Assembly: GCA_040954595.2 (NCBI GenBank)
Contig: CM082583.2
Span: forward strand, 3,543,060 to 3,607,059
DNA length: 64,000 nt
DNA from: Balanoglossus misakiensis
Taxonomy: Eukaryota; Animalia; Hemichordata
Reading direction: 5' to 3'
The notes under the pieces were generated by a model that saw only the letters and a program-made list of their open reading frames with translations, ran no database searches and was not told where the DNA came from. The translations under genes were made by a program, and so were the position numbers. Below, piece after piece: positions 1-64,000 of this stretch (its first letter is position 1; each line of letters begins with the position of its first letter).

Positions 1-2419
1 GGTCTGCATTCCATTCAATGAAGTCAGTTCAGTATTTTACATTTGGAGAACGTACGCGGTCCTGTTGTTTACATGATCAAACCATCTAACATCAAAGAAG
101 CGACCGTTCCACCGGCAATTCCTGCAGTTTCCGTTCCAGTTCTACCCGATCTCTATCGATGACAGGCATTTTGCAATTACGCGGGAAGATCAGGCTGCTC
201 GCAGGAGTTGTTTCCGATTCACCACACAACACATTGTCGCCCGAACCGTTCCCATGGCTACGTTTTAAAGGTCAGAGGACACTGACTTTGAGTTACAATG
301 TCAGATTTTTTCACTTCACCAAGGAGTATTTTTCTGTGGCGTTCTGTCGTGTTACGTTAACATTTCAAATCAACTCCGATATGTCTCTCCACGCGCACCA
401 GTAAATACAATGTAGGTCCAGACAGCGCGCCACATATATGTATCTATGGAAACAGTAGTATTGCTTCGTCGATTTAGGTAAGGTGTATATCCATGCGACC
501 TACAGTGTATGTGTCTAATTGAAAATTGATGACATATCAAACTTCCAGATCACCGAGCAATTGAAGAGATTATTTTCCTTTACCAAACATCCATTAATAC
601 CCAGGGTGATTTCATGCAAACGTAACGTTTGTAATAGACCTTTACATGGCTTTAACGTAAAGGAATTTGAACTGCTCTGTTATACTTGTGGAGGTGTAAT
701 AGAATCAAATAATACGATATGATATTTCAATACTGACAATCATATCAGCAGAAAAAAACGTAAACCATGAACGCACAGAATTTCTTAGCAAAATGGGATA
801 TCCAAGACAGCGGACGGATTCAAACTGTGTCTGTGTATGATGTGTCTGCTTGGAATAAATTGATTCAGGGTGTTCTTTAGAAACGTCTAATTAGGACGCT
901 ATCTTTATGCATCGAACAGATGTCCGTAGCCCAGTCTGCATGTTAACATTCCATGAATTTCAAATTGTGTTAGAGCTATCTCCTACGTGTTACACATGCT
1001 GATAAACACATATACATGTACTGCGCTTGAGATTTGCCAATGCATATCCCCTTTGCACAACGCCAAAGAACCGACTCGGCTAATCGGCTGCCCAGTTCCG
1101 ATTGCATGCCCATAAATCGTGGTTACATTGAACGTAAGTAATGTTTTCAATGCATACCTGGTTTTTAGCACCAAAGGGAATGATACACTTTCGATTTTTT
1201 TTGAGAATTTAATGTTTGCTTTGATGTCAGTAGCGTTTCTGTGTATGGGCATTACTGGAAACGGACGTGACTGTGTCATTCTAGCCTCGCCCTGTCTTAC
1301 CTTACCTTACTTTACATATACACGTGTAGATATTGTTTCAGTCTAGTCTTTCAAAGTCATCTTTCCCCGCATGTGTGTTTCAGAAGCTTGTTTAGTGAAA
1401 CACTTTGGAAATCAGAAAATAACAAGTACGTCAAGGAAAGAACGGATTAGATTTGACGCGTCACTTCACATTACCGGTTTCAGCTAGCTCTACGTCAGCA
1501 ACCCGCCTTTTCTAACACGATGCTATTTACTTAAAGTTCAAACCGTCATCGCAAGTAACCTTTCACCATCTGCTTCGCTTTTGCAGAGCTGATTTGCTTT
1601 TTGTTCCGAGGAGGAAGGTGGACGCAGGCACATTTTTATCTCAGCCTCAGTTGCTCCAGACGACGCCTTCTTTTGCCAATGCCACCATTTGCGAGTAATT
1701 AACCCGTATACATTACTTCGTGTAATACCTGCAGGCACCAGCAACACATGACTGATCTGCATAATCAAGCAAAGGAGTACTACGACACGAACATACACTA
1801 TGGTCAAGTACTACACTGCCGCCGAATTTCCAGCGAGTTAATATTTTAGGCATCGGGATTTGTCTAAATCTACGGAATTGGCGTCAAACACCACTGTGAC
1901 AGCGAACTCGTGGCGGAGCGACTTAACTTTATGATTTGGAGAGATGTAGGTTTTTCGCTAATATCGACATCATGGTCAATATTCCCATGTGAGACAACGT
2001 TGTGTCATCTGGATTGTCTTCCTGCTGACTAGCTTGAATGATTCTTTTATGGCGTATGTCTATACTGCGTTAAGGAAACGGTACAATCTATCCTTCACTT
2101 TCTTCACATGAACGATGTGCGTTTGCCTGAAAGTCACTTTAGGGTCCTCTAGAGAGTTCATTGAATGTAAGTATATACATTTAATACCGTCTCTTTAAGT
2201 TTGAATCCGGAAACGGAATATAACAACACTTTGCAAATTTATAACGCGGAGCCATGCATGTGATAATAAATAATGACAGTTGAATTAACCACAATAATGA
2301 CCATTTACTACGTGGAGTACCCTAATAGTCAAAACAACAACTTTCTCTGTGGCTGATGACGTTACATAAACAGGCTTTGTATGTTTGTTGTTTTCACATC
2401 GCAGGTGAAAATTGCAGGC

Positions 2420-3298
2420 TGTGACCGCCAAAGCTTTTCCGTAATATTCAAAAGTCAGAGTCGAGTTTCCATATACGGGTCTTCGGTTTATTATCGATAA
2501 ATCGATCGAGCGATCGCCGAAAGCGACCGTACGAGACTGTACACAATAGTCGAAAGACTTCGAAAGACGAGATGTGCGCAGACCTCGATGCGAATAGGCC
2601 AAATAGACCTCGAGAATGACCGAGACTGATTCGAATAGACCGAGCAAACCGTGGTACGAATAGACCGAGTAAACCGTAAACCGTAAAAACTGAAACATAA
2701 ATACAAATACAAAATGTCAAATCGAAAGAATTACATACACGAAAATCGAGAATGATTTCAATCGAAAACAGATATGTGCAAGCAACACAGTTCGATGTAC
2801 GTGACTGATGTAAAAGATGCAGACAACTCGTCAAAGTCTAATTACAATAAAGTTTCACGAAATACAATTCATATCTGTAAGAATACCGAAAGATATATTA
2901 CCTCGCTGGCGACTTGTAAAGCCTTGTGGTCGGGAAGTTTCGAAATACGAACGAAATATCGAAGGGTGCGAAACGAGAGACGAGGGTGTACTTCACCGTC
3001 CCATAGCGAAGTCGAAAACACGAGGTAAAAATGTGTAGTGATATGACAATCGTAGATGGACTACTTGTAAAACTTTTGGGCGAAATATGGTTTGTCGATG
3101 TGTTCACAATGACCTTCAAAGGTACACATAAAGTCACAACATCTTTCTCTGTGAAAATTAAAAGTCTACAATATCGAAACTCGTAACAAAAAGGGAACTA
3201 TTTTTATGGAGTAAGGTTTTAAAGCAACAAACTGTTCGTGCATATCCCTCATAATTAAAAATACGAAATTCCTTTGTTTTTGCATGGCTTCAGCCACA
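2420..3298 (-). repeat. 3' LTR (879 bp)
   Basis: Matches 10310-11188 with no differences seen by eye; minus-strand AATAAA at 2487-2492; preceded on the minus strand by the PPT. Confidence 0.96.
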
Positions 3299-3306
3299 CT
3301 CCCCCC
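3299..3306 (-). other. Polypurine tract (GGGGGGAG)
   Basis: Plus-strand ctcccccc directly abuts the 3' LTR, the canonical PPT position. Confidence 0.9.
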
Positions 3307-3403
3307 TAAAATCACATTGATTTTACCTAATCGAAACACTGAAAACAACTACCAAATACGTCCAAGCTATTTCTCAGCTCTCCCCTGTGTCGCTGAGAAC
3401 AAC

Positions 3404-6400
3404 TTACCTTAGCATTTTTTCTGCTTCGGGATTTTCTACCAATAAAACAAGCTTATGAATAGGCCTTTCTAAAATTGTTGCCTTGTCTACTTTCTTACCT
3501 TGTCCTTGTTTCGAGAGGTTGGGATCACCCACAAGGATAGTGACTCTGCGTATCAAACAATCATCATCGCGCAAAGTGTCTATTACTTTTGCAAGTCTCC
3601 ACTGATTTCTCACAGTGTCATCTTCCTTCAGAAGTACAATATCTCCAGCTTCAAGGTTTCTCTTTGTTTCCTGCCACTTCTGTCTGGCCTGTAGATTCTG
3701 TAAGTATTCCTTACGCCATCTTGTCCAGAACTCGTTCGCAAGATACTGAACAGCACGCCATCGTTTCCTGGCATACAGATCTTCTCTGACGAAGTTGCCT
3801 GGCGGTGGCAAAATCACATCCGATTTCATAGTCAGCAGCTGATTTGGAGTAAGAGGCATCGGTCCAGTAGGGTCGTTCAAGTTTTCTGCTGATAAGGGTC
3901 GACTATTCACGATCGCCATTGCTTCGTACATCAGAGTACGAAGAGACGAAGTGTTCAATCTGGATCCCATCTTTTCCAGAATTCCTGCGAGAACGTTTCT
4001 GACCGACCGTATTTGACGTTCCCAAACGCCTCCCATATGACTCGAGGAGGGTGAATTGAAAACAAATTCACACTGTCGTTTGGACAACACATCTTTGATT
4101 CTTCCTTCGTCGAGAGCTTGCAATCCAAGCTGAAGCTCATTCCTGGCTCCTACGAAATTGGATCCCCGATCACAACGCAAGTGTCGTACGGGTCCTCTGA
4201 TAGCGATGAATGTGCGAAGCGAATTCAGAAATGCATCGGTTGACATTTCTTCGACAACCTCTATGTGTATGGCTCGAAGCGCTAGGCAAGTGAAAATGAC
4301 ACCATATCGTTTCACATCACTGCGGCGTTCCTTCACGACGAAAGGTCCAAAGCAGTCCATTCCACAATAGGTAAATGGCGGCGATGGCTCGAGACGATCT
4401 TTGGGCAAATCTGCCATTCTCTGTGTGTTGGCCTTGCCTCTGAGTTTCCTACACTGAACACACTTGTGTATATACGAAGCGACTGCTGCGTTGCAGTTGA
4501 TGATCCAGAATCCACACGATCTGAGTTTGTTCACTGTAATACCACGTCCCTGGTGGGCCACTTGCTCATGACACCATCTGATAAGCAGTGCAGTCACGTG
4601 GCTCTTTCGAGGTAGAATAATAGGGTGCTTGACATAGTCAGGCATGGAGGATCTACTCAGTCTGCCTCCAACTCTGAGTATCTGCTGATCATCTAGGTAT
4701 GGGTTCAATGGGTACAGGTGACTTTTACGTTTCACCATTGAGGGTTCACTGTCTTCTGAGGTGCGACATTTCAATGACTCTATTTCTTCTTTGAAAGCTT
4801 CCTGTTGGGCCCATGCCACGATGGCCATGGTAGCTTTTTGTCTTGTTTCTCCGGAAGCAATTTCCTTTCGCTTTCCCTTCCCGGATACATAGCGATACAA
4901 GGTGGCGAATGCTCCTACAACCTTGTTCCAATCCGAAAATCGCTCTACACGATGTAACATGGATGACGTTGCAGTCGAGGAAGTCATCAATGTTCTGGTA
5001 TTCTTTACCTCGGGGTCATCTGCTGACACCTGTGCGTCTACCCGAGTGGACAGAGGAAGCTCTTTGTCCCACAAAAAGGCAGGACCTCTAAACCAATTGG
5101 ACTTCATCAGTCCATCAACGCCGAGTCCACGAGATGCATGATCTGCAGGGTTCTCCTCAGTGTGGACATAGCGCCACTGCTCTGGCTGAGATGATTCTTT
5201 AATTCTTTGTATGCGATTCGCGACATATATGTGGAAGCGGCGAGCATCATTTCCTATGTAGCCGAGTACCACTTTCGAGTCTGTCCAGTAGAAGTTCTCC
5301 ATCACTGGGTAATCTAACTCTTTGTTCAGTAGATTGCTGACCTGTATAGAGACAACAGCAGCTTGAAGTTCCAATCGAGGAACAGTAATGGGTTTCAAAG
5401 GGGCGACTCTAGCCTTTCCCATCACGAGCGAACAATGAATATTATCTAGACTGTCGACTAGTCTGATATACGAACACTGCCCATAACCTGTCAGGCTGGC
5501 ATCCGAGAAGTGGTGAAGCTCAACTTTCTTCACTGGTCCGAAATGTTGCGGCTTGAAGCACCTTCTTATCTTCAAGTCGTCTAGCTTGGGCAACTCAGCA
5601 AGCCATGATTCCCACCTCGGACGTAAATCGTCTGGCAAGGGATCATCCCAATCGGTTCCTTTCTTGCACATCTCTTGCAAGATCCGTTTTCCTCGAAGTA
5701 CGAAAGGTGCGAGAAATCCGAGAGGATCGAAAACAGATGCTACTGCCGAAAGTATTCCACGGCGAGAAGGCGAGTGCATCTTGACGATAGGCGAAAAATG
5801 GAACGAGTCTGACTCAACGCGCCACTCGATTCCAAGTGCTCTTTCGATAGGTAGCTCACTGAACGACAAATCCAAATCCTTGACGTTCTTGGCACGCTCT
5901 GAAATAGGGACAGATTCCATCGTAGTTCTGTCATTCGATATGAACTTGTGCAGACGTAAATTTCCTTCTGCGCAAAGGTTGCGAACATCCTGTATAAGTT
6001 GGACAGCCTCTGATGCCGTCTCGAGACTATGGAGACCATCATCAACATAGAAATTCTTTGCGACGAAATCTACTGCACTCTTACCATGTTGTGGGTTGTC
6101 TTTGGCCACTTGTCGAAGTCCGTAGTTCGCGCATCCCGGCGAGGACACAGCGCCGAATAGGTGAACATTCATCCTGTAGGTAACTGGTTCCGAGTCGACA
6201 TTACCATCTCTCCACCAAAGGAATCGGAGATAGTTTCTGTCATCTTTCTTGACTCTGAATCTGTGGAACATTCGCTCGATGTCACACATGACTGCGATGT
6301 TCTCTTTACGAAAACGACAAAGTACACCGATGAGGGAATTTATCTGATCCGGTCCCTGCAACAAATGATCGTTGAGGCTCGTTCCCTTGAACCTTGCACT

Positions 6401-9400
6401 ACAATCGAACACGACACGAATTTTGTCTGGTTTTTGAGGGTGATACACCCCATGGTGTGGAATATACCACATCGATCCATCATGTGTATTCTTGTCGTCG
6501 ACCAGTTCCGCATCTCCTGACGCGATAATGTCTTCCATGAAGTTTCTGTAGTCGTTCAGATACTTTGGGTTTGACTTGAAGCGCCTTTTCAAGTACTGAA
6601 GTCTCTGCTGCGCTATACATCTGTTGTTTGGAAGCGCTGGTCTATCTTGTCTGAATGGAAGTGGCATTGTATAGAATCCATCTGGTTCTTTCGAAATACC
6701 ATTTTCCATGATCTTCAAAAATCGAATGTCGTCCTGAGACATGGCGGTTTCTTCAACTCTTTGTTCGTTGAAGTCCGATTCGAGAATTCTCACCACGTCC
6801 AAAGGGTTGAGGACTTGCTCCTTGGCTGTGGTCTTAAAGGCATAACGAACTGCCGACGAATGAGACTCTTCCATACGAAGTCTCTGCTGACTGTCTACAC
6901 CTGGTTGTAGACCGTCTGGTATCACCCTTGTAAGTACTCTATGGGTAAAACTGAAGACATCTTCCCTTTCATCTCGATGTGTAAGATGTCCGACGATGCT
7001 CCATCCTAAGTCTGTCTCTACTGCGAATGGCTGATTTCCACTGCCTGTGACACAGCTACGAGGTGCTAGGGCTTGAGGACAATCATAACCTATCAACAGA
7101 CCAACTTCACATTTCTGTTGAGGATGAATACGAGTAGCGATTTCTCTAAGATGAGGCCACCCATTGGCCATATCACGAGTGGGTATGTGCGATTTTTCCA
7201 CTGGTATGTAATCAAGCGAATACGTAGTGGGCAACGGAACTATTTTGTCACAGTCAAACCCGCGAACTCTGAGTTTGCGATACTTGTGACAGGCAACAAC
7301 CTTGTTGCTCGTTGTCATGGTTGTCATACGGAGGTTTGCTGGCTCAGATGCTGTATGTAGCTGTTCAGCGACATGATCCAACACGAAAGTAGTATCTGAC
7401 TGTGTGTCCAACAGCGCGTACACTAGAATCTCTCTGTTCGGTTCTTCGTATCCAGAAATCCACACTGGAACGATCATCGACGAAATAGACTTTCCTCGTG
7501 GGCAAGTCACACCATAGCAGTCCGCTTTCTTCGTTTCGGGTGTGGTTTCTTTTCTGTAGTCTCGCACTGGAGACTGAACAGTGCTCATGGTTTCGTTCAT
7601 GGACGAGTTAAACATCCTCGGCTGGACAATTTTTTCGTCGGAATGCAGACTGGTGGGATGTTTCCTACTGCATTTTTTACACACGCCACGGGATTTGCAG
7701 TTCTTTGAGATGTGCCCCGTGTTAAGACATCCGAAGCAGTAACCGCCCTTTCGAACAAATTCCTGTCTTTCAGACATAGGCGTGGAAGCGAAGCGATAAC
7801 ATTCCTGTATAGCGTGCCCAGTCTTTTTGCAGAAAACACACGACTGGTTTACCGCCCCTGGTTTTGCTGTGGTCGAGAGCGTACGTGCACCTTGGGTGCG
7901 CCTCCTGGTGCTGGTCGGAGTTTTCTCCGGGTCTCTGTCTGTTGGGGACCTCAGCGAGCCGATTGAGGTCAATGGGTCACATGCAATATCTGCCTCTTCC
8001 TCCATGAAGCAGACAAATCTTTCGAATGGGGGGTATGCGTTCGTAGCCTTCTTTATTCTTGCTACGATCCTGCTCCATCTGTTTACGAGCCAGTCCGGTA
8101 ACTTCTGGAGCATTTTCCTATTTTCGTGGATATCGTTCAGCACTGCGAGGTCTGGGATATCCTTCATCGCAATCCGGCATTGTTTCAAGAAGTCTGCGAA
8201 CTTTCGCAATGCCTTCCCGTCCTTGCCGGGGATTCTCGGCCATCTTTCAATTTTTTCTCTAAAGGCCTCTGTTACGGCGAAAGAATTACCGTATCGTTCT
8301 TCCAGAATGGTTCTTGCCTCTTCGTATGCTCCTTCACTTCGGAGTAAGAAGCATCCGGCGACTGCTTCCTTAGCAGGTCCACCCAAATACTTCTTCAGGT
8401 GATGGATTCTTTCGATTGGTGGGACCCCTCGTGATTCAACTAAGGTGATGAAAGACGATATCCAATCTGGATAAGAAAGTGGGTCTCCCATGAATATTGG
8501 TGGTTCGGGTGTAGCGAGTCTGCTCAAGGACACAGATGTTGCCAAGGCTTCTGTCAATACCTTGAGGTCTTCTCTGTTCTCCGATGGGCGATATTCATTT
8601 GCTGTTGCACGTAGTGTATAATCTTGTGGTTTCGGTTGCGACGTCGACGGCTTGGTAGTCGGCGGGGTGACTGGTTCTGCTTTTACAGTACGCGCGGGAA
8701 TATGAGCAGCGGGTGTCGACTGGCTGATCGGTTCAGTCTTCACGACAGGCAACTCGCTTGTCACCGGTGGCAACATAGTCTTCGCTAATGGCAGGTTGTA
8801 AAGTAGTTCTTCTCTTTCACAAGCAGCTATCTTCGCTTTCTCCACATGTAGTTCTCCTACTAATTTCTGTCTTTCTAGCACTCTTTTCCTACGACGTATT
8901 TCTGCCTCAGCTTCTTCTTGGCGTCTTCTCTCTTCTGCCACAGCTGCCGCTTGTCGTCTTTTTTCTTCTGCCTCTAAGTGTTCCAATTCCTCTTCATGTG
9001 CTGTCTCTTCATGTTTTGCTTCGATTTCCGCCTGTAGGGCAGCTGCCCTGACAGCTGCGTTTCTCCGTACTGATGACGTACTGGAAGAGCTGGATCGTTT
9101 GGATGACCTAGAGCTCGACTTTGTGTGATGTGAAGGCACGGATCCGAATGAAACTGAGCTATGAGCATCGGCTCGCGCAATCAGTCGCTGTGCATAATTG
9201 ATGACACTATCCACGCGCAAATTCAAACGATCGACGGCTTTCAATACATCCTCTAAGGGGGTGTCCGACACGGCGCGTATCTGATCATGAATTTCAATCA
9301 AAACAGTGCGCTCGCGCTCTATTTCTTTCAAAATAGTATATATGTTTTCTACAGACTCTTTGTCGAATATGTCAGGGTTTTTCACAAATGACAACAACCG

Positions 9401-9619
9401 ATTGTGAGTACGCCAGAACTGCTTCTCCAAATCAATTAACTTACCTTCCCTAGCTTTCTCAGTAAGCTTGGGTACTCGTTCTGATCTGCGTAATGTGTAC
9501 ACATTTTCATCCATTTCAGTTTCATGAATCTCTGCTTTTGTTACAATTTGATCTGTTTCATCAGGCTTACCTTGATCATCAGCGGTTGGCACTGATTCCT
9601 GTGTGTCCTTTTCGGCCAT
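3404..9619 (-). CDS. Bel/Pao Gag-Pol polyprotein (~2071 aa from the ATG at 9619)
   Basis: Uninterrupted ORF. Three zinc knuckles (CVFCKKTGHAIQEC, CFGCLNTGHISKNC, CKKCSRKHPTSLH); protease ALLDTQS; RT motifs WYIPHHGV, KIRVVFDCSA, DIERMF, YVDD; Pao-type RNase H (HHFSDAS, RLELQAA, WTDS, NPAD); integrase HHCC plus D-D-E (GMDCFGP, CDRGSNF, WERQI). Confidence 0.96.
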   Translation of the reverse strand: MAEKDTQESVPTADDQGKPDETDQIVTKAEIHETEMDENVYTLRRSERVPKLTEKAREGKLIDLEKQFWRTHNRLLSFVKNPDIFDKESVENIYTILKEIERERTVLIEIHDQIRAVSDTPLEDVLKAVDRLNLRVDSVINYAQRLIARADAHSSVSFGSVPSHHTKSSSRSSKRSSSSSTSSVRRNAAVRAAALQAEIEAKHEETAHEEELEHLEAEEKRRQAAAVAEERRRQEEAEAEIRRRKRVLERQKLVGELHVEKAKIAACEREELLYNLPLAKTMLPPVTSELPVVKTEPISQSTPAAHIPARTVKAEPVTPPTTKPSTSQPKPQDYTLRATANEYRPSENREDLKVLTEALATSVSLSRLATPEPPIFMGDPLSYPDWISSFITLVESRGVPPIERIHHLKKYLGGPAKEAVAGCFLLRSEGAYEEARTILEERYGNSFAVTEAFREKIERWPRIPGKDGKALRKFADFLKQCRIAMKDIPDLAVLNDIHENRKMLQKLPDWLVNRWSRIVARIKKATNAYPPFERFVCFMEEEADIACDPLTSIGSLRSPTDRDPEKTPTSTRRRTQGARTLSTTAKPGAVNQSCVFCKKTGHAIQECYRFASTPMSERQEFVRKGGYCFGCLNTGHISKNCKSRGVCKKCSRKHPTSLHSDEKIVQPRMFNSSMNETMSTVQSPVRDYRKETTPETKKADCYGVTCPRGKSISSMIVPVWISGYEEPNREILVYALLDTQSDTTFVLDHVAEQLHTASEPANLRMTTMTTSNKVVACHKYRKLRVRGFDCDKIVPLPTTYSLDYIPVEKSHIPTRDMANGWPHLREIATRIHPQQKCEVGLLIGYDCPQALAPRSCVTGSGNQPFAVETDLGWSIVGHLTHRDEREDVFSFTHRVLTRVIPDGLQPGVDSQQRLRMEESHSSAVRYAFKTTAKEQVLNPLDVVRILESDFNEQRVEETAMSQDDIRFLKIMENGISKEPDGFYTMPLPFRQDRPALPNNRCIAQQRLQYLKRRFKSNPKYLNDYRNFMEDIIASGDAELVDDKNTHDGSMWYIPHHGVYHPQKPDKIRVVFDCSARFKGTSLNDHLLQGPDQINSLIGVLCRFRKENIAVMCDIERMFHRFRVKKDDRNYLRFLWWRDGNVDSEPVTYRMNVHLFGAVSSPGCANYGLRQVAKDNPQHGKSAVDFVAKNFYVDDGLHSLETASEAVQLIQDVRNLCAEGNLRLHKFISNDRTTMESVPISERAKNVKDLDLSFSELPIERALGIEWRVESDSFHFSPIVKMHSPSRRGILSAVASVFDPLGFLAPFVLRGKRILQEMCKKGTDWDDPLPDDLRPRWESWLAELPKLDDLKIRRCFKPQHFGPVKKVELHHFSDASLTGYGQCSYIRLVDSLDNIHCSLVMGKARVAPLKPITVPRLELQAAVVSIQVSNLLNKELDYPVMENFYWTDSKVVLGYIGNDARRFHIYVANRIQRIKESSQPEQWRYVHTEENPADHASRGLGVDGLMKSNWFRGPAFLWDKELPLSTRVDAQVSADDPEVKNTRTLMTSSTATSSMLHRVERFSDWNKVVGAFATLYRYVSGKGKRKEIASGETRQKATMAIVAWAQQEAFKEEIESLKCRTSEDSEPSMVKRKSHLYPLNPYLDDQQILRVGGRLSRSSMPDYVKHPIILPRKSHVTALLIRWCHEQVAHQGRGITVNKLRSCGFWIINCNAAVASYIHKCVQCRKLRGKANTQRMADLPKDRLEPSPPFTYCGMDCFGPFVVKERRSDVKRYGVIFTCLALRAIHIEVVEEMSTDAFLNSLRTFIAIRGPVRHLRCDRGSNFVGARNELQLGLQALDEGRIKDVLSKRQCEFVFNSPSSSHMGGVWERQIRSVRNVLAGILEKMGSRLNTSSLRTLMYEAMAIVNSRPLSAENLNDPTGPMPLTPNQLLTMKSDVILPPPGNFVREDLYARKRWRAVQYLANEFWTRWRKEYLQNLQARQKWQETKRNLEAGDIVLLKEDDTVRNQWRLAKVIDTLRDDDCLIRRVTILVGDPNLSKQGQGKKVDKATILERPIHKLVLLVENPEAEKMLR

Positions 9620-10262
9620 AGTTGAACTTGGGTGAACACAACTAGAGAGCTGAAACAATCACTGTGACTATTCAGTGTAGATACAAATTTGGAAATCTAA
9701 ACCCGAGGGAGTAATTACACAAGCAATTTGATGCCGGGTACTGACAGTGAACAATTTCAAACACTTTGACAAATACAAAACTGTGTGAGTTTCAACAAAG
9801 GAGACTCTCTGTATCGCAAAGGCTGATACGAGTGACACTAATGTGCACAATTTGGGGACATTGATAAAACTGAATGTTCAAATCACACATGCACACAAGC
9901 CAAAATGACAATGAGGAAATGTGCTCAGAGTTCAAAGTTCAATATTAATGTTCAAAGTCAATGTTCAATATTCTGTCCTAATTCCGAAGGAGAGTGTCCA
10001 GAATGTTCAATCTGCTGCTTCTGTTAACAGTCGCTGAACGTCTTCACTCTTCTCTGCAGTCTGTAGTCTTCATGGGTTGATTCAACAGTAGGGTAATAGG
10101 CGAATACTGGCTGAACCATGTAACAGCGCCCTCGACGACGAGTCTTCGGATGAACCGATGACGTCACACACAATGATGTAGGACGATAATTTCACCTCCA
10201 GATCGAACAGCAATAAAATCGTTGAAAGACTTACGTCCGTTCCGAGTTCTGTTTCGAAGGTC

Positions 10263-10309
10263 CGAGTTCCTACTCGCGCTCGAGTTTTTACTAGCGCCCG
10301 AGTTTTTAC
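10263..10309 (-). other. Non-canonical primer-binding region: three 18-bp-period repeats starting GTAAAAACTCG
   Basis: Immediately after the 5' LTR the minus strand reads gtaaaaactcgggcgcta gtaaaaactcgagcgcga gtaggaactcg; there is no TGG start complementary to a tRNA CCA end. Confidence 0.7.
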
Positions 10310-11188
10310 TGTGACCGCCAAAGCTTTTCCGTAATATTCAAAAGTCAGAGTCGAGTTTCCATATACGGGTCTTCGGTTTATTATCGATAAATCGATCGAG
10401 CGATCGCCGAAAGCGACCGTACGAGACTGTACACAATAGTCGAAAGACTTCGAAAGACGAGATGTGCGCAGACCTCGATGCGAATAGGCCAAATAGACCT
10501 CGAGAATGACCGAGACTGATTCGAATAGACCGAGCAAACCGTGGTACGAATAGACCGAGTAAACCGTAAACCGTAAAAACTGAAACATAAATACAAATAC
10601 AAAATGTCAAATCGAAAGAATTACATACACGAAAATCGAGAATGATTTCAATCGAAAACAGATATGTGCAAGCAACACAGTTCGATGTACGTGACTGATG
10701 TAAAAGATGCAGACAACTCGTCAAAGTCTAATTACAATAAAGTTTCACGAAATACAATTCATATCTGTAAGAATACCGAAAGATATATTACCTCGCTGGC
10801 GACTTGTAAAGCCTTGTGGTCGGGAAGTTTCGAAATACGAACGAAATATCGAAGGGTGCGAAACGAGAGACGAGGGTGTACTTCACCGTCCCATAGCGAA
10901 GTCGAAAACACGAGGTAAAAATGTGTAGTGATATGACAATCGTAGATGGACTACTTGTAAAACTTTTGGGCGAAATATGGTTTGTCGATGTGTTCACAAT
11001 GACCTTCAAAGGTACACATAAAGTCACAACATCTTTCTCTGTGAAAATTAAAAGTCTACAATATCGAAACTCGTAACAAAAAGGGAACTATTTTTATGGA
11101 GTAAGGTTTTAAAGCAACAAACTGTTCGTGCATATCCCTCATAATTAAAAATACGAAATTCCTTTGTTTTTGCATGGCTTCAGCCACA
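10310..11188 (-). repeat. 5' LTR (879 bp)
   Basis: Copy of 2420-3298, upstream of the gag-pol ORF on the minus strand. Confidence 0.96.
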
Positions 11189-11372
11189 CAGGCCGGTTAG
11201 TAACAGGTCTTATTTATACTTCTATTGGGTCTTACGTGATTAAGAATGATTGTTGTGGCCAATTTAACTATTGGCCTTATCAATGGCTTCGCGTTGTAAA
11301 TCTGTAAACGGTAGCAAATGAATAGACTTCTGGTATAAATAAATTTTATCAGAATTTAACTCTGTTTTCCAG

Positions 11373-11867
11373 ATACGTACTACGTCCAGCTATCGTTCTT
11401 CCAAGTATTGTAGAAAGGCTGTTCCGATGATTGCCTTGCGGAACCGACTGGCCAGACGGAATCAAGAACGTCGCCGTAGCTCGGCTTCAGCGAGCGGTTC
11501 TGAGTTATTGTTGGAGAGACGTCGTTCGTCGCTGTTAATTGGTTGTGAGACCAATTCGGCGCCCCCAACGCCACCTGCAAACACCTATACCAATCGAGTC
11601 AATCGACGGCACTCGTCCGCTTCAGGTTCGACAGAAAGTACCCCGTCTTCGTTGGCTAATAACACTACTTTTGTTTTTCCCTTGCACTCAAGATCCCAGA
11701 AGAAGAGGCGATCACTGACATGTAACGCTGTTTGTGGGGAAGATGATGTGTATAGTGCAACCTCAAGTTTTTCTGCGATAACATTCGTTGTCATATTGGT
11801 ATTGATGACAGTTGGGTTAGTTTTGATAATTTCAGACTTTGTTCGACGATTTTGGAAAGAATCGTAA
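11373..11867 (+). CDS. Terminal coding exon of an unknown small protein with a C-terminal transmembrane helix; putative upstream exons 2115-2166 and a micro-exon 2405-2419/11194-11195 split by the retrotransposon
   Basis: Acceptor ttttccag at 11372, then an open frame (IRTTSSYRSSKYCRKAVPMIALRN...) to the stop at 11867; several RRxS motifs; hydrophobic FSAITFVVILVLMTVGLVLII near the C-terminus; upstream exon phases are compatible. Confidence 0.55.
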   Translation: MRTTSSYRSSKYCRKAVPMIALRNRLARRNQERRRSSASASGSELLLERRRSSLLIGCETNSAPPTPPANTYTNRVNRRHSSASGSTESTPSSLANNTTFVFPLHSRSQKKRRSLTCNAVCGEDDVYSATSSFSAITFVVILVLMTVGLVLIISDFVRRFWKES

Positions 11868-13038
11868 AGGAAACATTACGTTGTTGCCAACGTTATCACT
11901 TTATAAAAACATTATTTTGGGCTTTATATATGTTTCACTCATATAAGTCCGGGTATGTATCACTGCAAAAATACTCTATCTAGTTTAGGATGCCGCATAA
12001 GACCATATACACTGAGACACTATACTGTTATAATATGAAGAAATAACTAACTATAATGTTATAATACCAGTATGAGGAAATATAAACCATTTTTGAACAA
12101 TAAGAATATAAATTATTATTGTTAATATAACACTGAATCACTCTACAGTGTTATAATATGGACAAAGTAATTTGAGCAATGAAATATTAATACGTGTATT
12201 GTCAACTCTGAAACTGTTGCCGTAAAGAGGTAATGGTTTGCGACGATGGTATTTTTTGTCGTGAGGGGGTTAGTGTGAACAACTTACATGTACATGATGT
12301 AAAAGTCTTGTCATTTTATTGCAAGAGTACGTGGAGGACTTGATTACGCATTCCTTTCATTATGATAATGCTTTGACGTTTTGGTAAATTAGCCATTTGC
12401 TTTAAAATTTTGAAAACCACTTTTGCCTGAAATTTTACTTCATTTCGACGTGGCTTTTTACCATCAAGTTCAAGCTAGTGCAGTTCCGTGGCATTTTTTG
12501 TTTGCTTTTGTAATTTTTAGTTATTGTTGATTGTAATACTGTATGGTATTTTGGAAACAAAAAGTCGCCTTTTCTGTTTTTAAATAAGTCATTTCACACC
12601 ACTGAGGCGATGTCACACAGTTGCGGACAAGTATTAGTCAACCTCACACCCCTCGGCCGTCCCCACCAAATAATGGAACATGCCAAGTTGTAGCCTTGCG
12701 TCCATCGGGGCGGATGGGACCGCAATTTTAGGGAAAAAATTCAGTTTATTTCGGGGCAAGAAACTTTACCCTGTCTACCTCTTCTTCCTAACCGACCCCG
12801 GTACGGAGATAGTACCGAGTTTTTTTGGGGCTGGGATCTCACCCCATAATGTTACAAAGCGCAATGGGTTATGGGTAAAAGAAATCAACACAGAAGTTGT
12901 TGGCCGGGCCAATAAACTTTCGAGGTGAAAACGAGGTTGGGGAAACCCATTCCTGGTCACCTGATCAGCTGTTTTGGATTACATTGGGCTGGCACGACCG
13001 TACGTGGTTGAAACTCACGTGTACCTACTACTCTAACT

Positions 13039-16000
13039 ATGGCGACTCAAATACGCTCAAGGAAATCAACGAAAGAGTCTGCATCAATTCTGAAGCCAAA
13101 TAGTAGCAAGTCGGATTTAGAATCTACAAGCAGGTACGTACCACTAGTACCTCCATGGTACCACAAAGTCAAATGCTGTGGAAACATCTTGGTGGTGGTG
13201 GTCACAGGCGCTCAAGACGATCGCTTCGCGATGGGGGGGGGGGGGGGGGCTGCAGTTCGCGATGGGTAGGGGTGGGGGGCTTCAGTACCCCTAATTTTAT
13301 AATATTAGGGGTACTGAAGCCTTCACCCCCACCCATCGCGAACTGCAGCCCCCCCCCCCCCCCCCCATCGCGAAGCGATCGTCTTGAGCGCCTGTGGTGG
13401 TGGTGGTGGGGGGGGGGTGTCTCCTGGTGGTGGGGAAACCAGCAGTACCCACTAGATGGAATAATCATAGCCATGGTTGACTGGTTGGTTGGCTCCAGCC
13501 ATCAGCTAGCCCTGTGTGGCAGGGCTGTGTGTCTTACGGCGATGCCTCCACACCCACACTGGTCACAGGCATCGCCGTAAGACATAGCCCTGCCACGCAG
13601 AGCGTCCCGTGCTACTGAAAAGTTGTCTAGCCTTTGCATACTAGATTGTCAAGAATTACTTTTAGCTGCACTGCCTCCAAACTTCGAATACTTTTGGCTG
13701 CACTGCCGGATAGGATGATTTGTTTTGATCACATGTGTAATAATTTTTTAATGTGAACATGAAAAAGCCTATATTGAGACTGCAGGTCACCACTGTTTTG
13801 TCTCTTCTCCCTAACTGTTTACCAATAAAAAGGGTCATATTTAACCACTAAACATACAGTGTACGTGTGGCTACGCTACACTAGACTTACAATACTGATT
13901 CTGCATAAAAATTGCAATCTTTAAATGATTAACCCAGAGCTATAACATGTAACGTGACACTAGTATCTGCAATGTAAGAAACAATGTTCCGATATATGGA
14001 GTCCTTAAATTTAAAACCTTGCTTAAAAACCCTCCTAGAGGGAAAATTCCTCTGAGGAAATAAAACAAAATTTCTCCGGGTATTACTACTTTCAAGGTTC
14101 AGAGTCTCTGAACCTTGAAAGTAGTAATACCCGGAGAAATTTTGTTTTATTTCTTAACAAAACACAATTAGAACCTGATTTTTTGGTGGTAAGCGCATAG
14201 ACTGACCCAATTACTAACACATACTGGAAAACTCCTAAACAGCGCCCTCACAAAACAAAAACTCTTTTATTTCCCTCAAAACGTTGTACCTTGAGAAATA
14301 ACATTTTTTAAAGATGTGTACGACTGAGTTTGGAGGCAGCGCAGTCATATACCTGGACACTCAAGCCAGACTAGACTATCAGCTGAGCCCATTGCCTTGA
14401 GGCTAGACCAATTTACCCGTATGACCAAGTGGCCACATTTTAATTCATTTTGACTAAAACTCTTATACACTACACAGTCTTGTCAGGTACATGTACTACA
14501 ATGCATTGACGTTTGAGGTTACACAGGTCTCATCATGTTTAATTTTTAATGCAATTAGCCATCACAAATAATACTGAATCGAACTTCCATCATGGATCTA
14601 ATCATGCATAATCTTTGTTACTATTATACAGATAATTAATTTGCTGTCATTGCAAGTTAAATTAACTGCCAATGCAAGAAAGACTGAAGCCAATTAATCC
14701 ATAGCATGATTAGGGTCTCGCATGTCTTCACAAGAAAACACTCCCTACCACCAGTTCAGACGCTTGTTAAAAAGGGGCAATGTGGATATATTTATAAGTG
14801 AATCAACGGTCGACCACACACAACTTCCTTCCCACTTGTAGACGCGAGAGTGAAAAACTTGCCAAAATGAATAATCAGTCTCTACCACTTATTCATTTTG
14901 GGCGAGTTTTAACTCTCATATCCTACAAACGGGAAGTTGTGTGTGGTTGAACGTTCATTCATTACATATATACATGTACATTAACATAAACGGTGTCTTG
15001 TAACAAGCATAATTAATGGCAAAAGGGCAGCGAGAGAGAAACTTTGTCCCTTTAATCACTTGATTACAGTCAGAGAAGCGGAACCAGTGTCAGCTCTAGT
15101 GATGAAAGCAAATCTGAACTAGAACCAGCCTTAAAGGAACGGAAAAGAAGAATTAGTAAGAAAGTTGCATGTATCTTGCCTGCTGGTCACCTGACTGCAA
15201 TACCATGGGGCGTGCTTGTTGGTGCATTCTGGATTTTGGATGTTTTCAGGAATGCTGTCAGAGTGAGTCAAAGTATATCTGTGCTAGGACTAGGAGCTGT
15301 CTTTGCTCTATTTTTATCTGTTCATGACTTAACAAGTTTGGTTTGAAAAAATAGAATAAATGAAAGGTTCCACAATGCCATATGGAGTAATTGAGATATT
15401 TCTCCTAATTGTTGTACTCCTTGGGTGCCTTTTATGAGAAAACCTTTAAATTCGCATGGAGTGTATGGGATCAGATGATATCAGTCTGTCTGTAATGTGT
15501 GTATGTAGCTTTCACCACTACATGTATTATTTATGGGGCTAATATTGAAATTATTAAGATCACGTTACTGTACACCGTACTTGCAATTGATTATACTTCA
15601 ACATGCTATCTTTGTGTATTTCAGGTCTTTTGGCCTGACATGTTTGTTTTTGTTGATGGTTCAATTATGGCAGCATTTATGCATATAGCTTACAGCATTA
15701 TTGTTCCTGTGTGTTTTTACCAGGTAAGCATGAACTGTGGTTAAAGTCTCATGCACAATTATTTCAGACTAGATATATTTTTTTATTTTCAGAAGATTCA
15801 AAATAGTTTGTTTGTGGGTCATTGTACAAACAATTGTAGATTGTAATTTATGTACATTGTATGTATTACAGTCTGTGGTACAATTGACTTTCACCATTCG
15901 ATGACACACTCCAAATGATCTGTTGTAAGGCAAAGGCTTATCTCAACATTTCCTGTCACATCTATCAATACTAGTGACAGTGTCAACTATTTAGTTTTTA

Positions 16001-19000
16001 TCTGTTCCAGTCCAGCGTTTTGTTTTGATGGGGTACAGTAATACTGTGAGCTGACAATTGAGAGGAAAATAACATTTGTATTCATTTGTGTATATATTTT
16101 TTGTCAATGTACAATGTACTTTGAAATTTAGTCACGTGTACTACATGTTTTAATGACAATTTATTCATAATTTGTAGTCAGTTCAGAGTTGTAAAGCCAA
16201 TAAAACTAACCTTAGCTGTTATATTCTTCTTGTGTTCATATTTCAGTTGTGGGAAAAATCGCCCCGTAGAGTGTCTTCAAGTTTGATGGTTCCAGTTATA
16301 GCTGTCTTCACAGTTGCTTCCAGCGTTCAGGTAGTGACTGAATGTGCGATTACTAAACTCACCATTCATGGTTTTGACAGTGAATTGTCGGTTGAAGAGA
16401 ACACCCTGATGCAGTTTGTCAAGCCAAGAGAATTGGTAAGAATCGAGTAAACGACTTTTGAAATCTTTACACACACATCCACACTGTGTCAGCGTGTATA
16501 TGTACCTTTATGATATGGCCCACAGCACCTGCACTTTTATCATTGAAAACTGCAAGTCTAGCCTTATATACATGTAAGTATACAAATGTCAGTGTTGCTA
16601 TGCATGTACATAGAGAGTTTTCTGGCCAAAAACTGAGTTTTCAGGAAAAAGGGAACTGTACTAGTTAATACACTAGACAGTTAGTTATGCCTAAAAGATA
16701 TCAATAGTTGCGCAAATTTCCTTGGAGCATACCCCTGTTCTGTATAAATATGACATTATATAACATCAAAATAAAGTTATAAGGCACTTGACTATTGGCT
16801 CTGTGAGATGAAAGTAGCGATATAACACAATTCTCTCCATATATGCAATTCTCTCCATATACATGTACACACTTGCCCATGGCTTGTGCATATACATACA
16901 TGTATATATGTCATGAATTGGGCTATATCTCATGGTATACCAGACCTTGGCGGGGGTTATTGCTTAAGTTAAATAAGCAATTGTCTGACAGAGTTATAAC
17001 TTGATGTTCATTGAACTTCGCCTCAATGACATTCACTCTGACAATCACTTCAAATTTGGATGATTATTTGCAATGGAACACGGTTGAATGAGGATTTTTT
17101 TTTTTTCATTTGAATGATTGACAAACTTAGACATAGAACTGCATGGTGCTATTCTCTCCGGCAATTGATGGTTGAGTAAAAGAATTCGCCCAGTTCTGCA
17201 AAGCAGACGACCAGATGGCTGGCGGCCTAATAGCTAGAACCCTGCAGAATGTCTGCAAAATGTGTTGGTAGTGTGTCTACCTCCATTTTTTGAAAGACCA
17301 GACAATTTTAGCTCTATTTTAGCTCTATCCTTTTTGATGCCAAAGATAAATTTATATAAAATACCGGTGGACAGCTTTATATGTTAAATTTACCTTTTTG
17401 TATTATCACACACATTTTGTAGATAATATTCTACACAGAGAGAGCACTCGGATGACTGATTTATGTGTTTGGATCGAACAAAAAATAGAGATGTTGCATG
17501 GTGATGATAGGTTAATGGATTGAAGTTAATGAGGACCGCACTTGAAGCCAATCTATTTTAAGGCGACAGACAACAGTCAATGAGACATTGGTGTTGATCT
17601 AAACATCTTAGTACTACACAGGCAATTAAAATGAGAACTTCAAAACTACAATAAACCTTGAAGCTACAGATATTAAAATTCCAAGTCTTTCACTGAACAA
17701 TAATTTGTGAAAATTTATCATTTTACTTATGAGACATGTGTTGTTCATTTTCTATTTTCTTTCTTCACTTTCAAAAATTCTTATGTATGCCTATGTCATT
17801 TTGACAGAATTAAGCTGCTGTCAAAACCTTGGTGTTCTTGTATGTAATTGCTGTACCATTCTTGAGTGGTCTTGAAACACCAATTTTAGTCATTGAAATA
17901 TTAATCCAATAATTATCATTATATGCACAGGTAGATGTCTTTGCAGATATTGTCTATATTGGAAACGGCGTGGGACACTTTCTGTGGTAAGCAGATCACA
18001 TCAATTTCCCCTGATTATCCTGTACACTGAAGGTACACTGGTGAGAAAAAAATGAGAACAGTTTATCTGACAAATTGTTAGTTTTTTTTAGTTGAGCATA
18101 AGATAACAATGGTCTTAATTTGGCATTGGCTTCTGTAATGTTTAGCCATATGATTAATATAGAGGAGAAAAGTCAGGGTCCTAAGATGGCAACCTGAGTG
18201 TGTTCCATATGTGTCCATTAATTGTTACATGTGCATGTACTCATAAGCCACATTGCTGGTCAGCTGTGCCCTCTAAGCCTACCGTATATGACGTGCCAGC
18301 GACTCAACAAACTCACTGGTGACTCAAGAAAATTATCCACACTACATGCAAATGTATAGGGCTGACTCAGAGAAATTTCTAAAAATCCGAAAATTGACTC
18401 AAGGCTTGTAAAAATTATTGAAATTTAATTTTTTTGAGAAATATTTACATAGCTCGTGAGTAAAGAACAGATTGAATGAAAGGGTAATTGGGAACAGAAA
18501 ATAGCAAGTGCTTGTCAAGTCTGTTCCCATTCCTCTGTACATTGCAAATATAAAAAATTACATTTCTACTTGAGGGCAATTATTATACACCTACTGCTGT
18601 AACCTATGGAGTTCCGTAATACAATAATTCGCGGTATCACCGTACAATAATTATTCAAATGAGGACGCAGAGTCCAATAACACCAGGGTTATTGGACGCA
18701 TTGTGACAGGACTGGTGATCAATGTAAACAATGATGATATTAACCCTACTCTGACAAAAAATTATATAAAAAAGTACACAGCCGTTATTAAACAAAATTA
18801 TTGGTGACCCAAGATGCAAAATAAGTCAAAATCCACGCTGAAATTTCAGTCGAAGAATCTGTGAACGAACAGGCGAGTGCGTTCATTTCAAGTTCCAGAA
18901 CGAGCTCAGCGCAAGCAGCGTAGAACGTCGCGCGCGAGACAGGCAGTTCGACACTAGCATCACCTGATGCGCGAGGTGAAGGCGCGTTCGATATGCAAAT

Positions 19001-20764
19001 TACATCATGGCGGCGTCTGAAAACTAGAAAGTCCGATAGCAGCCTATTTATTCTTTATCGTTCATGAAGAACGTTCAGAAAAGGTGTATAATATTAAGGT
19101 TATTCACAAAATACCGGGATTTATGTCCTCGTACATCGTACGCTTCGGTATTGTCCTCGATGCTGCGCGTCTCGGACAATACCTGCGCTGTACGATGTAC
19201 TCGGACATAAATCCCGGTATTTTGTGAATAACCTTATATTACATACATAGTCAGTAACATTATGTTTGTTAGAGGGCACACTGTTGCTAGTAGTCGGGTT
19301 CCCTACCCCCATTCTAACATTGCTGGTGCTATATACTCACAAAAGGGTTCAGGCATGGGGTCGTTGCTGTTTTTAATGGAAAAAGGTTAGATGTGTTTAG
19401 AGACAATCAATAAGTTGTGATTAAAATTGATGCACATGCAGATGTATATCTGCATTTGCAACAGAAATATGATCAGATGTAACTCTGACCCCTTGGTGAC
19501 CTGTGATGTCATTCAGAAGTTTTCCTCTGAGAAAGGATGCAAAGAGTTGAATGCTGAGTACACAGACATACTACATACCAGTACAAATGTACATGTACAT
19601 GTGTACATGTAAGCTGTGTACAGAGTTGTGATATGTCCTTGAACCGTAATTGCAATTTGATGATCATCAATTTATTAATAATATACCGTTGGGAAATTGG
19701 TTTATGCAACGTACATGTATAATATAAAAGGGTAGCCTGGGTTTCTTTGTCTGTAGTAAAGTGCTCAATATTGCAAGGATAGAACTGAATAAGCTGTATT
19801 CATTCTGACAAGAAGCACACCTGTTGAACAAAAGATCAGAGCTATTATTAATATTTCAGAATAACCTTATCTGACATTCCATGCTGCTCCAATGCATTAT
19901 TCATTTTACTTTATTCTACAAGTAATTACTTTGTATAATATGACATCGTTTTTATCTTTATAACAGGTGGACATCTTTCCTGTTGTTTTTGCTGATGTAT
20001 TTTCTGGGCTGTTTTATCAAGAAAGCGTCAAAAATTCCAGAGGGAATTCAACAGCTGACCACACCTAGTTGGGTTATTTTGCTTCTATTGGCTATTTATA
20101 TGTGGTAAGAACTGAGAGCTAAAATGGGCTTGTTTGTTCAGTTTTATGTGAAAGCTAAAAATAATGATCGTAAAGTATAGTGTAAAACATGTTATTTTTT
20201 GCGATATCAAAAGAGAAAACTGTTTCGCAAGTATTAATTTTCACATTCTCTTATTTCATTTATTGCATCGTTTATCTCTGGAAAAAAATTTACGCGACTT
20301 TTTTTTTCATCTTATTTTGGCTCGCATATTTCATGAAAATTTTAATATTGCTCGCCAAAATAACATGTTTTAAATTACAGTATGTATGACAATTTTGGTC
20401 TTCTCTTTTCAGGTACATTGTTGCTCAGAATGCGATTGTGTGGCCATTCCTTCTGGTAGTTGTCGTTTCCTTGGTGTATCAGATGTTTGAGTTCTCAATG
20501 CACAGAATCACTGATATCAATGGACAATTGCTGCTCCAAAGCCTTGGGGTGGCTCTAGTGTTTCTAGCCACGTGGAAGTTCTTATTATGGGGTGACAAGG
20601 ATCTCGATAAAATGTATCCTGGTTTCTTGGAAGTTCCACAGCCATGGACTTATGTGAAGATGTATGTCTGCAATAGTAATAATAACGGTCTGAAAGCCAT
20701 AATGGAACAGTCTGCAGAAACGACAGACGAGTCGACCAGTTCACCAGTGTTGTCAGTCACGTGA
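13039..20764 (+). CDS. CLN6: CLN6-like ER multi-pass membrane protein, 7 exons: 13039-13133, 15070-15262, 15625-15723, 16247-16435, 17931-17986, 19967-20104, 20413-20764
   Basis: All introns GT-AG with matching phases. Translation resembles CLN6 throughout: WILDVFR, FMHIAYSIIVP, LWEKSPR, LSVEEN..VKP, GHFLWW, LMYFLGCF, DINGQLL, LWGDKDLDKMYPGFLEVPQPW. Divergent, so it may be a paralog. Confidence 0.85.
13203..13396. mobile_element. Palindromic MITE (CAC...GTG termini, possible 2-bp GT duplication; CACTA/EnSpm-like)
   Basis: Arms cacaggcgctcaagacgatcgcttcgcgat(G)n and (C)natcgcgaagcgatcgtcttgagcgcctgtg fold back over almost the whole 194 bp. Confidence 0.75.
13509..13603. repeat. Inverted repeat / small MITE-like hairpin
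   Basis: gtggcagggctgtgtgtcttacggcgatgcct pairs with aggcatcgccgtaagacatagccctgccac. Confidence 0.7.
14057..14153. repeat. Perfect palindrome, 48-bp arms with 1-nt loop
   Basis: gaaataaaacaaaatttctccgggtattactactttcaaggttcagag-t-ctctgaaccttgaaagtagtaatacccggagaaattttgttttatttc. Confidence 0.9.
14780..15051. mobile_element. Partial copy of the TTAA-flanked MITE family AGGGACA...TGTCCCT (Kolobok-like)
   Basis: Similar to 37445-37791 and 29738-30457; ends tgtccct-ttaa. Confidence 0.75.
18580..18668 (+). repeat. Dispersed repeat end; inverted copy at 23469-23557
   Basis: ttattatacacctactgctgtaacctatgg...gaggacgc is the near-exact reverse complement of 23469-23557. Confidence 0.8.
19095..19236. 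mobile_element. Hairpin MITE
   Basis: TIRs taaggttattcacaaaataccgggatttatgtcc / ggacataaatcccggtattttgtgaataacctta. Confidence 0.8.
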
Positions 20765-22039
20765 TCTAAAACATAAAAATGTCAATCACTTCAAGCAACA
20801 GCAAAGGGACATGCTCAATATACATAAAATCATTGATTAAAAAAATACTGCACCTGAGTTTGTCACAAACAAGCAATTTCCTGTCAGGCATGCCTCAACT
20901 TGATCCTATCATCTTTTATTTTCTGTACATTACTGACATGTTTGAACATAGACCCTATAACAGCATCTCTACGAATCTGTCAGATTGCAGAAATTGTTCC
21001 AAGAGACGGGTTTCTCTGAGATGTTGTCCCTGCCCCACGTTTCCATGACAAAAGGCATTTTCAGATGGGAGTACCATTTAAACATTCCGAGTATTTGTTT
21101 AATGGAGTTGCCATATTTGTCAAGTTTTCAACATTTGTGTTTGAGTGATATTCATATAAAACTTCTTAAATTTATTTTTCGTGTTGATACTGTGCATTAT
21201 TTATTATTCTCACACTCCTAGCACGCTGGGAGTGTGAGAACAGAGTGTGAGAACAAATGGACATAGTGCAGAGAACTTGTAGATTTGGCTCAGTCTGTCT
21301 GTGCGTCCCTGCATACAAAGCCATACCACAAACATGCCTCTGTTACATTTCTACTGTTCTCCCTAGAAATGCGACGGTGTTGTGGATAATTTGCATTGCA
21401 GCTGAAGTGATTGTTAGGTCCCATTTGGTGTATGTAAATGTACCATGGGTATATACATTTCAGGTTTGAGACGGCTTTGCCAGCAAGACCTGAGCTGGTG
21501 TAAAGGATTAACAACACACTGTCTATGGGGCTGAGCACCAGGCTCTATGCTGTAACTTTGTGTGTGTGTTGACAGAAAGCGCCTCACAATTTTCGTTTTT
21601 TTTCCAGAGAAGTCTGAAAGTTCGTATCGATATCACATTAATAAAAATAATATACAACATTGTCCTTTTCTTCAAAATAACAGTACTTGTCAGAATCAGT
21701 CAAATTCCATTTACAAAGGAGAACATAATAACAAACAAACACATATGCAACATTTGGTATCTTTATAAAATATCAGAAAGGAAGCATATAACCATACATA
21801 CACCATGTTTATTTTTAACGTTATGATTCCTTTATTCTGAGTTCTCTGGTATGGGTGTACAACTCGATTCTATGTTGGTCAAATGAAGATGTGCACGATA
21901 ATAAATAATTTTGTAAATAAACAAATAACATGATCTAAACTTGATGTGAACTTCAACTGGCAACCAGTGTAAATCGGCAAGTACAGGTGTAATGTGGTCA
22001 AATTTCCTCGTCCGGGAGACTAGGCGAGCTGTTTATGTT

Positions 22040-22181
22040 ATTCTACATGTGGATATATAGTGAATCAAAGTTCGACCACACACAACTTCCATCCAGTTTG
22101 TAGGATATTAGAGTAAAAATCTTGCCAAAATGAATAAATGGTAAATACCGATTATTCATTTTGGCGAGTTTTTCACTCTCG
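22040..22181. repeat. Fragment of the AGGGACA MITE family
   Basis: Shares ctacatgtggatatatagtgaatcaa...gaccacacacaacttcc...ttattcattttggcgag with 37445-37791. Confidence 0.7.
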
Positions 22182-23468
22182 TGAGTGTGGCATTTAATTA
22201 TTTTCACACCCTTGCAGATTACATGACACGAGAGCCGATTGGATGATAAATTAATGCGCACAAAGTGTTATCCAATTACGCGATGTGTAATACAGAAACT
22301 TCAACGTGTCAGACGCTGTCAATTATTCAATGTTTCGATAAATGCGAATTTGACAAATTTGTAGATGTTTGAGTAATAAAATCTCACATCAACGACCTGG
22401 TATAAGATTTCTCACACTCATGGATACTTTGTCTCACACTCGACTGAGACAAATGACGCCAATTAATGTGTGAAATCTAATCCCGGGTCCTTGGGTGTGT
22501 GAGATTCTATTTAGTCTCAACCGATTTGCTCTATAAGTGATGTTTGCCAAAAGAAGCTACGCCAATTGAATGTAATTAAGATGTACAATCGCAAGAACAG
22601 CCTTGTAAAATGACATTTTGACCAGAGCTGCATATATATTTCACCAACATTGAAACTAATTCCATTCAAATTCAGTACAGTGTACCATTTTTTGCACTTG
22701 ATATTTACAGGGCTGATACCTTTGTTAGAAACAATGTCAGAATCATTTTGTAGATGCTCTCAGTCCGACTTTTCCTGTTGATACTCAAACTGTAATGTTT
22801 ATAAAATGTTTCCATTGGGGTTAAAACGGTCAGCGAATGTCGGAATGAGTTAAAGAGGTAATTAAATGTTGCTTGCTTTGTTGTGGTTTAATAGTCCTAC
22901 GTTACTGAGTTTCTGAGAATGGAGAACGGAAATTGCTTGTCTGTGTGATGGATGAAGGTTGTGTGACATCGTTTCACAAAACACATTCTTTTGGCTACAT
23001 ACTTACTACCAGTAACGTACTTAACATTAACATAGCTTCCAGTGCTATCCCTCGACGCTAGCCGTGATGTGCAGCCAAACCCCGGAAGTTGTGTTTGTAC
23101 AATTCATATTTCAATTTGTGGAATCCTCGAAATACTTAAAGTAAATAAATATTGTTAATGTATGTTGGTAATGGTGATAAAATGTTTGTATTGTCGGTAA
23201 ATGGTATAAGCTCCATTAGCTGTAACTTTTCAGCGTTTTTGTATTGTGTATCTGCTGCAGTTTCGTTTACACATTTCGGACGCATGATGAATACCCAGCA
23301 TGGTACAAAAACACAGGAAATAAAGACAAACGTTACAGCTAATGTCACTTTAATGTCAGGCGGTTTGTAGGGATGCTTTATCTCATATCAGTAAAAATAA
23401 CAGCAAACGCTTTGAGGCCAAAGGTCAAGACGCGTCTCATAACCCCGGCCGCGGTGTTATGGGACGCC

Positions 23469-23557
23469 GCGTCCTCATTTGAATAATTATTGTATTCTGA
23501 TACCGCGAATTATTGTATTACGGAACCCCATAGGTTACGGCAGTAGGTGTATAATAA
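23469..23557 (-). repeat. Dispersed repeat end; inverted copy of 18580-18668
   Basis: Reverse-complement match to 18580-18668. Confidence 0.8.
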
Positions 23558-24005
23558 TAAGTCCCATACTTAATCATTTCTGTAAAAAAAATTCTAATAA
23601 TTCTTGCAGATAATACGATATTGCAGATGTCTTATAATTAGAACACAGTTCCAATTATGTTCAGCTTCATTTTGCTGGTAGAGTAATCAGTGGTACATAT
23701 TACTATCGATGGAAAGATCTCTTGCCTTTTTGAACAGTTTGGGGTGAAAGGTGTTGATGAGGTTGATTAGTTTGTGTAGTCAAACTGCATGTTTAATTTT
23801 ACGTCTGGATGAACTAATGAGTAGACTAGTAAAGCGCATGGTGTTTTATGTCACTGGCCATCAGTTAGCAGCTGTGAATTACATGTATAATAAATAACCC
23901 TACTGTGCAAACCTGTTTGAAAATGTAATGTACAATGTGCAGGAAATTTACCCAAACGCAAGTCGACATGATTTTGAAAAAATGATTTCAAACCAAATTC
24001 GTTAA

Positions 24006-24185
24006 AGGTATACGGTCACCTATGGAAAATTAGCGATAGTTACCATTGCAAAATGCCAATCACAGGTTTTCAGTGGGTGGCACACGCGAAAAAAAGAGTG
24101 CCACCATATGTTCTTTTATAGAACGCTCAAATACGCCATTTCAGCCATATATGGGCGTATGTAAATTGGAGGTGACTGTATACCT
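24006..24185. mobile_element. TTAA-flanked MITE (AGGTATAC...GTATACCT; Kolobok-like)
   Basis: TIR aggtatacggtcacc / ggtgactgtatacct with TTAA on both sides; related copies at 38474-38658, ~33857-34049 and fragments near 33300-33455. Confidence 0.8.
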
Positions 24186-26077
24186 TTAATTCACACCACT
24201 TAACTTGCAGAACTTTGCAGAAACTTAGAATACAAACCAGGGAGGTCTATCAATCTTCTGAATATTGAAACATTCCAAAGCGTTGATAGGGGTGATCTCC
24301 CGTTACCTAATAGTTGTTGCTGGGTGTGGCATAGGCTTTATAGGTAGCTTGCCTAAATGCCTAAGGTCAGTGATCATATGTTGCAACATGTGGTTCACCT
24401 TTAGCTTGCCTGTCTGTTTCTGTAGTAGCTCCATGAATTGTAGATCTACCAGCATCTATAACAGACTACGTTGGCGTGCAGTGTCCATCAACATACGTTG
24501 GCTATGTATAGGTTTGTATTATCACCAACTAGTTCAAATCATGTTATTTTTTTAATTTTAATGAAATATGCAATATTGCGACAGTTTGGGACAAAATTGT
24601 GCCATTTTTGAAGGAATAAAATTCAATTGTCCGTTAACTGTCCTTTTACTCTCATCAAAAATTAACTTCTTATTTGTCCAGTTTCTACCGTACGCGACTT
24701 GCCGAACAGACTAACAGGTTAACAAATGTGGTGTTCTGCAATTCTGCACCCCTTTGCCAAGGGCGTCATTGAACAAACTTTTTACTTTTAGAATAGCCTT
24801 ATAGACTTCATTGGAAGGTTTTTCGGATTAAATGTAGGAACTGTATCATCCTTGATAATTTATTGGTCAAATCCAGAGACTTGTTGTGTCATCTTAATTT
24901 AAATGAACAAACGCCACGATGTTTTGACTGACGCATTAGGTAAATTAAATCAAAATCTCTCCGGTTTGTATGTATAATAAATGGCATTTTTTTCATTAGA
25001 GGTTATTAATATTTATGATGTAAGATTGATTATACCTTCATGACAACGTTATGTACGTGAATGACCCGGGTGTCCTGAAGACTACGATTAATCATGTGAT
25101 GCTGACATTTGATGGCGAGTGTGGGCTGTTCGGCAGGCTGTAATGTATGCTTCAATTCAAAGATAGAAAGACAGATAATCTCTTACACAATCAAACATCT
25201 AACATCTGGGTTTATCTTCAGAATTTTGGAATGCGGCAGTAAAATCTATAATTTTAATGTTTTTAACTGCTTTTGCAAATCTGTGGGAGAAAACACAAAT
25301 AAAAGCGACTTATATTTGTACATTTCCCTTGAAAATGTTACAGCCATTAAATAACGTACGTGTTGAACACGATTGGAACTATTTTGGGATAAACTCTCAG
25401 CACACCTACACACTCGCACAACAAAACAAAATGATGAATATGTCGAGTGTGTAGGCTGCATGTACTGTGCTGGGAGTTTTACAGAGTTAATTACCAGTCC
25501 ATGCAGTCATCCCAAAATAGTTTCAATCGTGTTAACGCAAACCTGATAACAGAAATTAAATCGAATGTCACCTATTTTTCATTTGCACATTGATTTGTTG
25601 GCCAGGGCTATTTTCGGATTTCCTATATGCTCTTTCACAACGACACTGTAGCTATCGAATATTTACATGGCGAAATTATGCTCGCCGCAAATTGTACATG
25701 GTGTATATATCTATGAGAACAATAACTAATGCAGTTGCGTAGCAATGCATATGACAGTTTGAGGCTGTGTGGGAGATATCATAATGATCAACCAGCTATG
25801 CACATCTTCTGACACAAGGGACCACGGACACTTCGGTTGTGATACAACCAGCTAGCATTTCCAACCGTTTCACTTTTTTCCTTGCTGAAATTGGAACAGA
25901 ACGAAATACATAACAATTTCTTACTGTCTCCTTGCGAGTACAAAGATACACCCATGTCGTAAGTAACCCAGGAGATGCAATGCTTTCAATGTTATCTGAA
26001 TGTACCGTGTGAGTGTTGAATTTCCAATAGTTGCACACACGCCTGAGTTGCACACAGGTATATATACAAAGTACATT

Positions 26078-26326
26078 AGAGAGAGGGGGAGGGAGGGAGA
26101 GGGGGAGTGACAGAGAGAGCGACAGAGAAGGGGGGGATAGAAAGAGAGGGGGCGAGAGAGGAGAGAGGGGGAGCGAGAGAGGAGAGAGGGGGAGGGAGAG
26201 CGACAGAGAAGGGGGATAGAAAGAGAGGGGGAGCGAGAGAGAGGGAGGGAGGGAGAGCGACAGAGGGAGGGGAGGGATAGAAAGAGAGAGGGGGGGGTAG
26301 GGAGAGGAGGGTGGGATGGAGGGAGC
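26078..26326. repeat. GA-rich low-complexity purine tract
   Basis: Almost exclusively G/A with recurring gagagcgacagaga and gatagaaagagag units. Confidence 0.9.
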
Positions 26327-29300
26327 GAAAACATAACTGACTTCGTTATTTTGTCAATTGTGCCCCTTTCAGTTCTAGACCGATTGCCTGACAACTATCA
26401 CGAATTTCAAATAGATGCATGCACTTTGATTCAAAATCCTATGGACCATTTTTAACAATCCGGATAAAGTTGCTGTCCCCGAAGTGCCATGCCTTAGTCA
26501 CTAACTTTCCCCGTGTGAACTTCTGCATCTTTTCATGAGCGAACTCGCGAAACTGAAAAGATGGACTGAAACATTTTTCTTGACAAAATACGGGCTTGTG
26601 TAAGTTATTCTACCCCACGAGTTTTATCATGTCTTAGCTTAAATGTTGCGTAGGAACTAGCTAATACGATAACCTTTAAACAAAACAACAACACAATGTG
26701 ATGTGGTGGTTTTCTTTAGCAATGTGTACATTTGTATATAATAATTATATTAAAGCCCCTGGAATTGTTATAATGTGATTTGACCCCCTAGCACTAAGTA
26801 AAAGTGCTTGCGATAGAAACACGTCTAAGCCATGGGGGATTATAGTCGCAACTTAGATAAGAATGAAACTGATCGATGAAGAGATTTAATCTGATGAAGC
26901 AACTGTACGGTTTTTAACCTTACCTTACCCCATTTTATTTACCGACTCTAAACGTTTGAGAGTCAAATAAATGCGGGCGTTAATAAGCATATTTACACGT
27001 CGACAATAAAATGAAAGTCCGAGATCAGATAGTTAAATGTACAGTGGCATTCCGATTTAATTGGTGTTATCATGAACTGCCCACAGTTACATTTTGACGT
27101 CTGCAAAACACGCAAATGAAACTCGCCCTCCCCCAAAACAGCGTTCCTATTTTTGAAAAGCATATTTGAACCACAAAGATTTTGTTTTACTCTGTAAAAG
27201 CAAGTGTCTTTAAAATTTACTGTAAAATAATCTACTCTGGCTACTGCTCTGCGAATAATGCATTATTTTAAGAAAGTGGACCGAAACGGCAAATTCCGTA
27301 GGGCGTTTATATATTGATAATTGTCAATTATAGATGGAGTTGCGTTCTCTCCAGCGTCTGATATTCATTGAAGCATTGCAGATAGAGGTCGTGACCTTCT
27401 GGTATTCGGACTCTTTACCCTATAAAACATTGCTAACTTATGTGTACAGATAACATACGTGGATGTTATCTGTGAGTTTAACATCGTTAGCTGGTTTTTC
27501 ATGCATAAAGATAATTCAGAAAGAGCGGTTAATGAAAAAAATTTATTTATAATAATAATAATGAATGAATAGCCACCAGTGTTTATACGTTCTGATAATT
27601 TGCATGAAAATGTTGTTGTTTGCCAAAGTCAACATAATTAGATAAATGTGTAACGCAGTTTAATTTCACTCTAATAAACTTCTTTAAAGGTCTATGTGTG
27701 TGCGTATAAATGAATGATTATCAATAAACACTAACATGTGTCTGTAAATGGGTTATCCTTCAGTATAAAATATATAAATAAATAATGTTATGGTCATCAG
27801 ACTTTTGCTCTAAAGTCCGCGTAAACACGTTGGTCGCTGGGTAACCAGAAACAAATGCGCAGTCGCAGTCATTCAATGATAAAACATCTGCTGGCGTGCA
27901 ATCTAAATGTGAAGAAATTAAATGCGACCCGATAATCCCGAAGAAAACATGTGCAGAAATAAAAGTACACAAAATAATTGATTTGAAATACTGTAAGATA
28001 AGTAACATTAAAGACATTTAAGACAATAAACACTATATAAATGTTGTTTCACCTCATGCGAACAATGGCCGAAGTTCCGTCAAATAAAATTGACCCTGGC
28101 ATAGAAACAGCGCAGCTGCCTTCGCATATCAGCATCATTCCCATCAGAAGAAGACATCACATAGCCAATGTACTTTTTTGATCTAAACTAAAGAGGTTTA
28201 CCATAAAAGTAGTATACAAGGAATTCTCTGTGATTTCCAAGACTTTGGGAAACTAGCCATACACTTCGATCCGTCCTTGTAGTATTTCCATTATGTGCAC
28301 AAATGTTGCTCAGTTTCTGTAATGCTTTGACTGGACAAACCAAGACAAGATCGTCTTCGTGGAATAAACATTTGCAACGTGACAAGGCACATCGACAAAA
28401 TAGCCAAAAATGCCATTTATTTGGGCTTCAATACTGAAAATAAAACATTTAGAATTCGTCACGAATGCAAATGAAAAATGTGACCTTCCCCAGAGTGAGT
28501 TTTGCAAAATGTGACCTTACTCTCAAGGGCGGATTTGTAAAATATGATCCACCCGCCTGTGTAAGTTTTGAAAATAGACTGTTGATAGAACACTAAGTTG
28601 CTGGTCGAAAAGATATAACAATGAATGTCCTTGGGTCAAATGGATGTGCACGGTTATTCAGGTCGGGGTGGACCGACAAATTGTTGTGCTTGCTCTTCCA
28701 TAAAAAAGTGAAACATGAAAACATTAAAGTGGTTAACCTATCCAATTAAATCAAATATAATGACCCTCATTTGAACGATCAGAGAATGGGGTCATTTGAC
28801 GATGGGCATTGCTTTGTTAACTTTTATTTCCGACGGCTGCAAGATGCCGAGTAACAGAGTAAATTTTGAAGAGAAGCTTAAATTTTGTGAGAATAATGCA
28901 CGCTTAAGGCATGCCTTAAATTGTTCTGCAATGCGCCCTATGAGGGTACGGGTACTCCGTTATATGTTAATACATAATAATTCCCGATTGGTGGCATACG
29001 GTTGAATTTAATTGAGTTAAAACATCAAGCTCCAATACCTGCCAACATTACTTTCAAACTTAGATTGTTCCATTTGAATGAGATAGCTGGTGTGTATCAG
29101 TACACACCACGTTTAATAATAAATGATTGCCTCACCCGTTTATTATTCTTTTCGAAGATAGTCGCATGCAGCCTGGCCTGTATCTAATGTAACATCAAAC
29201 AAACAATACGGGATACAGCTTTGGTTGGAAATTCTGAAGTGTTTCGATCAATGAAAAATGCATGAGAGGAAACGAGGAGCCCATGGTTCACAACTTGTCA

Positions 29301-29737
29301 CGTTTGTTGTGCACTTTGAAAAATGTGTGAACACATTTCACATCTGCGCGTCACTCAAAGATTGCCAGCTGTTTGCATCGAATAATGATTGTTTCACATT
29401 CATGGGTGAATTATATTGTTCTAAAACACGATTTCCCAAATACTCCTAGCTTTGTCGAATGCTCACGTACCATTTTGTCAAAACATGCAGGGTATAGGTG
29501 TTTATAAAATCAGATGTTGTCGTGGTATTAAAGCCATGTTTCTGCGTGAAACTTGTGTTGGCCGATTTTCACAGAGAAATCAAACGCCAGGTTTCAAATT
29601 GACAAACATTAGCCTCGGGTGAAGCATTGGCTTTATTTTTGATCGGTGATGTTGATGAAAAATAGAGAGCAAATAAGACCGACATTCTTATTTGCTACAC
29701 AAAGGGGGGGGGGGGGTCAGGGTTAAGGAAATGTTAA

Positions 29738-30457
29738 AGGGACAAAGTCTCTCTCTCGCTGCCCTTTTTCCATTAATTATGTTTGATACAAGACACTGTT
29801 TATGTTATTCTACATGTGGATATATAATGAATGAATGTTTGACCACACACAACTTCCATCCCGTTTGTAGGATTTGAGAGTAAAAACTCGCCCAAAATGA
29901 ATAAATTGTAGAGACCGATTATTCATTTTGGTGAGTTTTTTTCACTCTCGTATCTACAAGTGTGATGGAAGGTGTGTGTGGTCGAATGTTCATTCACTAT
30001 ATGTAATTAAGGCCAGAAAGAAAAAAAATCTTGTTCATCGGATTTTTTGGACCTAGTTCCAGGAACGGCGAGCGAATATTTTTTTTTTAGGCTGAAGGTA
30101 AATGCGGTTCTCTGGCATATTTGCTCAGATGCAGACAGGGCGAGATAATTGTTTCCCTCTTTACCAGAAATATATAAGACAAAAACACTGATACATGTAC
30201 TTGTAACTGAATTCAATACTATATTTCCCAACAATAACATAGGCCATTACATTTACAGTTGGTGTTTGCACAACATATTCTGGCCACCAGCGGCAGTGAC
30301 TAAGAATTTTGTAACGCGGAAGTAGAATATTTGCCGAGATCCAAAAAAAATAAAAATTTCCAAATCAGCCAAAGTAGAAGCGGCGATTCCGATGAACAAT
30401 TTATTTTTTCTTCCTGGCCTAATGGATAAAGGGCAGTGAGAGAGAGACTTTGTCCTT
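29738..30457. mobile_element. AGGGACA-family MITE carrying a nested insertion
   Basis: ttaa-agggacaaag...ctttgtcctt-ttaa; similarity to 37445-37791 is interrupted by 30011-30419. Confidence 0.8.
30011..30419. mobile_element. PIF/Harbinger-type MITE (TAA duplication)
   Basis: TIR ggccag(a/g)aagaaaaaa; TAA at 30008-30010 and 30420-30422; the sister host copy shows the empty site aattaatgg near 37751. Confidence 0.75.
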
Positions 30458-31064
30458 TTAACATATTGGCATATTTTGAGAACAAGTTAACTAAAATTGA
30501 TGGTACTGTACATTATCTCTTAATGCAATTTAATCAAGCTATAGTTCTTCAGAACTGGAACTAGTTGACTCTTTGAATCAGATGGCCTAATTAGACGTTT
30601 GAATGATTTGCAGGTACATCTATACCATTTAATTCCGGGAACCCTCTAAGATATATGTTATTACATGTGTTCTGACTGTGGTGCAGATATGGCATTACAA
30701 GCAATCATTTCTGTAAATGTATCGTCATCTTAACAATAACTTTTTTGAGCTGATGAAAACACACAGAATAATACAATAGATAATGATTTCCACCAATTTG
30801 TAATTGGTAGGCTTTATTTGCATAACTAATTTCTCACTTGTATACGAATTATAACATTTGATGATTCTACACTTTACACGACACTACCACACGATGGAAA
30901 AATGAAGCAACGTTTGAAAACCCCAAGCTTATCAATCAAGCACTTCCTACCAAAACTGTTCACAGACCGTTTCAAGTATGCAGTAGTAAGCTAAAATTCT
31001 GCATGTTTATATTGTTAAGAATGGGACTAATGCTAAGGTATTCTATACAGAGAAAGACATAATC

Positions 31065-31655
31065 AGTATGCTTGAATTCCTTACCGACAACATATATATT
31101 TGTTGGATTTAACGGACTCGTTTTACCAACAATGTACAGGGATTCTTGCTGACTTGTTTCCGTACTCATACGATGCAGAATTTATCCAGAACTTAGTCAA
31201 ACAGAAAAAGGCCTGTTCCAAATTCAACTTTACATTCAGATACATAGATACAGTCAAACCTGTGTTAGTGGCCACCTCTATATAATGGCCACTTTGTAAC
31301 ACTCCCTGTGCAGTTAACATGTGCGTTAAATTGACCTGTATATAAAGGCCACCTGTGTGCAAAGGCCAGTTTAGGAAAGTCGCTTGACTGGCCTCTATAG
31401 ATAGGTTTGACTGTAATATTATTTCCATGATGATTAATACCACATTCTATGACTATCGTCCTATGACCTATTCTGCTGGAATTAGCATCGTCTGCTTTTT
31501 ATTTGACCCTACCCGCCACCTTTCTGCTATAGGCTGTATGACAAACGAGGTCATTTCAACTTCACTGTTATCAATTTTTCACACCTTGACAGCACTATTC
31601 TACTCTCACCAGCGTATAGGGGTATGCATTTCTAGGCTAATTTGTTATGCAAGAG
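31065..31655 (+). pseudogene. Degenerate Penelope-like retroelement RT fragment
   Basis: Broken translation MLEFLTDNIY...QQCTGI..LADLFPYSYDAEFIQ...FNFTFRYID and RLYDKRGHFNFTVINF...SPAY.GVCISRLICYAR, typical of Penelope-like RTs; frameshifts and deletions present. Confidence 0.75.
31251..31413. mobile_element. Tc1/mariner(pogo)-type MITE with TA duplication
   Basis: ta-cagtcaaacctgt...ataggtttgactg-ta; related copies at ~44610-44770 (inverted) and ~46428-46577. Confidence 0.8.
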
Positions 31656-34053
31656 AATTTGATTCATATGGTGAGTATTAATTACCTACTAAATTCAATT
31701 AAGGTAATATATGTGTTTTATTACCGATTTCGATATTGCTAAGATGAATCCAAAATTGGCTATGTAAAGAAATTAGGTTAGTTTTCATATTTAGGTTAAG
31801 ATCTGAAGGTTTGCAATGAAAAAGCTTGTAGCTGACACAGGGTTAAAACATTTCAAGCACTGGCGATGTACGTATAAGGCTTATATTTTAACAAATGAAT
31901 AATTCACACAACTTGCAAGTTGTATACGGCTGTCGCCGAAAATGATATTGTACCCTCACAATCATCGACATTTGACTAATCTAGTTAGTGTCATGAAACT
32001 ATGCTGGTGACAGCCAACTTACCAGCAGGCACTTCGGAAACATTGCAAGTCGCCTGTGTTCTTTGTCACGTGACTGGTGTAGAATGTATTTATATTTGGC
32101 TGTGAATAATTTGTTTTGTTTAATTGAGATACATTAAATTTGGAAAGCAATCGGCGTGTCGTTGTGTTCGCTCTATTATTTAGCATGGGGTGTGCAGATT
32201 ACTGTTGAAACGCGCTTTTTGCATGTTTTCACGTGTGTGTCATGCCAACTGAATGCAAATGGGAGAAAACGAATAGCTGTAACAACAAAAGGCAATTAGT
32301 CAGGAGTTATTCTTGAGAGACTCATTGGGAATTGTCTTTACTTCATTTTCCTCTAGTGCTTTCAATGATTTGTATGAACGTCGTAAAAATAACATATTCT
32401 GGGGGGGGAGGAGTTTAATGTACCGAGTCAAGGCTTCAATACATCGATAGCGGAAGTACCGATGCAAGACGACCGTCGTTGGAAATGCGCATGCGCCCAA
32501 CAGAGGGACTCGCTGCAATCATTTATTAATGTCAATCGGGATGGTATAACGGATTTTTTGGTTAGTATATATGGTCCCAATAGCAAAACTCTGTAATTAT
32601 GAGATTGCATTCATGTAGCGTGACTTGAAAACAAGAAAGTATTATTTCATCATGCATCACTGAGGGAAATGTCAAGCAGTTGTTTATGTCTCAGGTGCAC
32701 CAGGTCTAGTATCGTTGTTTATAGGCATGTCGATAACATTATGAATTATTACATAATTAAACTAGAGTCGGTCATCATTCTCGTAAATATTCAAATTGTG
32801 CATCTGCTCTGTCCATACATGATTGCTTCGCTCATTTCGTGGTTTTGGAGAACAATCGCGAAGAATATACTCGTGTGGGCGTGATAAATATTTTCAACAC
32901 AAATTGATTGCACCATAATTTGATAGCTAGGTGAACGACAAAATGTGATAGCGGTGGACATCATAGCCGTGAAATGAAATGCAATATTAAAAAGTAACCA
33001 TATAACTTACAACATCTCCATCGAGGGAAACGCTCACGCTGAAGGTCAATCGTGATATGAATATTCCTTAACCCTTTTAAGTCGTACTTTACTAGTATTT
33101 CTCTATATTTAGCTACTATTCATTACATGAAACAGGTTCTTAAGTGCAATATTCACACGTGACCAACAGCAATCGTGGCCTTGGTTGAATTCATGTGTTT
33201 CATTATAGACACCAGTAGACCAAGGCATTCTTGTAACCAAGAAAATGTTTTGACTTAATCTTTGACCATCTAAATGATTACAATCACTACTAATTTGCAT
33301 ATGCCAATATACTTAAATGGGCGTGTCTAAGTTTTCGATTGACCTTGTACTGGCGCACTTTTTTCGCGTTACCACCCAGTGAAAATCTGTGATTGGCCAG
33401 ATCTCAACTTTCCATTTATAACTGTGCCCGCATTTGCAAAGGTGGCTGTATACTAAATATGAACGAACAATGCAAGCTTATGAATGCACTACCAAAGAGC
33501 CTTTCTTGACAATGACTAATTAACATGCATACAGTCTTCTACAAAACGTGCGGCCGGTGACATATGGCAATCTTATCAACACAATGAATACATTTGCACG
33601 ACATATGTCTGTACTTTATTTTGCACTAATTTGTTGATCAGCCAGTTACTGCCATACGCTATGACATCTTTTGAATAATGAAAGACAGAGAAATCCTGAT
33701 AAATACTTTTCTACTAAGTCACTGACGCACATGATATGCATAGATAAATCATGTATGACACGTGTACAATGCAACAAATTTAATCGGTGAGGAAAGTAGC
33801 GCTGGAAATAACGGAAATGAAAAAAATCACACGAGAAGGATGCTGATTTACATTAAATGTATACAGTCACATTATGCAAAATTTAATCATAATTACCACG
33901 GGGAATTCAAATATAGCCAATCACATATTTTCAGTGGGTGATGGCACACGCGGAAAAAGTGCGCCGGTCACCACGTGGCCAGTCGAAAATTTAGATATGC
34001 CCTTTTGACCATTTATTGGCATATGAGCATTTCAGATGACAGTCTACCTTTAA

Positions 34054-34662
34054 AGGGGAAATCCGTCGTAGCTGATTTCTACATAATTTGGTAGCTTTGA
34101 TGTCACTCTTTCAGAAAAAAACATATTCGCCATGTATAGGTCGCGCGATTTTTTACAAAATCTAGAGAAAGTTCCAATATGGCGTTTACTGTAATTTGAA
34201 TCATGGGAAAAAAAGCGCCAGGACCAACTTCCGCCCACCTTAGTGTGGGTGATACCATTTTCCGATTGGTGTCACTGCGTCACAAGCTAAGCGTATTTGC
34301 ATATTTTCGATGGGTTATAGCTCATGAAAACTGTCAATAGATGACAAATTTTCGACTTTGCTGATGATTGTTTATCAACTGATGCAAAGAACAAACAATA
34401 GCTATGAAAATACGCCTAGTCTGTCGCCCAGTGACACCTATCGGAGAATGGTATCACCCACACCATGGTGGGCGGAAGTTGGTCCTGGCGCTTTTTTTCC
34501 CATGATTCAAATTACAGTAAACGCCATATTGGAAATTCTGCCAACTTTCCCTAGATTTTGTAACAAATCGCGCGACCTATACATGGCGAATATGTTTTTT
34601 TCTGAAAGAGTGACATCAAAGCTACCAAATTATGTAGAAATCAGCTACAACGGATTTCCCCT
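34054..34662. mobile_element. 609-bp fold-back element with long TIRs and TTAA flanks (Kolobok-like non-autonomous)
   Basis: ttaa-aggggaaatccgtcgtagctgatttct...agaaatcagctacaacggatttcccct-ttaa; arms complementary over more than 200 bp (mirror ORFs 34050-34238 and 34358-34666). Confidence 0.85.
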
Positions 34663-36835
34663 TTAAGAAGTCAACACTGGTGAAGTAATGATGTGGAATG
34701 AATATGAGCTTTTGGTTAGTGCCGTGAAACATATGGTCACTTTTTGAAACGAGACAACGTTTCTAAATCGAGATGAAAGCTTCAAAAGCTCTGCGGCAAT
34801 TTTGATTGACATGACTATGAGTCTTTATATCTATTTTTGAGGGAAGGGAAAGGGAACTTTGAACCAATGGCCCTAGTTTTCCGATGGCTCATTGAAAAGA
34901 ATATTACTTATATAACTCTAGTCAACGAGCAATACGTTTAACTGCCCTACTGAAGAACTTGAAAATTCAGTTATACTCTTAACTGATGAATCACAAGTAA
35001 GAGCGAATACATTATACCGCCCTGAATCTCTACGACGTTTCTTTCATAGTGCTGAAACAATGTTTATATCGTGGATTTCATCTTACTGTCATCAATTTTC
35101 GAATACACTGCATTAGCGCTACCACCAAAGGCACTTAACCGCCATGCATAACTATCAATCTCTTGTTTGTGCAATTTCGTTTCACGACCCTTTACCAGTT
35201 GTTTCGTAGCCGCATTAAATCAGATGGCGTCATGTGTGTTAATGATGTAATGTATTGAATTGTTCACTGCAACACCTGCATGGGATGGGGTCAATATATA
35301 ATTGGTGTCGAAGCTGGGAGTAATAAATTGTTCTATTGAAATGATTAATGCATGATTTTAACACGCGCAACGTTATTGTGTCACTATTCTCGTTGTTATG
35401 TACTCGACGATATAGCGCACATAGCGTAGCATGACATGGCATAGTAGCATTGACTGGAATATTGACGCTGCATAACAAAACATGGCGTGGCGATGTGGGG
35501 GCATGGTATGGGGTGGTATGGGATGACATACATATCAAAGCAAGCCATAGCATAGTATAGCATTACGTATTATTTGGATTTTGATTCATTCCAATATTCC
35601 TTGGACAACTGATATACAATACATATGATCTCAAATCTGGAAGGCAGAGTCTTTGCTCATACGGATAGAAAACGAGGATTGGCAGTGAACCATTCCGTCA
35701 AATCGCATGGGACAGTCGAAATCATGTATCGGTAATTCACAGATTGTTTCGTTAATCCCCGACTTTAAAGCAACATTCATATATTTTGTTCATCACACAC
35801 CTGGGGGAAATAAAAACGAGAAGCACTTGTTTCTCTCTCCCTCCGGTGTTTTTGTTTCTTCACATTATTGACATTTATAAGTTATAAATAATGGATCTGT
35901 CTAAGAATGAAATCTCTATAGATAAAATCACATCGTAATGTTATAAAATGTCATTAAGCGGTTGCGCCAAGTAGAATATCCCTATTTTCAGTACTGATGT
36001 ATTGATTAAAATGCTTCTGGAAAACGACTGCAGGTTATTTGGTAAAGTACGATCCAAAGGTCCACGTGGCAACGGTTATATTAGTCTCTAGATGTACTCG
36101 ACGTATTCATTGCTCACTATATTTTTGGACGTTCAGAACTACTGTTATTCAAATATAGCTTTGCGAAACATGGCATAATAAGAGAGGACTAGAGAATTCA
36201 CCTACCATGCACAATTTCCAGAAGAGTATTTCTAGCACCCTGCGATTTATAGGCGACAACTGAAACAGTTTCGGTGTCGCGTCGCGTCGCGCAGTGGAGG
36301 AACTCATAGCATTTTCATATTTCAATTGAGTCATAATATTAGACTCGATGTTGATTAAATTGAATGACAATGTTTTAGCTTTGTTATTCAGAAATAACTG
36401 TATAGGCCCTACGCGTTGTCAACCAAAACTGAGAATTGAACAACATCATACTATACATGCACTTTATCAAGATACGAGCTAGCTGGAGAGACTAGCGTAG
36501 TTGTTATGGATACCATAATTTACATACGTGACATTAACATATTAACGATATCATGCATCCCTCAAACGTTTCGTGTAGTGTCAGTCTGGTGTAGTCTAAT
36601 TGCAAACGCAGTCATTTAAATATAAGCAGCATATATACGCACGTGGTTTTGTTAGTGATAAACAGATCTTCACAGATCTTGATTAGTGCAGTCTGTCGCT
36701 GCCGACAGTTCGGAAGGTCCCACGAAGCCGTGGATTATGCGATATTGTTATCCAGCTGAACCGATTCATTGCTTGTCTACAATGCTCCGAGTGTATCCGA
36801 CCGCTCCACAGCTGCAACGACGGGGGTACAGTCGG

Positions 36836-39800
36836 ATGTGGAATACAGTAGTTTTGACGCTGATGATGATCAGCAGGGTGTCGACACAAAGTGATAATGC
36901 TACCGTTGTTGAACAACCAAAGCATAATTCTTCCACAACTACCTTACTCCTAGACTCATTGCTCGAGGGATATGACAGAAGAATACGGCCCAATTTTGAC
37001 GGTAGGCACTAGATATGAATTATTAACTAAATTGCAGGCATGAAAAGGTACAAAATTAACCAGTTTTATACGAATTTCATTAACCTCTCAAGATATACTT
37101 TTGCCAGCATTTATGCAGTCATTGACTCAAAACTGAGTAGAAGCTTCAATTAATATTCAATTTATATTTGTAAATGTGGCCGACTATCGTCAGGTATGAA
37201 CCAGATGCTCTCGTATTAGGCAATATTATATATACTCACTCAGCCAGTTTGTTCTCCTGATGATTGAGTCCAGTGACTCACGAAACAACGTGGTAGAGAT
37301 TATACCGCCTACCGTTTCTCCAGCTTCCCTTACTTTATATTTCGCTCTACTTTTAGTATCGAGCACTTTGTTTCGGACCAGTCGAACCACATACTTCGTA
37401 TTGTTTGTCTGCAAATTTATAGGGTGTCGGCTGATACCCTTTAAAGGGACAAAATCTCTCTCTCCCAGGCCTGTTTCCCTTAATTATGTTTGATACAAGA
37501 CACTGTTTATGTTGTTCTATATGTGGATATATAGTGAATCAATGTTTGACCACACACAACATCCGTCGCACTTCTAGACACAAGAGCGAAAAATTCGCCA
37601 TAATGAATAATCGGTTTTTACCATTTATTCATTTTGGTGAGATTTTTACTCTCATATCCTGTAAACGGGATGGAAGTTGTGTGTGGTTGAACGTTGATTC
37701 ACTATATATCCACATGTAGAATAACATGAACGGTGTGTTGTATCAAACATAATTAATGGAAAAAGGCCTGTGAGAGAGAGACTATGTCCCTTTAATTGTT
37801 CTTGGGAGAATTTCCAAGTGGCCGTTTATAGTCCCAATTTCTCAAAAAGGTCATTTCTCATTGCTTATTTCTTTCATAATAAAGAATTAATGAGTACTTG
37901 TCTTAGGTACATTGTACGTATTACGATCTGTATTCAAATGAAAATACGTTATTGTGATCATACCGACCGGATAACACGAATTCTATTTTTCAATCTAGGT
38001 CCACCAGTTAATATTACCATTGATATGTTGATTAGCCGAATGGACAATGTCAATGAAATAAACCTGGTATGTATGATTCGTTTTTATAAATCAAAGTAAA
38101 TGAGATTACTAATTATAACAACTAACGATTTGTTATATAAACAATGATTTTAAAGGGTTGTTTATATAAATTGATGGCTATGATATGGTACCTGTGTTTA
38201 TGTGTCTGTCTGTCTGTCTATCTGTCTATTAGCACGATGGCTGTTAATTGCCAATCAATCACTATCTTTATGGGAGTGTCTTTACCCAAGTTATATTTTG
38301 GTACCACAACTCACTCGGCGGCTTTTGCACACACGATGTCCAAGTCCACCATTTGTAATGACCCACATCTCAACTTTGAATTTGAATTTAGTGGTTAAAC
38401 AAATTACGTTTCAATTGATGCATTGTGGTGATTTTAGAATAAAATTTCTCCCGTTAGCCGTTGACTGATTTAAAGGTATACGGTCACCTATGCAAATAAA
38501 GCTACAGTTACCATGACACATTGACATCTAGCCAATCACAGATTTTCAGTGGGTGGCACACGCGATAAAAAGAGCGCCACCATGTGTTCTTTAGAAGACT
38601 CAAATACGCCATTTCTGACATATGTGGGCGTAGTTAAATTGGTGGTGACCGTATACCTTTAAAACGCGCGTTTGTTGCATGGTGTCATTCAGAACGAGGC
38701 CTTACTAAATATGCAAATTACTTAACTTCGTTAGAACTGCGTAACGCGGTCGCCCACAACTCACTGCATCAGCACATAGACCCTAGAGAAAGATCTAGGG
38801 TCTATGATCAACACAAAAATGTAAACGAGCCCGTAAAACTGCAGGTCAGATAAATAATTTTCTCGGAAGTTCAACGTTGGAATGAAATCAAACAGTCCTT
38901 GTTTTTTTGCGTTGGAAACGCACTGTCGGGTCTCAAGTTTATGGTCATGGTAGCATGTGCGCGCGTATATTCACGTGTACGATGTGAATTACACGAAATC
39001 CAAAGAATTGTGGTCAACCTTTCATAATTTCCAGTATTTGACTGACTGCATTGATTAAAAACAATGCGTCTAACTTAACACTAACCTTCTCGTTTCACGA
39101 TATCTGTAGTTTCGATAGCGACCAAACCCTAACATACATGTATGTGCAATATTTTAGGCCAACTGGCGTAAAAGTCTGTCGTTTTATCCAAAACACTGAG
39201 TAGGCAACGCAAACGCCAAGTTGAAATCGCATGATTCCAGAGCACTCGTTTCTCCTTCGAAAATCTCTCTTTTTGATCTCAAAAATCCATTAAATACGTA
39301 CTCCACATAAAAAATAATTCATACGATGACCACACATGGCTTGACGAATACCGCGAGGCAAGTTTTTGTGTGTATATAGGGCTGACTGAACGCGCTATTT
39401 GAACCAGCCGCGCGCCACGGACGATAATATTGAACCCCAGCCCAGTGGCAAGCAGCGTAAAATCACGGCCGAGTGAAGCCCGACTTGAAACATCAGTATG
39501 AGTCGATAATTTTAGAATTCCATGGATATACGCATGAAGTTCCTAACCTCGCCGTGATATAATTTGGGACAACACATGTTTTAGAACAAACCATGTACCG
39601 CAGAATCTGAGTACATGGATGCCTACATTATTATCATTCGGAGATTTTATTGTTTTTTAGAGGAGTTGATAGGGCAGACATGGCATTTCGCGGTTCCGTT
39701 TTCACTGATGAATTCGATATTTTGACTAATATATGGACAGTCAATAGGATTGAAACTATTTTGGGATGATTGTATGCGAATCAAACGTGTACAAACGAGG

Positions 39801-42800
39801 AATACATGTCACATTGGAGGAGTGTGAAATTGTTTTCTTGTTTAAACAAAACAAAATGGCAGATACATGAGTGGGTGCTTTGCATTTTGTACAATGCTAT
39901 TAAGAGTTTTTAACTTATTATACCGATGTGCAATTATCCGAAAATACTTTACAAATTATGTTGAGGACGGCGTGCCACAGCACGCAGTGTCTAAACTCTC
40001 ATGCTACTATTTTGTTTGGTTTGGATTTTTTGTCATTTTGGAAACTAGCCGGTCAAGGGTATGAAGCAGTATGAGTTGGGACATATTTGGTGTCATTCAT
40101 GTTTGAATATTTCACGTGCAATTGCAAGCTCTTTACTAGTCTCGGTTACCCAGGCCTCTCTGCTTCGTCCGTTAGACACTCTTTCGGAAGTTCTGTGGTA
40201 TTTCTGTTATTTCCTCAATACTGCTACGCTACGTGACGCCAAGTCCTTGATAGTCAAGTGAGCAATGAGGGCCGATTCAATTACTGACTACAGTAGATGG
40301 TCATGTATGCCGATATTGTAAATGTGACTTTATATTTTCTCTTTTCAGGATTACGGTCTTACAGTTATTGTACGCCAACAGTGGTATGACACTCGGCTAT
40401 CGCATGAAGGCACAACACAGCATATCCCACCAACGAGTGATATTAAGGATCTAATATGGTTGCCTGATTTGTATTTTACAAATGAGAAGGACGCTCATCT
40501 TCACGAACAGACACAGGATAATATCATGTTGAGAGTGTTTCCACAAGGAAGAATTTTATATAGTACAAGGTAATCTTTCGTAACCATATAGTCGTAGAAT
40601 TGAGAGAATATACTCTGGCATTCATCGTAATGGATCGATGTCACATTAAGGTTCTAAAATTGAAAGGCCTATAGACAGAATTGACAGGAGAGGGAAGCTG
40701 TTGATTTTCAACATATTTGCCCACAAACTAGTGACGCTCCCCTAATGCCGTCCATGTTAAATAGTGTTGTTGTTGTATAATAAATATAAACTAGTGATTT
40801 TTTATGAAAATAGGCGCTCACTACATCTGTTTACATAGAGACGCATAACAAAACTAGCAAAGAATCGAAATGTTTGGAGAATGTAACTATCGCTTTTCTG
40901 AAAATCTGTCCCCGAGGTGCATGCTATCTTTAACGATACAAGTCGGTGTAAGGAGTAGATTGGCCGAAGGTATTAACAGCAAACCTTTGTTGTTGTTTTT
41001 CTCACCACCACCACCACCACCACCACCACCACCACCACCACCACCACCACCAGTATTCATGCTTTTGTGTGTGGCATCTGTAGCAATATTTCTATTCCCA
41101 TTGTCACAATATGAATTGAGTCGTAAAATAACTATTCAGTTTGCAACATGTGAATAATCATGCGAAACTCTCAGAAAAGAAACTGAATACAATTAATGTT
41201 CTCTTTTCCGTCCCAAGTTGTTGCTGAATTATTTTGCTTCACTCACCTGGTAACTTTCCAGTTTAGATTTTCACATTGAAGTAAGGCAGGGGTAACAATC
41301 TAAGTAAACAAAATCGTGTCAGTTTGCAGCGTTTTAATACAATGTATGATACTTCCTTTCTTGACTTTTTATTTTGGGTAATTTCAAAATATCACAATTT
41401 TGATTTTGCAGTACTTTTTTGATAAAGGTAGAATGCGCCTCGAAATCAAGGTCTTAAACTTGTCACCATATTTTGCTCAAGGCAACTGCAGCATGATTCT
41501 CTCTTACCGAGGATAAAATTTGAAGGTCGCCGTGTAAACTTTTGAACGGAGGAGCGAAATTATCTCAAATTTGAAATGCAAAATGGCCGCCATCTCTGAT
41601 ATCTCCACGGAGAAAATATAAACTAGTGATTTTTTATGAAAATAGGCGCTCACTACATCTGTTCGTCTTTGTTTACATAGAGACGCATAACAAAACTAGC
41701 AAAGAATCGAAATGTTTGGAGAATGTAACTATCGCTTTTCTGAAAATCTGTCCCCGAGGTGCATGCTATCTTTAACGATACAAGTCGGTGTAAGGAGTAG
41801 ATTGGCCGAAGGTATTAACAGCAAACCTTTGTTGTTGTTTTTCTCACCACCACCACCACCACCACCACCAGTATTCATGCTTTTGTGTGTGGCATCTGTA
41901 GCAATATTTCTATTCCCATTGTCACAATATGAATTGAGTCGTAAAATAACTATTCAGTTTGCAACATGTGAATAATCATGCGAAACTCTCAGAAAAGAAA
42001 CCGAATACAATTAATGTTCTCTTTTCCGTAGATTATCGCTAACAGTGGCGTGTCACATGCAACTGAGTCGGTTTCCAATGGACGAACAGCATTGCAAATT
42101 AAAAATGGAAAGCTGTAAGTATTTCAATAACATTTCATCTGGTGGATTATTGCACCCGATTGAGTGGATTTCGTGGAATATATACATTAAACACGCACGC
42201 GCGCACACACACACATAGTATATATATATGAAGTAAGAAGCAACTTCATACAGGTAGTTGCTTATTAACTGCTTTTGGCTAGCTTTTGACAAACACAAAA
42301 TTGTGGAAACGTACCTTAAAATCCATACACGCACACACTCGTGGATTATCAGGCGTAACTACGTAGGGATGGGTCATTTTAAGCCTTGCAACTTTTCATT
42401 TCAACGAGTGACATCCGTCTTATGAGAGGAGATAGTCTCGTTTATGATGAAGTACTTTTGAATCTAAGGGAAGTACCTCGATATAGAGACTGTCGATCTT
42501 AAAGTCAGAATAGCTGTAACGTCCCCCACCTCTCTTTCAGAATGTTTGTTTAGTGTTTCAACAAATGTTTTGATCTACGGTACTTCCTCCATCATGCTAA
42601 ATGTCATGCAACATTCATCATATACGTTATTGTTATTGAATTAATAATCAAAATTGAAATTACAGAATACCAAGTATGTGTCGATCATAGTATTTGTCAA
42701 ATGTATTGCTGTCAAGAAGGTCACGAGAGTCGATCTGTACACAGGTTTAAATTCCAGTGAATGTTTCGTTTTCTACTTTAGCCGGTCTAAAGTAGTGAGA

Positions 42801-45800
42801 TGTGAGAGTGAACCTGTCATTTATTACTTCGATTTTGTAGACATTGATCTGACTAATAACACGTTGGCAACTCTTTGGAAATGTAATGAATGGCAACAAA
42901 GATGATAATACGCATATTTATCTAAAAAACGAGGAGATTTACTACACAAGTCTTCATTTAGTAACAGGGGAAGCTCGAACGAGTATCCCGGGAACATTTA
43001 ATCATTTACGATCGAAGAAAGACGACAATTTCAAGTCTCGTGGGTGAGGTGAAACCCACTGTGTTGGAAGATCCGTTCAGTTCTCAAGAGACAAAACAAG
43101 TGCGTGCTAAACCATAACACGACTTTATTACCTGCCATGTAGTGCAGTTGTTGAAAAGAGAAATAATAGCCCATAATCTGAACACCTTTAAGCCTTTTGG
43201 GCATGGATTAATGTACAAATGAGCGGAAATTAGGCTGGCCAATGTCGTCGTTAAAGATTTGTGAGCGATTGCAAGAGGCACGAATATGGGGGCTGCGTTG
43301 CGAAGCAATTGTGATTAAGATCTCAATTGTTAGATTCCCCTCACCCCGCCCCATTAGAACTTTCTCTTTTGTTGTAAGACCAAAAACGTTATACTATATG
43401 TATCTACCTCTCGTCCGTTTACTATTAGACATCCAACGAAAACATATATACACTTACCGTTTTCCGGGGATGCTGTGTTTTAGATAATCGCCGCAGTTTG
43501 AGCTCATTACGTCAATTCCGCATTTTAGATCATATGAGAAACTTGTACCAGGTTCACAAAGGGTAAAATTTGAGACACTATTTGCCTATGGTAAACACAG
43601 AGCATTAATCCTTTGAGTCGCTTGTGTCCACACAAGCAAAGTTTATGTATAGGCGCTGAGGCTCAGGGATCAGCCCCATACATAATGGGTTGCGGAGAGG
43701 TGTTAATCCTTACACCAGTTCAGGTCTGGCCGGGTCTCAAATCTGAGTTTCAGGACCACTGTTCACACGTATTAATTTAATCCTTAATGGTCCCTGTGTG
43801 ACCCCCATATTGGTCGGAAGAAAATCCAACGTTCAGTACTGATTGGTTAGGAGAGCAATGACATTTGGGGTCAAATTTCTGAGCGACTTATCGGTTTGAA
43901 ATGGGCAACTTTACTATAGATTGAACTGAAAATTGTTTTAGACCTTATGAAACCTGATTGTAAACCTTACGACTATTGAACAGTTAAAAACCTGCTCGGT
44001 TTACACGAGTTGTTGTAAACCGTACGAGAATTGCCCTAAACCTTATTGAATTTGTAAGCCTTGAGCAGAAAATTAACATGTGCAAGGAAGAGAATGTAAT
44101 GTGTTATGCGGACATTTCTAAGAACGTTAAATGTTTACTGCTACGTGCATCCCATTTCAAACATATCAACTGACATCTACTACACCTGTTTCATCAAATA
44201 TGATGCAATGATTCTGGAAATCCGCCCAACTTGCGGAAAACAGCAGGAAATAACATAGCTGTAATTGAAAAAAATTATCACTAAATAATGCATATGAGCA
44301 ATTGACATGCAAATGCTACGTGTGCATGTCCGTATGACATTGTAAGCAGACTGATTCGTGAAGTCTGATGCAGTCAACATGTCACTTAGACTTGCTCCAA
44401 GTCTATGGGCTTCATTATGTTAGGGAACGCGACGCTACCCGAAACCACAAGCTCAGTCCCAAATTCGATACTCACCTCATTACCAAACACACGCTCAAGG
44501 CAAGCATGCACGCATAAAGAATTGCAATTATTTATTAAGACAAAAAAACACCGAAAACACACAAAGTAATGAGATTTAAAAATCGCCAAGCGACTACATG
44601 TCACTATGCATTCAAACCTGTCTAAAGTAGCCAGTCTTGGGTCTTGCCTAAACTGGCCTTTATAGACAGGCCTTATGTCAATTAATATACATGTACATTG
44701 CACGGGACTGTGAAAAAGTGGCCGCTATATAGAGGTGACCACTATACAGAGGTGGTCACTAACACAGGTTTTTCTCTCTATATATACATATTGTTTTATA
44801 ATCATGCAAATGAATATTAATGATTCAAGCCAAGGTCTAACCAAAACTCGCCAGTTGTATATCCAATCTAAAAACAGAATTTGTGCACCAAATTAGTTTT
44901 AAATCTGATCAGCTCATCTTGATGTAATGTAGACGACTGGCCAGCCAGACAATCAGCCAGCCTGAGTCAGACAGAGAGACGGCGGACGGTCTGGACCGGT
45001 GTGCTGTCCGATATGCAGACAGACATGTACCAAAACAATTATTAACCGCGTACATGTTCACACACACGGGAGCCATTGAAACACAGATGATTTTCCAGGA
45101 AATCCTGTGGGCTGTAAGCCTAACTATTAAGTGGGATTCTGTTACATTTCCGTATCTAGAATCAACATCTAGAGGCAGGAAACATATCTCGATAAAATTG
45201 ACAATCCTTCCATTAGGCAAATGTTCTTTCATATTCCAATTGGGTAACTGGGAAACACACGTAGGAATGGTAATAAAATGCATGATAAAAACGGATTAGA
45301 TTGTAATCATTTGAATTATTGAAAATGTTCAACCACCACAAGCACATTATTAGTCTCTTGGGTAATGACCATGCTCTTTGTTTTAATGCAGTACAACTGT
45401 TTATGGCGTTTTAAAACATTACGTTGGCAAATACTTTTTATGTAATCTTTAACAACCTAACTACGAAGTGTTGTGTCACAACAACTGAATTTAAGCTCAT
45501 GAGAGGATACATATGCGGTTTTATCTTTATTGTGCATATAACTGTCGGCAATAAATGATAATGAACCATGAAAAATACAATTATACATTACCCACATGAT
45601 TGATGATATGCGATTTATTATACTGTGATATTAGTATTCTTAACTTAACCAAAACTACTGGCATAATGGCGCGCTGTCTTGTGTATATAATATCAATACA
45701 AACCTCAACTTTTCTTTGCGAAGTACTGTGAACCGTACCTCTTTCCAGAAATGCCAGGGGCAGTATTGACATTTTTAGGTTCACTTCTGGAATCCTATCG

Positions 45801-47286
45801 ATTTTCAGGGGTAATTTTTTTGAAATGTTTTATTATGTAATGATGAAGCCCATAGACTGGGCAAGTATAAGGCCAGGGCTTATTAAAAGTGTTGTGTCGC
45901 TCTCAGTGCGGCGTGCAGCTCAGGCAGGTTTTTGTTTGCTATGGTTAGCTCGTCTTTGTAAGCTGAGGCCATTCTAGCCCTGTGTACAGGTCTGTGTGTT
46001 CCTGGCCTTACACAGCCTGCGCGTGCACCATGAAACGCCGGGAACACACAGACCTGAACTCAGGGCTAAGGCCATTCCACATTCTTCGACCCTGCCCTCG
46101 ATCACCTGGATCGTTACTGCATTGCAATGTCTTCTATGTTTGAGAATAGAAACATTTCAGAAACCATAAACATTACTAAATTTGCAAAACCCAAAATAAA
46201 TGAGCAGGTGTTGTGTGTATTCGCCTGTTTGTATTGTTGTGTTTATATTTGGGAATTCCTATTTTTGTACACACATAGTGGTGAACATAAATCGCACGTA
46301 TTACTGAAACAAAAGTAATACAATACACACTCGGGCTGGTAGCGGAATGCAAAATCACTCAACCCTCAATTCGCCCCAAATCCAATCAGCAACCGGTGCT
46401 ATTGAACTCACTTGACCATAAACAATACAGTCAAACGAAACCTGTGTTAGTGGCCACCTCTATATAGTGGCCACTTTATTGCAGTCCCTGCGCATTTTAC
46501 GTGCACATTAATTGACATGTCTATAAAACCCAGTTTAGGAAAGTATCTTGACTGGCCACTATAGATAGGTTTGACTCAAGCAGCTGCTGATTTCACATTA
46601 ATCGGACTCAGAAAAATGTGGAACAGGAAGACGACGCGCAGACTAAAGCTCAACACTCACGGAGATCGAAACCGAAAACAACAGAAGAATTATAGTACTT
46701 ACCGGTAAATACAAGAGAAGTTCGCTTGTGAGAGAAATCGGATTGCAGGAGAACTTACCCGTTGGCGAACTCTGTCGGCTAGTAGGAGTTGAGACTATAA
46801 CAACTCGAAAGGCTGTTTACTGAGCACCTAATTTTTAGCGATCTTGATTGTTGTCTCTTAAATACTCACTACGTTATCTGAACTTCCAAAGCAGAATCTG
46901 CCCCTTCACCTAGTATGCCTTAAAAGGCGAAACTTCAAATGTAATAGAGGCTATCACTGCTAAACTTAATGCTCTGTTGTACCCACTAATATGGATATTT
47001 TTACACCAGCATCTTACAATGACACACATTTGTTTTCCAGACAGCTACACAACTGATCAAATAATCTACAATTGGCAAGAGCATGAGCCAGTGCAAAGAG
47101 AAGATGATGTGGAGTTGCAACAATTCGAAATTGATCAAATCGAAACAATTAATGTCGGTCACATCTATCCTACAGGTCTGTCTGCATGTGTGTCTGTCTG
47201 CGTGTCTGTCTGCGTGTATGTATGTATGTATGTATGTATGTATGTATGTATGTATGTATGTATGTATGTATGTATGTATGTATGTA

Positions 47287-47343
<57 letters not shown>

Positions 47344-49245
47344 ATGTATGTATGTATGTATGTATGTATGCATGCATGTATGTATGTACGTACTTACGTA
47401 CGTATGTATGCATGTATGTATGTATGTATGCATGCATGTACGTATGCATGTATGTATGTATGTATGTATGTATGTATGTATGTATGTATGTATATGTATG
47501 TATGTGTGTATGTATGTGTGTTTCTATGCAGCAGTTTATATAGTAGTACCTTTACGAGTCTATAAAATTACAATTATCTGTAAAATTACTGGCATAAGTA
47601 TAAATAAAAAGGCCAATTAGAGTACCATAACCTTATGCAATTTTACATATTGATGTTGGAAAAGCTTATAAAAAGCATCCTGTCTTTTTTCTGAAATCCA
47701 CATCACATTATAATTAATTAACTGATAAATACACTGTATCGATAAAGCTGTTTTGAATAACTTGGTACATACGAACATATGAATACAAGTAGATAAAGAA
47801 AATTGCGAATAACTTTATCTCCCTGCGAGCATTTGTTGTTTTATTGATTTAAACAGACTGTTTGTACTTTATTATTTTCTTTTGATGGTCACCATTGTCA
47901 TTGCAGGCAACTTTTCATCGTTGGAGCTCCATTTTACACTCAGGCGAAAAATAGGATATTATGTTATCAGTACATTTTTGCCCAGTACTCTACTTGTGGT
48001 CTTATCTTGGGTGTCATTCTGGATAAGTCCTGAGGCAGCGCCAGCTAGAGTCGCTCTGTGCATAACGACAGTTTTGACTGTAACAACTACATCCATAGCT
48101 GTGAGAGACGAATTGCCGAAGGTTTCTTATATTACGGTAACAAAAATGCTTGGTGAATTTTCATTAGTAAACATTTTATGGTACTAAGTAGACAATACAT
48201 TGCAGGGTAATACATTCAAGTGGTTTTGTCATCGGATATAATAATAATAACAATCTTTATATATTCCTGTTTATTAGGTCCCATTTGGTATATGTAAATA
48301 TACCAATGTGACCTAATCAGTGGCGTCGATGACCGTATACCTTTTAAGACATATATTTTTACAATGCATCTGTGTAATTTTATACCGATTGACGTTACTT
48401 CATTGAATTTGTTCAGAAAGTATTTGGCTGTCTAATCATCTCCTACTTTGTTTCTATTAAACTTAAATCCCAGCCGAGTGAACATTTCAAAATTAAATTG
48501 TCAGCTGTAGACAGTAATATTAACAAGCTATTGCCTGCTGATCGCTTTCCTATGGCAAACGCCATTCAATCATTGATAACATATATGTGTCTTTATTCAC
48601 AGGCCGTTGATGTTTGGATGTCATCATGTCTCTTTTTTGTTTTTGCCTCTATGATTGAGTTTGCCATTGTCAGCTATATATCAACATTGGCTAAAACTAA
48701 AAAGGTTCAGGTAAGGGGTGACGCATTCTCTCGGTGTATTCTTTATAACAGCAGCATGCGTACCGGGTACATATGAAAGAACATCTAAGTTTTCGTCTAC
48801 ACCCAGTAACATCATTGCTAGAACCAATTGCAGGTGATGGTTGTTATAATTAATATATGTAATTAAAACGATTGGCTAGTTTACACAACAAAAGATTACA
48901 GCACTGACTTGTCTATGATGTGGCATTTGGTAAAAAAAAAAGCCAGTGTAAGTGCAGCGTCCCATAATAATCATACAAGTTTCATTTTTTTTTTTTCAGA
49001 AGAAAAGGAAACCTGTAAACGAGGGTCAAAGTGATGAAAATGACTGCACGATGCTGAATCCACTGAAAGGACAGGGTCCGATGATCTGCGAACGGTGTTC
49101 CCCCAAAGGACAGAAGAAATTGCAACAACGTGCTTTATTAATTGATAAAATAAGTCGTCTGATCTTCCCTGTTGCCTTTCTATTGTTCAACGCATTCTTT
49201 TGGTCAATTTGTACCGGGGAGGTCGCACACGGATGGCTTACGTAA
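36836..49245 (+). CDS. Cys-loop ligand-gated chloride channel subunit (glycine/GABA-A receptor-like), 8 exons: 36836-37001, 37999-38066, 40349-40569, 42032-42114, 47041-47175, 47907-48136, 48603-48710, 49000-49245
   Basis: Signal-peptide-like start; GYDRRIRP, RQQWYDTRL, IWLPDLYFTNEK; Cys-loop CHMQLSRFPMDEQHC; M1 LSWVSFWI, M2 PARVAL..TTVLT, LPKVSY, M3 DVWMSSCLFFVFASMIEFA, M4 IDKISRLIFP; consistent splice phases. In-frame upstream ATGs at 36737 and 36782 make the start uncertain. Confidence 0.95.
37445..37791. mobile_element. Complete AGGGACA-family MITE (TTAA flanks, Kolobok-like)
   Basis: ttaa-agggacaaaatctctctc...gagagactatgtccct-ttaa with long internal inverted symmetry. Confidence 0.85.
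38474..38658. mobile_element. AGGTATAC-family MITE (TTAA flanks)
   Basis: ttaa-aggtatacggtcacc...ggtgaccgtatacct-ttaa; homologous to 24006-24185. Confidence 0.85.
40782..42029 (+). repeat. Local direct duplication (~420 bp): 40782-41211 and 41614-42029
   Basis: Near-identical blocks differing mainly in (CCA)n length and a 10-bp indel; twin ORFs at 40870 and 41712. Confidence 0.93.
45975..46068. mobile_element. 94-bp hairpin element with TAG...CTA termini and a 9-bp target duplication (AcademH- or Mutator-like)
   Basis: aggccattc at 45966-45974 and 46069-46077 flank TIRs tagccctgtgtacaggtctgtgtgttcctggc / gccgggaacacacagacctgaactcagggcta. Confidence 0.8.
47176..47521. repeat. (TATG)n/(TG)n compound microsatellite
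   Basis: Directly visible; starts at the exon-5 donor of the channel gene. Confidence 0.97.
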
Positions 49246-50509
49246 GAAAACAATCACGTCCAAATACACCATTCTCACGCATCTTAGATAAACCGACACG
49301 TTATGAAATGTTTTGTTCATACTACTAAACTCTTCCCATATAATAGTTAAATGTTTCTTTCGGATAAAGAATATAAGAAGCATGACTTTGTGTAACAGTT
49401 AATTTTGGTGTGTTGATAGGTATCAATCACTACAGTATATAAGTATATAAAAGTTGTGTATAGATTTATCATCAGTAAATGTCATATTTTAATGAAACTC
49501 TGCAATGCGCATTGTGGGGCTCAAATGTCCAGGCGTATGTACGACACCCTAGTCAAATCAGAGACTTGGTCAGATTACAGGTGATATGCACGTACAAGTT
49601 GTGCATGCAGTCTTCATTGTCAGCAAAATTATACGAGCTTGTTACAAAGGTGCAAAATTTTGAATGCTTCCGACTGAAGCTTGGACCCTCTCGATCATGT
49701 TGATCTGTTTATTTCAATGTAGAAACTGCAGACTGCGGACTGTACATACTTTATGATCTCTGTCGGTGATTGTGCATTCAATTGTGCGATTGGAAACTGA
49801 ACTGATATTACATAGTCAAATAATATGTGTTAAACAATGAACATTAGATCATAGTAATTTGTATTTCGTATTATTGTCATACAGGAATTATATTTTGTTT
49901 CTATTTGACCTTTAAAGATTCCAGTGTTCGTAACCTAGACCAAGAGATGCTTGCCTTTGCAGGCACAAAGGGTCTTGTGTCTGTGAACAAACAGCTCTCA
50001 CTGGAGCATGACTGAAAAGTATTGCCTTTTCAATTTACAAGAAGATCATTAATGCTGAATATTCAATGACATTCAGTAACATTCAATCAGTATTACACCA
50101 ATACGAATAGTAGGACTTGGCAGAGCTTGAGCCTGCAGTCACATTCTTTGCTGGCCCTGCTGAACCACATTAAGACCAAGATCTGCTTCTATTTGTTATA
50201 CTCAGAACTGGGAAAGTCTGTCGACGTCAGAGATGAGCCCCAGTTCAGATCAAATTTTGTTCTGTTTACCCTAATCAACCAAGAGCCTGATCAACTACTG
50301 CTACAGATGCTGAACTATGATATAAAATGTGAATAGTCACTAGAAATGAAAAGCAACAGTGGTCTTTCATTGTTCCACATAAGTCCAGAAAAGGGTCTCC
50401 ACCCTTTTTGAGAGCTGTGCACACGTAGGCTAAGTGTCACTGATCAATAAACCTATATCATGCATTTATTTATTTGTTCATTTCAAGGAAGACAAGAACA
50501 AGTCCCATT

Positions 50510-53500
50510 TACAGGCTCCAGACAAAGTTATATAAAAATTTCTGACACACTGCTTCAGCATTTTTGTCCAAAAAAGGTGAAAGCCAATGCAAAATGCATC
50601 ATTGACTAGTATAGCCAACCCACAATAGGTTACATGAACGTTTAGAATACTTTGAACCTGTTCAGCAGTTTCTCAGTAAAAGAATCTTTGGAAGAAAAAA
50701 AAATCAACTCAAGCAATTTTTGAGTATTTAATCAACATTCAGTAATGTGAATGCAACATTGGGCACTGGCCACTTTGTTCATTAGTTGTGCTAGGAATTA
50801 TCAAGATCTGAATTTTGGACTACGTTAAGAGGCTATTATCATTTGCACTGTGAATTCATTTTATAGGGGTTCGCCAGGGGTCACAATTAAGTCATCTAAT
50901 TCTGCCGAGTTTTGCCTCTGTTTTCTGTGTTCAACGAACAGAGGCTAGCGTTTCCCATTTTCACAGTGTGTAAGTTTTTCAGGTTACATCAAAATCAGAA
51001 TTAACCGCCAAGGATCTACTATTAACGCCTAAACTATACCTATACAATTAAATTTGCAGCTGAATAATAAATAAGCAATTCAATTTTTTGTAATAAGACT
51101 CATGTAAACCAATTCCTCTATTAGAAATCTTTGGGGGTATTATTTTGGTTCACCATTCTAGATTTAGACACTGCAAAAATAGTAACCATTATTATGAAAC
51201 TATTTACTTGTAGTTTGTTTTGTCTTAAATTTAAAAATTGCCATAAATTATGATTTTTTTAAAGAGTATCATTACATTATTTTGTAATCAAATAATGAAA
51301 AGTGGTGATGATTTATACATGGGCAAGTTAGCTCTATGTCATTTTCACATATTTGTACCATCCACTTTCTGCAATGTTGTAATTTATCCAACTAATAATC
51401 TAGACGTATGAAATACCCACCTGTAAAATTCGTCAGCCATGTACATACTATCAACATTAACCAATTCTGTAAAATTCGCATTTACCTGTTGATGGTAATA
51501 AAACGGTTATCCAAATTAGTCTGGTCTCAGAGTTCATTGTATTTTGCTGGAAATGTATCAAGTTGAAAACTGTCAACCTCTTAATGTATGTACAATAAGA
51601 CATCACATCAGGTCCAATAAGCAATATCATTCAAGGTAGAGTTATAGCTAATTACCAGGTCCAAGAAAGAAAGAGAAAAAATCACAATTTTAACAGAATC
51701 ATCCAGGCCAGAACCACTGCTAAGTGGTGCTACCAGGTGTGCGGAATGGGTAAGTGTACCCACTGAGTGCTAGCATGCTACAGCCGTCAAGACTGACCCC
51801 AAATTCAAATTGGCATAATCAAAAATAGCGTCAAGGACACTGTGGTCCCATTTGAGGACATAGCACATAGCAACATAGCAATAAGCATATCTGCTCTTGA
51901 TGCCAAGATATGGAAAAGTAGGTCAAAGGTCACCTGAGGTCATGCAAAATTTGGGCAAGAAATTTTGACCTTATACTGGTCCATATTCAATAAAACCAAA
52001 CCTATAGCCTTATTGGTTAGCCTGGAATTAGGTATGCACATAATTAATGAGATATGCAGGTTTCACAGATGACCCCCAATTTTGGCTTTTCAATTTTAGT
52101 CCCAACCCTCCAAACGCCAAGTCTGTACCTGCTCTGGATGCCAAGATATGGTAAAGTAGGTCAAAGGTCACCTGAGGTCATGCAAAATTTGGGCAAGAAA
52201 TTTTGACCCTGTACTGGTCCATTTTCCAACAAAAACCAAACCTATAGCCTTATTGGTTAGCCTGGAATCAGGTATGCACATAATTAATGAGATATGCAGG
52301 TGTCACAGGTGACCCATATTTTGGCTTTTCAATTTTAGTCCCAACCCTCCAAACGCCAAGTCTGTACCTGCTCTGGATGCCGAGATAAAGGAAAGTAGGT
52401 CAAAGGTCACCTGAGGTCACCCAAAATGTGGGCAAGAAATTTTGACCCTATACTGGTCCATGTCCCACAAAAACGAAACCTCTAGCCCTATTAGTTAGCC
52501 CGGAATTAGGTATGCACATAATTAATGTGTTAAGCAGGTGTTACAGGTGAGCCCATAAATTTGCCTTTTATTTTGGCCCCATTGTGCTCACTGACCAATA
52601 GACAGTCACTGTACAGGACTATTGCACAGACCAGAATTCCACAATAAGACGTGGACATAGCTTAACCATAGAGGTATAAGTAAAGGTATAAATTTAAAAA
52701 AAAAGACTAAAAAATTCATAAAAAATAAAACATCCATGATATCAACTTAACACTTACAGGTCGGTGTGAGGTTGACATAAGGTACATGCATGCCAATTTT
52801 CAAAGCAATCTGACCAGTAATTGTTAACTTACAGAGTTTTGATCAATTTCACATTTTACAAGCTAATTTGCATATTTTTGGGCCTGGCAACTTCGTTTGG
52901 ACAAACTCCCATCTACAGCCCTGCCTGCACCTACACACCAAATATTGTGGTGATACGCGCAGCGGTTTTCAAGTTTTTGATGTGGACGGACATACAGACA
53001 TACATCCATACATACATCCATCCATCCATCCATCCATCCATCCATCCATCCATACATACATACAGACGCAACCCATCCCATAAGGTCCCATGGTATATAG
53101 GCCTATACCAATGGGACCTAAAAATGGCTGCCGCACACCTTCTCTAAAATTAATATGGGTACCTAAGACATTTTCAACTTTTAATACCCCAAGTGACAAA
53201 TTCAAGTGAAATTTGGCTGGACTACCAATTACAGTTGTGAGTCCAATCCAGGAATGCTCTCACTCATCATTTGAGTAACAGATATGTCATATTTGGAAAC
53301 AAAATCACTATAATCTACCATGATAGAACTTTTTACATGGTCTAACCATTCGATGCTTTTGCAGAATCCTTGTTTCACTATAGAAGCTTGGTTGTTAATG
53401 AGTTGTGTCTTATTCTTAAGTACTCATACGCATTACAAGCCCATGTACAGGCTCCAGAGAAAGCTATATAAAATTTTCTGACACACTGCTTCAGTATTTT

Positions 53501-53634
53501 TGTCCAAAAAAGGTTAAAACCAACGCAAAATGCATCATTGACTAGTAGAGCCAACCCACAATAGGTTACATTAATGTTTTGAATACTTGGAACCTGTTTA
53601 GCAGTTTCTCAGTAAAAGAATCTTTGGAAGAAAA
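50510..53634 (+). repeat. Direct repeat pair (~188 bp): 50510-50698 and 53446-53634
   Basis: tacaggctccaga...ctgacacactgcttcag...agaatctttggaagaaaa occurs twice with scattered mismatches. Confidence 0.85.
51655..53125 (+). mobile_element. Helentron/HINE-like non-autonomous element with internal ~239-bp tandem array, (CATC/CATA)n microsatellite and 3' hairpin
   Basis: Units beginning gtaggtcaaaggtcacctgaggtca at 51918, 52156, 52395; microsatellite ~52990-53065; hairpin aggtcccatggtata...tataccaatgggacct (53083-53119) followed by aaaa. The 5' boundary is approximate. Confidence 0.6.
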
Positions 53635-53672
53635 TATAGCAGCAAGCAGCAATGGCGGGGCCGAAGCCGGAA

Positions 53673-54161
53673 TGGTCATCTGAGGTCACCCGAAATTTGG
53701 GCAAAAATTTATTGACCCAATACTGGTCCAGGTCCATCAGAAACAAACCTTCAGCCCTATTGGTTCGCTTGGAATTAGGTATGCACATAATAAATGAGAT
53801 AAGCAGATGTCACAGGTGGCCTCAAAATTTGGCTTTTCATGTTAGTCCCATCCCTGCAAACGCGATGGCTGTACCTCCTAGCTCCTCTGGATGCCGAGAT
53901 ATGGGAGAGTAGGTCAAAGGTCACCTGAAATTTGGGCAAAAATTTTGAGCCCATACTGGTCAAGGTCCAACATAAACCTAACCTCCAGCCCTATTGGTTC
54001 GCCTGGAATTAGGTAGGCACATAATTAATGAGTTAAGCAGTTGTACACGTGACCTCAAAATTCGGCTTTTCATTTTAGTCCCATCCCTCCAAATGCCAAG
54101 GCTGTACCTGCTCTGGAGGCCGAGATATAAGAAAGTAGATCAAAGGTCACCTAAGGTCACC
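53673..54161 (+). repeat. Two diverged copies of the ~239-bp unit
   Basis: Same ggtcaaaggtcacc / ggaattaggtatgcacataat motifs as 51890-52580. Confidence 0.85.
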
Positions 54162-54496
54162 CGATGGCAGGATGGTGTTATTGCTCCAACTGTCTATGGC
54201 TTTAATTTTTAAACAGGAAAATGACGACTTCCCACTCTTGAAGATGCAACATAGCTGCTTGTTAAATTTGAAAATTGTTTGTCATGACTCTCCCAGCTCA
54301 TATATATGCTGGCAAAATTTACATAGCTACTTTAGCACACCCACGACTGAAAGGAAAGGAAACCGTCATAGTAAAGACGAAATCTCGACCATCACAGAAA
54401 AACTCTATAAGTTTGTAAATCATGAAAATCATGCATAAATGGCATTAAAGTTTTTTATTCCTTCTCAGAAGAGAGGAAGTCATTTATGCCACTGAC

Positions 54497-55950
54497 CTGA
54501 TTTTGAAGGTGCCTCTGCATTCTTTCCAATACCTCTGTCTCACCTCCGGGATACAACGTTGGACCGATATCAGTGCTGTCCAATCCTAGATCTTCTAGAG
54601 ACACCATACCCCTGGTCATGGTCCTCGCCGACCGGTGTGATGCAGCCTGGGAAGGGAAAATGGCTTCACGTGAACATTGAGATAAACTTTCTCATTCACA
54701 AGTAGCTTAATAGCTTGTTGAGACATTTTAAAGTAACGCAAAAGTATATGAACCCCTCTATAGGGACTGAACAACTGTTCTGTGCCGTCGCCACTGCTCT
54801 CGGTCAGCTGCATGTACATCAAATCAGCACTTCTTTTTACAACGCAATAGCTGGGTGGCTTTGTTCATACAAAAGCAGAAGTGAAACCCATCTAAATTTT
54901 GTTGCGTTGTTCATGCAGCTACTACCTCCCATGTTCTGCTGTGTGATGGCAGGTTGTGGCTTTGCTGGGGGTCCAAGTTTGGATACAATGGTCTGCAGTC
55001 TTTTGTACTGTAGTGGTGGCTTGCCTCCATTGGCATCAATGATTCTAAAATGGTAAATTTAAATAAAAGTCAAAGTACATTTTCACAAATTGTTTCATCC
55101 CTCAATTCACAGGTGCCTATGATAAACACTCTTTGTTTCACCACAATTTGTTATACTTAAAACACTCCTTCATGACTTTGCCCCTCTAAATGTCATAATG
55201 TGGCAAAATTGTAGTTCATCTCACAACCATGCAATCTAAACAACAATCTAACCTAAAAAAATGAATCTCAAAAAGAAAACATTTCTGTATAATATCATCA
55301 TCATGATCATGTAAGAGATATATATACCTTTCCAAATCATAAAGCGCATGTGAAATTCTCTCAACAACTTCAACACCGTAAGACTTGGCAATCTACTTCA
55401 ATTCTGAGTCACGCTGGATTGAATAGGGTTCTGTGTCTGCTTCAAATGTCAGCCGTGTGATGTTCCATTCTTTGAAGATCCTTGGGAAAACTTCTGAAGG
55501 TTTTCCTTTCAAAACAAACAACCTGTTCATAGGAAGACATGCATTGCTGGTTATCAATTATTCAGGACACTGTTAGGTGTAACGTTTCAGATTTATCCCT
55601 TGGTCTGATGGAGGTCATGATGCTGGTTTGTCAATTTTAAGCCAATGCAGCAAAACTGCTGAGTCAGCGTTTTTTCCATCAATGTTCTTTCTGTGGTATA
55701 AAGTGTTGACCACACATATTCATTTGAACCCAGAATTTTATTTCTTTTGTGTCAGCTAAAAAATCCACAAAAGCAATGATCAACTGCACATCCCTGTCAA
55801 TTAGGCACAAGATACTTATAGTCATCAATTTCATTCAGTGGCAAGAACATACCTTGAACCAATTTTAATCAGACTGTCATCCAAGTCTTGAAGAGACTGC
55901 AAAAGAAATCTCCACCTGTTAATGCCGACTCTGCCTGATTAGACAGACCA
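54497..55950 (-). pseudogene. (6-4) photolyase/cryptochrome-family pseudogene, N-terminal exons only: ~55950-55853, 55522-55328, 55044-54926, 54646-54497
   Basis: Translation [66 protein letters not shown]...[30 protein letters not shown]...LYPGGETE; in-frame TAG at 55393-55395, probable TAA at 55939-55941, frameshift near 54600; no FAD-binding-domain exons found downstream. Confidence 0.88.
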
Positions 55951-57047
55951 TAGGGTAAGGGTTAAGGTATATTCAAGTGTTGGCATTTTTTCGATCCACG
56001 GCCGGCATCACCCCAAGCCATAAAGTTCCTTGTTCAAATCCACAAGCGGAGTACTGGGTTTATTAGCATACTGTTTGGAGTAGAAGAAGAAATTGCACGA
56101 TGACGAATTCTGAAAATAAAGCCAAAAGTTACAGCTAATGTCCATTCAAAATGTGCAGAAAATGGTGTTTACATTTTGCTTCTACTATTGTTCAACAAGA
56201 AAAGCCGTACCCGAATTGATATCGTTAGTTATGTCATCGATGTTGTCGATTACTTCGAATTCGTCGCTGATCTTGAACCATAACGTTTGCACAAAATCCT
56301 TCCATCCAGGTTCTTCCGTCCAGTCCACAAACGACCAACCGTTGGTCAAGCCATGTCTGCCAGACCCGGCAAATACTGTTCAAGAGCTGGTCTTGCAAAC
56401 GCTACATGTATATGTCAGTGCTTTTATAGACGCTTTTAATCGTCGGTTGTACAATCTCATCAGATTGAAGCTTGGGACCCTTTGGTTCAGAAGTCAAACT
56501 TGCTTTGTATGCAAATTATTACTTGTTTAGTTCTGGGGTTTCAGCCAAGTTTGGCCAATATATCAATGCCCCAAAATCAAATTGTGTAGATGCAAATAAA
56601 CATGTACCCACATGTCCTTACACTGTACGTTCACAAACCACATGTATTAGGGGGACTGTACTACTGTAAAACGGGTTATTTTCGCGACAGGAAATTTTCG
56701 CGATTGAGTTATGTAGAATTGTATGACGTGCACGTGTCGAACAGTCGCTTTGCACGTGACCAAATCGCACCTTTATATATCTATGGAAAGCAAAATGTGC
56801 ACGATACGTACGCTGGGTAACTGACCTGTAACTATCAGAACTGTTCCATTAACATAATGTTGTGTGGAGTTACTATACCAAGAAGTGTAAAACATGTTCT
56901 TGTAGCCTATACATGTAATAGTTCCTTTATTATAGTGTTAACAGCAAATTCTACGTGCCAAATCAAAGTAACTGAGTGTTGGACCTATATGTAGACTAGT
57001 GTACGTGAACACGTATTAGACTTCGGGTTCTTTTAAAGCTGTACTGT

Positions 57048-60000
57048 CTAACAAAATCCTGGACCCCAAAAGCCGCCGTACAGGGCCGGGTTGCAATTTG
57101 GGTCCTCATCCGGCCAGGAGACAGGAGCGAACTCCGCACGATATGCTTCCAGTTTGTCGTGTAGGAACTCCACCATCACGGGATTCTCGCCTGCCACGTT
57201 ATGCATTTCGTAGGGGTCATCTGAAATAAGATCGAGGGAAAGGAACCATGTAAGTCATCATCACTACGTCGACTCCATTAAGATATCTGAAAAGTGAAGA
57301 GTGGAGCACGACGGATTGATGGAACTCGATCTTAATCATGCTGTTTCCTTAATAGGAATTTGCTAAACTTCAGTTCCGTTACCAGCATTAAGAGATCTCA
57401 ATAGCAGAAAGCGAGGGTTGAATTGGAAGGAATGATGGTGCTTGGGCACTTTAAGTCACACCATTTATTTTAAAAGTCTTTTTAGGGCACTAGCCACAAT
57501 TTTTGGATATTTTCCATTAGTGTTGTTACTGTAGTACCTATATGTAACAACAACATGTTTGATTCCAGCATCAATATACAGGATGTAAACTAAACAAAGC
57601 CAAACCAGACCAAAAATACTAAAACAGCAGATTGTTGCTTGCTATTGGACTTTTCATCGTGTGAGTTACCCACCTCGCAAATTGAATAGCCATGTAGGAG
57701 TGGTCAGCTCATCTGTACTCGAGATGACTGTGCGTCCGTGGTAAGGAGTCTTGTACCAATGGAACACGTCTAAAAACAACACAACCTTCAGATCGCAACT
57801 CTTTGATGTTGCTAGTTTCGCGGTCTTTTAAGTTCACATTGTTAACTACGTGAACTCATATCTTACCGCTGTGTGTGTGTGTCTGTCTGTCTGTCCGTCT
57901 GAAAATCTGTGATTAGCTATCAATTTGCCATGGTAACTGTAGCTAAATATCCATAGGTGTCCCTTTAAAGGGGTTGCAACAAGATATATCGACGTACTTA
58001 CAAGTGGCCCACGGAACTCTAGAGACAACTGGATAACCCTCTATCAACTTCCAGTCACGATATCTGTTGAAAATATCCGTTCCATGATTTAGTCATCAGT
58101 ATTAAAAGACAGAAATCGCGGTTGCCACTTTATCTAACACGTTCTCAGCAATGATCAGGCGAGTGATTCAATCGCGTTGATTTTTAGTGCACGCCAAATT
58201 CTATTGCTCTCGGTGCCAGGTGTATAATAATTTTTAGCTCTGTGACGAGAATTATGTCAATAGTGTAAAAAGGCCTACACCGAGCTTCTAGTTCCCATAC
58301 CGTAAAGCTGCCACCTCGGTATCAGCTGGAATGTCTTCATCAACTGAAATCAGAAACTCTTCCCGGGGAGACTGGGCACCGGTGGACAAGGAATCCCAAA
58401 CATTGATCCCGTCAATATCGTCTGTACAAACGACAAACATCTAACTTTATAAATTGTCGCAAGAAGTCTGAGTTAACTCACAGAGGCACATCGAAAAGAA
58501 AATCGATGCTAATTGAAGGTGTGCTTCGTTGAAGTTGCAAAGATTCAAATCCACTCGGATTTATAAAATTCATGTCATTTTCAAATGGCGTTCGTATCGT
58601 TACGTATTAAAGTATCTGATCGGGCGCTCTGTATATCGAGTTTTTAGCAGCAGCCTCGTTTTGCGGCTTCACGCCGCCATTTTGTTTTAAACTTACGAGT
58701 GCATCAACTGGTCATTTTTTCAGCTGAGCCCGTGGGGGGGGGGGGGTCAAGCTCCTACAATGTATTCCAGGGAAGCATGCAACCTCTCCCCAAGATATAA
58801 AATTCAATGTTAACAATCAAACGTGCAAGCCATGCTCTGCAACTCACAGCTTATTGTAGTCTTGGCGACGGACTCCACTATGGTAGGTAAAATATCGGTC
58901 ACGTGATACAACCTGCGAACACATACCAAGTGCACTGTTGTATCACAGTGTGGTTGTATAAATGCAGAAAAAAACACTGAACTACGAATAACAAATTAGC
59001 ATTCACATTATCCAAGAGCTTAGTTGAGATCACAATATTGTAATTTGTAGACTCAATAATCCAGTGTCAATACATTTTACTTTATAGAAAATGAAACTGC
59101 GTGTGATTCACCTACCCGTGATGGAGGTATCCAGTTTTCTGGATTCCCTTTCCTGCAATCAGCCCTGTTGCCTTTATTCCTCCTTCGAAGTAGCTGCCCT
59201 TACTTCCCCGCAGCGGCCAGTTACTGGCGCCAACTCTGACATCGCCCCCATTCTAGTAACATGATCGTAAAAGCATAGAGGATGGGACGCGTCAGAGTGA
59301 AATCAGGGTACTACAGTGAGTAATCTATGCATAAAGTACGGTGGCCCAAAACTGCCATTTGTCCGCGTCGTGTGATTTCTCCTGAACTTGTCCACTCTGC
59401 TCTGCGGAGAAATCACATAACGCGTAGAATTGGCAGTTTCATGCCACCACATTAACCCTTTCACCCCCAGTTCCCTCTGTGGAGGTCCAACCTCACCATA
59501 GAAAACAATGGCTTTGGACTGAACCATGGTGGTGAAAGGGTTAATAAAGTGTGCAAGATGCCGTGGCTGGACAGGAACGTGCGAATGTCATGATCATTCA
59601 CTCACGTCTGAATGGAAGATGATCAAGGAATCTTCAAACATTCCCTTTTCTTCCAACTTGGCACGGATGGCACCAACTACCGAATCCATCAGGGTAACCT
59701 GGCCTGAAATAAGCGAGTGTCATGAATGGGGAAAACGATACGAACATTATGTTGGTGGATATGGATATTCAACTTTCCATATTTTAGAATACAATGTATA
59801 TAAATGATTCTTACTGTTTATGATAGCAGCGAAAATGTTCAAATGCACACATACTGCTATGAATTACTTTCATCTTTTAGATTCATCAGTATTCGATCTT
59901 CCCGGCCCCAAATGTAAATGTTTACTTGTAAATGGGTTACAGTGGCAATTCGGTGCAGGTTTCACTGAATATAGCTATAGTTTTAAACCATTCCACTGAC

Positions 60001-62336
60001 AGTTTCATACCAACAACAATAGCAGGGCGGATTTGCATGTCGAGGTCATGGAAAGGTTAATTTGCGATGAGAATATTGTATCTATTTCTTGCCTGAGTGA
60101 TTTCGCCGCAGTAAGTCCGACACAGTGTCTGCATACATGTCTGCCCACTCGGGCGGTACCTGTGGTCAAACAATACGTAATGTATTATAATCTTTAGAGA
60201 ATTGTTATCGATGTGTTAGCCCATACTATACAGCAATAAGATTTCTATTCATTCTCTGGGCAGCACCAGAACCACATATTGTCTGGTCATAGGCAAACAT
60301 ATCCAAACTCCCCCATTTTCAAGTAGGACGCCCTCATCAATGAAAATTAAAATGAAAGTAAAATAAAACCCTGGTGTACACCTCGGGTAATTGATATATT
60401 ATGACTAGCAGGTGAAACAGTTCGAACTCTTACCTGAGTAGGTGAGTGAACAAGATGGAACGACACAAAGAGAAACATGGGTTCCGACTCGTCATGGCTT
60501 TCCACGTACTCGATAATTTTGTCTCGGTAAAGATACTGTTAAAACAGAACAGACAAGGATGACCTCAACCATGTTCCAGACAGTGAAGGTAAAGGTATTA
60601 CAGTATTGCCTTTCATTAAAATTCAGACTGTGACTTGCTGAGCTGCATTGGCCACAATCTCGCGGTTGTGGCATAATTTTAATACGACCCGTACAGCGTT
60701 GATCATGAAGTCATTTATAAGCCATGTTAGCTACAATACCAATAATATCGTTAAAGTACATACGTTCGCTATCACGCCGCAGTAAAAGGGAAAACATACC
60801 GTAGAGTACACTGTATTATTAACTGGAGATGATGGCTGACCCACGATATCCTCGCGCAGGTCCATACCAAAATAAATCCCTGGTCGGTTTGGTGCTGAAA
60901 CAGCAACGTGGGTTCATTTCTATAAGTTTATTTTGCGGAAAGTGTAACTTTAATTCGGTGTAACGCGTTGGGCCATGTGGTGTTTGTTCCGTGTCACATG
61001 AGAATTGCTTAACTACGCGAGATCTCGAAGGATCTGGTGGAATTCGAAAAATGGTCTATTCACGTGGGGTGTGAACGAGTTGGGTGCGTGACGTCCTAAT
61101 CCTATGACCTGTAACTAGAACTATGTTATGTTAGACACCACACAGACACTTTCATGACAGAAAGATCATTCTGGAAATGTGCAATGCACTCAAAGCATAC
61201 AATAGCAAAAACGATTTCTTACCAGGAGAATCTGACAAGGTGTGTGTGTAATAATCCATTCCACCGGTGTAAAACCCAAAGAATTTGTCGACGCCACGGC
61301 TGTTGGGCAGGTATTCCTCTTTACAGAAACCCAGGTGCCATCTGAAAAAATACAGGTCGAACTGTCTCCATCATGCCATTGCCAACAGACCATTTCTCGA
61401 AATCCACGAGACCCTGCGATATCTGGCAGTCTAGGCAGTTTATGGGTGGACATTCTCATGTGACACAGGACAAACAACACGCGGCCAATCGTATTAAACG
61501 ACACAACAGTTTCAAGTTTGTTAACCTCTGCACATAATCTAGTTTCACACAAAGCTTGACTTGTACTACTTGGCCAGCAACCCGCTGCTATGGTAATTAA
61601 CCGAGTCTCGCGAGATCTCGCAGTGAGCGGAAAATCATCTATTGTATAAAAATCCACGGTGTACGTACTTGCCCACATAGTAAGTGCTATAGCCAACGTC
61701 CTTCAGCATCTCCGGCAGTATCTTTAAATCGGTCGGCAGGCCGTGCGGTCTGCACGGATAGAATATCAGGTGCTAAAATAACGAAGTTGAGAATTATTGT
61801 GATGAGGCGTTTATCAATTTATCCAGAATAAATAAATAAATAAATAGTTCTATATACATATAAATATAAACAAATAAACAGTACCGGTACATGAATATAT
61901 ACAAATATATATACATGTCTAAATAAATAACAAAATACTTAAAATGTATCAAAAATAATGTAAACATGATACACAAAATGATTAGCATTTTTCTCAGTTC
62001 CTTGTGTTGACCTACCTGAGTGCCAGTGCGCGATGGGTAGTAACCAGTCATGAGAGCAGAGCGTGTTCTGTCAAGAAATAAGATTTCATGATGTAACAAG
62101 GCAAATAATGCAGCAATGGCGTCGGACAACGTCAATTGGATGAACTTCTAGGGGATAATGTTTTTTCCACGAAAATCATCACAATGGAGCTTTACCTCTC
62201 GCTAATAGACTGTAATTCACTTACGGTGAGCACATGGCCATCGTGTAGAAGTTTTCTAGTATGACACCTTCATCGGCCATCCTCTGCAGATTCGGCGTTA
62301 TCATGCTGTCGTCATGCCAACTGACATCGTTCGAAC
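57048..62336 (-). CDS. Arylsulfatase B/I/J-like sulfatase, 5' exon(s) outside the window; exons 62336-62225, 62067-62016, 61772-61669, 61341-61223, 60894-60800, 60535-60434, 60159-60093, 59703-59606, 59252-59116, 58912-58848, 58421-58301, 58063-58002, 57769-57674, 57220-57048
   Basis: Sulfatase signature [102 protein letters not shown]-stop; all phases join without stops. Confidence 0.93.
59456..59540. mobile_element. 85-bp piggyBac-type MITE
   Basis: ttaa-ccctttcacc...ggtgaaaggg-ttaa. Confidence 0.8.
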
Positions 62337-62569
62337 CTTGGCATCAGAACAAGTGAAGTCCACATCAGCGAGGAGTTGACAATGCATATGTAACGCTGTC
62401 GTGTGTTTATTTATTTATTTACACTTAAAACAAGCGTCTGATTTACTCATTGAGTAATATTCATCGGGAGAATATATTGGTGCGGCACCCGTTTAATCTA
62501 TAACTTTTTAAAATTAGAACATACAGCCACAATTAGACGTTGATAAGACGTACATGTACACGTATGTAT

Positions 62570-64000
62570 CACCCCAATATGTAATAATTAACCCAATATG
62601 TAATACTAACCCAATATGTAATAACACCTTAACCCAATATGTAATACTAACCCAATATGTAATAACACCTTAACCCAATATGTAATACTAACCCAATATG
62701 TAATAACACTTAACCCAATATGTAATACTAACCCAATATGTAATAACACCTTAACCCAATATGTAATACTAACCCAATATGTAATAAAGTTGAATTCTAC
62801 ATGAAATAACGTTAATTCTACATGAAAAAATACGTTATTAGTTAACCCTATATGTAATAAACGTTAATTCTACATGAAATAACGTTAATACTACATGAAA
62901 AAATACGTTTTTAGTAAACCCAATATGTAATAAACTTGAATTCTACATGAAATAATGTTAATTCTACATGAAACAACGCTAATACTACATGAAAAATACG
63001 TTATTAGTTAACCCTATATGTAATAAACGTTAACCCTATATGTAATAAACTTGAATTCTACATGAAATAACGTTAATTCTACATGAAAAAATACGTTATT
63101 AGTTAACCCTATATGTAATAAACGTTAATTCTACATGAAATAACGTTAATACTACATGAAAAAATACGTTTTTAGTAAACCCAATATGTAATAAACTTGA
63201 ATTCTACATGAAATAATGTTAATTCTACATGAAACAACGCTAATACTACATGAAAAATACGTTATTAGTTAACCCTATATGTAATAAACGTTAACCCTAT
63301 ATGTAATAAACTTGAATTCTACATGAAATAACGTTAATTCTACATGAAATAACGTTAATACTAAATGAAAAATACGTTATTAGTTAACCCTATATGTAAT
63401 AAACGTTAACCCTATATGTAATAAACTTGAATTCTACATGAAATAACGTTAATTCTACATGAAAAAATACGTTATTAGTTAACCCTATATGTAATAAACG
63501 TTAATTCTACATGAAATAACGTTAATACTACATGAAAAAATACGTTATTAGTTAACCCAATATGTAATAAACTTGAATTCTACATGAAATAACGTTAATT
63601 CTACATGAAAAAATACGTTATTAGTTAACCCTATATGTAATAAACTTTAACCCAATATGTAACACTAACCCAATATGTAATAACACTTTAACCCAATATG
63701 TAATACTAACCCAATATGTAATAACACCTTAACCCAATATGTAATACTAACCCAATATGTAATAACACCTTAACCCAATATGTAATACTAACCCAATATG
63801 TAATAACACCTTAACCCAATATGTAATACTAACCCAATATGTAATAACACCTTAACCCAATATGTAATACTAACCCAATATGTAATAACACTTAACCCAA
63901 TATGTAATAAACTTTAATTCTACATGTAAAAAAAACGTTATTAGTTAACCCTATATGTAATAAACGTTAACCGTATATGTAATAAACTTCAACCCATTAT
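62570..64000. repeat. Complex AT-rich tandem array in a sulfatase intron (18/23-bp units plus a 261-bp higher-order repeat)
   Basis: Units taaccc(a/t)atatgtaata and aattctacatgaaa; identical blocks start at 62790, 63051 and 63312; runs off the window end. Confidence 0.95.

Follow-up and report, generated by a model that had tools for sequence, protein, structure and literature searches.

The Belpaoviridae are delimited by the phylogeny of Pol. Among Bel/Pao elements, Cer7 of Caenorhabditis elegans is reported to supply a primer RNA from its own sequence, and a self-supplied primer is likewise proposed here; the Cer7 primer would be a separate internal RNA, whereas the primer proposed here is a spliced LTR joint. 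The primer of the yeast element Tf1 is 11 nt long. The ICTV profile assigns to Bel/Pao elements a primer-binding site of 18 nt that pairs with host tRNA-Arg or tRNA-Gly, and it calls their replication poorly understood (PMC8742986); the 18-nt tRNA site so described is absent both from the element analysed here, from the hemichordate Balanoglossus misakiensis, and from all 24 related loci that could be read.

Tf1 and Tf2 of Schizosaccharomyces pombe, together with the Tf1/sushi group, take their primer from the RNA of their own LTR, the primer site adjoins the CA that closes the LTR, and cutting is needed to release the primer, all of which is likewise proposed here; as far as the available text of the sources goes, Tf1 and Tf2 are the precedent for cutting a self-primer out of RNA (10.1101/2022.12.06.519325; PMC5341516). 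The primer of Tf1 is contiguous at the 5' end of the RNA and requires a pretzel of three duplexes (10.1101/2022.12.06.519325; PMC5341516, available text), whereas in the present element a predicted intron divides the complement, which lies downstream of a longer first exon. The Tf1/sushi group also has a Ty3/gypsy chromovirus Pol with a chromodomain, unlike the present element, which is Bel/Pao and has none, and its contiguous LTR primer has no counterpart here, the longest contiguous complement being at most 9 nt in this element and in 24 of 24 related loci. By analogy, the present element likely uses a mode of priming like Tf1 self-priming, yet lies outside the Tf1 group. Non-standard primers have arisen repeatedly, as in the plant TAR copia elements (Houba, Osr-1) and Tcn1 (predicted self-priming) and in copia lineages primed by half-tRNAs; the available text gives no splicing step for any of these primers, unlike what is proposed here (PMC6317226).

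No description of a splice-built primer came up in the literature searched, and an earlier one elsewhere is possible. The available text of PMC8220671, PMC6317226, PMC3601003, PMC5341516 and 10.1101/2022.12.06.519325 deals with self-priming, either contiguous or predicted, as it occurs in other groups, or holds nothing relevant. On word searching, PBS, primer and tRNA proved absent from PMC3118150, PMC6238403 and PMC8556966 (main texts), as did PBS, primer binding, tRNA and priming from the main text of PMC554778.

The Bel/Pao Element of B. misakiensis

The DNA analysed, referred to below as the window, is a stretch of 64,000 nt (GenBank assembly GCA_040954595.2, contig CM082583.2, positions 3,543,060 to 3,607,059 of the forward strand). 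It contains a young, intact element with the following parts:

2420..11188, minus strand: full-length Bel/Pao LTR retrotransposon
11193-11189 and 2419-2415: 5-bp target-site duplication GCCTG flanking the element
10310..11188, minus strand: 5' LTR, 879 bp, TG...CA, identical to the 3' LTR
2420..3298, minus strand: 3' LTR, 879 bp, with the predicted intron kept at 2901-2690
3299..3307, minus strand: polypurine tract
3404..9658, minus strand: single gag-pol ORF of 2,084 codons between stops, with its first Met at 9619

Assignment to Bel/Pao follows from the TG...CA LTRs, the target-site duplication, the polypurine tract, the triple Cys-His box of Gag, the Pol order PR-RT-RH-IN and the presence of Pao-specific Pfam families. 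The gag-pol ORF encodes DUF1759, the triple Cys-His box, a protease, a reverse transcriptase (YVDD), an RNase H region, an integrase with D(61)D(49)E spacing and DUF5641. Its domain set and order, triple Cys-His box and YVDD are shared with Bel/Pao elements of the Sinbad/Sailor lineage (PMC554778, available text). The second integrase spacing of 49 residues falls inside the Bel/Pao range of 45-53 (Pao 45, BEL 53) and equals that of Sinbad, D(62)D(49)E, and of Saci-1, according to the available text of the same source (PMC554778). The third zinc finger of Gag is of the Sinbad type and not of the Suzu type when compared with that source, and, judged from the DD(49)E spacing and this finger, a Sinbad/Sailor affinity is likely. 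A protein search returned 1,418 relatives; of the 120 listed, those with a named source belong to fish, echinoderms, one hemichordate and one priapulid, at 47-51% identity.

No tRNA was found within the 64-kb window by ARAGORN, and Rfam returned just two weak snoRNA matches, far below threshold. A 174-codon stop-to-stop frame on the minus strand (10606-10082) spans the LTR end and leader. The window also holds a dispersed family of MITE-like repeats with inverted arms (14797-15056, 22029-22180, 29734-29947 and 37441-37796, the third copy with the primer-site 11-mer at 29880), a long palindromic element at 34050-34666 with arms 91-98% complementary, and a near-identical duplication of about 385 nt at 40828-42029, spaced 818-842 nt apart around a CAC repeat. 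Two further stretches, 51891-54152 and 62573-63909, are taken up by tandem arrays (233-238 nt) and by a compound minisatellite whose periods are 21, 41 and 73 nt.

A Primer Site Complementary to a Predicted Splice Joint

The region of the 5' LTR end and leader carries the following features (a slash marks a predicted splice site):

10299..10309, minus strand: primer-binding site GTAAAAACTCG, 11 nt, not of tRNA type, adjoining the CA of the LTR (which ends at 10310)
10792..10801, minus strand: predicted end of exon 1, its last 4 nt (10795-10792) complementing site positions 8-11
10580..10791, minus strand: predicted GT-AG intron of 212 nt, donor CGAG/GTAATA at 10791, acceptor TTTCAG/TTTTTAC ending at 10580
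10573..10579, minus strand: predicted start of exon 2, first 7 nt, complementing site positions 1-7
10377..10382, minus strand: AATAAA polyadenylation signal
10352..10366, minus strand: site in U5 resembling the primer-binding site (match 10360-10352)
10262..10298, minus strand: further copies resembling the site, 18-nt period, one exact (10291-10281), one degenerate near 10273
10229..10234, minus strand: candidate donor of consensus sequence, GTAAGT, 75 nt past the LTR within the leader

The initial annotation had proposed that the 11 nt after the 5' LTR, rather than presenting the TGG of a tRNA site, are the exact complement of a splice joint in the LTR. All of its coordinates, for the site, donor, acceptor, 212-nt intron and AATAAA, proved exact on rechecking, and the joint 10791/10580 complements the site at 11 of 11 positions, the best result among all GT-AG joins in the window LTR. 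Its statement that unspliced RNA pairs over just 9 nt also holds, the longest unspliced complement in the LTR lying at 10581-10573. Past a 2-nt bulge the CGCC of exon 1 (10801-10798) can pair onward, as had been described, and an equal extension was attained by only 3 of 282 sampled LTR 14-mers. Pairing is flush with the LTR end, which places the predicted 3' end of the primer at 10573. The predicted intron has a GC content of 0.31 against 0.50 and 0.46 in its flanks, a pyrimidine tract and a branch-like TTGAC at 10610-10606. Both LTRs retain it, so the insertion derives from RNA with at least one unspliced copy.

The first reading missed the repetition of the primer site in U5 and leader. Between 10360 and 10243 lie five copies containing AACTCG: besides the site there is one copy in U5, and another three fall in the leader, including a further degenerate one near 10250. 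The first three past the LTR have an 18-nt period; the extra copies could serve as additional docking sites or as decoys. The LTR end and the beginning of the site (10310-10304, and the same in relatives) resemble a weak splice donor, CA/GTRA. Binding of U1 there, with the consensus donor following at 10234, could suppress polyadenylation in the 5' LTR, which is put forward as an idea.

Taken by itself the match in the window is no more than suggestive, since with the acceptor held fixed a matching GT donor was supplied by 0.07 of 3,000 shuffles of the LTR. When dinucleotide shuffles of the whole LTR were used, the 11-nt match was reached in 0.015 of 400. The same 11-mer recurs at 29880 in an unrelated repeat, apparently by chance.

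Joints and Sites in Related Elements

Relatives were collected in one metagenome scan with Gag alignment, which yielded 48 loci; related-locus scans of viral contigs and prokaryote genomes found none. These relatives are collapsed metagenome assemblies, mostly with a single LTR, and the LTR end could be located in 24 of the 48, the other 24 being too short, rearranged or without such a site. The sequence after the LTR is GT(A/G) in all 24, none has TGG within the first 6 nt past the LTR, and none has a contiguous upstream complement of its site longer than 9 nt. In 20 of the 24 a YAG acceptor leads into a full or near complement of the first bases of the locus's own site, and no intronless copy was seen among these 20; the other four have too little upstream DNA. 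By nucleotide similarity the 24 loci form 14 families. The donor region was readable in 11 families, ten relatives and the window, with LTR starts approximate for L015, L020, L024, L027, L028, L031 and L032.

The covariation check that had been called for was borne out in nine of these 11 families, the window counted: each has a perfect match of 10-13 nt over a GT-AG joint within its own LTR. The joints are given below as exon 1 end and donor, then acceptor and exon 2 start, then site, then length of pairing with spliced and unspliced RNA.

Window: CGAG/GTAATA; TTTCAG/TTTTTAC; GTAAAAACTCG; spliced 11, unspliced 9
L002: CGCG/GTATGT; TGTAG/TCTTTAC; GTAAAGACGCG; spliced 11, unspliced 8
L004: AGAG/GTATTT; TTCAG/TTTCTAC; GTAGAAACTCT; spliced 11, unspliced 9
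L008: ACGAG/GTACGA; spliced 12, unspliced 9; intron of 1,321 nt (4129-5449)
L010: AGAG/GTATGC; spliced 11, unspliced 9
L015: AAAGAG/GTATGA; spliced 13, unspliced 9
L019: AGAAG/GTAATG; TCCAG/TTTTAC; GTAAAACTTCT; spliced 11, unspliced 8
L020: CAAG/GTAACT; TTTAG/TTCTCAC; GTGAGAACTTG; spliced 11, unspliced 9
L022: AGAAG/GTTAGT; TACAG/TTTAC; GTAAACTTCT; spliced 10, unspliced 7

Substitutions and length changes at the joint are mirrored in the site across families, with six forms of the exon 2 start and five of the exon 1 end, each reflected in the family's own site. That the site tracks exon 1 and not the end of the intron is clearest in L002 (11 vs 8), L019 (11 vs 8) and L022 (10 vs 7). The predicted intron of L008, about five times as long as those of other families, sits in a 1.7-kb LTR. 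Gag identity among the nine families is 36-60%, and a tree of the related loci and host-labelled proteins places them on either side of its deepest fork, which has full support; L019 and L022 are sisters, and L010 and L015 belong to the same clade, so the nine families do not amount to nine independent trials.

The misses are L027, which has no exact donor and whose likeliest donor leaves a one-base bulge, and L028/L032, with 3 nt of exon 1, an imperfect exon 2 part and many stops in the coding region. Inside matching families two copies depart by one base, L031 at donor position -1 and L024 at the last base of exon 2. The LTR ends in TA instead of CA in all six copies of one family (L009, L012, L018, L020, L021 and L024). 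A motif like CCG(C/T)TACA closes the LTR before the site in otherwise dissimilar LTRs (L004, L008, L010, L013-L015, L022 and L031; CCGC...TACA in L004). In L007 the primer site occurs three times between 53 and 130, with a 29-nt period.

Controls and Splice Signals

The end of exon 1 pairs over at least 4 nt with the family's own site in nine of nine cases and with the sites of other families in 10 of 72, all of them cases of a shared motif. Shuffled LTRs attained the observed match length in 0-1.5% of cases across the nine families, the null with a fixed acceptor ranged from 0.005 to 0.13 per family, and the antisense strands of the LTRs gave matches of just 0-7 nt. GT-AG ends, a donor consensus and a pyrimidine tract with YAG are present in all nine, the acceptor ranking 1-4 with ties included. 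A donor score blind to the primer site, built on base frequencies, ranked the matching donor first in eight of the nine LTRs and third in L008; the score covers exon positions -3 to -1 and is thus not fully independent of the site, and on intron positions alone the donors rank 2-15 of 12-111. When donor and acceptor were both picked blindly with crude scores, the joint was recovered in four of nine families (permutation p 0.004), another acceptor being chosen in the window.

In each of the nine families the spliced RNA gives a more stable duplex with the site than the unspliced RNA does. The base 3' of the paired AC is always A or G and never the T that would extend pairing, so that pairing stops precisely where the LTR does. 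Pairing beyond the bulge falls in the top tenth for about five of the nine only; a branch-like motif, for which no null was computed, is present in five. Intron GC content is lower than that of the 80 nt upstream in eight families. A TATA motif lies upstream of the donor in two of nine, L020 (at -117, with an Inr-like motif at -87, 30 nt apart) and L019 (at -183), and in none of the other seven. Neither a Tf1-type pretzel fold nor shared flanking duplexes were found in the nine spliced fold models.

Weighing of Alternative Explanations

By sequence comparison, the match between primer site and joint is a real and conserved feature. Chance resemblance to splice sites could draw on the value of 0.07 for the window alone and on the AG that precedes both joints, by which only 2 nt are gained through splicing; set against nine diverged families at 0.005-0.13 each under the fixed-acceptor null, with compensating changes, it has a negligible probability. 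Self-priming of the Tf1 type without splicing would have transcription start at an Inr-like TCAGTT overlapping the acceptor, the first 7-9 nt of the RNA serving as primer, and the window LTR does already offer 9 nt beginning inside TCAGTT. In L002 and L019, however, the unspliced match is just 8 nt, and in L022 it is 7 nt; the positions past it track exon 1 rather than the last bases of the intron in nine of nine, and the donors are left without explanation, which makes this reading very unlikely. A host spliced leader joined in trans to the acceptor, with the resulting joint as primer, would account for a strong acceptor at the right place. It is highly improbable given that the exon 1 part has five forms, each with a cis donor in the same LTR, whereas a shared leader would impose one per host. 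Somewhat less remote, though still unlikely, is a real LTR intron whose joint and site pair for another purpose, namely RNA folding, packaging or the control of polyadenylation, with a host RNA or fragment priming DNA synthesis: the LTR end does read like a weak donor, CA/GTRA, and priming by the joint is itself a conclusion drawn from sequence. Against it, the sequence and length of the site vary among families and always do so with the element's own joint, TGG sites are found in 0 of 24 loci, and the duplex is flush with the LTR end in nine of nine.

A primer built by splicing could also act in trans, a geometry that is included in the preferred reading and is given a modest chance. A short, spliced and polyadenylated LTR-only RNA would be packaged in the manner of a tRNA, dock on the unspliced genome and be trimmed to the end of the duplex; in the boldest form of the splice-primer reading, the LTR would be a two-exon gene for a dedicated trans-acting primer RNA. 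The layout of a terminal exon, with A(A/T)TAAA 14-72 nt past the acceptor in seven of nine families (197 nt in the window, absent in L002), is as this geometry would have it, although a polyadenylation signal in the 5' copy is common to every LTR. The repeated sites in the window and L007 also favour it, as does the direct passing on of the intron by an unspliced genome. A cis helix fails in five of nine spliced fold models, but forms with a probability of 0.97-1.00 in the other four, L004, L010, L019 and L022. The window value of 0.00 arises because the look-alike in U5 captures the joint when the spliced model RNA takes its minimum-energy fold, at an advantage of 1.9-3.4 kcal/mol. In trans, the 1,321-nt intron of L008 would give a very long strong-stop DNA, compared with about 65 nt in cis. 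Cis is thus somewhat favoured, because four of the nine models form the helix and a 1.3-kb intron is tolerable if strong-stop DNA ends at the cut.

Proposed Mechanism

An LTR element needs priming at its LTR end, and because the sole complement found is the predicted joint of its own LTR, we infer a primer built by splicing. The primer site exactly complements this predicted exon-exon joint, and the spliced LTR RNA is probably the primer of reverse transcription, as the initial annotation had suggested, and the support for that interpretation is comparative. Transcription would begin in the LTR upstream of the donor, and the host spliceosome would remove the cap-proximal intron, joining the 4-6 nt of exon 1 to the 5-7 nt of exon 2 that make up the complement. 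The joint would then find its site, more likely within one RNA molecule, in cis as Tf1 does, than in trans. Directly after the paired AC the RNA would be cut or trimmed, probably by the RNase H of the element, leaving a 3'-OH, and the strong-stop DNA would transfer to the unspliced 3' LTR copy. With neither a cap nearby nor an exon upstream of its donor, that copy would escape splicing, and the intron would so be inherited. When LTR elements replicate, the primer is copied during plus-strand synthesis, as happens to tRNA primers. Through such copying the site would be rewritten again and again as the DNA version of the joint, from which tight covariation, including changes in length, would follow. 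The proposed model leaves the 10-13-nt limit of the perfect match and the retention of the intron without account.

Implications for Bel/Pao Elements and Their Hosts

On the comparative evidence, a Bel/Pao lineage of wide distribution, whose close protein relatives come from fish, echinoderms, hemichordates and priapulids, has probably swapped its tRNA primer for an RNA of its own LTR assembled by the spliceosome; the primer site would be a reverse-transcribed exon-exon joint, and host splicing would gate transposition. If this is true, it would add a third way of starting reverse transcription to the host tRNA and the contiguous self-primer, and the ICTV description would be overturned for a large animal lineage. 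It would also provide a simple annotation rule for Bel/Pao elements without a recognisable primer site. Transposition of these elements would hinge on a splicing choice that differs between two identical LTR copies, and the case would show how an intron can survive in an element that is copied via RNA.
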